A program made the translations under genes and the position numbers. Below are positions 1 through 64,000 of a DNA stretch of 64,000 nucleotides, in pieces. Origin of the DNA: Chiloscyllium plagiosum. Its lineage: Eukaryota. How positions within the stretch are numbered: the first letter of the stretch is position 1; the number at the start of each line of letters is the position of its first letter. The stretch covers positions 27,835,458-27,899,457 of the forward strand of contig NC_057719.1 in assembly GCF_004010195.1 (NCBI RefSeq), given 5' to 3'. The notes beneath the pieces are model-generated. The model did no database searches, was not told the DNA's origin, and worked only from the letters and a program-made list of their open reading frames with translations.

Positions 1-655
1 TACTAAATAACTAAAAAAATCATTGTAGCTTTATCCTCTTAAAAACTAGATTTATAACTGCAAAACATACTGCATAAAGGACTGCTGGTACTTCTTAAGA
101 AAATATATTTTGTGCAATTGTGGCTACAATTAACAGCTGGCAAAGCAACAATGCTTGTCAGGCAAGTATCCTAAAGTACGTGAAATATCGAAGCATCATA
201 GACAATCTTGCCCATTCAAGTTTAAAGAATGGCCACAATTCTGACTAGAAAAAAGGTGCTACGTTCCCTTTAAGATTTGCTCAACGTCTTTGATTGAAAA
301 CCATTATAAATTAGACACTTACGTAAAATGTTATCAATGCTCTTTAAAATAGACCATAAACTCATTTACATATGATGTGTCACTCATATAATCGATCCTC
401 CAAATGCCATCCTAGGCTTGTCCATGTGCCTAAAAGCATCAAGTATAAAGATGATATTTTATAGAATTACAGACCTAGACCAATACTGCAAATAAACTGC
501 AGGTCATGGATGGGGTCAGTGGTGGAGTACTGCTAACAGAAAAACTTCAGTACTGTAGCCAGGCTTCTATAACAATCAGATTTAGAAAATATAAATAACT
601 GCTTTGGGTGATGGGGGCTTCACCATTGTCTGTTATTTTGTTCAGCCCTGTGAAC
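1..655 (-). other. HIF1A: HIF1A 3' UTR (partial; continues beyond the window)
   Basis: Follows the TAA stop and is AU-rich, with ATTTA pentamers on the minus strand at 4-8, 307-311 and 592-596. I see no minus-strand AATAAA within it. Confidence 0.8.
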
Positions 656-807
656 TTAGTTGATTTGATCCAATGCTCTGAGAACTTCTTCACCCTGAAG
701 CAAGGTTCTGTTGCCTTGGATAGGTGCATTCACTTCACAGTCGTAATTGGTGAGTGTTGGCAAGCTACTGCTCTCTGCTGAGTGAGTGAGAAGCCTTGAC
801 ACTATAT
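656..807 (-). CDS. HIF1A: HIF1A exon 15 coding part, C-TAD with N794 (human N803)
   Basis: ttcag|ATATAGTG...ATCAACTAA, 152 nt. [49 protein letters not shown]. Confidence 0.96.
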
Positions 808-1232
808 CTGAAAGTAAAAGATGACCAGAAATAAATACTCAATCAAAAATAGTTAAGAATTTTGTTTTTCAATTAGTAACTATCTTGTTATTTGCTTTAT
901 TCAATTTAACATAGCATATTCAGTTTTTGAAGTATGCAAAATGCAGTGATTAGATTCAGCAACTTGATACTCTAACCAAGATTTCTGAATTACGAGAACT
1001 AGCACTTGGATTTAAGACATTATTTTTGTCACTATATTTAAGTAATTTCTTAATGTTCCTTGCAGGACAGTTTCCACATTAAAGAAAGGTGGCTGTGCAA
1101 CCTATTTTCAAATTGCAATGATCAACAGATAATTAGATTAAATGTCCAGTCAACCTTTCAAACAAGAGATTACAGTCATACAGCATGGAATCAGACCCTT
1201 CGGTCCAACGTGTCTGCTATAACCAGATACCA

Positions 1233-1515
1233 TAGATTCCCTACAGTGTGGAAACAGGCCATTTGGCCCAACAAGTCCACACCAACCTTGAGTATCCCAC
1301 CCATACCCATTCCCCTAACCTATGCACCTAATCCACACACCCATGAATACTATGGGCAATTTAGCATAGCCAATTCACTTAACCTGCACATCTTTGGACT
1401 GTGGGAGGAAACCCACACAGACACATACAAACTCCACACAGTCAGCCGAGGCTGGAATCGAACTCTGGTCCCTGGCACTGTGAGGCAGCAGTGCTAACCA
1501 CTGGAGCTATCGTGC
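1233..1515 (-). mobile_element. HE1-type tRNA-derived V-SINE, nested in a CR1 3' tail fragment (about 1168-1610)
   Basis: Reverse-complement match to the SINE at 4653-4948. Confidence 0.8.
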
Positions 1516-1789
1516 ATATATCCTTGACTGATCTAGTCTCATCCCCCAGCATTTGGCTCAAATCCCTCTAAAACATCCTCTTCACATAGTTACGTAGATG
1601 ACTTTTAAATGCCCTCTTTTGTTCTGGAGTGTAAAGCTGGTATCATAAATTGAATTTTACATTTTATTTGGGAGGGACAAATGAGTTAAAATCATTTTTA
1701 ATTCAGTTAATACAAGCTGATGACAGAGCAGGAGACATTGTTTACTTGATTTTAGTAAAACCTTTATTTATTAGTCTGCTGTGCAGACC

Positions 1790-2535
1790 CTTATCAAAAA
1801 GTTAGATCATGTGGGATTTAGGGTGAGCTTGCCAATCGGATGCAAAATTAATTTGATGGTAGGAGACAGAAGGTAGTTGTGGAGGTTTGTTTTTATTTTG
1901 GACTGGAGGCCTGTGACCAGTGGTTGGTATTGTATCCACTTTTGTCATGTTATATAAAATGATTTGGAAGAGAATTTTGGAAGCAGGTAGTAAGTTTGCA
2001 TTTGACACCAAAATTGTTGGCATAATGGTCAGTGAAGGTTAAGTATGATTACAAAGAGATCTTGATTAACTGAGCAAATGAGTGGCAGGTGGAGTTTAAT
2101 TTGGGTAAATGCAAGGTATTGCATTTTGGTAAAATGAACAAGTGTAGGATTTGTACAATTAATGGAAGGACCCTGGGGAACGTCGTAGAACAGATGTAGG
2201 AGTTGAGGGGTGACCTTCATAAGTGGTTTATAAAATCATGAGGGGTATAGATAAGGTGAATAGCAAAGATCTATTCCCTAATGGGGGGAAATATATGTAA
2301 GGTGCGAGCAGAAAGATTTAAGGCCGAGGGATTTTTTTTTTAGTGGTTAGTGTGTGGAATGAACTGTCAGAGGAAGAATGGATACAGGTTGAGTTACACA
2401 ATTTAAAAGCCATTTGGATAAGTACATGAAAAGAAAAGGTTTGGAGGGATTCAGTTAAAATGCAGGTAGTAGTTTAGTTTGGGATCACAGTTGGTATGGC
2501 CTAGTTGGACTGAATGGTTTGTTTCATGCTGACTA
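1790..2535 (+). mobile_element. Degenerate CR1-type LINE 3' fragment
   Basis: RT remnants (WRPVTSG, SKFA.DTK) and a 3' tail like the copy at 62798-63531. Confidence 0.75.
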
Positions 2536-2625
2536 CGAACAAGAAAGCCTTTGTCTTTTTTCACCCTGCCCCAGTATTGCAGAACAAAATACCGAGGGGG
2601 TAAAAGAAAAAAAAGTCAAACTTGC

Positions 2626-2743
2626 CAGTTGGTACCAACACGAGTGTCTTCTGTTCACTGTTACTGTCTTCCAATCCCTTTGCACGTTTCCATGTTTGTG
2701 ATGTACTCACTGGAGGGTCAGTGTCACTTTGGAATAATAATCC
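2626..2743 (-). CDS. HIF1A: HIF1A exon 14, with non-canonical GC donor
   Basis: aacag|GGATTA...CCAACTG|gcaagt, 118 nt. GLLFQSDTDPPVSTSQTWKRAKGLEDSNSEQKTLVLVPT, similar to human WKRVKG...EQKTIILIPS. This boundary gives the phase 1 needed to join exon 15. Confidence 0.85.
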
Positions 2744-4485
2744 CTGTTCAAAAGAAAAATTACTGGATTCCAGTTTAACTGTTTAATCAGCAAAATAAAA
2801 ACTGTTGGTATAATAGAAGGTTAAATATTTACATTGTTAGGTGGCTCATATCTTTCAAGTATTGAAAACACCACCTCTTGACAATTATATAACCTTATAG
2901 ATCTACAGACCATCATCAAATATGACTCTGTAGGGATTCTATTTATAGTGTAGAAACAGGCCATTCAGCCCAACAAGTCCACAACAACTCAGAGCATCCC
3001 ACCCAGTCACCTCCCCCAAAATAAACACACACAACCAATAACCCTGTATTCCCCATGGCTAATCCACCTTACCTATCACATCCCTGGACACTGAAAAAGG
3101 GTTATGATAATCCTTAATTCTTCACTGAAGTTCAAATTCTACAATAACATTTGGTGAGGTTATTTTCCAGTTTGCACATTTAATTCATACCATTTGCAAT
3201 TTACAACAAGACCAATTTGGAAGCTTTATAAAAATGGACACTATTTTGGAAAATAATCTCAAAACTGAAAATTCCAGAATTCAATATAATGAAAATTGAG
3301 GCATGGTCAATCATTACAAGTCATTGGCTTTTCCTATAGGACTGATGATTTACAAACATTAATGATCAGATATTGGCATTGCAGTAATTCTTGTCATCTG
3401 TGTAGATTGATGTACACACAAAACTAGATGCAAAATGCAGTGCAACTTCATTCGTATCCTTATGGCGACCTCACTTGAATTTATAGTAAATATTAAAAAA
3501 TGAATTAGTTATTTTGTACCCTAGTTAGGGCTCTTACAGAAATGCTTAGCAATTGCAATTGTGTGGTCATGCAGATAAGAATTTAATTTTTGAAAAATCT
3601 GTTTGGGGATGTGGGATCACTGGCTAGGTCACCATTTATTCGGTTTCCTAATTGTCCAGAGGGTAGTTTAGAGTTAACTGTATTGCAGTAGTTCTGGAGT
3701 CACAATAGTAGATTCCTTTCCCTAAAGGACATCAGTGAACCAGATGTGTTTTATGACAAACGGCAGTGATTACATGGCTACCATTAGGCTAGAGTTTTAT
3801 TCCTAGATTATTGAATTCAAATTTTTGTTTTTAAAAAACTAATGACAGGAACAATGATTGCGAGAAAGCAATAAACATAAGTGTTAAAGACAATTTGAAG
3901 TAGCTATTACAATTCTTAGAAATGCAAACTCCTTGTTACTGAATTATTACAAATTATTGCAAGCACACATCTTAAATATAGAACGCGTGTTGTGAAGTTT
4001 TAACTCAAAATAAAGCCCCACTATTGCATATTTTGTTGCAAACCTTGAACAGAGCATCACATAGCTGATTAGTTGTTTTCCAACATTGCAAAAGACTGGA
4101 AACAAAATTTAGTATGCTGAGATTCAACCATATAAAGGTGTAAAAGCCTGAACTGTACTGGAAGTGTTCTTTTAAAAAAGTATTACGTCCGAGTCTCATC
4201 AGGATTTCACTTGAGGTCAATGCAAAAACAACAGAATGACTTGATAGTTAAATCATAGTTCATTTGCCCCTGCACAATCACTTGTGCCAAAAACAGTAAT
4301 TTAATTTTTGTTTCCAATTATCACAATACACAACAGTAAAAATTCACTGTTGTTCAAGATAGAAAAGTGGTTGAGAGTCTGAGGAAGCTTGTGGGATGGA
4401 GAGTATTTTTGGTGGGATCAAGAGGCCAGGCATTGATTAGTGGGGTAACACAATGGTAAGTGCTTAGGCCCTAATTATGCATGGA

Positions 4486-4646
4486 GATCAGAGTCCAGAT
4501 TGGAGTAGTGCTGGAAAAGCACAGCAGATCAGGCAGCATCCAAGGAGTAGGAAAATAGATATTTCGGGCAAAGGCCCTTCACCCGAAATGTCTATTTTCC
4601 TGCTCCTCGGATGCTGCCTGACCCTTCTGTGCTTTTCCAGCACCAC
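4486..4646. mobile_element. Fold-back Penelope-derived short element (hammerhead core deleted), inside an L2/CR1 fragment
   Basis: Inverted arms at 4505-4568 and 4582-4646; same family as 47382-47610. Confidence 0.75.
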
Positions 4647-4652
4647 TAATGT

Positions 4653-4948
4653 GGGCGGCACGGTGGCACAGTGGTTAGCACTGTTGCTTCACAGCGCCAG
4701 AGACCCGGGTTCAATTCCCGACTCAGGCGACTGACTGTGTGGAGTTTGCACGTTCTCCCCGTGTCTGCGTGGGTTTCCTCCCACAGTCCAAAGATGTGCA
4801 GGGTCAGGTGAATTGGCCATGCTAAATTGCCCGTAGTGTTAGGTAAGGGGTAAATGTAGGGGTATGGGTGGGTTGCGCTTCGGCGGGTCAGTGTGGACTT
4901 GTTGGGCCGAAGGGCCTGTTTCCACATTGTAATGTAATCTAATCTAAT
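4653..4948 (+). mobile_element. Full-length HE1-type tRNA-derived V-SINE
   Basis: A box TGGCACAGTGG at 4664, B box GGTTCAATTCCC at 4708, CR1-like 3' tail, (TAATC)n end. CTAATGT TSD at 4646-4652 and 4949-4955. Confidence 0.9.
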
Positions 4949-5269
4949 CTAATGTTGACCCTAGCTATTCATGGTGTATATATAAGTGACCTGAATGAGG
5001 GCACAAAATGCAATATTTGCAAATTAGCTGACAGCACATAATATAGGCAGGATTGGGAGGTGAGGATGACGCAAGAAAGTTTCAAGATGATTTTAACAAG
5101 TTGTGTGGGCAAACATTTAGCAGATACATGACAGTATAGCTAAATGTAAAGCTACACACTTCAGTGTGAAAATCATAAATCTTATTTAAATAGTGATATA
5201 TTGGGAAGCCTGTTTACTTATACATCAGAGAAAGCCGACAGGCAGGTGCAGCAAGCACCTTGGAAGGAA

Positions 5270-5585
5270 GTGGCCTCATGGTATTCTCACCAGACTAATC
5301 TTGGGACCCGTGTTTGAAACCTGCCGTGGGAGATGATAGTTTTTGAATTTGTTAAAACTGTGGAGTTAAGAGCCTAACGATGACCACAAAACCTTTTGTA
5401 GATGGTTGGAAAAACCCATATAGTTCACTAAATGCCTTTTAGGGAAGGACGGTGCCATCCTTACCTCATCTGGTATGGGACTCCAGACCCACAGCAATGT
5501 GGCTGGCTCTTAACTGCCCTTAGTTAGGTCAACATTTATTGTCTAGCCCTAAGTTAGCAACACACACATTTCATGAGTGAAGAGA
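5270..5585 (+). mobile_element. Second tRNA-derived SINE family (other copies about 3596-3830 -, 16845-17110 +, 40140-40505 +)
   Basis: Copies share the core GTTCACTAATG...TTTAGGGAAGGA...CTCCAGACCCACAGCAATGTGG...CTCTTAACTGCCCT. Confidence 0.65.
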
Positions 5586-6139
5586 AAAATCAAGAAATAG
5601 ACACATTCAATTTTAAAGCATTATTGAGTATGGGAAGAAATATGGTAATGAGAGAGCAGCTATACTGACCTGAAGAACTGAATGGAAAAACACAAAACCT
5701 GAACTGCACGAGTTTTCCAGTTTCCATTTTTATGATGTCTATCTTTCAGCTAATAGACAAATGTAATTTCCTAATTCCAGCAGATATTTAGGTACAGTTA
5801 TATAACTGATGCTAGTACAAACAAAATACTTGTGATCTTTCTGCAGTTGCTGCTTACATAGAAAGATTAACTTCTATTGCTTGTGTTTCAGTTTTGGCCC
5901 ATTTTAATGACATGAGGATTGTGCAATTTCCATAAGGTTTTATACACTAAGGAATTTTTGATCATTATGCTAATTGGGCTCTACTATACAAGGGGTTCTT
6001 CAATTTCCTTTACAAAAAATGTCAATTCTTATGTTTGTCTGAGAGCATGTCCTACAGTTTAGAAAGTACTCAAACAACCTGCATTATGGTAATAGCAAAA
6101 TTTGTCCACAAGCTGCCACTGCAAAAATACACCTTCAAT

Positions 6140-7905
6140 GACGCTTCAAACAAATCCCGAAAAGATATTATGGGGGCACTGGCTGACATTCTGGCAGCAG
6201 AGTTAGCCACCGATTCCAGAAGACTGGAGTGTACCAAGTGTTGTGCCCTTATTCACGGAGGCTGCAAAGAAACACCTGGAAACTGTAGACCAGTAAGCCT
6301 AACATCTGTGCAGGTAAGTTACTTGAGAAGATTCTGAAAAAGATATACATGCATTTGGAAAGACAGGGTTTGATTAGGAGTAGTCAGCATGGCTTTTGTT
6401 TGAGAGATCATACCTCATAAGTTTATTAGAGTTCGTTGATGAAGCGACCAGAAAGATTGACGAGGGCAGGGTGGTAGATATAGTCTACATGAATTTCAGT
6501 AAGGCATTTGGTAAGATTCCACCATGGTAGGCTGTTCTGGAAGGTTAGAGCACATGGAATCCAGAGGAATCTGGGAAATTGGATACAAAATTGGCTTGTG
6601 GTAGGAAACTTGTTGGACTGGAAGCCTGTGACTAGTTTGGTGCTTCAGGAGTCGCTGCTGAGTCCATTGCAGTTTGCTATCCGTATGAATAATTTGGACA
6701 AGAATGTACAAGGTATGATCAGTAAGTTTGCAGATGATACTAAAATGGGGAATTGGGCTGCGAAATGGCTTATGGAGTTTGAGGTCTTGCATTTTGTAAA
6801 GTCAAATCAATGTAGGAGTTTCATGGTGAACGGTAGGGTCTTAAGAAGACTAGTGAAACAGAGGGACCTTGGAGTTCAAATTCACAATTCTCTGAAAGTG
6901 GAGTCACAGGTAGACAGGGCAGTGAAGGAGGCTTTTGGCCACTGGCCTTCAATCAGAGCACTGAGTATACATGTTTTAAAGTTATTCTGCAATTCTACAG
7001 GACATTAGTGAGACTGCACTTGGAGTAGTGTGTTCACTTTTGGTCACCTTTCGGAAGGATGTTATTAAACTGGAAAGAGTGCAGAAGAAATGTACAAGGA
7101 TGTTGCCAGGACTCAAGGGATTTAGTTACAGGAATTAGAGCATAGAAGAGATCTTATAGAAGTGTATAAGATCATGAGGGGCATGGATAAGGTGAATGCA
7201 TTCAGTCTCCCAGGGTTGGGGAAATTGAGGACTAGAGGGCATTAGTTTTGGCAGATGGAGTACAATGTGGAAAAGAGAGAGACTATTTTCTAAATGGGGA
7301 GAAAATTTAAAGTCTGAAGTGCAATGAGACTTGGAGTTCCATCCAGGATTCTCTCAAGGTCAACTTGCAGGTTGAGTTAAAAAGGCAAATGCAATGATGG
7401 CATTTATTTTGCGAGGACTTGAAAATAAAAGCAGTGATGTACCTCTGAGGCTCTGGTCAGACCCCATTTGGAGTAGTGTGTGCAGTTTTGGGCCAGGTCA
7501 TAGAGTATATTAAAGCCTGCGATAGATAGGTATACAGGGGATTAGGTTTCTCCCTGTAACCCTTATCAGCCACGATTGGTGGAGCAGACTCAATTGGCTG
7601 AATGGCCTTAATTTGTGCTTCTATGTCTTATGGTTTAAGGTTGGAGGGGAAAGAATAAATGGGAACCTGAGGGGCAACCAGAGAACCAAGGGTGGTAGAC
7701 ATATGGAATGAGCTGATAGCGGAAGTGATTGAGGTAGGTACATTAACATTTGAAAGGAATTTGAACAAATACATGGATAGGAAAGGTTTAGAAGGATATA
7801 GGCCAAGTGCAGGAAAATGGGGTTATAGTGTGGATGGACATTTTAGGCGGCATGCACCAATTTGGATTGAAGTGCCTGTCTCTATGCTGTTGGACTCTGA
7901 CTGGT
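6140..7905 (+). mobile_element. CR1-type LINE RT/3' fragment with nested LINE pieces
   Basis: ORFs 6035-6337 (PGNCRPVSLTSV) and 6508-7008 ([15 protein letters not shown]). Confidence 0.85.
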
Positions 7906-7959
7906 GACATGTGAAGAAGAAATCTATAGAAATTAAAGCTCACCATCTCCTATTTTTGC

Positions 7960-9950
7960 CTTCAACAGAATCACAGATCTCCAGCAGAGAAAAAGGCCCT
8001 TCAGCCCATCTAGTCTGTCTGCCAAAAACAACTACTGACTATTCTAATTTCATTTTCCAGCACTTGGCCTGTATCCTTGTATGCCGTGGCATCACAAGTG
8101 TATGCTGTAACATTTCTTACATGCAATGAAAGTTTCTGCCTCACAGGCAGATTCCCACTGTTTGAGAATGGAATAGTACAGGTTAGATGGGCTTCAGATT
8201 GATTTCACAGGTTGGTGCAACATTGAGGCCGAAGGCCCTGTACTGCACTCTAATGTTCTGTGTAAACATCCTGCTCCTTTATATTAAAATTTATGGCTCC
8301 TGGTAACTGATCCCTCACCAAGATGAAAAGTTATTTCCTTCTATACCATTGATAATTTTATACATCTCAATCATGACCCCCTCCTGCCCCTAGTTCCTTC
8401 ACAATTAGAACATGCTGTAGCCCAGGCAACATCCTGCTAAAAAAAAACTCTGCACCCTCTCCAGTGCAATCTCATCCTTCTTATACTGTGGATGCACATA
8501 ATATTCTGGCTGTGGACTAACCAAATCAATGCGCACATTAAGATTGCCCTGTTTTAAGTCACTCTTGTCTAATACCTTTTAAATAGAACTGGCATTCACT
8601 TGTAGCATTGTGGATTGTTGTAGAGAGTCAGCCATAGAGCATTTCAAGCCCTTCAGCCCACCAGGTCTATGCCGACCAATAAACTACACTAATCCCATTT
8701 ACCTACATTTTGGTCTATAGCCTACTTTGTCCAGCATTTTAAGTACTATCCAGCGAGAACCTATGCAGCCTCTCCTCCTGAGATTTTTGATCCCAGGCAA
8801 AGCCTTACCTGAAGAAGGAGCAGTGCTCTGAATGCTTGTGATTTCAAACCTGTTGGACTATAACCCGGTGTCCTATGACTTCTGACTTTATCAGGATTAA
8901 ACTCCATCTGCCATTGGTCTATCCAATTTACCAGCTAGCCAATAATCAGACAGTAGCCCAAGACCATCCTCACCACTGTCAACAACACCCCTCATTTTCA
9001 TTTCATCTGCAAACTTACAAATTAAAGTTTCTAAATTCACCTCGAAGTCCAAACACTGACTCCTGTCATACACCACTGGTCAAAGGTCTTCAATTTGCAA
9101 AACAACCCTCCTCTATCACCCCGTGCCTCCTATTTGTCAGCCAATTTTAGATGGTTTACCAACTTGCCTTGGATTCCATGGGCTCTTAACCTTTAAGATC
9201 AGACTTCAATGTGGGATGTTGTCAGAGGCCCTCTAGAAGTCCATGTGAGCCACATTGATTGTACTAAGTTCATCAATATATTTAGTCACCTTTTCAAATG
9301 ACTCAACTAAATTAAACAAATCTGCATTGCTTTTCCAAGTATTTATTGATTGTGTCCTTCAGAATTCTTTTCAATAATTTTCCTACCACAAACATCAGAA
9401 TAACTAGCCTGTAATTGCCTGGCCTATCCTTGCTGTCCCTCTTGAACAAAGGAACCACATTGTCTATCCTCCAGTTATTTGGCTCTTCACTTGTGGCCAG
9501 TGAAGTAGAAAATCTGCCAGGGTCCCAGCAATCCCCTCCCTTGCCTCCCATTATAAATCTGAAATACACTTCATAAAGCCCAGTAAAATATCTAATGCCT
9601 CCTCATCAGTCTTAACCATCCCAACTGACAAGTTGGCTAAAGGTCTTTCTCCTATGTGAATACAGAGAAGTATTAACTTAAGATCCCAACTATGTCCACT
9701 GGCTCTGTGCACAGGTTGCCCTTTCGTGTCTAATAGGTCCTGCTCTTTTCCCAGTAATCCTCCTAGTCTTAATATAAGAAATTACAAAAAGCCCTTGGTC
9801 CCATCTGCAAAGATATGGCCCCTTTTTGCCCTCCTAATTTCTTTAAGCAACCCTCTACACACTAAACATCTGACGGGCCTCCCCTGGTTTTTTTAATGCT
9901 CCAGACATATGGTTCCTTCTTTGTTCACAAAACTCGATCTCTTGAGATCC
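7960..9950 (-). mobile_element. Degenerate CR1-type LINE fragments
   Basis: ORF 9312-9569 (WRIDNVVPLFKRDSKDRPGNYRLV) plus reverse-complement 3' tails. Confidence 0.75.
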
Positions 9951-10691
9951 AGGATTCCCGGACTGTCTGTCATCACTCTGAATTCTCACTACACTACTTT
10001 TTTCAAAAGAACTTGCAACTAAGTCTAAATTTGCAAAGTGTAAGTAGCTGCTACCAGTCTATTGATATTGAAATTGGCCTTCCCTCAGTTTTGATACTTT
10101 TGCACTACCGACCATTCCCCTCTAATTTTCTTACCGACTGCAAAGGTCTGTGTGCAACAGTGACCTCTGGAAGCGGAAGTCAATGTTTTAATTGGCATGC
10201 TGACATAAATCATGTGCGCAGCTCAGATGGATGTTGCTCCCAACCTCTGATCACTGTTGAAACTCATTAACTCTCTAGCTTGAGGCTTACTTCTTTGAAG
10301 TAAGAGTAGATTTGAGCTGCAAGATCATTGTTCGCTTTCTGCGTATCTGCTTAAAAGGTGGCAGGAGGGTCAGGGAGAATACAGTGGCAAGGGGTGAAAT
10401 GAGGTGAGCGGAAGAGTTAACATATTTTTTAAAATGTACTCATTTAATACAAAATACTTAGGCTTACAGGGTATAACATTTAGTTTTTGATGGCAAATGA
10501 TCATAAAATTAAACTAAAGCTCCAAATTAGCTGCAGTGGGAAAATCTGAATCAAAGTTGTTCCATTTAAACTATACACTACACAGGTATGCAACCACCAC
10601 ATTAAGCAAGTAATTATTGTCCTGCATTCAATTCAACAATATTTTCTACACTCAGTTGGGGCTACACAATGGCATCAATTCAGTCACTGAA

Positions 10692-10819
10692 TTCCTGAAG
10701 AAGGGCTCATGCCCGAAACGTCGATTCTCCTGCTCCTTCGATGCTGCCTGACCTGCTGCGCTTTTCCAGCGACACATTTTCAGCTCTGATCTCCAGCATC
10801 TGCAGTCCTCACTTTCTCC
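10692..10819 (+). mobile_element. 128-bp Penelope-derived insertion with minimal hammerhead ribozyme core
   Basis: 17-bp TSD TCAATTCAGTCACTGAA at 10675-10691 and 10820-10836. Core CTGAAGA-A-GGGC-TCAT-GCCC-GAAA-CG-TC at 10695-10722. Confidence 0.85.
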
Positions 10820-11275
10820 TCAATTCAGTCACTGAAAAACTTAGTTGAAAGTAGGCTACTCAGCTCAGACTGATTTGACTGTGGTCTGAACTCCTTTCCT
10901 GCCTATCCCCTCGTAACCCTTGACTTTTTCATTGATCAAAAATCATTTAACTCTGTTTCAATTCAATGATCCAGACTTCACTCCTCTTTGGATAGAGAAT
11001 TCCACAGAGTAACAAAGAGAAAAAATCCTTTTCTCAGTGTTAAAGGGAAATCTGTCATTTTAAATTGTTTCCAACTCTAGACTCCCTCACAAGGAAAGCA
11101 TTTTCTTAACATCCACTGTGTCAAATTCCTCACAACTTCTACATCTTTCAATAAACTTCCCTGCCCATATTTACACAAGCATAGTTATTGAGTAACCTCC
11201 CAAAAGCTACTTACTACATATGCTGCAGTGAGATACATAGCGACTTTGTCATGGGCAATTAAAGTTAACACTTAC

Positions 11276-11393
11276 AATTCCAACTGCTTGGAAAAGGGAG
11301 GCTGCGTTTTCCAGCTTGCGTTTCCTCGGTGAGTTGTGCAAAATCAGTAATTGCGGGCTCAGCTCTTCATTTGGAGCTTCTCCTATTGCAGAT
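11276..11393 (-). CDS. HIF1A: HIF1A exon 13, C-terminal NLS
   Basis: tgaag|ATCTGCA...GGAATT|gtaagt, 118 nt. [39 protein letters not shown]. Confidence 0.9.
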
Positions 11394-11721
11394 CTTCAAG
11401 AAATCAAAATAGTTAGTGTAATCGTATTAACACAAATCCCTCCAACAGTCATACTTTAACAAAAAAAGGCTGTGTATTGGAGCACACTACATTTACTTTG
11501 ACTACACAGTGCTAGAATCCAGGCAAAGCAAAGCACACAGCTTATCAGTCAGCTTCACTTTTACGTAGGGAAATAGTTATATTTTAAAGGGCTCATTCCT
11601 ACTGAGAACTGAAATGAGATTTAACTTCATTCATAAGACCCTCAAAAAATTTATTCCACAGTGGTAAAGATTACAGTGGAGCATCAGGGTGACTGATCTT
11701 TAGAATAGCATGGAAACATCT

Positions 11722-12318
11722 TAGAGGAATCCTTATTATCCGAATGAGACGGGCGGGCATTATTTCGGATAATCAATTATTCGGTTAATCGATTCAATGC
11801 CTTTCCTCTGGGGCAAGGAGTTTTCTGTGAAGGAAATGAGACAGCTGCACACCGCGCGCGAGTCCCTGTCCCCCACCCACCCCCATCCCATCTCCGGGGC
11901 AGCCAGACTGGACACCAACAACAAGACTACTGTTGCTGTAGTTGGGACATTAGTCTCCAAATAGTAAGTGTACACACACACAACTTTTTACTGCAACTCT
12001 TTGACAGGTTCCGCCATTGCTCTGTACAGGACAATGTTGGAGAGATTATCGGGCAAGGTGGGGGGTTAGGGTACATCCCTGTGTAGAACTCCATGGAAAG
12101 TGGAGGGGGGGGGCGGGGGCGGGTGGTCACTCATTTGGAGACGGTAGCACTTCTCGGCAGCACTTCAGTAAGCAGATTTCGTTTTTAATCATTGTAAACA
12201 AAAGATGCCATCAGTGTTGCAAACACGTCTCATGTAATCTTTTTATCAGGACATGGAGATCTCCTTCGGATGATCCGATATTCGGATAATTGATACTTGG
12301 ATAGTGGAGGTTCCTCTG
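11722..12318. mobile_element. Non-autonomous Tc1/pogo (Tigger-like) DNA transposon
   Basis: Imperfect TIRs AGAGGAATCCTTATTATCCGAA / TTGGATAGTGGAGGTTCCTCTG followed by TA. Repeated TTATCCGAA subterminal motifs and retained CpGs. Confidence 0.7.
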
Positions 12319-12479
12319 TATTTGGGTATAATTAACAAATCAAAAGGGAGCACCCATGATGAACTACAGCTGGGGAAAGCATCAAATACAAAGAAATAAC
12401 ATAACTCTGCAAAGGTGAATGGCAGGTCAGATGATTGATCAGAGACAAAGAATTGCAGCCGACTGAAAAGTTTACATTG

Positions 12480-14170
12480 GGGGAAGAGAGAAGGAAGGGA
12501 AGTTAGCTAGGAATGAAAAAAATGGATAGCAAGATTTTGTACAGATACATGAAAAGGAAAAAAATTTAGGATGTTGGTTCTCCAGAAAATGAGGCACCAA
12601 CAGTAGATACAATGATGGATGAAATGAACAAATATTTTGGCTCAGTCTTCACTACAGAAAAGACAAAATTCCAGTAATAGCCATAAATCAGGAATGTAAG
12701 GGAGAGAACTTAGTGTGAAATTACAATAATGCGGGAAATGATACTGAGCAAACTGAAAGAAGCTGCAGGTCTAAATAGATTTTACCCCTCTGGTTTTAAA
12801 AGATGTTTCCACAAAGGTAGTAGGTGCATTGATAATTTTTCAAAATTCCCTTGATGCAGAAAAATGTTTTTGGTACTGGAAAACAGCAAACATAACCCCT
12901 CTAATCAAGAGGGAGCAGAGACCAGAAATGACAGGTCAGTTAGCTTGACTTCTGTCATGGGGAAAATGTTAAATTAATTATTACACAGATTATAGATGTG
13001 CCAACTGGAAAAATTCAAGGTAATAGTGAAGTCCTTACGGTTTGCTCAAAGAGAATTTGTTTAATAAATGTACTTGAGTTCTTGGAGTAACTTGCCATGG
13101 ATAAAAGGGAGCATGGGGACGTACAGAAGGATTTCCCGAAGGCATCTGATAAGGTGCCACGCCATGGTTTAGATAACTGAAAGATCCTGAATGGTCTTGG
13201 CAAGGTGGATATAGAAAGGATCTTACCTCCTGTGGGTCAACCCAGATCTAGAGAGCATTGTTTTAAAATTAGGGTAACCCTTTCAGGAACGCAGCAAATC
13301 GGGGCAGGACCTATATACTCAATGGCAGGGTTCTTTGCCAAATAAAGAGACCTCAAGGTGCAGGTTCATAGTTTTTTGAAGGTGGAGGCACGTGGGGTAG
13401 TAAAGGCAGCGTTTAGGATAGTTGTCTTTATTTTTCAGTGCATTGGCTATAGAAGTTGGGATGTCATGTTGCGACTGTACAGGACAAAGATGTGCCAGGG
13501 TTGGAGGGTTTAAGCTATAGGGAGGGCTAAATAGGATGGGGCTGTTTTCCCCTTCAGAGTCTGAGGTGGACAGGTGACTTTCTATGGTTTTTAAAATCAT
13601 GAGCATGAATAGGGTGAACAACCAAAGTCTTTTCCCTTGGGTAGAGAAATCCAAAACTAGAGGGCACAGGTTTAAGATGAGAGGGAAAAAGATTTAAAGA
13701 GACCTAAAGAGCAAACTTTTTCACACTAAACTAGTGCATGTTTGTAATCAACTGCCTGAAGAAGTGAAGGAGGTTGGTACAATTACAACATTTGAAAAAG
13801 CATTTGGGTGGATATATGAATAGGAAGGGTTTTAAGAGGAACATGGGCTAAAATATTAGTGAATGGAACTAGATTAATTTAGGATATCTGGTTGGCATGG
13901 ACAAGTTGGACTGAAGTGTTGTTCTGTGCTATACAACTGGGATGAGCATTGAGGGGCTTTGGAACTCTGTCACCACCACCTTTGAGGCAGTCATTGAATA
14001 TTTTAAAAACTAAAGTGGAGAGATTGTTAACTGGGGGAGTGAAGGATTGTCAGGGGTTAAATGGAACATGGAATTTGAAGCACAAATAGATAAACCACAA
14101 TAGTCTTGAGTGATAGAGCAGGTACAAGTGGCTAAATTGTCTACTTCTGCTTCAACTTTGCATATTGCTG
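12480..14170 (+). mobile_element. L2/CR1 LINE fragments with a nested CR1 3' end (about 13280-13940)
   Basis: Degenerate RT motifs, and a 3' tail like the one at 62798-63531. Confidence 0.7.
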
Positions 14171-14892
14171 ATGCCACAGACCAGATGGTATTTCTGCACT
14201 CATTCATGAACACCAGTCACAGCAAAAGTAGACCAGGTCAAATTAAATGTTGTAGTCTGTCTGCAACAAAAGGCTCAAAATAAATTGAGGCAGAGGAAAC
14301 TATTTAAACTCAAGCATGGAAAATAGGGCATTTTAGAAATAATGATGAAAAAATTAATGATAATATATGGGAAAAATGCAATAAGCTAACACAATTGCAC
14401 ACAATATTAACAGAAAAAGGAAATTTAAAAGATTTAGATGGCAGTCACATTTTGAACGAGACAGTTATGGAGATGCCTTGTCCCAGAATAGGAAACAGAA
14501 TACAGGACAGCAATTATTTATAGTTAATGTCCAAATAAGTCAAAACACAAAAGGGATGAACTGCAGTTTAAGCTCTTCCCCCAACCACACTGGGCTCCAT
14601 TATTTAAGAAAGAAAAGAGATTGAATAAAGTGCAATTTATGTGGACAAGCACTTTACATTTACTTGCAGTCAAAGTCAATAAGAGTCACATTTGCGCTCA
14701 TCTCAAATGTTTCACATTGTGGCTTTGGAAAGATAGGGGAGTAAATCATAACAGGATACAATCATTACAGTACTTATGGTTATACTATTGTTAAATGGGC
14801 ATTCCCTAAATAGAAAATGCTTGCAAGAGTGACCAGCACCATTGTAATCAAAGAAATATCTATGGAAATCTTAAAATTTGTAGCAACATTAC

Positions 14893-15329
14893 CTTTTGCT
14901 GTAAGCAAGCAATGCCTTCACAGGAGACAAGGAACTTTGTGGACGTGAAATATCTGTCTGCTGAGTGAGCAGTCCTTTTTGGATTCCAGTTCGGACAGGT
15001 GAAGTTGTTCTGTTGCTTTTCTTATCTTGTAATGAACTTGAGCCATTATCCCTTTCAATCGTGTGCGGGGTTGACAAAGGTTTTGTTGCAGCTGAAGACT
15101 TATCATTTTTCCCTGTGTTTTTTAAAACTGAGATGTATTTGTTGGGAGTGCCGTTAACAGATGTCCCAGCCTCTGAGAAGATGTCAATCATTGCATTCAC
15201 GTTTGGTGTACTGGTAGGGGTGGTTTGACAATCAGAAAGTGGTGAAAGTTGATCCAGTGATCGAAGCTGAAAGTCATCATCCATTGGGATGTAAGGAGCC
15301 AACATCTCCAGATCCAAGTTATCAATGTC
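14893..15329 (-). CDS. HIF1A: HIF1A exon 12, C-ODD with P555 (human P564)
   Basis: actag|GACATT...AAAAG|gtaatg, 437 nt. [30 protein letters not shown]; Pro codon at 15294-15296. Confidence 0.95.
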
Positions 15330-16261
15330 CTAGTTAAATGAATCATTACATTAACAAGTAGCCAGACATAATTAAAGACTGCATGAAAGAGGTATTCTTT
15401 TCAATTTTGGACGTAATTTATACAAGTAAATTTTGAATGTTTTAACCAAATGAATTATACTAGCAAACCAAATTCAGTTATTTTTACAATCTCTATATTT
15501 ATAGTAGAGGTTTACACAACAAATACTTAAATTATCTTAATTTTGTGCAATAAATTGCCAAACTCTAGTGAAAGGTTTGACTGAATGTAACAGGGATATT
15601 CTTATTGCAATATCATTGAAACATTTATTTAAACTGAAATGCTGTGTTATCTAGTGTCAGGGGTCATCATAGAATAATCTTTAAATTGCAAAAATTAGTG
15701 AGTTTAGTTAAAGCTGAAACAAAACTGAAAACAAATTTGATAATGGATCTGTCCTTAAGATTGTTGACATGATTAGGTGAAATGATGCAAGCTTGCCAAA
15801 CCTTTTATGGAGGCTGCATGTATTCATTTAAAATAATTTTTTTCTTTATTTTTATTCCATGGTTTGACAATGGATAAAGGGAGGCAAATAAGCTAGATCC
15901 ATAAAGTAAATGTTTATACAGCATAACGGTGTGCTGGGAGAAACAAAAATGTTTCTTTCTGACCCAATAAACTACTCAAAGTACATTCCTGTACACATTT
16001 ACCAAATACTGTAATTTTTCTGTGCCTCCCTATTTGTTCTGTATTTAACAGGTTCTTGAGCCAAAATTTACAGAACCAAATTCATATTTTATGCTGGAAA
16101 AAAACTCTAGTGTAGGGAAACATATACTATTAGGTTTCCTTATCTATATCCCAATCTGTGAGATTATTTTATTAATGCACCATGGTATAATACAGCTGAA
16201 ATCAAAAGTTGCCCTTTATATTTAATACACAAATCTCCTATGAAGAACCGTCACATCATAC

Positions 16262-16384
16262 CTGAACAGAGAATGGGTGTTTGGCCTCTGGGTCAATTGC
16301 GAAAAGCTTTTCCACTATATCCAGTTTGAAATCATTGGAAATGTCTGTGTCGACATTAAAACAGTAATCTGAAGGGCTGCTTGG
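16262..16384 (-). CDS. HIF1A: HIF1A exon 11, N-TAD start
   Basis: cacag|CCAAGC...GTTCAG|gtatga, 123 nt, symmetric phase 0. [41 protein letters not shown]. Confidence 0.95.
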
Positions 16385-17170
16385 CTGTGAAAATAAGTAA
16401 TACAATGCAGTCCAATGGTTTATTTATAAATCTAATCAGGAACTATACAGCACAGAACCGTAACTCTAAGGCTCTTGGGGGGAAGTGGTAGTTTCTTTCC
16501 CTCGGAGCCACAAACCCTGGGTTCCACATCCCATCTGCTCCAAAAGGTATTTAATAACAGATCTCAATGGGTTAGAAAATATCTACGGCCTAAACTTTAA
16601 AATTCAAATATGGACTTTTTCTGTTGCAGTGAGGGCAACAAATTGTTGGGCTTTGTGCTACTTTCCTAATGCTGCCATCCAGCTCTTCATAATTGCCAAG
16701 TTAATACTCGCAGTAAGGGGGAGGTTTAAAAGAATGCAATCAACCCTGCCCTCATATATTCATTTCATTGCAAGCATGAAGGTACAGCACACACCAAAGG
16801 CTACAGACTTTTATAATTTAAGGATAGACAATTACATGGTGGTAATGTTATTTACAGGGCTAGACTAATGCTCTGGTGACATAGGTTCAAATGACAATGA
16901 ATCACAATAATGGTGACCATGAAATCATCATTGATTATCATAAAATCAGGTTCACTAATATTCTGTGGGGGCAAAACAACTACCACTTTTATCTGGTCCA
17001 GTCTATGTGATTCTAAATCCATAGAAACAGTAAAGCAAGGCTCCCAATTCAAGGGCAATTAGGGATGGAAATAAATGATGGCCTTGAGTGATGTACACAT
17101 CCCATGACAACTTTTAAAAATTGATGTTAAAAAACTGAGTTGTTTTACAAACATTTAATAAGAGACTTAC

Positions 17171-17442
17171 TTGCGGTGAATTCTGACTGGTGCAAGGACA
17201 GGAAGAGCTGTTTGACTGCTCATTCATTTGTGGAATGGCAAATGAAAATTCCATTGACTCTTGATTTGTTTCAAGCTTGATGATGGATTCCAAATTCAAG
17301 GCTGGGTCTGTGCTACTGCATAGTGGCTTTTTTGCATCAGATGGAGGCAGAGGTGACAGTGCTATGTCTACAGTCTTCTGGTTTGTGGAGGAGGGCAACA
17401 TAACATCATTGTAGAGTGGGACCTCATTAAACTGCTGCATTT
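17171..17442 (-). CDS. HIF1A: HIF1A exon 10, ODD
   Basis: ttcag|AAATGCAG...CCGCAA|gtaagt, 272 nt. EVPLYNDVMLPSS...LSPLP...DPALN. Confidence 0.92.
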
Positions 17443-19493
17443 CTGAATTCAAAAAAAGTTAATTTTACAATCTTATTGAGTCTATAAATTCTTATTCATC
17501 CTGTCAACAACCAAGTTCTCAAATCTGAACAAACTAAATCCTGACTGTAGTCTCGTGAATTTGAAGCTAATTAAAATGACACAATGATGAAAAAGCAATT
17601 TAGAATACACATCCCTTTAAGTTGAATACTGTGAATCTGAACGTAAAGCTCTTTCACTATTCCTTCATTAAGTATTGATCCTTCAACCAAAATAATTAAT
17701 CAATCATCTGGCCATTATTGCTCTGAGATCTTGCTTGACTACCAATTTTTCTTGAAGTTAAACTGCTATTGTAAACTAAGAACAGTGCATATGAATAGTG
17801 CCTTTATATCTCTGGAGGTCATGAAATTTGCAATAAATGCAAATTTTCTTTCATTCAATATCTTTACAATATAGTTGAAGGGCACTAACTGGTTTCCAGT
17901 TTGAATAAGATTTTCATTCATCAAGTTTAATCCTGTAGAGATGTTCTGCTAGTTTGGGACTTCTGAATTGGGAAAAGCTTTGGGAACACTTGAAATTTCC
18001 CATGGCTCCACTGTAGAAATTATAAGTACATACTTTCTATAACCTATATTCAACTTTACAGAAGCTAGCAGATTTGTGGCCAATGAAGCAAAAAGGTGTG
18101 AATGCAAAGGAAAGTAGGACATACGCCAAATGAGAGAAATAGAACTGAACATGAGAACCAAAAGTACAAATTAAAAAATATTAAAAAGCACTGAAGAAAA
18201 ACAGGATGAAAATCTTCTTTCAATCCTTCTCAGCTCTGCATGCAAGCTGGGACAGCAGTTATTAACTGGATGTTTTTCCATGATAATCAAACCCAATCTC
18301 ATTCTCAAATTTAAAACTAAACATTTCTATCAAGGCTTACTAAATAGTATCTACAAGGATGAAGCTTTTCTTCTTCACACCATGAAGCTAATTCAGCAAA
18401 AACTAGATATTTGACCTTTCAAACACACAGGCCTCGTCATTTATTTGCTACCAGAAATATCATTTTTTGATTTGTCAGTATGGTTTGTACCTCAATTGCT
18501 GCACCCTCAAAAGTTCAATCTTGCTCCCTGTTCCATCATGAATAAACATCAGGTCATGTTGCATACACATACCAAAGGTGTCCAGCTTTTCCCCTCTATT
18601 TACCATGCTAAAGACTACAACTGTTAACTCTTCAGGCTGATCTCTCAGGCATAAGGTTTGAATGAGCTGAATAGCCCTCTGTTTAATAATGCTAATCTTG
18701 TCCCAGTTTTACTCAATTTCATGCCTTAGCTAAATTTAATCATTTAACTGTTTCTTGCAGGTCAATTTTAATGGTGAGCAGAATTGTGGTTTCCCATCAT
18801 GGCACGTTTAATGCTGCGCAGATTCTCAAAGTACTTGTCATTTCACGCTGAACATCTTCAATGCTGTCACCAATGTTAAGATCTACGCTGACAAACCTTT
18901 AGTCCAATTCATCCACCACGATGTTATATTTAATTTGCCTTAATACTCTATTCCTACTCACTCTCATCTGTTTCTCAACACACCTAACTGAATTTCCTTT
19001 TGAAGGTCTTTTTCTACCAAATCCCAGGAACCTGCTTTATCCCTCCTGATATGTATTCAACTCTAATTTCAGTTAGTTTCTTAATTTATCACACTTCTGA
19101 TGGGCAATCACAACAACAGATTTGAGCCATTACAATCCAGCACTCTGGAACGTTATCCCAACGCTCCTGCAATGTATCCTTCACCACTTTCAGAGGCCAA
19201 TGCAAAACTTACTACTTCAAATTATCCTTCCTAAGGCTGATTATTATTAGTGGTCAATTTCTAATCCCTCTCACAACATAACACTGGGATATTTCACTCT
19301 ATTCAAAGGTGCTATACAAATGCAAGTTGTTAATAATTGCTCGTTTTGTTTCTTCAGACACCGATAAAAGTGTGTTATAATACCTTGGAATTTGAACTAG
19401 ATTCCAAGGTAAGTTTTTTGCAAACACAGTGACTCTTGCAGACATATAGACATGAAACATTCATTAATATGACGCATAGCAACAATTTCCAAC

Positions 19494-19705
19494 CTGAGGG
19501 GCTGAAATCCAGTGAGACAACTGTATCACCAGCAGCTGGTGCAAGTTGAGTTAAAGCCTCTGGTTCCTCTTTCAGTTTGTCAAAAAGGTTATTGGTCTCT
19601 TCATTTGTGGATGAAACAGGATGCTTACTAGGTTCCTCAGGTTTCTCGACAGGTACACATTCAATCTGATCCAGTGAAAGAATCACTTCTTTTTCAACTA
19701 AACCA
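19494..19705 (-). CDS. HIF1A: HIF1A exon 9, N-ODD with hydroxylation target P397 (human P402)
   Basis: ctcag|TGGTTTA...CCCTCAG|gttgga, 212 nt. LFDKLKEEPEALTQLAPAAGDTVVSLDF; Pro codon at 19537-19539. The donor is weak but phase-consistent with exon 10. Confidence 0.9.
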
Positions 19706-19889
19706 CTGAGGGTGGAATAAAAACAGGACAAGTTACCCCCAACAGCCTCATAGAAGATTTCACTAGGTTGGTGCATGTGCAATCACATGTACAATATATA
19801 TTATTGATTATGCAAATGTTATACAAGTTATTTAATTATAATGTGTTAATACTTTCAAAATACATACAAGATCCCCATTAGACACTTAC

Positions 19890-20037
19890 CTCAAAACATA
19901 GTTCACACAGACTATGCACTGAGGCTGGGAGTTTTTGCTGTTGTAGATCACAGTGGCCTGTGTCTCCACCCAAACATAGCCACCTTCTTTGCCCAGCATC
20001 CTGTACTGACCAGTTGTGGCCTGACCTTTAGTAAATA
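19890..20037 (-). CDS. HIF1A: HIF1A exon 8, PAC
   Basis: tttag|TATTT...TTGAG|gtaagt, 148 nt. [48 protein letters not shown]. Confidence 0.95.
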
Positions 20038-20239
20038 CTAAAGCAAGCAAAGTATAAAAAAAGTATTAATTATTATTTATAAGCAGAGCATTTTCAGCTA
20101 AGACTAGCACTTCACAATAGGGAGCACAGACAAGTTACATGTTTATACAGTGCAGTACTCATTAAAGGGAGAGCAAGTACTCAAATGCCACGCATGGAAT
20201 GCTACTAGAAGCCTAAGTGTGCAGCATCAGACTCCACTA

Positions 20240-20497
<258 letters not shown>

Positions 20498-21159
20498 TTA
20501 TATATGCACACAGTAAAAAAAAAAAATCAATTGATGTTCACTATGAAACTGTTATGATGTAAAATAAAGTGCATTTCTTTCATCCATTGTCAGGTTAGAC
20601 ATACTGATCAGAACTTTCTAAGATTAGACTGAGGGAGCATAATTTTTTTTTCAATCAGCGTGTGAATCTATAATTTCAGAATTTACATTCAAAACAATGA
20701 AGACTTTGAGAGAAGGGAAGACTGTTACAAATTATAAAAACTAAGTATTTTCTCCTTCAGCTAGCTCAAGTACTTTAGGAGATTAGTTTTACCTAAATTA
20801 CCTTAGATTTGTTCGTACAAAAGGCTTTATAAAGCTATACAATATGGTACTTTTCTATTCTTCTCCAAATGTTAAGTTTTTAAAAAACAAAACAGCTGAA
20901 AGTATCATTAAATTCCACAACTTTGACTGACAGTTACAGGAGTTTTACTGCTCATGGCACATACAGATGAATAATGAGACAAAGAAGGAAAAACTGTTCA
21001 GGTATGCAATATTTTCACCTAAATTCAATTTCTACTGAAAAATGCAGTTTCAAATCTTATAATTTAGTAGCACGTGCTTAGTGTAATAATATGCAAACAT
21101 AAATGTGCAGGGTTTTACTCCAACATCAGCAATTTTTTGGATATAATTGCTGGCCAAGT

Positions 21160-21490
21160 TGGCAGCATTATCTAGTCAGAAGGCTAAGGGTTCCAAGTTC
21201 CAGTAACTTAGACAAACATCTGCGTGTCACTCCAGTGCAGTACTCCATGGTGCCTTCTTTCAGAAGTGACATTAAACTAAGGCTCCAGGTTCAACTAAAA
21301 GATCTAACAGCATAGGCTCAAATAAAATGACTGAAGTTATCCCAACTGTCCTTTTTCAATAAGTACCTCAAAAAAAAAATGTGAAAAGATTCACTTATTT
21401 GCTACATTTCCTATAACAATGACTACATTTATAATACATTATTACTAATAAAGCATGGGATGTGGTGCTACATAAACTCAAGTCTCCTTT
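21160..21490 (+). mobile_element. Degenerate DeuSINE-like element
   Basis: CACTCCAGTGCAGTACT...GGTGCC..CTTTC.GA...GACATTAAAC resembles the Deu core as I recall it. Confidence 0.5.
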
Positions 21491-22279
21491 AGAATATGCT
21501 TAAGATTTATGGAGAGGACTTAAAAGTGTTAATTTATGAAACAAACTCATTATGTAAAGTGCATATATTTCAGTCCAATGTATAATTCAGTATACAAGTT
21601 TGAAGAGAAATGAATGCAAGTTAAGTTTTTAAATTCTTCAATGGTTATATAACGATACATCAGTTATTTTGTTGAATACAATTAAGTGAATCAGTTTAAA
21701 GCACTCTCCACCTCTACTAACTCATGTGAGAAACAAGCGAATCACCCAAAAACTTACAGAAACAAACTAAAGTAGAAGTCAGGTTTTGATTTTTTGGATA
21801 ATTATTTTTGGAATAATTAGAGACATCGGATAATTGCTGTCTTACTAATTTTAAGCACAGAAATTGTGCGCTACAAGCTCAAAGAAAATATTATAAGCAA
21901 GAGATTGTATTTTCTTCAAAATACCAGTTAGGCTTACAGCAAACTGTTGCCAAGCCAAGAAACCAGATTTAACAAAACATTAGAATAAGTCTTGCCTTTT
22001 CAGCGAAATTAATTTTAAACAGTTTTAACTAATTGCTTTTTGATATTCATCCTTTTGCGTTCCAAATAGTATTTTCATTGAGAAATTATTTTTCTTGTTA
22101 CTACTTTCTTTTTTTCTCTACAGAGAAAAAAAATCTTTATCAGGAGAGAATTTGGGGCATATCTGAATTGTTCACATTAAGACCTTGATAAAGTTTAATT
22201 GAACAATAGGTTTTTACCCCATCAGACAGAAAAACTTAAAATGTAGAATGGAAAATGTTTCCAATGTCACACAACTCAC

Positions 22280-22482
22280 CTCTCATCACAATAAGAAAAC
22301 TTCATATCCAGGCTATGACGACTCAGAAATGTCTTGCTATCCAGTGGTACCTCTATGTTGGAGGGGTGTGGAATAGGTTCACAGATCAAAATCAGACAGG
22401 TCATGGGTGGCTCTTTGTAACCACAATGGGTCTGCTCATTACTGGATTTGTATACTCTAATATGTCCTGTGCAATGTAGGAC
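22280..22482 (-). CDS. HIF1A: HIF1A exon 6, PAS-A end / PAS-B start
   Basis: tttag|GTCCTA...GAGAG|gtgagt, 203 nt. [11 protein letters not shown]...[34 protein letters not shown]. Confidence 0.95.
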
Positions 22483-23109
22483 CTAAAGATGATAATGAAA
22501 GTTAGTTTTTGTAGTTCCCAGGGTTTTAAGCACCCCATTAACTAAGTAATTTAGTAACATTTGTGAAGCAGATTACAATATGTCTTGATCAGAATTTTTG
22601 CTTGTCAGTAAGAACCTTCTTTTAAAAAAACAAAAGAAACTTGTTGCTTCCTATACAAGAACTACTAAGATCCTCTCTTTAACTCTAATGTCATAGAACT
22701 TAGATCAGTCTGTATCAGTTCATGAAGTTCTTAGGCAGTTTTAGGGAAGCAGTAACTCTTCACATACGAGGAAATATCAACTTAACCCCAGCATCTGCTA
22801 TAGAATCTCTTCCACCAGCTCATCAAGTAATAATTGTTCTTGACATTTCAAGGCGAAGGAATACTTTCAACTCATTCCTAACTTAGACAAATCAATGAAC
22901 TGGATTTTACTTTGTCAAATCACTACATTGTTTATTCAGAAAATGAATTCCTAACCTCACTTGTTACTTTTCAGCAAGGGACATTAAATAATAACCAAGA
23001 GTCAATCTTGGGTAATTTTCATTCCTTGATGTCTTAAACAATCAAAATAATGGTAGAGTTTTACAATTTGCTCATCTGAAACCAGAGATTAAAATCCAGT
23101 TTAGGAATT

Positions 23110-24665
23110 AATCAGTACGCTAGCTACAAAGAATGAAATGCTGGAGGAGTTGAGATGAGTGAGGGAATTTATGGAAAGGAGGCATTGCTATGTCTTTTTT
23201 GCCTTACTGCTTCCACAGGAGGCATTAACGCATAAATAGACCAGGCGTTACAGTTCAGAAAGTGACGTGGAACCAATGGGAGCAGCTAATTGGTGAGTAA
23301 ATCCTGGTGGGTTTTTACAAATTATTATCTTGTAAATCTTTAAGCAAGGGTAGGGCCTGACTTGGCTTTGTTTTTAGAAAAGTCTATGAAGGTTCAGACA
23401 TGGCAGGAGAGCTCAAAGCCATGGTCTGCTCCTCTTGCTCCACACGAGAGGCTGTGCACATTTCTAGTGCGCGGGACAAGCATGTGTGCTGAAAGCGTGG
23501 GTTTCGGAGCTGGAATGTGGCTGGGGACACAGTAGAGCATCTGCAAGTCTGACGCATTGTGAATAGCATGTTCAGAGAGGCAGTCACACCGCAGAAAAAG
23601 TGGCCAGAAGGAAGGAAGGACATGGGTGACTGTGTGGAGGGGTGGATCAGTTTGCGGATGACACAAAGTTTGGTCAGGTGGTTAACAAAGCAGCCATCTG
23701 TCAGCACCTTCTATCAAATTAGTCTGCATCCCAAGTACATTAAACTTATCATGAAGGCAAAGTAGGACCTTGTTTAAGCCTTGGCTGAAATCCATATAAA
23801 CTGCATCTAGTGAAAAATGCAGTTTCAAATCTTATAATTTAGTAGCACGTTCTTAGTGTAATAATATGCAAACATAAATGTGCAGGGTTTTACTCCAACA
23901 TCAGCAATTTTTTGGGTATAAGTGCTGGCCAAGTTGGCAGCATTATCTAGTCAGAAGGCTAAGGGTTCCAAGTTCCAGTAACTTAGACAAACATCAACTG
24001 CACCCTCGTTGAGTATCATAGGTTCCAAGAAGATATGAAGGGGTTGGTCAAATAGGCAGTTAAGTGACCGATGGAATTCAACCCTGAAAAGTGTGATTTG
24101 ATACACTTTGGAAGGAATAATTTGACAAGGACAGCACGACATTAGGAAATTCTGTGGAACAAAGGGACCTTGGTGTGTTTGTCCACAGATCACTGAAGGT
24201 GGAAGGGAATGTGGAACAGTTGCCTTTATCAATCATGACATAAATTACAACAGTAGAGAAGTCATGATAGAATATTGGTAAACTACAGAGTACTGTATGC
24301 AGGTCACCACATTACAGTAAAGATATGATTGCACTGCAGGAGGTGCAGACTGATGGAAAATTTCAGTTGACAAATGTTGTGATAGGCTTCAGCTGTATTT
24401 GTTGGAGCAGAGAAGTTTAAGTGGCATTCTGATTCTGGTGTACAAGAGCAGAATAAGGTGCAACTGCTCCCTTAGTTGAAGGGTTAGTTACAAGGGGACA
24501 TAGGTTCAATGGTTTTTTTTTGAGGGAGTGGGGTATAACATGAAGAAAAAAAACTTATTTTATCCTGAGGGCAGCAGCGGTCTGGAATGCGCTGCCTTGG
24601 AGGGTAGAGGTGAGTTGCATCACATGCTTTAAAACGTACCCCAATGAGCACCTCACACAGTATAA
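23110..24665 (+). mobile_element. Rearranged CR1 LINE fragments, including a 5' ORF1 zinc-finger start
   Basis: MAGELKAMVCSSC...HVC..K from 23400; RT/3' remnants at 24020-24660. Confidence 0.65.
23806..23995 (+). repeat. 190-bp direct copy of 21031-21220
   Basis: 4 mismatches and no indels by eye; inserted into a CR1 fragment. Confidence 0.93.
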
Positions 24666-25783
24666 ATTTCAATTGTTGGTAAATGGGATTAGGTTTAAGG
24701 TCAGGTGGTTCTCATGTGAATTGTTCTGAAGAAGTGTCACTGAACTGGAAACATTAATTGTACTTTCCTTCCACAGATGCTTCCAGACCTCACTCTCCCA
24801 CCACAATTTCTGTCTAAACGTGATTACTGGAAACAAAAACATCGCTGAAGTACCTCTGATTCTGAAGTTTGAACTCTTGGTTCTACTTAATAAAACTTCC
24901 AATCCAATTAGCCACCATGCTAGGCAAACAGAACTGGTCAAGAAGCCTTTGTTACTGCCTATCCTCCATTGTAGATCTAGTGTTCAATAGCCAAACAGCT
25001 CTGTTGATTATTTCTTTACATTGAAAGGCATGCTCAGCATCTAGTCTGCTAGAATTCAGAGATCTCCACTTTTCTCAAGGTCAACTAGGGATGGACAAAA
25101 AATGCTGGCCAGCCAGCAATGCCCATATCTCACTAATGAATAATAAAAAAGTCCCTTCCAAAGATACAGCAACATCATGCCTGTTTGTCAGAATTTTCCC
25201 ACAATGTGCAAACTTTACATTTGGCTTCATTATATTTCATGAGATCATTTTGCCCAAATACTTTCTGCAATTTGTTACATTTTACAATATCACATCTTAC
25301 TCCCATCAACTAATTTTCTTTTTTACCCATAGAATTTAGTTTCAGAACTTTGAATTTAAATTATAGCTTCTCGTCCAATAGTCTGTCAATCATTTTTTGC
25401 ATCACAAGGTCTACAATATAATGGGCTTACCACTTTCTCAAAGAAAGCAGGATCTGAACTACACAACATTTCAAGTCAGAGTAAGTCAAAGATTAAATGA
25501 AAGACAGGGACAACATATGCACAGGAACACACATAACTTGGCAATATGTTGCAATCTCCCTCTACTGCTAGTTCTAAATCCTGAAGCTCCTTTCCTTGTA
25601 GCACTGTGGTCCTACCAAACATCACATGGAAAGGTGATGTTGAGCAGTCTTCCTGACCTGCGTTTGTGCAAGGGCAATGAGGGACAGACAATAAATGCAG
25701 GTCATGCCAGTGATGCTTAGATTCCATAAAAGAATAAATATTAAAAACTGTTAATTTAATGATCTTACAAACTAGCTTCTCAC

Positions 25784-25896
25784 CTTCCATGTTGCAGACT
25801 TGATATTAACAGTGCGTCCTCGGCTTGTTAAAGTACACTTCATCCTTAAGAAGAAATTGCGCTCAGTGTTCTGATCCTTCCCCTTCTTCAGAAGTC
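25784..25896 (-). CDS. HIF1A: HIF1A exon 5
   Basis: tttag|GACTT...TGGAAG|gtgaga, 113 nt. [37 protein letters not shown]. Confidence 0.95.
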
Positions 25897-26696
25897 CTAA
25901 ATTGCAGAAATGACAATAAGTTACTAACATGTACTTGGCAAACTCAAGTAATCAAAATAACACCGCAAGGTTTAAAACAAAATAAGTTATTGAATCAAAA
26001 AAATAAACAGAATTTTCTTGTTCTACATTTCTTTTGCCAAACAATTAAAAACAAACATTCCTAACCTTGCTTTATTAAATTATCACTTAAAGTACAGGTT
26101 AACAAAATCATTTTTAAAAAATTAAGCAATAGGCTTTATTTCCAAACCTATATTCAATCTGGTTAAGCCACACAGAGGGAAGTGAGGACTGCACACACCG
26201 GAGAGTCAAAGTCTGGCGCTGGAAAAGCACAGCAGGTCAGGCACTATCCAAAAATCAGGAGAGTCGACATTTTGGGCATAGATAGAAAAGCACAGAAGGC
26301 AGAAAGTTTTGGCAGCAGATTAAGGAAAGGTAGAAGGAAGTACAAATAAAGCAGAAACACCAGCATGAACTAGTTAGGCCAAATGGCCTGTTTCAGTATT
26401 TCTATGCTACTAATCCCATGTAAACAATGAGCATCATTTGAATTTCTATAACAGTAAAAAAAGGCCAAATACCAAAATAAACATCAGCTCAGATAGTCAT
26501 TCACTGCAAAATGTATCCCATGGCATCAGACTGAATTTTTTTTTTCCCAAAAGTATTCACAGGATATGGACATCACTGGCTAGGCCAGCATGCATTCATT
26601 GATCATTTCTAATTGTACAGAGGATAGTTGAGAGTCAACCACATTGCTATGGGTCTGCTGTTATATGTAGGCCAGACAAGATGAGGATGGCAGATT

Positions 26697-27850
26697 TCCA
26701 CTACAAATCCAATGACTCCCACAGTTACCTTGTCTATACATTCTCACACCCTACTTCCTGTAAAGAATCTATGACGTTCTCCATTGCATCTGTTCTGAAA
26801 AGGAGACCTCAGGAATGTCCACCTTCTTTCTCAACCAAGGATTCCCCAGAGCAATTGACAGGCCCCCAGTCACATGAAACAACCATCACCCCCCACAACA
26901 GCATTAGAGTTCCCACTGTTCATCTCACCAGCAGCCACAGGATCATTTAGGTGCTACTTGCCACCACCCCCAGTGTGATGCCACCACCATATCTCCCTCC
27001 CCTCCCTAGTTAGCCTTGTGCAAGGACCATTCACTCCAGGACATCTTGTTCCACTCTTCCTTCACTCCCAAAGTGTCCACACACCCCCACAGCACCTTCC
27101 CTGCAATCGCAGAAGATGTAACATCTGCCAGAGTACTTTCTCCCTCCTCACCATCCAAGGCCCCAAACACAACTTCCAGGTGAGGCAGCACTTTACCTGC
27201 AGTTCACACAGTCTAGTCTAGCATATTTGCTGCTTACGAAGTGGTCTCCTCTAACTGGGGAAAACGAAATGCAAACCAGGTGACAGAATGTAGGTGTTCT
27301 ACAAGAATTCTGCAACTGTGATTCTGAGATTCCAGCTGCCTGTGATTTCAACATACCATCATGTTCGTTGGCCAACAACTGTCTCAGGCTTGCTGCAGGT
27401 GAAGCTCACTGCTCATTTTTTGCTTGGGAACTCAGCAGCCTACTTGACTCAATATAAAGTTCAACAATTTTAGGGACTGAGCGCCTCCCCCAAACTCCAC
27501 ACATCAAGCCTTGTTATCATCACATGGGCTGCTTCCACATAACCCTTTGTCATAGTCCCCACTCACAGCTATTCATTCTCTCGGGCTAACCTTTACCCAC
27601 ACCTTTGGGTCTGTCCAATGTTTTTCTCTCTCTACCTTTCACTCCATTTTTAACTCCTCTCCCCTCCCCAACCTCAGCTTTTGAATAAATACCAACCTTG
27701 TCCTAGGTACCATCAGTTCTGAAGGTTCACTGAACCCAAGATGTTAACTCTGCTTTCTCTCCACAAATGCTGCCAGACCAGCTGAATGTTTTTAAAGCAA
27801 TTTGTGTTTTGCTTTCCGATTTCCAGCATCTGCAATTCTTTCCGATTTTG
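26697..27850 (+). mobile_element. Penelope-like element 3' fragment (RT thumb + GIY-YIG + pLTR), interrupting a minus-strand SINE
   Basis: YKSNDSHSYLVYTFSHPTSCK and PCNRRRCNIC...TIQGPKHNFQVRQHFTCSS. The terminal repeat has a decayed hammerhead at about 27715-27750. Confidence 0.85.
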
Positions 27851-29438
27851 GCCGATCTCCTTGCCTGAAGGAGATTAGCGAGCCAGGTGAGTCTTTATGA
27901 CAATCAACAATGGTTTTGTGGTCATCAGTACATTCTTAATTTTGCACTTTTTAAATTGGGTTCAAAACTAACCATCTGCCATGACAGGATTTCAACCCAG
28001 GTCCCAAGAACATCAGCTGGTTTCTGCACTAATAATCTTGCAATAATATCACTCAGCCATTGTCTCCCTTTCATGATCAAGACATTAGGCAGATGCAGAT
28101 TGAGCAGCTAATTAGAAATGCTGATGCAAGAATCCAATAGACATTCAAACTCCAAAAGGCTAAAGTGAAGTTAAACTTTAATCTAATCAAATAATTCAAC
28201 AGAGTCTGGGCTTCAGCTCAACTCCATTTTGACACTATTGTCTGCGTGCAATGCAAACTAGTATCAAATTATAACTCAATATGAAGAAACTTGATATGCA
28301 ATGTCAAAGAGATAAATAACGTGGTTGCAATGCCAACCTTTGCTTTGACCAGACTCGAACTTGGGCCTCAATCATAAATATGTAGTTACAGTTGCTTACA
28401 GCAATTTAAAGTTAGGAGTTCTTTTAGCCAATGTGATCAGCTGTCAAACAGCTTTACTACTGACTTACAGATGGATTGGTTGTATAACAGGAAAAAAACC
28501 TGACAAATATCACTAATAGCACACACTGAGCTCCAGAGATTTAATCAAAGCACGTTGTTATAGTCATTAACCTAGCAACTGTACATAAGGTTTACCCATT
28601 AAAATCAGCCATGTGCATCTTGCTGTGTTTCTCTTTCCTGCCCCCACTTCCCCAACTAGCATTTACGAGGCAAGAAGTTAAAGCTGTATTCATTCTTTAC
28701 CAAGAGCGCAAAGGCCAGATTTGGAAGTTAGGTACAGATCTAGCTTGTAGCTTTGCTTCTTAAAGCACAACAGTGAAGAGCCAATAAGATGTATTAAAGA
28801 TTAACTGCAAATAATTATTTAGTACCAAATACAAAAAAAGAAGTGGTCATAAATGTATACCAAATTGGCAAAATCATAAAGAAATTATTTGGACAATAAC
28901 AGAACATTGATAGTGATGCAATATGGTTTCTGGTTGAGGTCAAAGTTCAACTCTAGTGTTAGGACATATGGCTGCACTATTCCTGAACTAAAGTAACATA
29001 AACATTGGATTGATGCCAAGCATGGAGATCTCCTCGACTGATTGGCAGCCATTCCTGAGGTCTACCCACCTTTCTCTACCACCTTCATGTGCCTTCTCCT
29101 GCCTGCAAGATTTTTAATACTTTGCTCCTCTCTGCTAATCTTCAAACAGATTTGAATATTGTGCATTAAATTAGTGCATTAAATTAGTCCATCAAAAAGC
29201 AGCATTAATTATATGTGCAGTTAAGAACATGTTAAATTCCTTGCAACAGGAAATGAATGTTGAAACAGAGGTCTTGAACAAGACTGAACAAACCTGGAAT
29301 GCTAGAGTACACTCATTATTTTGCAGTACAAATGATAAATGTGTAGCACTGCAAAAGACTGTGGGGTATGAATTGCTGGGTGTCCAAGGCAGGGACTTGG
29401 TGCAACTAAATGACTAAGTCAACAGCTGTGTACACTTA

Positions 29439-29555
<117 letters not shown>

Positions 29556-29882
29556 TTAACAAAAGGGAAAACAAACACTAGTCACAGGTATTCAAAAATG
29601 CATCAAATACTTTTCAAAAATTGCAGTTAACATCGAGCTTCTGCATTTGTACACAGTTCGAAAAAAATTATTTAGACAAGTCTGATTTTCTAAACTTTAT
29701 TTGGCTACGGCACTGCTAAAGAGTAAAAATTGATATTCAAAATGTTAAACACTTATTCCACTAAATGAATTTAAAAGTATGACATTTTCAACTTTTGCCA
29801 TTTAGTCATCCTGCCTTTGCACTGAAAAGTATTACAAATCATATTAAACCTATTCAGAGTAGACAAATATGAACATCTTTAC

Positions 29883-30028
29883 CTGGGTGAGTCCCATGCA
29901 CTTGTTTACATTCTCAGACATGTAGATCATGTCCCCATCCTGTGTCAACACCATGACAAATCCTTCTAGGGCCTTCAAGTAAAAGCTGTTTAGTTGTTCC
30001 TCCAGGTCAGCTTCCACCTCCATATCTC
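29883..30028 (-). CDS. HIF1A: HIF1A exon 3, PAS-A start
   Basis: tgtag|GAGAT...ACCCAG|gtaaag, 146 nt. [48 protein letters not shown]. Confidence 0.95.
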
Positions 30029-30159
30029 CTACACAGGCAAGATAAGTGTAACTTGATTTTAAAAGGGAATTTAACAGATTTAAACTTCAAATAAATACTT
30101 CATTTTCACAGAGAAAGCTCTCATTTATACAGCACCTTATCATACTTAAAAATAAATAT

Positions 30160-30900
30160 TTTATTATAAATGCTATTAAGAACTGACACTCAGCTAAAAC
30201 TGGATCCAGACAATATTCGGGCTTGGGCTGAAAAGTGGTAACTAACATTTGCGTTACACAAATACCAGGCAATGACCATTTCTAATAAGAGATAATTTAA
30301 TCACCTCCCCTTGACATTACCGTCACTGAATTCCTACAACCATCACTCTTGGGGGTTACCATTGACCAGGAGCTCAACTGCACTTGCCATATAAATAAAT
30401 TGACTGAAACAGCGGGTCAGCTGTTAGAAATACCACAGTGCATAATTCACTACCTGACTTCCCAAAGCAGAATACTCCCCCATTACTTGGATGGGTGCAG
30501 CTCCAACAAAACTCAAGAAGCTTGACACCATTCAGGGACAAAGCAGCTTGCTAGACTGTCACTACAGCTACACTCATTACTTCCATCACTGATGTTCACT
30601 AGCAGAGTGTGTACCATCTACAAGATGCATTGCAGCAATTCACCAAGGTGCCTTAGACAGGTCCTTCCAAACCAACAACCATTGTTATCTCGATGGGCAA
30701 GGGGAACAGATACATGGTAACACTATCTATTCACCATCCTGACTTGGAAATAAATCACTATTCCTTCATTGTGATTGGGTCAAACTCCTGCAGCTCCCTT
30801 TCTATTGGCATTGCCACAGCACCATGGCAACCAGGAACAGGCAATAATTGCTGTCCCAGACATCAGTATCCGCACTCCACAAATGAACAAAAAATAAACG
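30160..30900 (+). mobile_element. Degenerate LINE (CR1/L2-clade) 3' fragment
   Basis: RT C-terminal remnants (WAEKW.LTF, LGVTIDQEL); 3' tail shared with the second SINE family. Confidence 0.6.
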
Positions 30901-31084
30901 GAAACTTTTTTGCCTGTTGTAAAATCACTTGAAATTAATGAACCATTGACTTGTTTTTAGATGATACCAGCTTGAGGTATTATCAGTCAAAAAGGGAAAT
31001 TTTGAATCCCATAGCTCATGGGATTTAATGGTCACTTGAACACTAATTCATCACTATCCATTTTTCATGCAACTATCCAGGATT

Positions 31085-32612
31085 AGAGTCAGAGTCATAG
31101 AGATGTACAGCACAGAGACAGACCCTTTGCTCCAACTCGTCCATGCCAACCAGATATCCCACCCTAATTTAGTCCCATTTGCCAGCACTTGGCCCATATC
31201 CCTCTAAACCTTTCCTATTCATATACCCATCCAGATGCCTTTTAAAATGTTGCAATTGTACCAGCCTCCACCACTTCCCCAGGCAGCTCATTCCATATAC
31301 GCATCACCCTCTGAAAATGTTGCCCTTTAGGTCCCTTTTATATCTTTCCCCTCTCACCCTAAACCTATGCCCCCTAGTTCTGGACTCCCCCACCCCAGGG
31401 AAAAGACCTTGTCTAATTTATCCTATCCATGCCCCTCATGATTTTATAAATCTCTAAGAGGTCACCCTTCAGCCTTCCACACTCCAGGGAAAACAGCCCT
31501 AGCCTATTCAGCCTCTCCCTATAACTCAAATCCTTCAACCTTGGCAACATCCTTGTAAATCTTTTCCAAACCTTTTCATGTTTCACAACATCCTTCCGAT
31601 AGGAAGGAGACCAAAATTGCAGGCAATATTCCAAAGGTGGCCTAACCAATGTCCTGCACTGTCGCAACATGACCTCCCAACTCCTGTACTCAATGCTCTG
31701 ACCAATAAAGGAAAGCATACCAAATGCCTTCTTCACTATCCTATCTACCTGCGACTCCACTTTCAAAGAGCTATGAACCTGCACTCCAAGGTCTCTTTGC
31801 TCAGCAACAGTCCACATGACCATACCATTAAGCGTACAAGTCCTACAAGATTTGCTTTCCCAAAATGCAGCACCTCACATTTATCTAAATTAAACACCAT
31901 CTGCCACTCCTTAGCCTATTGGCTCATCTGATCAAGATCCTGTTGTAATCGGACGTAACTTTCTTCAACATTCTGTACACCTCCAATTTTGGTGTCATCT
32001 GCAAACTTACTAACTATACCTTCTATGCTCGCATCCAAATCATTTGTATAAATGATGAAAATTAGTGGACCCAGCACCGATCCTTGTGGCACTCCACTGG
32101 TCACAGGCCTCCAGTTTGAAAAACAACCCTCCACCATCACCCTCTGTTTTCTACCTTCGAGCCAGTTCTGTATCCAAATGGCTAGTTTTCCCTATATTCC
32201 ATGAGATCGAATCTTGCTAACCAGTCTCCCATGGGGAACCATGTTGAACACCTTACTGGAGTCCATACAGTTCATGTCCACTGCCCTGCCCTACTCAATC
32301 CTTTTTGTTACTTCTTCAAAAAACTCAAATCAAATTTGTGAGACATGATTTTCCATGCACAAAGCCATGTTCATACCCCCAATCAGTCCTTGCCTTTCCA
32401 AATACATGTAAATCCTGTCCCTCCAACAATTTGCCCACCACCGACATCCGGCTCACCAGTCTATAGTTCCTTGGCTTGTCCTTACCAGCTTTCTTAAATA
32501 ATGGTACCACATTAGCCAACCTCAGTCTTCTGGCACTGACATCAGTGACTATTAATGATACCAATATATCTCAGCAAGGAGCCCAGCAATCACTTCTCTA
32601 GCTTCCCACAGA
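31085..32612 (-). mobile_element. CR1-type LINE (HER1-like), 5'-truncated
   Basis: ORFs [33 protein letters not shown]...SKFADDTK and QRDLGVQVH. Confidence 0.92.
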
Positions 32613-33301
32613 GAAAATAATGAAGTTGCAGCACTTCAACACAAAATTTCCTGAGGAAATAGGGCAAGTATAACTAGAGAAAAATTGTTACAATTGGTCA
32701 ATTCACTCAAAATTACACTTAAAATGAAGAACTAGCTCCTGCACTTATGGAGTAAGGTATTCCAAGGCTCTTCACAACCCCAATCAGACAAACCTTGATA
32801 TTTGAGCCACCAGATCAAATTACGAAGTACATATATTTTATAGGAACAATTAAGAAAAAATGGTAAACATTTAAGGAAGGAATTCCTCGGTCTAGGCATC
32901 TGATGGCAATGCTGGCAATAGTGAAGCAATTAAAATCATAGACGTGTAAAAGGACAGAATTAGAAGATGCAGTTGCAGGGCAGTATGAGGTTACAGAGTT
33001 AGAGAGCGAGAGCGAGACTGCTTAGTGAAAAGCCAACATAAATCCCCCATTTAATTGGTGTTTGGATAACTGATCTGCGCAAATATCCAGAGGATGAAGA
33101 TGGAAAGCTGGCCGCGGGTCCATTAGAATAGTACATTTTGATGCAACCAAAGGCATGGACAAGGATTTCAGCAGTAGATGGCAGAAATGAATAATGTTAT
33201 GGATGTGATATGGAGAGGCAGCAGCATCTTTGTTATGTCACCAGAGTACCAATCCACAATCCCAGGCCAACACTTTAGAAACATGGCCTCAAAACCTATC
33301 A

Positions 33302-34626
33302 GAGAGAAAAGGAAACTGCAGATGCTGGAATCCAAAATGGACAAGCAGGAGGCTTGGTGAGCACAGAAAGCCAGGCAGCATCAGGAGGTGGAGAAGTCCG
33401 ACGTTTCAGATATAATCCTTCTTCAGGAATGCAGGTGGAGGTAGGGGGAATTGCAGATAAAGAGAGGGGGAAGAGGAAAGGTTACGCGTGGGGAAGAGAG
33501 GTGGAGTAATGAGGTGCTGGTGAGTGAGTACACAGGTGGTAGGTATGACCTGGTGGTCGAGTGGAGGACTGAATCCGGTTGGAGGAATGGAAGGAGAAAA
33601 CAGGGCTGGGAAGGGAGTCAGGGGATGGGTGGCAAGGTTATTTGAATTTGGAGAACTCAAATGTCGACTCCTTCCGCCTGTAGGCTGCCCAGGCAGATGA
33701 GGTGTTGTTCCTCTAATGTGTAGTCTGATTCACTATGGCAATGGAGGAGACCAAGGATGGACATGTCAGAGAGGAAGTGGGAAGGAGAATTGAAATGGGT
33801 GGTGGGCCGAAGTCGGGCTTGCCCTTACAGGCCAGGCTGAGATGCTCAATGAAAAGTGTCATTAGTTTACCTTTGTTCTCACCAATGTACAGAAGACTAC
33901 ATCGGAAGCACCGGGTGCAATAAACTAGGTTGGAGGGGAGGCAGGTGAACCTCTGTCTCATCTGGAAGGCCTTTTTAGGGTCCTGAATGGAGGTGAGGGA
34001 GGTGGTGTGCCAGCAGATTTTGCATCTTTTACAATCCAAAATGTGCCAGCATATAACCTCCTTCACCTCCAATCTAGTTTACTATATCCAGTGCTCCCAC
34101 AAAGTGGTCTTCTCTGCATCAGTGAGACCAAACGTAAACTACAGGCATGTTTCGCTGAGCATCTCAGCTGGGTGAATAAAGGCAAGCCTAAACTTCTTGT
34201 CACCGCCCATTTCAATTTCCCTTCCCACTCCCTCTCCTACATGTCCATCCATTGTCTACACCATTGCCACAGTGAACCACAAATTGGAGGAACACCATCT
34301 CATCTTCTGCCTGGGCAGCCTACAGTTTGGAGAACTCAATATGGAGTTCTCCAATTTCAAATAACCTTTCCATCCATCCTGACTCCCTTTCCAGCCTCGC
34401 CTCCTCCCTTCCAACCGACCCCTCCTTCCAGATTCTACCAACCAGATTCATTTCTCCAGTCAACCTATCAGGTTGTGCCCACTACCTGTACTCCCTACCT
34501 CACCACCTCACCACTCTGTCCCTCTCCCCACCCATAACCCTAAGCACCCCCCCCGTTTATTTGCAACTTCCCCGACCCTCACCTGCATGCCTGAAGAAGG
34601 ATTACACCCAATACATAGGACTTCTC
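33302..34626. mobile_element. Inverted (fold-back) Penelope-like element: two GIY-YIG/pLTR arms in opposite orientation
   Basis: Minus arm RFTCLPSNLVYCTRC..CSLLYIGE; plus arm FTSNLVYYIQC...LLCISETKRKLQACFAEH. Hammerhead motifs at 33396-33430 (-) and 34590-34620 (+, decayed). Degenerate TSD at 33290-33301 and 34627-34638. Confidence 0.85.
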
Positions 34627-36011
34627 CAAATTCTATCATGGCAGATGGTGAAGTTTGAATTCAGTTAAAAAATCTGGTATGAAGAGCTGCCCAATGGTAA
34701 CTACATAATCATTGTTGATTGTTGTGAAATCACACCTGGTTCACCAATGTCTTTTAGTGCAAAAAAGCCACAATCCTTATCTGGTCTGGCTAACGCGTGA
34801 CTCTCAGCCCACAGCAATATGGTTGACTCTTAACTGCCCTCTAGCCAATAAATGTTGACCTAGATAGCAAAACTGACATTACATGAATGAATTTAAAAAG
34901 TGCACAGTTTTGATGATGGATCAGATTGTGTTATTGGAAATTTATCAAGGTCGTGAACAGGCCACATCAGTACCAGACAACTGCCAGGGAGAAGTACAGA
35001 GTCCATTATGACAGAATGTAATTAGCATAAACTACCAAAATTAAAAAAAAACACTTTTCAAGCAGGCTTACATGACAAATAATGTAAACAATTTCAGAGG
35101 CTCTCACATCAGTTGTATTGACAAATGTTTATTGACAAATGAGAAACAGTGAAAAAAATTAGAGAATACAACTCAAACTAAGATTAATATGCTACTCAGA
35201 GCATAATGATCACAAAATGAAAGGAAGCAGACAAAAATCACAGAAATCTAGGGTGACACGCTAGGGCAGTACTGACAGTATACTGTACTGAAGATGTGCT
35301 TTCTGACAGACCAGCCTTGGAACAGAGGCTATTTTTATGTTTGATCTGTTCAAGGCTATCTGTAAGCAATCATTTTGTGCAGAAACCCTGTCCAAAAGAT
35401 TTGTATGGATACAGAGAAAGAGAATAGAATTGCTGTCTCGGAAGGGAGGTGGGGATAGATTAAACTTAAGCTGGCACTAGACGTTTACTTGGACGTAAAT
35501 AACGTTTGTGAATTTTGTGGGGGGAGGAGAAATAAAGCAGGCGATTGGCATTATGTAATGATGTTCATTTGAAGAACCGGTGCAGACATGATTTGAAATA
35601 TCAACCCCTTCTGAAAGTCACACTTCTGTGAGTCACATCAATCTGCCAACATTCTTTAACAAATTAACATTTTATGACAAAAGATATAAATACCTTAAGA
35701 ATCACATCGTCAGCAAAAAGAATAATTTAACATTATCCCAGCAATATTCTAGGTCCTCAATCCAGTGAAATATGACTCCTATTTTCACTCCTTAATTTCA
35801 AACTTAACTCTCAGGACACCAGGTCCGCTAATCCGTCATCAGGTGAAGTGAAAAGAAGCCAACAGGCATTGAATTAATAGGCAGACAGATCAAAATGGTG
35901 TATTGAACAGGCTAAATAATAAGTCTTTGCAAGTGATAAAGTGTCAGACTGCATAGTAAAGTGTCATCAGCTGAACAGTAAATTAAGGGACGACGGATAA
36001 TCCGATTGATT

Positions 36012-36848
36012 TGGACTCACAGCGAGGAATCACTAAAATGACTACATACTGACACTAACAAATTTCATCCTGCCATCACATTTACCACGGATTACTCTTC
36101 AGAATCAGTCTCATTCTTGGACATACTCATCTCTATTAAGGAAGACACCTCAGTATCTCATTCTACCACAGGCCCGCAGATAACTAGAGAAGTGCAGTGT
36201 TGTGAGGTTTTCAACCTAAACATGTTCAAGAAAACATCACCTACTGACAAGCCCTGCGTATACACAGGATCTGTTCAGATGAGGAGGAATGCAATGGACA
36301 CTTAAAAATGCTGAAGAGACACCCTTGTAAGAACTCAATCGCCAGTTCCGATGTGCCAGAGCGAAAAACCGCAATGACCTCCACAGAACACAGACACAGG
36401 TCATAACTGATAGAGTGCCCTTCTTCTTTCAGTATTTCTCCGGAGTGGAGAAACTACACCATCTTCTTTTCAGCCTTCATGTCATTGATGACAAAAAACA
36501 TCTCGCCAAAGTCATCCCTACGCCTCCAAACAATCGCCAAATCTTAAACAGACCATTGTTTGCAGCAAATTAGTCAGCCTTCTGGTCATCAACCACAACA
36601 CCATACAACCCTATCAGAGCAACCTCTGCAAGACATACCAGATCATCACACACTGGAACACCACCCACCACATACATGGCAGATACTCATGATTCTGCCA
36701 ATGTGGTTTACCTCATACACTGCACGCAAGGATGCCCCAAGGTATGCCATATTGGGAAGACCATACTGATGCTGTGACAATAGATGAATGGACACCACGC
36801 AACAATTGTCAGACAGGAATGTTCCCTGCCAGTCAGGGAACACTTCGG
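36012..36848 (+). mobile_element. Penelope-like element fragment of a second family (RT + GIY-YIG)
   Basis: Frameshifted WTH.EESL...NKFHPAITFTTDYSSESVSFLDILISIK and DSANVVYLIHC.QGCP..IG motifs. Confidence 0.75.
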
Positions 36849-37464
36849 AGGTTAAGGATATGGTGTAACGTTTTGTGGGTTTTTAACGGAAAGGTGCACA
36901 ATGCAAAACTGAAAGCAAAACAAAGTGCTCATCAATTCAAGTGATTTCCATCATTTAAAGTTAGGAGAAGGAGGGGCATTTCAACAACACAGCCTTTAGA
37001 AAACAATCTCAAAGCAACTGCTGGGATTTCCACGGTTCAGTAGAATGATGAAGGTGATGGTTGATAGCTTGACTTATCAGTACCTTCCCACAATCCAGTC
37101 AATAATATTGCAAACATGTCAAGCAATACTCCATTTTGCGTAAAATAAATGAAGTCATGCTGTGCCAGTACAGAGACACAGTTGTTTCCTTGAGATACAA
37201 GGAAGCAAAAATAGATTAACAAATGCATGTTGAACTTTTCCCTTATTATTTAGTGGAAAATAAGTTATGTAGCAACTTACATAAAAATCTACATAACTTC
37301 CTAAAACTATTAGAATTTGGGTATAAAAAAACTTTGTATTTTTACTTCATCTTTCATACGTCTTCAGAATATTCCAAAGTACTTCACAGCCAGTAAATTA
37401 GCTTAGATTCATAGTCACTTAAGCAAAATTGTTAGCTACTTCAAAAGTACAACAAATTACTCAC

Positions 37465-37655
37465 CAGCATTGAGCAATTTCCTCATGCGTAGGTAACTGA
37501 TAGTCAGCCTCATAATAGAGGCTTTATCTAGATGAGAAGTGACACTATGAGGAAGAGGGAGTTCACGAGCCAGCTCATAAAAGACTTCCGACTCTTTGCC
37601 TCTTCGGAATCTGGCAGCATCACGAGATTTCTCCTTTCTTCTCTCGGAACTACCA
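37465..37655 (-). CDS. HIF1A: HIF1A exon 2, bHLH
   Basis: cccagcag|TGGTAGTTCC...AATGCTG|gtgagt, 191 nt. [63 protein letters not shown]. Confidence 0.95.
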
Positions 37656-40600
37656 CTGCTGGGATTAGAAATAAAACTGTAAGAAGTCATGCCAGTTAAC
37701 AAAAGGGGGACAAATAGCTTCACATCCATCTTAAATTCAATTCCAAAACAGGGAACGTATGGCAAGTACTGCCAATAATCAAACAAGGTGCAAAACAATC
37801 TACAATCCTGCTCAGGAAATAACAGGAAAAATACCACAACTTAACATTTTGCAGAGGGGAAAAAAAAAATGCAGTGATGTGTTTTAAGTAAACCTCAAAG
37901 TGGCTGCATTGCATATTGTTTGACTTGACTTCACAAAAACAAGTGTTAGAAACATAGCAACATAATAAAACTCTTTAAACTCAACAGTTTTGATGAGCAT
38001 CATTAACAAGTATGAGTTTTAAATATTTTATTTTAAAGTTTAGTGATTGCCCTTGAAACTTAATGTCAACTAAGTGTTAAGAATCCTAACTCTGAAAAGT
38101 ACTCTGAACTGAAATGGTTATCCATCTTTTGGAGTCTCAAATACAATGTGAAAGAAAAAATAAACAGGCTAAAAAAGACAAATAATGTGGTTATGTCTCA
38201 TTTTTATTTTACTTATAGAAAGCAAATACAGTAAGAAAACTGTTCATGGCAGGCACTGCATTGTATTGATATCAATAACAGAATTTCAGTCATTGAGCGG
38301 AAAGCTGACAGATTGAGGGGTTCAGATTAGCCTGTCAATCTGATTATTAACTGAACTACGGAATGTTTCCCCCCCATTGTACAACACCCTTCTCTCTCAA
38401 ATCAGTAAGCAACTCTTTGTTAAACAAAACAATTTGAGAATTTTCTACCTCCTATGGCAGTGAATACAAAAATCAAGTGATAAAAGGTATGTAGTCATCC
38501 TCTGCAAAATTAATCAATTATTGAGGCTCAGCAGTCAGCCAGCTCATCCAGGTCAGTAACAGCTTCTTCCGAGTCTGCTTTTGGGCCACAGCCCACTGTT
38601 TTAACTGATAGAGAATCTAGACACTCAACTTATATTTAAGTGGATATATTTCATTCCTGCCAATGGACGTAGCCCCATCACCAATTTGCCAAAATACTTC
38701 TGACCTGTTTCAAAGGCAATAATACACTCTTTCCAAAGTTCGCTGCAAAGATAGTTGGAGAGAGAACCTGAGCTAATTTCAAGCATCCCAAGTTCAGCAA
38801 GCCTGTGATCTTCCAGTCTTTGCACTGTTCTTAATTCATAATTGAGTGCATTTAAAAATAGATGCAGTTGCACGTTCTAATAGTTTGAATTCAACCAAAA
38901 ACAATGACACCAACAAGCGTCCATGGCTTAGTGCTGTATAATGCTAAAGGCATCTTCTTAATGAAAATTTTATGTTCAATTTCCACTAGCCCGACTAAAA
39001 GCCATGCCAAAATCCATTTGGTTCGAGGAGGTGCTGGGTAAGACAAAGCTAAAGATTATTCTGTGGCACTGTGATCCTTAATACCCACACCTCACCACTA
39101 GATGACACTGTAACAAAACTAAAGCAATATTTATTTCCTGAGATCAAGGATACAGAGAAGCAGCTAGATACTTAATTTTTTCTTAAAATCAATTCCAAAT
39201 GCAAGTTTTATATGAAAAACTTCAATCGTGCTGTTTTATAATTATGTAAAACAACTATAGTAACATTCAAAGGCACAAAGTCAATATTGAATTCTGACCA
39301 AATTGCCTAATTTGAACAGCTTGGATACATTCCAATTACCAGACTAATATTTCAATTGGATGTATAGTTAGATTGTAACATTACTACAATATTTGCACTA
39401 TTCAATCTTAAAAGGAATAAAGGAAAAGTTGGAGCAAAACAAGAGAGGAATGCATTATATACAAAACTTCAGATCTGAAATGTTAACACTGTTTTCCTCT
39501 CTCTACGAATGCTGCAAAACCAGAGTATCTTCGGGATTCCTTTACTGTCTTTCTTTCAGATAAAAGCTTTCCTGGTCTCAAAACGGAGTTACTTTAAGAA
39601 ATGAGCCATAGCTTAATTAGCTTGTGGATCAGTAACTTTATTAAAGGAAGTAACATCAAATATGTTCTCCTTCAGAAAAATCCAGATTTGCTACATATTT
39701 TTAAGAACAGAATTAGGCAAATACGTTTTTGTCAGTCTGATCCATCATTGAATGAAACCATGGATGATCTGCAGCTCACCTCCATTTCTTGCCTTTGCCC
39801 TATATCTATCTTCGGCTAACAAAATTATCAACCTCATTTCAAGCGATCCAGCATGAATCTTCATAAAAATTACAAACTTCTACCACTTTGGATGGAAGAT
39901 GACTTTCCTAATTTAACAGAACTTTTAGATTGCACTCTCTCAAGTTCCAGGCTTCCTAACTGGTGTCCAAAAACCTACGCTGAAAACTCAGCTCACATCA
40001 CAACAGCTTGACAATGCACAACTTTCTAAATCAATCCACATTATTCTTTAAAAATTGCCCAATGTCCCCAAGTTTACAGAACCTTTTAAAAAAAATCTGA
40101 GAACTGAATCTGCATCTTTGCCAAAAACTAATCTTATGGAGTTGGTGGCAAAGTGCTAATGTCACTGGAATGGTAATCCAAATAGAAAACTGCAATTTAA
40201 TGATCTGGGGACTCGTGTTCAAATCTTACTACGGCTGATGGTGAAATTTCAGCTCAATAAAACCTAGAATTAAAAATACCTGTCTTAAATGGTGAACACA
40301 AAACCACTGTTGATTGTTGTAAAAACACAAATTTCTTTTAGGGAAGGATATCCATCATCCAGCTTATGTGACCCCAGATCTCCATCAATGTGATTATTTC
40401 AGAGGTGAGTTGAGTCAAGTAGCAAGCCACTCCATTCCAGGACAATTGGGCATAGGCAATAAAAACAGGCCTAGCAAGGGCTGCCCACATCCAATAAACA
40501 AAAAAAGATTTACTGGCCAAGGAGGAACTCTCTCAAATTTCATTGAAATGTTGTCTTTCATGGGAGTTAACAGCACTCTTAAACTTTGCTACCACCCAGG

Positions 40601-41273
40601 ACAAAGCAGGTGATTTCTTTGGCACCAGTTCAACCACCTGAAACATTCACTCTCCTGCACTGGCACTCCATGGCAATCCACAAGCTGCAATTATCATCTT
40701 TCAAAAGGCTATTTTGCCAGCTCTTCCCAAAACTGCAATCTTTTTTGTAGTTGATGAAGAGACACGGGGGTGGGGGGGAGCAAGAGAGAGACAGAGGATG
40801 TTGCTCTGACCCACCATTGTAGCAACCATTTCATATGGCTGATCCAGTTCAGTTTCTGGTCATTGGTAATCTGCAGGATGTTGAGTGGGGAATTCAGCAT
40901 TGGTAATGTCATAAAATATCAAGGATAGTCACTGACACTTGGGTGGCAGATAACATTTATGCCTCACATCAGCTCAATATATATTTGCGGGGTAGTGAAA
41001 AGTGTTTCTCCAATTCTCAAAACGTCTCCAATTTTACACAGCATTATTCTTACATGATCCTTTGCTCATTTCATTATCAGTCTATTCATTTTCAAATTTA
41101 TACTTCCAGTATAGATGTCTATCGTCCTACTTTCATCTCTTCCTTGTATTTCACCAGTCATTTGTCAAGTCAATTGTTGTCTGTAGTGCTGTATTTTCCT
41201 ATGGTAAGGCAAGGATGCACAGGTTATGTTGATTAATCGGAACTCAAATACATTTTCCTGTTGGCACTATCCA

Positions 41274-41956
41274 TGTTACGACAGTGTAAACCCTCCTGCT
41301 TAATTTAAAACCAGTAACACAGAAAAGATTCATCCTGTGCTGCAATCTGTAAAAATTTGAGTGGCCAAGAACTATGTAAAGTTAAAATTAACAACTTTAA
41401 ATATAATAGAGAATAATTAACTCACAACTATCTACAATGCCTTACTTTAACCGGTTACCTTCCCTTCTATAAAACTAGTCCGATAAAACTCAATTATGAT
41501 TTACAGGAAAATTCAAATTTTAAAACCAGCCAGCGGTCAAATCTTTTCTTTATCTTCATCAGTAGATTGGCTCTCCAGGTCAGTGTTGAGATTTTTCTCT
41601 GTGCGAACTCCTTCTCTAGACAGGTACCTCTCAGAGTTCTGACTAGCAGTCTACAGTTGTTGGTCCTGTGACAGTTCTCCTCCCAACTGTTCAATTTTCC
41701 CCTGTCTTATACCACAAATTGTGTCATTGGTTTTTAAGGGTGTCAATATACTTAACTCAAACTTGATTGGAATTTGGTATTTTTCGGGGTATAATTTAAA
41801 CTGATTGGCCTAATTCTAATCTGTTTTGTTGTTTCCAGGCAACTTACTACTCCAGTAGCTGGAGCACATTATATTGTGTCTTGTTGAGAACACTTGGTGC
41901 TGTCACTGCTAGCTTTTACTCTCTTAAAGGTACAGTACACCCACACCTTCATAACA
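41274..41956 (-). mobile_element. Solo LTR, 683 bp
   Basis: TGTTACGA...TCATAACA termini; 4-bp TSD TCCA at 41270-41273 and 41957-41960. CCAAT boxes (about 41766, 41804) and TATAAG (41706-41711) on the minus strand. Confidence 0.85.
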
Positions 41957-43349
41957 TCCATAAGAAAGTCTGATTGTGTCGTAAGAATTGCAGCCCATTT
42001 CAACCTTTTGCAGGTACCTATCACCTGGTGACCATGGTTGTTTTTGTTTTAAGAAAAACCCTTCACCATAAAGTTTGCCCGGTAGCACAAAGATTCACAA
42101 TGTATGGGGTTGGTGGGAGGTGTGGATCCATTGGCTATAGACTAGTTTGCAGAACAGTGATGGATGAATATTTAGAGGCTGTAACAGTGGACAGAAAGCT
42201 CGGTATTTGGAAACATTAGGGCTAATAAATTAATCCTCCCCAAACCCCCAACAGAATAATTGATGTGCTTACCTCAGATGGACTGCAAAGTTGCAGAAAA
42301 CAGTTCACTACCATCTTCTTGATGACAATTAGAGATCAGGTAGTACTTTCTATCGTACAATAATCAAGCCAAACAATCATATCTTTTAATTTAAGAAAGC
42401 TGACAGAATCATAGAAGGGCCAGGTGCTGGCAGATGGGACTAGATTGGGTTGGGATATCTGGTCGGCATGAACAGGTTGGACCGAAGGGTCTGTTTCCAT
42501 GCTGTACATCTCTATGACTAAAAACCAGGAGGCCACTGTGTCTGTGCAGGCTCCCTGCAATAGTGATTTAGCTGGCCTCTCAGCCATGCTTTTTCCCTCC
42601 AAGTTGTCTTCTTTTCAGGTGCTTATCGGATTTCCTTTTGACAGCTGAGAATGCTTCCATTTCTACCATACACTTAGGCAGTACATCTGATGTTCCTAAT
42701 CAGTTGCTGCACAAAAACACCATGTTGCAATTGGGTCTTTTGTCAAACACCTCACATTGAGATCTCTGGTTCTTGACTCCTTTGCTAATGCTCTGGTCAA
42801 ATGATAATTCTGAATGGTACTAACAAATGTACTTTGAAATATCGCAAAAGAGAACAGCTTCTTCAATCTGTCCTGCTTGAGACATTTGCAAAGTATTCAT
42901 TAAGACGTGCGTTCTCTGCCTCCACAAGCAAATTTGCTTTTTGGTCTCTTTTACTGTTTATAGGCTTCTACAAGATGGAGACTTCCCTTTCTATTAGCTG
43001 CCAGTCTCTGCTCAAAGTCCTTTTGCCTATCTGATGACTTCTCCTCTGAATGTCTGATATTTACGTAAATGACTTGACACAAAATTAATAGGTGACCTCT
43101 ATGATAAGTCATTGATATCTACAAATTACTCTGTATTAAGGGATCAAATAGGTCAAATTTTTTTTAAGTTCAAGCTTGACGCTGGGGATGGTAAATCAAG
43201 TCAACATTTAAAATTTGGTAACTGCCATTAGAACACATCAACTCCCTTCACCTTGCAATTTCTCTTAACCAGATAGTAAACTAATTCAATAACTGTTAAT
43301 TCTGAAATTATAATGCAAGATTCCCTAAATAATTGTTGCACTGAACAGG

Positions 43350-44700
43350 GGTTTAATTTGATTGATTTATTGTCACATGTACCAAGATATAGTGAAAACT
43401 ATTGCTTTGCATGCTAACCAGACATATCATATCTTACACAAATAGATCAGGATAATAAGAGAGATTGCAGAATAAAGTGTTACAGCCACAGAGGTGGTGC
43501 AGAGAAAGATCAACTCTAATAATGAAAGGTTGATTCATAAGTCTGACAATAGCAGGGAAGAAGCTATTTTTAAATCTGTTGAATGTATTTTCCAACTTTG
43601 TACCTTCTGCCTGAAGGAAGGGAGTGGGAGAGAGTATAACAGGGGTAAGGAGGTGTCTTTGATTGTGTTGGCTGCTTTCCCAAGGTAAGGGGAAGTGCAG
43701 ATCGAGTCAATGGAAGGCAGTTTAGTTCCTGTGATGGGACTGGGCTGTGTTCAAAAATCGCTGCAATTTCTTGCAATCTTGGGCAAACTAATTGCCACAC
43801 CAAGCTGTGATGCATTCAGATAGGGTGCTTTCTATGGTGCATCTATAAAAATTGGTTAGAGTCATTGTGGACATTCTGAGGAAGCAGTGGCACTGGTGTG
43901 CTTTCTTGACTGTAGCACTGAGAGAGGTGCAGCAGGATAGATAGTTGGTGATATTTACTCCCAGCAACCTGGACTCTTGACCACCTCAATACCATTTATC
44001 CAGACAGGGGCATGTCCTCCACCCTACTTCCTGAAGTCGATGACCAGCTCCTTCATTTTGCTAACAGTGATGGAGATAGATTGCTGTGTTACAGCAAACT
44101 CTCTCTCTTTCCTGTACTTTGTCTTTCGCTGTTTGAGATTCGATCCACTATAAAGTGGTGTCATCAGCAAATTTGTAAATACAGTTAGTTGAATTTGGGC
44201 CATAGTTGTGAGTATATTAAGGAGTATAGTAAGGGGCTAAGTATGTGTCTTGCGGGCCAACAGTGTTGAGGATTATTGTGCAAGAGATGTTGTCGCCTAT
44301 CCTTACTTAGATCTGCAGGTCAGGAAGTTGAGGATCCAGTTGCAAAAGAGGGAGTAGAGTCATGGGTCTCAGAGTATGGAGATCCATTTGGTTGTTGATG
44401 ACAGAACTAAAATTAATAAATAGGAATCTGACGTAGGTGTTCTTGTTATTCAGATGTTCCAGGGTTGAGTTTAGGGACGGAGATGGCGTCTGCTGTGCAC
44501 CTGTGGTAGTAGGTGAATTGTGGTGGATCAAGGCAGTCTGGAATTGTTTGTGGCATTACTAACCTCACGAAGCACTTCATAATGATGGATGTCAGAGTTA
44601 CTGTGTGGCAGTCATTAAGTCATGTTGCCCAATTTCTGTTTGGCATTGGGATGATAGTGGTCTTCTTGAAGCAGGTTGAAACCTCAGTGTAGTAAGGAGG
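43350..44700 (-). mobile_element. Rex1/Babar-like LINE fragment
   Basis: ORF 44307-44531 LEHLNNKNTYVRFLFINFSS resembles the Rex1 RT motif; (TCAA)n-like 3' end near 43355. Confidence 0.7.
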
Positions 44701-47066
44701 GCTTTGACACTAATGAGGAAACACAAGTGTGAGGTGAAAAGTACTTCAAATAGGACGTATAGTTCAAAGACAGTCTCAAACGCATACATTAATCTTCCAC
44801 ATAAGTCACCTGGAACAACCCAGCAAACAGAAGGGGAAAATATCTGGGTAAACCAGTCCCTGATAGCATGGCCATGCAGGAATGTGTATACAGTATGAGC
44901 AGGTAAGGAAAGAGAGTTAAGTTGAGTTTTGTGAAACAAGACGTCTCAGATCAGGTAAGAACTCGCAGTTAATATAAGGTGGGGGGGAATCCAAGATGGC
45001 GGGGATCTAAGAGAATCACGTTGCAGAGCTCCACAATGCAGCACAAGCGGGACAAACTTTTAACCCGCCCATTGCAATATCCTGGGACTCTAGAAAGGTC
45101 ATGGAGTCCCAGGTAACTGTGAAAGGTTAACGTAACTGCATTTCATGCCGTCCAGAGATGCTGAATGAGGGAAGAGGAGCGTCTGAGGTTGCAATATCCT
45201 CGGACTCTATTACTTATCAGGCCCTGGTAAACGAGCTCGTGCAATCTCATGAGATGCTGGGTGAGCAGATAGAGGAGAAGCTGGCCCCGATCTCTATCAT
45301 GCTGCAGATGCATGAACAGCAGCTGGGAGATCTGGAAAAGAGGATGGATGAGTTTGAGCACAGAATCAGTAGTGGAAGTTAATGCCAGTTCCTCCAAGGA
45401 TAGGATCCAAGCCCTGGAGACGTAGGTCCGTAGTTTTGCACAACCAAGTGGATGATCTTAAGAACTGGTGCAGGAGAAAAAATTTTTGGATCATCAGTCT
45501 GCCTGAGGGCAAGGAAGGTGAACGGTGTGCGGAAAGCGGAATTTATTGAGGACTGGCAGCCAAAATTCTTTAACTTGGAGGCTGGCATGAGAGGCTTGAA
45601 GATTGAGAGGACACACCGGCTCATGGTACTAAGATCAGGTTTGGGTCAACGTCCTCGTCCTCTCCTGGTGCGGTTTCATCACTATAAAGATAAGGACAGA
45701 ATTGTGGAAACTTCCAGAATCCAGGGGAAGGATCCAAAGGCCCTAACTTATGAGGACTCTAAGATCATGTTCTTCCAGGACTTCTCAGTGGTGGTGATCC
45801 AGAAAAGAAAATCTTATGATGGTGTCAAGAGAAGACCGAGGGAGCTTGGGATTCAATACTCTGAGGTATCCGGCTGTGCTTCAAGTCATGTTAGATGTAT
45901 TCGTACATCTCTTTGACATGTCAGAGAAGGCAAGAGATTTTGTGGACAAATTAACCTAATCTGAACAATAGTATTTACAAACAGTAGTGTTGTGTGGGTA
46001 TGCTGTTTTTTTTAAAAAAAACCCAACAAAGGCAGAGGAAGTCCGGTTGGAGCTCTCTTTTCCTTTTTTTACCTATTGGTAATAATTTGGTTTAAATTAT
46101 GTTCGATGGCGGTTGAGATGTATACTTTCAATTTTTAAGTTATACCAAAGGGTGGGTGGGACATTTATCCCTTTTTCTCTTTAAAATAGACTTTTTTTCT
46201 TTATTCATATTGCTCTTCCAAGGTGTATTTACTTTCCTTTCTGCTTGGTTTGTGGCGTGGCTCTAGCGAGGAGGGAAAATGGTTGGGATAGCTAAATGCC
46301 TACTTCTGGGCAGTTTGGGATGGGTAGTTGCCCCTTTTGGGCAGGGGTGAATTCCCTTATTCAGCACCATTGGTGCTGTGTATGTTGTTTTTTTTGGTTT
46401 TTGTTGTTTTTAATCTTTGATGGTTTTGTAGGTTTGTTAAATGTAATAGTTTTAGTTTATGTAGTTTTTAACGTTCGATGGATCATGTGATACAAAGGCT
46501 CAGCGATTTGTGGTTCGAGTTCCTCCTCTCTGGAATTTACATGTTACTGCAGAAAGTTATACCTAATGATTAAATGGTGTACCTGGAATATCAAGGGAAG
46601 TCACTCAGCAATTAAGAAGAAGGTGGTACTTTTGAATCATAGAAAGAAGGTGGATATTGCTTTGTTACAGGAGACACATTTGGATGATAGGGAGCATTTG
46701 AAACTACAGCAGAAAGGTTTTGATCGGGTTTACTTTTCATCATTTAATACCAGAAGTAAGGGAGCGGCTATATTGGTTAGGAGGAATCTCCCATTTAAGT
46801 TACTAAATTGTGTTAAAGACATACACAGGAAGAATATGGTGTTTTAAATGTTTATTGCCCTCCAGCTCATCCCTCAAATTTTTGGTAGATACGTTTTCTA
46901 AACTGATCAGTTTTGAGCCCCGGCATATCATTATAGGGGGAGATTTCAACTGTTTCATGGATCACACAGTAGACAGGTTGCCTAAAGGCCCTTTAATACA
47001 CTCTGTACAAACTAAACAACTAGTGGATCTGTGTGCGGAGTTGAGTTGGTGGACTTCTGGAGGAGT

Positions 47067-47396
47067 CTCCACCCTACAAGCAGGGAGTTTATTTTTTTTT
47101 CCCAATCCGCACAGATGTCACACCAGGATTAATTTTTTTCTGACCCCTGTGGCAACCCTGGACCTGGTGGTACCTTGTACAATTGGTAATATTACCATCT
47201 TTGATCACACTCCAGTGTTGAAAATGTGTTGCTCCACCCTACAAGCAGGGAGTTTATTTTTTTTTCCCAATCCGCACAGATGTCACACCAGGATTATTTT
47301 TTTTCTGACCCCTGTGGCAACCCTGGACCTGGTGGTACCTTGTACAGTTGGTAATATTACCATCTTTGATCACACTCCAGTGTTGAAAATGTGTTG
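47067..47396 (+). repeat. 165-bp tandem duplication inside the L1
   Basis: 47067-47231 versus 47232-47396, about 2 substitutions. Confidence 0.92.
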
Positions 47397-47610
47397 CTGG
47401 AAAAGCGCAGCAGGTCAGGCAGCATCCAAGGAGCAGGAGAATCGACGTTTCGGGCATGAGCCCTTCTTCAGGAAAGCCCTTCGTGAAGAAGGGCTCATGC
47501 CCGAAACGTCGATTCTCCTGCTCCTTGGATGCTGCCTGACCTGCTGCGCTTTTCCAGCAATACATTTTCAGCTCTGATCTCCAGCATCTGCAGTCCTCAC
47601 TTTTCCCTTT
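47382..47610. mobile_element. Young fold-back Penelope-derived element with hammerhead motifs on both strands
   Basis: 87-bp inverted arms at 47384-47470 and 47484-47570 (1 mismatch). 12-bp TSD TCACACTCCAGT at 47370-47381 and 47611-47622. Confidence 0.9.
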
Positions 47611-48479
47611 TCACACTCCAGTACACCTGTTGGTTAAGATTAAGGACGTTACAGTGGGTTCAAGACACTGGCAAATGGATCCCTTTATCCTCAAGGATAA
47701 TAAGCTGGCAGAGTATTTCTCTAGGGAATTTCCAGCGTTCCTAGCCATTATCTCAGGCTCGGTTAGTCGTCCAACCATCCTTTGGGAAACTGCCAAAGCC
47801 TATGCAGGGGGTTAGTTATTTCCTACTTTGCCAGTGGGAAGCAGCAGAAGGACAAGCAGCAAAGTCCACTCGAGGCATGGTTGAAGGCTTACTTTGATAG
47901 GCTCTCGTTGGTCAAGCTACAGTGGATTATGGTGCTGCGGTCTGCATTGAATTCCGTGCTCACTCAGATGGCAAAGAAGGGGCTTACCTTTGCAAAGCAA
48001 AGGTTACATGAGCATGGTGACAGACCAGGCAAATAATTAGTATATCTCGCCTGGAAAAGGAATGCCCCACAACCCATTACAGCGATTAGGGAAGGGTCTG
48101 GGAACCTAACATGTGACTCCAAAACTATTAATGTGGCATTCCAGAGATTTTACTCTAAGTAAACCAATCTGAGGGTTGAGGGGAGGGGAGGGGAGGGGTG
48201 GGTCAAAATGAAATCTTTTTTAAAAAGATCTGGAGCTCCTGGGCGTGACCCCCCACAAGAATCCTTTCTCAATGCCCCCTTATCAGATCAAGAGGTGCAG
48301 GAATCTATGAAGCAGCTTCAGAGTGGAAAGATGCCTGATGAACTTCCCAGCGAATTATATAAGGAATTTATAAGCATACTATCAGGCCCAATGCTCAATA
48401 TGTTTAATGACCAATACAGCCATGATTGTCTGGCACCATCTCAGAGGCGCCAATATTTCACTTATTCTTAACAATTGGA

Positions 48480-48920
48480 TGCTGGAGGCAAGGGTAATGG
48501 GTTAACAAGGTGAAAAAGCATTCATTATGTAGTGCCATTTAATAAGATGAGGCATTCAATATGTAAAGTCAGTTAACAAGGCGAAAAGCCTTCACCATGT
48601 GAAGCCAGTTATTCATTGTTTAACAGCAGATGACTTAATCTTTACTATTGACACTCGCTGATTGTAACGGTCACCCAATCGATATATGCATGTTGCCTTA
48701 TCTGGATGCTCCTCCTTGTAAGCGACTATATAATTCCTTAAGAAACTGCTGTTCCAGAGAAGACCGAGAACTCATGTCGCTGTGCATACGGGCAATCATT
48801 CTCTCTCCCTCCAGAGTCTGGAATAAAGATGAAGGAGGTAAAACCATATTGTGTCTCAGAGGTTGCTTCGACTGATACGGGGATAGGCAAAACAGGACGA
48901 CACGTAAGCTAGCGTCAACA
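48480..48920 (+). mobile_element. Probable solo LTR, about 441 bp
   Basis: TGCTG...CAACA ends, imperfect TSD TGGA/TGGT, U3-like direct repeats, then CCAAT 48675, TATATAA 48727 and AATAAA 48822 in LTR order. Confidence 0.55.
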
Positions 48921-50039
48921 TGGTCTGCAGCCCTTCCAAATGACAAGTCAAAATGGCATGAAATTGTGAATCAATGCTGATCATGAAATGCTGCTTAATG
49001 ATACACAGCATATTGATCTTACTGAGACTTAGTTTGTAGCTACCAAAAGAAAATGTACTAAAAGGAAAGCTGCTTTAGGATTTATTAGCTTAGGGTAATA
49101 CCAAGGTTTGTGCAGAACACAATTGCTGTTGCATGAGAAGCTGTGGATTCGAGAACTTGAGTGCATAACTCAAGCTGACATTTAACTGAATGCCAGATAG
49201 TTACACACAGGGAATCACAATGGCAAAATGCTGCAGTCTCAACTTCAAGGTACCTTGATACATACTTCCATCATAATGGCTCTTGTGGAGCCTTCTATGC
49301 AAAATTTCTCCTACATTCACTTGAGCTTTGAACCAGGAAGGGGTTCTGCATCAATATGGTAGTTTTTGATCTTAAACAGGATGTAACAAATCGCTGTGCA
49401 TGTCTGACAGCTTTTACAGATCTTGTGTGCTTCAGAAGTGCCCTTAAATGTATCACAAAATACAATACCAACGACTAACACGGGCAATACTGTCACAGGA
49501 TTAAGACATAGATTGTCCTCCCAATCTAATCCCTTGATAATATCAGATCAGCAAGCCTAAACTCTGAAATTTCCTCCCTGAATACTCATTTTGTCCTTGA
49601 ACTCACCTCTTTGACTAATGTATTGGTCACCTTCCCAATACCTTGCCCTTTCAGAGAAAATCATTTTACTTTCGGCCTCAATGACTCACACGATTCTTTT
49701 TCTACAACGCGAGACACTAAATAAATCTACATTGTTGGATTTTGAAGCAAATTTGCTCAGACTACCTGAATAGATTCTTCAATGATCATAATTATAATAG
49801 AGACCAAAAAACCAATGACATTCAGCATGTGAATGCCAGACAGTGACAGGTGGGAGAAGGTCACCCTGACTTGCTGAAATCTGGGCAGTCACCAGACTGA
49901 ATGAGTTTTAAAAGAAACGAAGAAGAAATTGCTGGAAAACCTCAGTGGGTCTGGCAGCATCTTTGGGGAGAAATCAGACTTAATGTTTTGGGTCGAGTGA
50001 TCCTTTAGAGGATTAACTGATTTCTCCTCACAGACATGG

Positions 50040-50510
50040 TGTGGTGAAACGGTTAAAAATTATGTCCCAATACATGTGTGAATCTAACCGGAATGGAGGT
50101 GTTGCTTAGTCCCGTGTGAATCTTATTACACACCTCCCCGTGTGAATCTTCTTATCTGTATGTAACCAGAATGGAATGTGTTTTTTAGCCTTGCTCTGCT
50201 GTTCACATGAATGTTTATATCTGGAAAAGAGTATATCAGCTGGAAAAGTCTCCAGTTCGGTGAGTCTGCTCTGGGGTTGCGTTTAACCGCCGAGCGTGGG
50301 TTGTTGGCAACCGCTCTACGAGAACTGACGGCTCCCAGTTCCGGTAACATGTAGAGTGAGTATAAGCCAGACCCGTTGTAAGTATGAGACCTGGTTGTGG
50401 CGACGCTGCGGGGAATAAAATGCTCATATTCTAGCAGACTCGCCTCTTGGTCGTTTGTTCTGTGTCAGACTACTCTCCTACGAACCTGACCTTGAGAATT
50501 TTTTAAAACA
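50040..50510 (+). mobile_element. Solo LTR, 471 bp, inserted in a fold-back Penelope terminal-repeat element (about 49910-50580)
   Basis: TGT...ACA termini; perfect 5-bp TSD CATGG at 50035-50039 and 50511-50515. Three GTGTGAATCT repeats, TATAA 50361, AATAAA 50414, CpGs retained. Confidence 0.88.
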
Positions 50511-53500
50511 CATGGCCAGACCACCTGAGCTTTTCCAGCAATTTGTTTCTGTTTCCAATCAACAGCATCCGCAGTTTTCACATTTTAAGAGAAGCTTCAT
50601 TTCAAAGACATAAACTCAAACAAAAAGCAAATCACCATAATTTTTAGAAAATGTTGTACACAGAGCTTTGGACTGAGCTAATGCTCAGCATTATAACTCA
50701 GACATTGTAAACAATGATGTGTGTACAAATTGGGGGGTTCTGTGAAATTAAAGTAACTTGATACATACACACATGAATGGGTTAGAACAAATGAACCAAG
50801 GCAACCAAAGTACTTGAGAATTTTATACAATATCCCACATACCCTATAACACTCTGGTACTTCAGTTCAGGTGACAAGGTAAACACTTCATCTTATGTAA
50901 ATCGCAACCATTAACTTTTTGCCAACATGTGTTATCTGATATTGCAGTTCTTTCTTAAGAAACACAATTTTAAAATTAAGTGTTTTAAAAATGTGTACAT
51001 TTAAAAGCAAGCATAAGAAAATCTCTTCAGGGTGGAGGGCACATAGACCATCTCTGTTACAACGGACTGTTTTAAAGCATAGCGAATGGTACTATTGCTG
51101 ACTCAGATCTCAAAAAGACTTTTAGAATATATGTGGTCTTCAACAATACAATGGATCCTTCTAAAAGATGTAAAACAATGGTTCCTACCTCAGACATCAA
51201 AGTGGGAGTTAACACATTTATTGTCTTTTAGCTAAGGCAATCCATAAATGCGTCTGGCTTAAAACCCTGGATTACTCAACCCTCATTGTGGTTAGGATGA
51301 CCCAGTCTGGAAGTCACTTTTACAAGTTGAAACTGTATAAAACTGACTGTACAGCCACCTTGATGTGTAGAATGCCAAGTCTTTGAGAACTACTCTCAGA
51401 TGGAAGCTTTCTGCAAGGGAGGATTTAGAGACAAGGATATTTGCAAACCAAATTCTGGTGTGTTGAAAGGAATGTGAATTAAATAAGATCAAGGATTTCT
51501 CTCCCTCCCAAAAAAAACCCATCTACTAAACTACTGAAGTCATCATGTTAATAATGAATTCAAACAATTATGGTAATGATGATAATGATACCTATGGTTG
51601 ATATACCACACTGATTTATTGGGACATTCTGCTTATTGTCTTATCTGTAAAATAATAAAATACTCATGTAATGTCTTGTCAAAACTTCCATTTCAAGGAA
51701 CCTTCAGTAAATAACTGCTAACAAAATAACCTAAAATCTTTTTAAACAAGAGCTTTACTCCAGTTATACAGGGAGTGTCGACAAGAATGCTTCTCTCAAA
51801 TTCAATTATTTTATCTTTTAAAAAACACAAAAAGGATGTTTGAATGTGTCCATTTTCAGATGTCCATCACAATCTCAAGAACAATTTCCAAGTACCAATT
51901 GCAAAACAAACTTTCTACTTTCTTTCAATTACCAGAAATGAATAGCACAAATATCAATCTTACAACTCAAATCACTTACTATGCCTGTCAAATTTGATCT
52001 CAATTATTTTGTGAACTAGCTCTTCTTCAAACATGAAATGAGCAAATTGAAACAATACGAAAACTAAATCAGCAGATTAAAATACAGAATATCCAAAGTT
52101 TACTAAAGTATCAATCAACAACGCTCGCTGATTTGTGCCAATGGCTACTACCTGGAAACATTTAAGTTTAAAAAAATTACAGTTACCTTCGCATTACAAC
52201 AAGTTCAGGGCCAACAGTGAAAGGTAGCAGCACTGATATTCCCCAAGGACATTGTGGTTCAAGAAGGCACTCATCACGACTTAAGGGCAACTAGGGACAG
52301 ACAATAAATGCTGGCCAGCCAGTGACACCCATACTGCATGGGTTAATAAAAAAAAAGCATAAGTTTCCAGAAAAATGGAAAGCCATATCCATGAAACATG
52401 GTGCCAACAAGTAGCTCTGCTGCTGGCTTCTTCTAAGCTTCCACAGCCATTCTGCATTTATAGCTGTTCCTTATTGTCACTGGTACGGTGGAACCCAAAC
52501 CACAAAAACATATGAATGCTTCACTTGCAAGTTATTAAAGCTTCGTAATATGTGCACTGATGTTAAAAAATCTGGAAGCACTTACTGATTAAATATTAAT
52601 TGAGCACCAACCCCTATGCAAACATAGATCTAAATACCATTCTGCTTCAATATTTTCTGCATACTCCATTCAGGGCAAAGCAAGCATATAGATAAGCAAC
52701 AACAGTTGACAAAAGCTTCCCACCACTGATGTTTCTTTTGCAAAGACACAGACTTACTTCAATTATAACTCTCAAACATCTCATTCAAATAATAATTTCT
52801 CAAAAACTTAAGGACCTCTATACCAAGTATAATGCTCTTAAATCAGGCTACAAACTAAGATAGGCCATTAGAAAACCCAACAAAAAGTGTCACAATGTTT
52901 ATCTTCAGCAGTTTCTGCAACTGAATTTGGTGCAAGCAACATTACAAACGATAGAACAAGTAGCATAAAAGGACAATAGACAATACAAAGCAAGAGAGAA
53001 TTAAGAGCCACAATAGCAGTGCTCTGTGGCCACTGGGTGAGATGTCCAAGGAATCTGCATATCTAAAATAACTCTGCACTTATAAAAGGAGATTATATTC
53101 AGCCTCCCAACGTCAGCTTGATCAATAGAAGGCAAAGTACAGAACACAAAACAGTACACCAAATAAACTGGCCCTTCAGCTCACCATGTTGCCATTCTAA
53201 ATTAACTCCAACTGCCTGCCCATGGTCCCTATTCCTTTATTCCCAGCCTATTTGTGTGTCTTGTCGATATATCTCTGAAATGTTGCTTTGGTATATGCTT
53301 CTACCTCTTGAAAAGTATTACTAACGTTTATAATTTGATTGTTAAATAAGCTTTAAGCATTTTAAAAAGTCAGTCCAACTTTAAGAAATCTAAAAACCTT
53401 AATTTAAATCTACTTTTCTTTATGCACCCAAGTGTGGAATGGGTTCACGTTAGATCCTAGCTTACATAAGCTTCTGTGACATTTTACTTTATCAAAAGCT

Positions 53501-56500
53501 AGTAAATGACAAATGCTTCTTAATGTGTCACTCATTACAGCTCAGTTATGTTGAAATAGCAGCAAGCACCACCATGGGGGGGGGGGGCGGAATTCAAAAC
53601 TACTTCACCAAAGTCATGTTGTGACTGAAATCAACATCTTTAGCACAGATTATGTGCAGTTAGTAAACTTGTTTCATGTTTTTATGTCCATTGTCAGGTG
53701 CACTCAGCAATATTCCCACTCCTGATAATGGTCCTACAAAGCAAGTAGAAGGCAGAGGCTACACAGGTGGTTACCCAGTGAAGGTAGGTTGCCATGTCCA
53801 AGAACCCGTGAACACTATTTAATAAAACTGGACTGTGAGCAGAGGTGTAAGAGGAAACTAAAATTGGCTATTTAATAAAAATTGAATACTTCTCACTCGT
53901 CCATTGTGCAACTATACAAAGCTCTCAGCAATCTTCAAACACCTACGCACTCTTATTAATTTAAGAGCATGTTGCCTCTTCTAAGTACCAATGGCAGATT
54001 TACTGTTGGGTAAACTTTAAGACTGAAATTTCTGGGCATTATAACTTCAGAAAGCTTTTTCCAGACGTGGCACTCTGTGGAATGACATAAGAACACAGCA
54101 ACAGAAATTCAATATTAAACAAATATTAACAACTACTAATGCTGTTAATTGGCATTTAAAGTTTTCAGATTGATACAATGGAAAACAATAAAATTGTATA
54201 GCTTCTAAACTATACAATGGAAAACAATAAAATACAGGTAGTTCTCCTATGACCCTGTAATTGCATTCCAGCAACATCTTGCTTAATAGAAATAATGGGG
54301 CCTTTGAGAAAAGTGGGGTTGGGGTAGACCAGCAGAAAGCATCAATTACGATTGCTCAAAAATCACTAAAAGTCTAACACAAAGTATAACACAGCCTGAA
54401 TGAAGGTTGAAATCATATTTATTAATGAAGCAAAAGTAAATTTAACACAGTACATTTAAAAAAAATGTAAGAAAGCTGCTCTCTGTACAATACCTCTCAG
54501 AAACATGCTCTCAGCAGCTGCCATCAGCACATGTGCAGAATGGCACAGATATCGGCATGTGTGCAGGACAACACGGACATTGGTGCATTCGCAAAAAGCA
54601 GCGCGCGAACCAATCCTTGCTGGAATTGGCTACTATGAATGGAGATGAGTGCTCCCGAAACTACTGTTCCCTAATTCTTCTGGCACGTTACAGGCAAATC
54701 ATGCCTTAAAATTAAATAATGTTAATTTTAAGAGATTATATTAATCCGGTTTGTTCTATACACGTGAAGTGGAAAACATTAAAAAAAAGATTGATAACAT
54801 ACAGAAAGAGTTTACTTTGAAAGTACCCAGAAAACCCAATACTCTTTGGGATATAAGAAAGCAAAGTGTCCTTTTTCCATTCGTCAGCAGGTCATATACA
54901 TGTTGATGGCCAACATGAATTGCTTATAGCAGCTCTTGAACTTAAACAGCCTTAAATTAAATTTATTTCCACAGTCATTACCTCAATAACTTATGTTTTC
55001 TCGGATCTCAGTTAATTAAGCATTCTTTTGCTGACAGGTTTAAAATTAGTCAGCTCTCCATTGCAGCCTCCTTCATACCCCTCAATTCCCCGACCACCAA
55101 CCACCTTTCCTGAGCTGATGCAATCTCAAGACGTTAGCTAAAGGCAATCACTAATCCTAGACTTGTGCTTACTTTAAAACATCTATTTCCCATTGTCTAC
55201 TAACTATTTCACCTGCAGTAAGTCCTTAGAGGAAGTATTTTAACTTCCAATGGGACAAGGACATCACTGACAAGGCCAGTATTCATGGCTCATCCATAAT
55301 TGTCCTTGAGAAGGTGGGACTGAGCTATCTTCTTAAAGCTGTCACAAGTACCTGATTATATATTTCATGTATTGAGTTATAAGTTTTAATTTTAGAAATT
55401 GAATTTAAAATGTCAATAAGTGGAAATATCTGATTAACAAGCTGGTGAACCAACCTGAAAGTAGTTCAATTAAAACAGACCATGGCAATCACAGCTTTGA
55501 AGGGAAGATGTGTATTGCTGGTATGGTTATAAAAGGTGTTCACAGGTAGGACTACAATAGTCATTTTGACTTTGTTTGGAATATCTCAAAATATGTCACC
55601 GAGCTAAAGAGATAAGATTACGATGGGTGGGTAGTATTTTTTTGCTAGGCTTTATCTGAATGCTCTCTTACAGAAAGCAAGCTGCTTAACTTGGAGATAA
55701 GAAGAGAGAAGGTCTATAGCAGCTGCAAAGTGAGTGAAGAGCTATCAGAAAAAAGTATGTTTGTTTTGAATGTCACTAAACAAAAAAGGTGTGATGTGCA
55801 ACTTGAAGAGTTGCAGGTTGCTGTGCCGAACACTACTGGAAGGATTTCAAAGTAACTTGTACCCAGGAGATAACTGGAACATTGAGGAACAATGCAGTGA
55901 ATAATAAGGAGCTGTGGCATACTTGGTTTTGAGTCAAAAAAAAGGAAACAGAATATAAATCCAGATCCCCTTGTAGTAATTCTTAGTAAACTATAGTGTT
56001 AAGAATTAAAGCAAACACTGAAAAATTATGTAAATAGTAAAATCTTTTAAACACATGAAATCTAGTGTAGTTCTTTTAGTTGATCATTCAAATATTTAAC
56101 TTTCACTTTAAACATGTACAGTCTCTAGAGACTATTGCATTTTGTTATGATCTATCTGGTACAGTTGATTTCAAAGAAGTCATAACGTTAAGACATTGAG
56201 ATAGGGCCCTTAAATTAAATTGCTAGTTGCTGGTAATCAAATAGGATTGCTTGCTTACTCTCACCTATGTTAGGATCAACAATGCATCCAAAAACTGGAT
56301 TCACCCTCCAATATCTTTGCAAACTAGTTCAAAGTATCCTCACCCCGAGACCAGATAGGGTTTTCAATCTGCTTAGAAGATTTGTGTGAGTCCATTGTTG
56401 TTAAATTCCCTACAATTATATTAAAGCTACCCAATCTCCTTCTAACCACCATCTTGTATAGCATCCTGCTCTAAGCTGCTAACGACAACATTCTGGCTGG

Positions 56501-56827
56501 TGCAGTCTCCCATTATTGCTTAGTCACCAATCACCAATTATCATGTACCTCTTTACCAAAAACAATTCTAAAGCAAACTGAGACACTGATTCCCCTCTCT
56601 TCTATGTTGAGGAATCTCGAACTTTCACTGAGTCAGTAAGTCTAAGCTAGAGGGTGATAGGTCTACTGTAGCCACATTCGCAGAGGGCAATATACCATTT
56701 ATCTCCCACACTGTAATTCAAACATAGCATGCTTTACCATATTTTGGTCTATATTATCCATACCTACTAATTAGATAGGGTTGACATGGTATTTTTAAAA
56801 GACAAACAGCCACTAGGCTCTGTACTC

Positions 56828-56943
56828 CAACAAAGGAGGGGGAAAAAAACTGGAGGCTCAAATATTGGCATGTGTCAAACATCTTCAACAAAGGAGGGGG
56901 AAAAAAACTGGAGGCTCAAATATTGGCATGTGTCAAACATCTT
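56828..56943 (+). repeat. Perfect 58-bp tandem duplication
   Basis: 56828-56885 is identical to 56886-56943. Confidence 0.93.
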
Positions 56944-58736
56944 CCAGTAGATAGCATAAAGAAAGCGAATCCAAGAAATGGATGATCAGAAATATTTACT
57001 TGACCAAGGGCAGACAGAGGAACAGGCAACAAGGGAGATAGTGTGCTCACAATTTCAGGGTGGCTTTTCTAATCCATAACTATTTAAATGTGCACTGCTA
57101 CAATAACATAAGATAGAAGTAGATGATATTGGGCTTGACCACTGATCTGTCATTCAATACCATCATGGTCAATCTTGGGCTTTAAATTCACTTTCCTACC
57201 CCATCTCATATAGGCTATTACCTTAGAGATTAAAAATGTCAGTAATGGAGTGTTCACAACCATCTTGGTTAGAAAACTCCAAAGATTTACAGCTCTTGCA
57301 ATTAAAAATTGCTCATCTTAGTCATGAACTCTTTATCCTGAGACAATACTCTACTGCTCTCTAAAATTAAGCAATCTTTGTTGGCTGTCATAGACAAAAG
57401 GCATTACAAGTGATAGCACCGCAAGCAGGACAATATTCAGCATTACTGTAGAAGGAAACAAAACAGGACAAAAAGTCTGTGCTGCCTGAACAACTGGCAA
57501 AGGTTCTGACCTCTGGTCAATATTAGATGACTTTTCTTCAAAACATAAACGTAGTTACCAGATGAGAAATAATCACACAAATGAAATTTGAACACAGTCA
57601 CCAAAACCTAGCTATAGTCAATTTGTTTGGACACACCACTGCAAACAAAACATCCAGTAGTCTTCATTCCCAATGACTGCCTAGACTGTTGGTATACTTT
57701 GTGAAAGGTCTTAGGAACATACATGGATGCCTTCCAGAAACATTAACCATGCAGATTCACTTGAAGATGTATATCACAAAAGCAGTGGAGTGTGTTTCAA
57801 TAGAAGTTATTTCAGATGGAAAAGTATTTTCTTGTAAATACGCTGGGAATTACCCTTAAACCAATGTTATAGAAATATTATTCATTTTAACTAAATAGGT
57901 AACTTTAGGCAGGTGGAGAAATTGGAATGATAATACAAAAAATTCAAATATAACCTCAATCAACCTTCATAAACTACCATCTTCTCTGAAGCAGACATGA
58001 AGTAGAAAACCTGACCATTTTAATTGAAGTCAATGAGAAAGTGGATAACAGAAAAGAATAACTTTCAAATGGTACATTTGTGCAGTGTATTCTGGTGCCA
58101 GATTTTATTTGAAGGTCATTTCGCTGCAATATGTTCACAGAATTCCTTCAAACTTTTGAAGTAAGTTGCATGATCTGGGATGAATTTTTACCAAAAACTT
58201 CACCCAATGGCCCATCTTTTCATTGACTGAACAAGAACTTTGCTCTCTGATAATACTTTCGAGACTAGTCCGTTGCTAGCTCAGTGAAGCATAATTTCCT
58301 TGGTCTTTGCAACCTTTGGCAGGTCAAGTACCTAGAGTCTCAAATACAGTCAGATCAGTTTCCAATATATAGTAATATGGCGTTGAACATCCATTAACTG
58401 AATAGCTCCTAAAGATACTCCTCTATTTTGTTGGCATAATCAGTTTTTCTTGAGCATTTCTCATGTAACCAAAATTTTTTTTTTTGCATTCTAACATGCC
58501 TGTTACATTGGGCATTTTATTATGTTAATGACACTATGCAAATACATATTGTCATCATCCATACCTGCCACAATGAAGTGGTAAGCCAACTTCTTAAAAC
58601 ATCATAGTTTATGTAGGAAAGGTATTTGGACAATGCATTAGGTGGAAAGTTTGGAATTGTTTATTCCGTGATGTTGAACGATTGTTCTCGTCCATCCAAG
58701 CACAAGTTCTAATTTGGGATGCTTGCATAACAGTCA

Positions 58737-58954
58737 AAGATTGGGGTGCTGGAAAAGCACAGCTGGTCAGGCAACATCACAGGAGCAGGTGAATCAACGT
58801 TTCAGACACAAGCCCTTCATGAGGAATCCTGATGAAGGGCTTATGCCTGAAACATTGACTCTCCTGTTCCTTGGATGCTGTCTGACCGGCTGTGCTTTTC
58901 TAGCACCACACTCTTCGACTCTGATCTCCAGCATCTGCAGTCCTCATTTTTTCC
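58737..58954. mobile_element. Older fold-back Penelope-derived element with hammerhead motifs
   Basis: Inverted arms around 58824. Plus-strand core CTGATGA-A-GGGC-TTAT-GCCT-GAAA-CA-TT at 58829-58856; degenerate TSD GCTTGCATA/GCTTACATA. Confidence 0.8.
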
Positions 58955-60199
58955 ACGCTTACATAGCCTCGAGGTACACAATGCTGATATGGAATGCCTG
59001 CTGGTGAAGGCAGTGAATGTTCAATGATGGGGTGCCAATCAAGTACAGCTATAATAACATTCAAAGAAGGGATCATTTCCAACTCCTGCCTCATAAATAG
59101 TGAAAAGGCTTCAGGTAGTCAGGAGTTGAGTTACTCCCCACAATATTCTCAGCCTTTGACCTGCCATAATATCTACTTGGTTAGTATCTTGTGGCCATAA
59201 TATCTACTTGGTTGGTCGAGTTAAATTTTTGGTCAGAATGTCAGCAACTGCAAACTAATATGGGAAGATGGTCAGACTACCCCTTTTGGAGAAAGTAGTT
59301 GACTGGTAATGGTACAACAAATTTATAATGCGGTATACTTGGTGAAAGTGAGGATGACCAAAGAAAATCAACGGTTATGGTACTATAAATGTAATAACAG
59401 CACATACAAATTTAAAACTTTTTTTAATACAAATTTGGAAATGCAAGGATTTGAATCAAACACATCTAAGCTTTTGGTCTGAAGTAATCAATTTAGACCA
59501 TGTGGATCAAAAAATACAATATAATTATTGTTCATATTTAGTTTGTAATTTTAAAACATGTTTGAAGCTTTATTCACTATTAATAACACTTTTTGAATGC
59601 AAAGACAAAAGAACATACTGGCAATACGCCTTGCTGCAGTAATTAAGCCGCTCTACAGAATTCTCAGTGGAAAATATAAACCCCAATTCCTGTAAAACGA
59701 TCAATACCAAAACTGATATAACCCAATGACAATTTCCCTTCATCTACTTTGAAAGTAGAAAGCCAAATACTAGACGTCCAACACAATGACTCAAAAATAA
59801 CCATCTTCAAAAGAAATTTGGATCATCAGTGGGATCAGCGTTACCGCAAGAAAATGAACAAGGAAATACATTACCTCTCCTGCCCCTACAAAAGTTTCGT
59901 CAGAGCTTACAAGTGTCCAGAAAAATAAATCGCTGGTGTGGCTTGAAGAACTTGTCACAATTAAACCAAGTAATTAAATACAACTCCACAACACAGTACG
60001 ACTTTTCACTAAAACCACGAAATAGTTTTAGAGGCTTAAATCAAACGTGGCGGACATTTCGAAGCATACTGTCCCCCCAGGAAGGGTATTCCAATTAACA
60101 TAATGTAAAATGAAAAAAAAACATAATTACATTAAAATCCGAACAAATAAGCAGAGACTCTCGTAAATGCCTCCTGAAGCTCCAGACCAGTTCCAGGTA

Positions 60200-61010
60200 A
60201 AGACACTCATCACCCACTCGTCCTTATGGAGCCCTATCCCGACAACAGACAAATCCCGACACATCAGCTTGATGCCGGGGGTCCCTTAAACAAAGCGGCC
60301 CAAGGTCACCCGGAGAGAGGGAGGCCAGCCTCCCGCCAGCAGGCAGCAGCCTTTCCCCAGGACTGAGTGTCCAGGCCGAGTTCCAGCTCCACAAAATGGC
60401 GACGTGGATCCCGGAGCCAGAGTCCCGGGAGCTGCAGCCATTCTCCACTAAACCCAACACTACCCCCTCCCTCGGCTCTGGGCGATCGAAAACAGACATC
60501 GGCCTCCTCCACGACAACAGGGTTCGAGCAGGACCCGCCCCCTTCCCTACCGAAAGCGGCCGCACTCACTCACCACTTCTTCTCGGTACCGGGCGCCTGC
60601 ATCTCGCGCTTATTGTCCTCGCCGGGGGCTCGATCCCTATAAAACTCGCAGCCACCGGGCTCTCGCTGTCTCTTGTTGGGAGGCTCGGGTCAGGCAGCCG
60701 CTTGGATCGTCACATCCGAGTCATAACTCTACGATCCCACCAAAACACAAGAATGGCGCCCGCTAACTTGCACTTACACCTCCGCGAACACCAACTTTCT
60801 GTCGGCCGCTTGTCGTCTCCCCTCCAACCCCCAAAGCTCTCCTTGCGTCAGCCTCACGCGCGCCTGACGTGATTGCGTCATGTGCGCGCATGTTCCCTCC
60901 ACGTCCCGCCCCCTATCCCGGCCCCGCCCCCCTGGCTGGAGGCTCCACGTGCCCAAGGCATCAGCTGTGCGGCAATGCCACGCTGGACAGACAATTTGCC
61001 AGCGATGCAA
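60200..61010 (-). promoter_or_regulatory. HIF1A CpG-island promoter / 5' UTR
   Basis: The only extended GC- and CpG-dense tract outside mobile elements. GC boxes at 60905-60913 and 60922-60931; TGCGTCA half-CREs at 60844 and 60874; TGACGTGA at 60865; NRF1-like GCGCGCATG at 60884; CACGTG at 60946; YY1-like CAAAATGGCGAC at 60392. Confidence 0.85.
60574..60602 (-). CDS. HIF1A: HIF1A exon 1 coding part, MQAPGTEKK(C)
   Basis: Minus strand reads gagATGCAGGCGCCCGGTACCGAGAAGAAGTG|gtgagt inside the CpG island. Phase 2 matches exon 2, and the EKK end resembles other HIF-alpha first exons. Confidence 0.85.
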
Positions 61011-62604
61011 AGGGGTTAATGAATTGGGTCACTGGGCCCGAAGCGTTAACTCCGTTTGCCTCTCTACGAATGATGTCAGACCTGCTGAGATTCTCCAGCA
61101 ATTTATGCTTTCGTTTAATGCGGTTCAGCGAACCCAAACACGAACGCAGGAAATAAACCAACATACCCAACATCTAGGGATGGGGAGACATAATTAGGAA
61201 ATGGGGTCAAATAAAATAATTTTGTGATCATTTACATTTGCTTGATCGCATTGGCTTGCTTGTGGCTACTCAACATAGAACATGGAAAAAATTGCCCTTC
61301 AGCCCATCATATTCACACCGTCATGAAGAATCAATCAATTCCACAGCATATAGCTTGTAATAGTGCATGTTATGGTGTCTCAGATGCTCGTCTACTTTTA
61401 AATGACGTCAGGGTGTTCACCACCTCAAATCTTTTAAATCACACAATACCAGGTTTTTTAAACTTTGTCCACCCAAGTCCAACACCAGCACCTCCCAGTC
61501 AAGACAAACCTTTTTGGTAGTGAGTTCCAGATATCCATCAATTTTCATGTCATCTGCAAACTTACTGATCATGCCTCCTACATTCATGTCTAAATCATTA
61601 CTGTATAATAATTAGTTTTCTTACAACTGGAAACATCTTCACCACATCCACTCTGTCTTGGTCTCTCAGTATTTGTAAGTTTCAGTGACATTTCCCCACC
61701 TCATCCTTCTGAACCCAGAGTCCTCAACTACTATTCGTATGACAAGCCCTTCATTGCCGGGATCATTCTTGTAAACCTCATCTGGACCTCTTCCAATGGC
61801 AGCACTTCCTTCCTTAGATATGTGGCCTAAAACAGCTCAAAATATTCCAAATATGTCATCCACACTTGTGTTCTAGCCCTCTCAAAACAAATGCTAGCAT
61901 TGTTTTTGCATTCCTAACTGCCTACTGTTAATCTTAAGAGAATTCTGAACTGGGTCTCCTAAATGCTTTGGTGCTACAAATTTTCAAAGTTTTTTCCCAT
62001 TTAGAAAATAGTCTTTTTCAGGATGGCAGCCAGTGACTAATGGAGTTTCACATAGTTCAGTGTTGGGACCACAACTCCTTATGTTATCCATCAACAAACA
62101 TTAAGCAAAAAGGAAATGAGGGCATTGTCGCTAAGCGCCAGGTAATGTTGAGAAAGTGGGAAGGCTGCAGAAAGAGTGGGAGAGTGGGAAAAGTAGTGGC
62201 AGATGGAATACAATATGGAAAAATGTGCAGTTATCTGTTTTGGTAGCAAGAAGAGAAGCATATATTATTTTATAAACTGAAATGAATGCTAACATTGCAT
62301 TTGATTTCCTAACTACCAACTGAAGCTGCACATTGCTGTAGGTCTGGAGTCACATGAAGGCCAGACAGGTGAGGGTGGGAGAATGACGTGAGTGAGCCAG
62401 ATGCAACTTGGACCTTATTCAAAAGCTACTTTTGTTAAAACAAAGAAGTTCTTTTTGTCCTTTGTTTACTTTAAACATGTTGGTGCATGATATATGCTTA
62501 AATCAGTGATGATTCTCTGGTGGGATGACAATTCAAGTTATAATATGACAAAGAGCCAGTTACTCTACAACACAATTTCTGACATGAAACAACAATAATT
62601 GTAA

Positions 62605-62756
62605 GGCAAAGGTGTGGACTGCAGATGCTAGAAACCAGAGTCCAGATTAGAGTGGTGCTGGAAAAGCACAGCAGATCAGGCAGCATCCTGACCTGATTTT
62701 CCTACTCCTCGGATGCTGCCTGACCTGCTGTGCTTTTCCAGCACCACCCTAATCTA
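62605..62756. mobile_element. Fold-back Penelope-derived element, central hammerhead region deleted
   Basis: 14-bp TSD AACAATAATTGTAA at 62591-62604 and 62757-62770; inverted GTGGTGCTGGAAAAGCACAGCAG arms. Confidence 0.85.
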
Positions 62757-62797
62757 AACAATAATTGTAAAACAATCTAGAGGAATTTGTATTCAAG

Positions 62798-63531
62798 GAC
62801 TTATACACTTAATGGTAAGGTCCTGAACAAAGAGACCTTGGAGTGCAGGTTCATAGCTCTTTGAAAGTGGAGTCGGAAGTAGATAGAATAGTGAAGAAGG
62901 CATTTGGTATGCTTTCCTTTATTGGTCAGAGTATTGAGTACAGGAATTGAGAGGTCATGTTGCGGCTGTACAGGACATTGGTTAGGCTGCTGTTGCAATT
63001 CTGGTCTTCCTATCAAAAAGATGTTGTGAAACTTGAAAGGGTTCAGAAAAAATTTGCAAAGATGTTGCCAGGGTTGGAGGATTTGAGCTATAGGGAAAGG
63101 CTGAACAGGCTGGGGCTGTTTTCCCTGGACCATCGGAGGTTGAGGGGTCACCTTATAGAGGTTTACAAAATCATGAGGAGCATGGATAGGATAAATAGAC
63201 AAAGTCTTTTCCCTGGGGTCGGGGAGTCCAGAACTAGAGGGCATAGGTTTAGGGTGAGAGGGGAAAGAAATAAAAGAGACCTAAGAGCAACTTTTTCACA
63301 CAGAGGCTGGTACATGTATGGAATGAGCTGCCAGAGAAAGTGGTGGAGACTGGTACAACTGCAACATTTAATAGGCATTTGGATGGGTATATGAATAGGA
63401 AGGGTTTGGAGGGACGTGGGTCGGGTGCTGGCAGGTGGGACTAGATTGGATTGGGATATCTGGTCGGCATGGATGGGTTGGACCGAAGGGTCTTTTTCCA
63501 TGCTGTACATCTCTATGACTCTATGACTCTG
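62798..63531 (+). mobile_element. CR1-type LINE 3' fragment
   Basis: ORF 62957-63394 (LERVQKKFAKMLPGLEDLSYRERLNRLGLFSL) and a (CTCTATGA)n tail. Confidence 0.9.
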
Positions 63532-63782
63532 TATTGAATAAAATGTAAAATAAAGTCTTGCTTTTTGTGAACTTCCATCAGATATCACTCAAATATTAGA
63601 AAATAAAGATTAGCACTTTATAGTGTATAGTGTATGAGAGCTAGTTAGTTATCAAATCTACATACTGCATGTCATGAAATGCCATGTATGTTTGATTTAG
63701 ATCTTTTTAGTTTCAGGTCTCATCCAAGAGCTGGCACCTTCAAAAATACAGTATTTCTAGAGTTTTTTTAAAAGAAGAGAAT

Positions 63783-64000
63783 AGCATAGAATAAAACAGA
63801 ATATCCACAATGTGGAAACAGGCCATTTGCCCCAATAAGTCTACACTGACGCTCCAAAGAGTATCCCACCCAGATCCATTCCCCTACCCTATTACTCTAC
63901 ATTTACCCTTGACTAATGCACCTAGCCGACACATCCCTGATTGCTATGGGCAATTTGCTATGGGCAATTTAACATGGCCAATTCACCTAACCTGCAGATC
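63783..64000 (-). mobile_element. HE1-type SINE 3' part (cut by the window edge)
   Basis: Reverse-complement match to 4790-4930. Confidence 0.8.

Follow-up and report, generated by a model that had tools for sequence, protein, structure and literature searches.

The HIF1A gene of Chiloscyllium plagiosum contains a real GC-AG intron, intron 14, upstream of the exon encoding the C-TAD, and a real latent Ile-stop that would be read if exon 14 were skipped. The explanation that we favor, with a probability of about 0.6, is that intron 14 is mostly spliced to give full-length HIF-1alpha and that exon 14 is likely skipped in a few transcripts, as a by-product of an exon layout common to jawed vertebrates. 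On present evidence, we are dealing with an ordinary GC-AG intron that the RefSeq protein had already implied, next to a minor isoform of a known kind.

Gene structure and the splice donor of intron 14

The window, i.e. the whole stretch of 64,000 nucleotides analyzed, carries C. plagiosum HIF1A (hif1aa) on the minus strand, to which all coordinates below refer. In a homology search, a stretch of 145 residues from exon 12 gave a 100% match to XP_043553169.1 (P0001 in our protein set), the C. plagiosum "hypoxia inducible factor 1 subunit alpha a isoform X4" of 818 aa. This protein was mapped onto the minus strand, and GT/GC..AG pairs were sought at a distance of not more than 4 nt from every protein-mapped boundary. 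A single solution was obtained for each of the 14 introns, 13 of them GT-AG and one GC-AG. The 15 exons (656..60602) join to a coding sequence of 2457 nt, the translation of which was identical to XP_043553169.1. Pfam recognized bHLH, PAS, HIF-1 (N-TAD, residues 544-572), and C-TAD (residues 781-816) in the window protein. The bHLH-PAS-PAS arrangement, the N-TAD with its HIF-1 motif, the C-TAD, the 15-exon layout, and nearest relatives named HIF-1alpha all identify the gene as an HIF1A orthologue.

Exon 13 (11276..11393, 118 nt) ends in phase 0 with residue 729 at a GT donor that matches U1 at 6/9 positions. It is followed by intron 13 (2744..11275, GT-AG, 8532 nt), whose acceptor is preceded by 11 pyrimidines in 16 positions. 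Exon 14 (2626..2743) is likewise 118 nt long, a number not divisible by 3; it runs from phase 0 to phase 1 and encodes residues 730-768 together with the initial base of Asp769. It carries a K-R-x-K motif that is nearly invariant, that we take to be part of a bipartite nuclear signal, and that would be removed by exon 14 skipping. Intron 14 (808..2625, GC-AG, 1818 nt) contains interspersed-repeat fragments and ends in a TTTCAG acceptor with a pyrimidine tract (808..832, 12/16 pyrimidines), which in the exon 15 frame reads H-L-L-L-S, then D-I-V. The coding part of exon 15 (656..807) contains the entire C-TAD (PF08778, about 772-665) with the invariant Asn795 in a C-E-V-N motif. The coding sequence ends in exon 15; 655 nt of 3' UTR lie in the window, beyond whose end a further intron may follow.

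The preliminary description had placed a GC donor at the homologous, phase-compatible end of exon 14, and the exact reconstruction of the coding sequence indeed fixes CTG/GCAAGT at this position. Annotated proteins of C. plagiosum and of related sharks speak indirectly for a splice from 2626 to 807. Intron 14 starts with GCAAGT at 2625 and is the only one of the 14 introns to start with GC. The donor, CTG/GCAAGTTT (2618..2628, exon/intron border after CTG), agrees with the U1 core at 7/9 positions and deviates at -2 and +2, where U1 scores are plain counts of matches over nine core positions to the consensus. Among the 14 GT/GC dinucleotides between 2690 and 2561, six of which preserve the C-TAD frame, the annotated residues were obtained from donor 2626 only, and this donor also had the best U1 match near the end of exon 14. 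The other 13 were rejected as main donor, as they matched U1 at 2-5 positions and did not give the annotated residues. With 12 copies of GCAAGT on the minus strand of the 64 kb, i.e. at about 2 in 10,000 positions, its presence at an exon end fixed by homology is not due to chance.

The donor had also been called weak, a label that the simple U1 count does not bear out. The 13 GT donors of the gene scored 6/9 (six donors), 7/9 (five), or 8/9 (two), and the GC donor with 7/9 is thus average for HIF1A. A mismatch at +2 costs a donor more than a plain U1 count shows, and strong GC donors usually have A at -2, the position at which the window donor has T. Weakness of the intron 14 donor is therefore plausible.

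Predicted product of exon 14 skipping

Because exon 14 is 118 nt long, a direct join of exons 13 and 15 shifts the reading frame. Exon 13, ending at 11276 in phase 0, is then followed at 807 by ATA TAG, the first six nucleotides of exon 15 (802..807), which when entered in phase 0 read Ile-stop, just as had been described. Even if TAG were absent, a stop at codon 26 would end the shifted exon 15 frame in the window sequence. The same TAG, which occupies +4 to +6 of exon 15, could also serve as an in-frame acceptor located 6 nt downstream of the real one; no protein lacking the first two exon 15 residues was noticed among the C-termini compared.

The skip product is predicted to lack the C-TAD and to comprise 730 aa with the X4 start, or 729 aa. 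The earlier proposal of a 729-aa protein without C-TAD thus holds for the loss of the domain, and for the length when the 3-nt shorter form at the intron 1 acceptor is used, whereas the annotated X4 start gives 730 aa. This acceptor (37655-37661) has a tandem CAG-CAG and yields forms one residue apart. Pairs of this kind were seen in C. punctatum (818/817), Carcharodon (826/825), and Scyliorhinus (832/831). As judged by analogy to human HIF-1alpha827, which according to PMC2917392 has the 3 nt TAG inserted where exons 1 and 2 meet, tandem choice at the intron 1 acceptor may also be ancient. RefSeq isoforms X1/X2 and X3 start in alternative 5' coding segments inside intron 1 (60264-60133 and 37690-37659, respectively), and X6/X7 start from a short segment.

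We propose the following course of events. Intron 14 would be spliced as a GC-AG intron by the ordinary U2-type machinery, and this main route would lead to the full-length protein. U1 would accept the GC donor because positions -3, -1, +1, and +3 to +6 match. Where exon definition of exon 14 fails, the donor of exon 13 would pair with the acceptor of exon 15, so that a small share of the transcripts would skip exon 14, as in human, and encode the 730/729-aa HIF-1alpha without C-TAD. The stop codon of this mRNA would lie downstream of the last known junction, and the transcript would therefore escape junction-dependent NMD. The protein would keep bHLH-PAS and N-TAD/ODD, and with them DNA binding, ARNT pairing, and PHD/VHL control, but it would lose Asn795 and the FIH/p300 input; the PHD/VHL, ARNT, and FIH/p300 roles of these domains are presumed from human HIF-1alpha. 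The C at +2 would most likely be a tolerated GT-to-GC change whose influence on skipping is small at most, rather than a regulated dial.

On both sides of exon 14 lie related fragments of interspersed repeats, in either orientation (1242-1503, 2944-3020, and other places in introns 13-14). The copies at 1242-1318 and 2944-3020 lie in direct orientation on either side of the exon, and two arms that are 88% complementary (2943-2983 and 4892-4932) both lie upstream of it. If the intron 14 repeats (1242-1503) formed inverted pairs with intron 13, the pre-mRNA could loop at exon 14 in a way that favors skipping.

Exon 14 skip models, the immediate stop, and the donor in other vertebrates

Homology searches and cluster listings provided 350 proteins, a redundant set that includes partly listed clusters and is not a species census, with teleosts outside the sample; the isoforms in it are automatic database models. 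A full C-TAD end was present in 296 proteins. Among the 32 non-full proteins with a recognizable exon 13 end, eight had tails compatible with a frameshifted reading of exon 15 (8/350 overall). Six of these models end in a single Ile: whale shark Rhincodon typus X5 (XP_048455953.1, 729 aa), gecko Euleptes europaea X1 (XP_056707485.1), Trachypithecus, Symphalangus, Cebus, and Marmota. A one-residue Ile tail is weak evidence when taken alone, but it agrees with the human junction. In the whale-shark model (P0134), Pfam found bHLH, PAS, and HIF-1 (N-TAD) and no C-TAD. The other two models stem from the frogs Hyperolius (XP_068110522.1) and Nanorana (XP_018418129.1). Their frameshifted tails of 18 residues fit the shifted exon 15 frame at 19/19 positions, stop included, while the best of 10,000 shuffles of the Hyperolius tail fitted 6 positions. 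The C-TAD was absent from both frog models as judged by Pfam.

By hand count, a skip model was present in one of the 23 cartilaginous-fish species listed. A search for ray-finned-fish skip forms with exon 13 of gar returned the query alone (1/38 candidates). Several proteins were rejected as exon 14 skips on the basis of their tails, i.e. Latimeria X2 and X3 (0/26 and 0/2 compatible positions), Hirundo P0080 (1/22), and P0019 (0/24). The C-TAD-less tails of Latimeria P0220 and P0221 are incompatible with exon 15 and resemble alternative last exons, and those of the bird proteins P0068, P0164, and P0167 have the appearance of out-of-frame exon 14 following a skip of exon 13. A literature search, with most subscription journals outside its coverage, gave no title that deals with a skipped exon 14 in sharks or frogs. 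Exon 14 skipping is modeled on both sides of the shark/bony-vertebrate split, which points to an old origin, and we consider the skip likely to be ancient.

It appears unlikely that the GC donor is constitutive, that exon 14 is effectively never skipped in the bamboo shark, and that the Ile-stop is a coincidence of codon choice near a splice site. This possibility draws on the finding that no skip form occurs among the six C. plagiosum isoforms listed (X5 and 9 of the 24 cluster members lie outside the listing) or among the five C. punctatum, one Hemiscyllium, and four Stegostoma models listed. In addition, with the codon use of this gene a D-I-V start gives the stop in about one of five cases, and the shifted frame has its own later stop in any event. 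It is countered by the skip model of whale shark, a member of the same 90% cluster as the C. plagiosum protein, and by the general experience that automatic annotation usually misses isoforms near 1%. Of 24 sequencing runs listed, 18 contain the exon 15/3' UTR stretch; no RNA run is on record among them, and the count has no bearing on expression.

An immediate stop after skipping requires that the last two bases of the second codon of exon 15 and the first base of the third codon form a stop triplet. This is possible in 245 of the 296 full-length sequences and impossible in 51, which start with D-M-A (37), D-M-G (3), or D-T-V (10, Callorhinchus) or belong to one divergent model. D-M-A/G is found in most amphibian sequences and D-T-V in the chimaera Callorhinchus. 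The immediate stop is thus not universal in these sequences. It is also dispensable for loss of the C-TAD, because frogs lose the domain without it and the shifted frame in the window stops at codon 26 anyway. The preliminary description had suggested that the isoform switch may go back to the jawed-vertebrate ancestor. An old skip is consistent with the whale-shark, frog, gecko, and mammal models; a built-in Ile-stop as its general companion is not upheld.

The motif N-T-A followed by G is kept in shark (ATA, seen in the sequence), human (TTA, taken from a primer), and gecko (ATA, forced by the Ile-stop model). Codon use in the window HIF1A (ATA for 7/36 Ile; TTA/CTA for 17/86 Leu) puts the odds near 0.2 per lineage. 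ATA is one substitution away from the Leu, Met, Thr, and Val codons needed in the other lineages, and TAG was likely present in the jawed-vertebrate ancestor. That shark, mammals, and gecko all retain N-T-A-G hints at a stronger constraint than would be needed for a pure by-product. Even without selection on the stop, common descent together with slow change near exon edges could account for it.

Four models contain L-L-L-S-D at the exon 14/15 junction (P0135, P0136, P0138, and P0141; three from Cetorhinus and one from Mustelus asterias), and their sister isoforms have L-L-P-T-D. The end of intron 14 in the window (808-822), read in the frame of exon 15, gives H-L-L-L-S-D and thus equals the L-L-L-S-D of these models. 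Their residues at this point probably come from the end of the intron, both splice sites having been moved by the same distance, and their junctions are likely misplaced. Such a shift would fit an aligner that avoids a GC donor and hints that GC extends to two more shark orders; the models also imply conservation of the acceptor tract in three shark orders. Read-through proteins (P0214, a skate transcript product ending in P-T-G-K-C, P0022, P0241, and P0198) fit GC and GT alike and cannot separate them because both give Gly. Two scans of metagenomes for vertebrate exon 15 DNA yielded 0/599 and 0/78 confirmed pattern matches.

These junctions bear on the idea of a conserved regulated switch, in which sharks would have kept the GC donor as a means to raise or regulate skipping and thereby to adjust how much of the HIF-1alpha is C-TAD-less and FIH-independent, for example under hypoxia. 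We regard this as quite unlikely. It could appeal to the occurrence of skip models in shark as well as in bony vertebrates, to the TAG that shark, mammals, and gecko have kept although the odds were about 0.2 for each (the three are not independent), indirectly to a non-GT donor in the orders of Cetorhinus and Mustelus asterias, and to the distinct function described for a C-TAD-less Hif-1alpha isoform of locust in PMC9427102. The rarity of skip models among cartilaginous fishes (1/23 species listed) and a donor of average U1 count speak against it. So do levels in mammals as given in two articles: the human form lies about 100-fold below the main form in 82 breast samples, i.e. at about 1% (PMC2917392), and the exon 14 skip in mouse is called "completely exogenous" by authors who use it as a reporter (PMC12361575). 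With a human isoform at this level in breast tissue and a mouse isoform described as absent, the term "switch" is overstated.

A more elaborate version seems very unlikely to us. It would combine an ancestral jawed-vertebrate switch and ATA-G pair with a GC donor shared among elasmobranchs that eases condition-sensitive skipping, by which the hypoxia-tolerant bamboo and epaulette sharks would shift to an N-TAD-only, FIH-independent HIF-1alpha. A full-text search outside whose coverage most subscription journals lie gave no match for Chiloscyllium hif1a and hypoxia.

That the C at +2 (window position 2624, given here as in the assembly) is an assembly error or private variant of a GT donor is highly improbable, even though the RefSeq model was probably built on the same assembly and the read-through of skate P0214 fits GC and GT equally, since the 15 exons translate without error, the C-terminus equals that of C. 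punctatum residue for residue, positions +3 to +6 are consensus-like as expected of real GC donors, and the shifted-junction models give a hint of a non-GT donor in common with two other sharks.

Comparison with known GC-AG introns and C-TAD-less HIF-1alpha forms

Intron 14 shares with U2-type GC-AG introns a GC at +1/+2, here at the required exon end, consensus bases at +3 to +6, and an AG acceptor with a pyrimidine tract; it differs by the T at -2 in place of the usual A. According to PMC7242645, GC-AG introns account for 0.8% of introns in the coding genes of human and mouse, occur in about 10% of human coding genes, and are linked chiefly to alternative 5' sites. A single GC-AG intron in a gene with 14 introns is unremarkable. 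HIF1A gave no match in the supplement text examined for the same article (two files, 23,156 characters), where the control gene NDUFAF6 gave none either, and no paper on a GC-AG intron in HIF1A was found in full-text searches (0 matches; most subscription journals outside coverage). If a GC donor were shared by sharks at large, the effect of donor strength could be studied as a natural experiment in a lineage that tolerates hypoxia.

The bamboo-shark gene, with a skip isoform predicted from its sequence, resembles human HIF-1alpha736, the likeness noted at the outset. As reported in PMC2917392, the human form lacks exon 14, is frameshifted, and stops after Ile, and the published junction primer contains the same Ile-TAG join; loss of the C-TAD and retention of the N-TAD are likewise as predicted for the shark. 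The Ile-stop arises from an Ile codon (D-I-V) in shark and from a Leu codon (D-L-A) in human. HIF-1alpha736 corresponds to HIF1A isoform 2 (NP_851397.1), and its protein has been reported, in PMC9427102, to be detectable in normoxia and to activate the VEGF promoter. It is thus established as RNA and protein, whereas its bamboo-shark counterpart is a prediction. Now that models from shark, frog, gecko, and mammals are seen to have the skip, a comparison among them can test whether HIF-1alpha736 is functional or splicing noise.

Closest to the bamboo shark stands Rhincodon typus X5, which belongs to the same shark order and ends at exon 13 plus one Ile without C-TAD. It is an automatic model of another species, in contrast to the form deduced for C. 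plagiosum. The Hyperolius and Nanorana models show the skip and the C-TAD loss predicted for bamboo shark, but their exon 15 starts with D-M-A, which results in an 18-residue tail instead of an immediate stop. The feature shared with frogs is therefore loss of the C-TAD and not the immediate stop. Locust Hif-1alpha2 is also a splice form without C-TAD; according to PMC9427102 it arises by an alternative 3' site together with an alternative polyA site, has an independent origin, and is abundant and functionally tested. In view of the findings on human 736 and locust, a C-TAD-less form may have a function.

Follow-up and report, generated by a model that had tools for sequence, protein, structure and literature searches.

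Short hammerhead-bearing pseudo-LTRs of a Penelope-like element in Chiloscyllium plagiosum: junctions and a candidate route of insertion

Within HIF1A of Chiloscyllium plagiosum lies a 128-bp insert that begins three bases before a minimal hammerhead core and is flanked by identical 17-mers, and the question that it raises is whether such an insert is a retrozyme, spread in trans as a ribozyme-processed RNA, or an end-piece of a coding retroelement. The initial annotation took the first view. Here we use the junctions of this insert and of its relatives, in the window (the whole stretch of 64,000 nucleotides that was analysed) and across the genome, to weigh the two.

The insert and its parent element

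The insert occupies 10692-10819 between 17-mers at 10675-10691 and 10820-10836, a perfect 17-bp target-site duplication (TSD), and we number the unit so that 10692 is +1 and 10691 is -1. Up to 1-2 nt at each TSD end are shared with the element itself (A at -1; T or TC at +129/130), which makes a true stagger of 14-16 nt probable. One contig record from a related organism carries the empty site for this insert: it joins 10651 to 10820 with 21 bases between, where the window has 168, a length difference of 147 with 145 expected for an empty site. Two sequencing runs of organism B matched the window flanks and the insert ends without substitutions. Insert, TSD and hammerhead core are thus as first described, at a site that is empty in a related organism, and the TSDs given for the related copies at 47382 (12 bp) and 62605 (14 bp) were found as well. 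No TSD of 10 or more bp was found at 4560, 8809, 24726, 27718, 49985 or 61030, and those at 58829 and 26270 are weak, with mismatches.

The genome contains 79,942 exact matches to a 31-mer taken from the unit (control, 0), and the 10692 insert is one of ~80,000 near-identical short end-pieces of a protein-coding Penelope-type element. A shared C-rich 3′ UTR of 90+ nt precedes the unit in 8 of the top 30 matches. At 97 loci the exact match continues beyond +128 and enters an ORF; among the 90 of these ORF-linked loci that were examined, 24 also have 30+ nt of UTR upstream, which makes them partial tandems. This ORF leads to reverse transcriptase (RT) motifs (Pfam RVT_1, E 9e-4, below cut-off; Atlas, 0.96-0.97 to HTH_animal/RVT_1 clusters). 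In an older relative (locus L011), a CX4CXXC linker is followed by GIY-YIG (E 0.005, below cut-off) and then by the same UTR and terminus; a GIY-YIG motif was also seen by eye at loci L145 and L147, and a CHRRKCKTC-type motif stands ahead of GIY-YIG at L011 and L147. A PDB sequence search with the RT piece gave 0 matches, and the fetched DNA held no intact ORF or full-length source copy, the long copies being broken or gapped by N.

Because coding copies have the unit both after the 3′ UTR and ahead of the ORF, it is almost certainly the pseudo-LTR (pLTR) of a Penelope-like element (PLE) with RT and GIY-YIG endonuclease (EN+). As in EN+ PLEs generally, the repeat comes after the 3′ UTR and overlaps the RT-ORF start, GIY-YIG is C-terminal, and pLTRs occur inverted, with a 30-40-bp tail on one end and a TSD. 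A CX2-5CXXC linker between RT and EN is reported as a feature of the Neptune clade (PMC8557442), and by its CX4CXXC linker the parent element appears Neptune-like. Of the original proposal, the minimal type-I Penelope-pLTR hammerhead, its palindromic stem III and mobilisation by a Penelope RT/endonuclease stand; the separate retrozyme-like non-coding family does not, for 31 of 148 arms extend 41+ nt into the 3′ UTR and the 97 exact copies above enter the ORF.

Random genome regions totalling 770 kb hold 131 related arms, and the genome total is roughly half a million, many as ~95-bp hairpins, whose arms would be a notable source of intronic double-stranded RNA. We found no literature on this Chiloscyllium family or on a cap-derived G in PLEs, in a search mainly of open papers without supplements; a prior description of the family may exist.

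Table 1. Features of the window (coordinates are window positions)
Feature	Position	Strand	Remarks
HIF1A (host gene)	739..60602	-	first coding exon probably 60602-60574
HIF1A exons	near 739, 14889-15329, 17114-17458, 19375-19782, 19963, 20449, 22317, 29510, 37648	-	
Inverted pair, truncated cores	4490..4650		older
Decayed family-E pLTR	8805..8900	+	stem II GGAGC/GCTCC, palindrome AGCT
Left TSD copy	10675..10691	n/a	last A also element A(-1), likely first RNA base
Solo pLTR, unit positions 1-128	10692..10819	+	young Penelope-like family
Minimal type-I hammerhead motif	10695..10722	+	predicted cut after 10722
Tail between the two 3′ end points (~+93, ~+128)	10785..10819	+	~33-35 nt
Right TSD copy	10820..10836	n/a	first T (or TC) also the element's continuation
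Decayed family-D pLTR	24720..24830	+	
Decayed single arm, unit 18-123	26180..26279	-	
5′-truncated coding Penelope-like copy	26697..27853	+	linker/endonuclease 27072-27290, 3′ UTR, decayed family-D pLTR ~27714-27853
Inverted pair of 5′-truncated coding copies	33302..34650		endonuclease 34030-33660 (-), 34100-34249 (+)
Family-C pLTRs of the 33302..34650 pair	33429-33302; from 34591	-; +	
Inverted pair, same young family as 10692	47370..47622		tail-less arm - (47474-47378), tailed arm + (47480-47603)
TSD of the 47370..47622 pair	47370-47381 / 47611-47622		12 bp
Decayed family-D pLTR	49907..50012	-	
Inverted pair	58735..58954		older; decayed core on + arm
Decayed pLTR resembling family D	61015..61126	+	edge of CpG island upstream of HIF1A
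Inverted pair, older subfamily	62591..62770		both arms without core, one from unit +32; 14-bp TSD

Copy ends, inverted pairs and tandems

Arms were collected by genome position via an anchor at +49 to +79, so that 5′ ends were unselected; 16 of 229 arms were dropped for short flanks, about ten 5′ ends cut by N runs were kept in the counts, and top-match sets, which are biased to full query coverage, were excluded from breakpoint counts. The 3′ ends of the 148 exact-anchor arms fall at two places, with 78 at +86 to +100 and 66 at +123 to +129 (55 at +128 itself), and 45 of the 5′ ends fall at -3 to +1, which is 3-6 nt before the core. Just one of these arms starts at the cut site (+32). In 80 random regions with 30 young arms, 6 start at -3 to +1, 8 carry UTR and 0 start at +32. 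On the other side of the cut site, none of 443 core-bearing arms (mostly anchor-selected) and none of 65 arms from an anchor-free random set ends at +31. Since no copy ends and almost none starts at the cut site, the copied RNAs still held an uncut GUC-GA junction. Directly after +128, 44 of 60 arms have T, as the element itself does at this position, which suggests primer pairing of 1-2 nt there.

Two minor classes of 5′ end accompany these. A secondary cluster at -64 to -81 (12/148 arms) lies just upstream of the C-rich UTR tract and is possibly an RT stall on G-rich cDNA. Among older subfamilies, 5 of ~130 arms start at +32; microhomology may explain this small excess, and the count leaves room for a minor cleaved-template class in those subfamilies. 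With the one in the window, six older-subfamily arms start exactly at the predicted cut site (L101, L108, L127, L322, L369 and window position 62695), and at L114 (~1,850,000) a +32-start arm follows an apparent repeat of neighbouring DNA with a family-D relic, which is possibly a captured or duplicated flank.

We propose the following route. The RNA would begin with the A of TCA-TT, which lies 4 nt ahead of the hammerhead core, and its cap, when copied, would be the source of the G found at many junctions. The endonuclease would make a staggered cut of ~12-16 nt, after which both target 3′ ends would prime on a single RNA, one of them at +128 and the second at ~+93, and the two cDNA ends would be joined by microhomology to give inverted pairs. 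With a single primed end, the cDNA end would join the target directly, as at 10692, and UTR-bearing copies would result from priming at the downstream pLTR of read-through RNA. We consider it likely that the 10692 insert is a solo pLTR of this kind, made when priming inside a capped, uncleaved sense RNA was followed, 129 bases on, by run-off at its 5′ end.

Inverted pairs bear on the priming step. One tailed and one tail-less arm make up 48 of 52 pairs (2 of the 52 have arms >1 kb apart and are probably not true pairs), and 37 of 52 have a TSD of 12-16 bp. At diagnostic subfamily sites the two arms agree in 33/34, 44/48 and 47/49 cases vs 0.50-0.63 expected. We lean toward twin priming on one RNA, at ~+93 and ~+128. 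Fold-back self-priming, possibly on an antisense template and with the tail left by endonuclease resolution (Arkhipova et al. 2013), is an alternative for the pairing step only; it, too, would give concordant arms, and it predicts the ends that lie close together in both arms of UTR-bearing pairs and fits palindromic junctions. However, the arm that reaches furthest 5′ is the tail-less one in 27 of 48 pairs (the tailed one in 21), so a single folded-back cDNA cannot make the tailed arm from the tail-less one, and copying in reverse fits no better. Against it are also the solo copies with a TSD, which occur with both 3′ ends, and the extra G, which sits at the sense-strand 5′ end. We regard fold-back as unlikely.

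That G is the main feature of the 5′ junction. When the match of a copy stops at A(-1), the next upstream base is G in 5,051/8,402 cases (60%), and when it stops at T(+1), in 1,193/6,909 (17%); ~29-31% is expected from base composition, and C is what the element natively has there. Organisms B and D likewise show a G between joints at this position; the 10692 copy itself lacks it. In ~6/7 independent solo G cases the G is also present in the target or partner arm, the partner arm could supply it in ~22 of the first 100 G cases, and in solo copies it usually lies within a GA(T) microhomology with the target. We therefore see the G as biased microhomology more than as a clean untemplated base. 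An extra G derived from the cap is reported at full-length L1 5′ junctions (PMC11702581), and the pattern here fits a cDNA ending in an extra C, as for capped L1 RNA, without being proof of a cap; a C added by terminal transferase would give the same appearance.

Two other sources of the G were rejected. Among UTR-bearing copies of the main UTR variant, no more than 153 depart from it at -2, and the first 100 of these listed have 12 G, 16 A and 72 T, which rules out a UTR polymorphism. Strong-stop transfer, where cap-containing cDNA jumps to the 3′ pLTR, predicts a G excess at -2 in UTR-bearing copies, and the same 12 of 100 do not show one.

The boundary site TCA-TT is one that we take to be initiator-like, and its counterpart in family D, equally far from the core, is TCA-GTT. 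In family D the boundary recurs, with ~56/100 copies stopping near the A; G follows in only 10/25 (counted by eye), no clear excess. No DPE match was found by eye at the canonical spacing. A poly(A) single-cell RNA run (X21, ~2% read, 3,105 reads aligned) had no pile of starts or ends, covered both strands alike and gave the ORF ~1-8 reads, and a second run (X22) gave 0 reads; a search across sequencing runs listed no RNA run with the sequence. Native C stands upstream of A(-1) in 26,171 further copies, ~69 of the first 100 of which continue into UTR; the downstream pLTR is thus the source of ~44% of the copies that are intact through +1, and run-off can account for a part of the family only.

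Capped run-off nonetheless appears fairly probable to us when it is set against ordinary 5′ truncation of copies from the 3′ pLTR, at an RT stall or microhomology hotspot before the core and with no transcript end. Truncation would account for the many copies that do start from the 3′ pLTR and end at scattered UTR positions or in the -64 to -81 cluster, for the frequent coincidence of the junction G with target or partner, and for the lack of a visible RNA start in run X21. But the pile-up spans no more than 4 nt and is seen whether the partner is target, inverted arm or ORF piece, truncation would end in the native base and favour a target C at -2 rather than G, the G excess is specific to -1, and the site is the TCA-TT or, in family D, TCA-GTT sequence above. 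We judge truncation improbable.

Short tandems form a further class of junction. The ORF piece stops at +187 to +208 in 33 of 90 ORF-linked loci (p ~5e-11 vs a uniform spread over 146-252); a pile of 37 ORF ends at 253 was discarded as an artefact of a deletion in the reference copy. In 25 of those 33 a new unit follows, mostly starting a few bases from -1 and often with G, to give tandems of ~196-202 bp with two hammerheads (25/90 loci). Their junctions vary by locus, with at most 2 alike, so these ~200-bp tandems are made anew and not amplified; they may be raw material for retrozymes (cf. the proposal of Li et al. 2026). Taken jointly, the genomic junctions might record Penelope insertion in vivo on capped, uncleaved sense RNA with two fixed priming sites, followed after run-off by re-entry of RT at ~+190-205, which would build two-hammerhead tandems and so give rise both to animal retrozymes and to the partial tandems on which Penelope elements depend. 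To this joint reading we give just short of even weight.

The initial reading, in which a non-autonomous retrozyme makes a (dimeric) RNA that its hammerhead cleaves and that then becomes circular and is inserted in trans, is very improbable and is largely refuted for this family: although the motif is intact in 60/124 arms, two-hammerhead tandems do exist and animal retrozymes, found in one chondrichthyan genome, have been proposed to derive from pLTRs (bioRxiv 2026.07.22.740005), the unit boundaries lie off the cleavage site (0/443 3′ ends and 1/148 5′ ends there), the unit is not independent of but contiguous with the UTR and ORF of a coding element, the 10692 copy is solo and most others are solo or inverted, short tandems make up 25 of the 90 ORF-linked loci, out of ~80,000 arms, with junctions that differ by locus and no long arrays in the fetched DNA, and the motif is minimal and non-canonical with a weak stem I (U.U at pair 3).

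The hammerhead motif

The motif at 10692 consists of CTGAAGA (10695-10701), an extra A (10702), stem II GGGC/GCCC (10703-10714) and GAAA (10715-10718), then CG and TC, which include the palindrome ACGU and the GUC. It has the features of the minimal hammerheads (min-HHRs) of PLEs, namely the core, the extra base after A9, stem II and a palindromic stem III. Strict motifs number 45 in 770,191 random genome bases vs 0 in a reversed control, well in excess of chance, or ~2x10^5 genome-wide by extrapolation. Rfam gave no match at the gathering score.

Stem I, which has 4-5 bp in min-HHRs, is the weak part. In the young family its native pairs are C-G, U-A, U.U and A-U, and it is missing from the minimum free energy (MFE) structure; in other families it has 3-4 good pairs. 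It had been suggested that GAA from the TSD completes stem I. Such pairing requires a U to bulge out (-8.7 kcal/mol) and is less favourable than a register one base away (-10.0); longer MFE folds lack stem I.

Between families, stem I changes from U-A to A-U, stem II from G-C to A-U and from C-G to G-C, and the palindrome from ACGU to AGCU, while the core is constant. These compensating changes around a constant core argue that the source elements kept the hammerhead fold, presumably under selection. In the dispersed copies, the hammerhead is most likely a passenger, since the RNAs that were copied were uncleaved. For such dead-on-arrival copies a core-vs-flank comparison is uninformative, and it is the comparison between families that is useful; a divergence within the family of 7/1,240 (core) vs 92/1,488 (flank) was set aside as evidence because the filter favoured the core and the flank included a subfamily site. 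Common non-CpG variants occur at N7, loop II, position 1.3 and the 3′ flank, and the invariant core has none. Poor cleavage, or cleavage that depends on protein, is reported for PLE hammerheads (PMC4209133, PMC11167929), and their role in PLEs has been called unclear (PMC8557442).

Two other families have distinctive hammerhead surroundings. Family D (L092, L114, L039 and others) has a pyrimidine tract plus CAG, splice-acceptor-like, between the hammerhead and the ATG, and the young family lacks the AG. Family F (L100, L106, L121, L123, L171) has U after A9, a long stem II and a covarying stem I.

Known elements and the HIF1A window

The min-HHR, inverted pLTR, tail, TSD and solo pLTR are already described for EN+ PLEs, and the ribozyme itself is ordinary; the value of the present data lies in the junction statistics. 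In the accessible parts of the sources cited here, the closest hammerheads are the metazoan PLE min-HHRs (Cervera and De la Pena 2014, PMC4209133), which share the CUGANGA/GAAA core, the extra base between A9 and 10.1, G10.1-C11.1, the palindromic 15.2-16.2, a short stem I, and occurrence mostly as single dispersed motifs and opposite-strand pairs. Their reported hosts are fish, coelacanth (~4,000), frog (~9,000) and reptiles, with no shark among those named, and here the host is Chiloscyllium, with the extrapolated ~2x10^5. The proposal made there, cleavage followed by circles as templates, does not fit the copies here.

A close mechanistic match is Poseidon of Anolis (PAc; Frangieh et al. 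2024, PMC11167929), for which two internal RT start sites, priming on both strands and uncleaved RNA as substrate are reported; as here, the two starts bound the tail and the hammerhead lies near the ORF start. In vitro, PAc showed no strand difference in start site, whereas here 48/52 pairs use a different site for each arm; run-off at a capped 5′ end with an extra G has no counterpart in the accessible part of the PAc account; and, unlike PAc, the element here has the Neptune-like CX4CXXC linker. The existing anole in vitro system is one for which the cap-like G, the one-tailed pairs and re-entry at +190-205 give base-level predictions.

With EN+ PLEs (Arkhipova et al. 2013, PMC3846280; Craig et al. 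2021, PMC8557442), the family shares head-to-head inverted pLTRs, a 30-40-bp tail on one arm, TSDs, partial tandems and solo pLTRs. Those accounts explain TSD-less solos by recombination or deletion, and inversions by self-priming with antisense RNA as template, whereas here the solos come with TSDs and the evidence points to two priming events on one capped sense template. Whether the PLE template is sense or antisense is stated there as an open question (PMC3846280), as is, elsewhere, how the tandem/pLTR structure is regenerated (PMC2377424); the Penelope pLTR carries an internal promoter (PMC2377424).

Non-LTR retrozymes (Cervera and De la Pena 2020, PMC7229834; Li, Clavereau, Pollet, bioRxiv 10.64898/2026.07.22.740005) are likewise non-coding, with a type-I hammerhead, pLTR origin and long TSD; they are tandem repeats processed to circRNA, whereas the copies here are solo or inverted and bounded by RT start sites and a likely transcript start. 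L1 (PMC11702581) shares the extra G at the 5′ junction, an inverted segment primed by the second target end and a discrete TSD of 12-18 bp, but in L1 twin priming the inverted segments cover adjacent parts of the RNA, and here both arms cover the same ~95 nt.

In the window, the 10692 copy is on the strand opposite HIF1A and hence antisense in its pre-mRNA. A PLE expansion is reported in whale-shark introns (bioRxiv 443036). The family had been said to colonise HIF1A introns; the window has 3 exact 31-mers vs 1.4 expected from genome density, which does not bear out colonisation, and the intronic placement fails for the copies at 61030 and 62605, which lie upstream of the likely first exon (probable ATG at 60602). 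The GIY-YIG elements near 26697 and 33302 do terminate in related repeats, as had been noted. The motifs listed with them belong only in part to one family, 8809 being of family E, 24726, 27718, 49985 and 61030 of family D (61030 by resemblance) and 33302/34591 of family C. Pfam searches of the decayed window ORFs returned HIF1A domains only.

Several neighbouring features were also seen. Some 410 bp separate the likely HIF1A start codon (60602) from the decayed hammerhead pLTR at 61015-61126, upstream of it. At 47067-47398 there is a direct tandem duplication of 167 bp (98.8% identical), which takes in the left TSD of the 47382 pair and the beginning of its inverted arm and is either a real duplication or an assembly artefact; the pair itself sits within a decayed LINE-like element (45131-48970) that has an endonuclease-like ORF by eye, with no Pfam match. 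A putative GC-rich SINE-like repeat (4652-4950) directly follows the 4560 inverted pair, and another decayed Penelope-like RT-thumb/endonuclease fragment, of a different family, lies at 36042-36944 (+).
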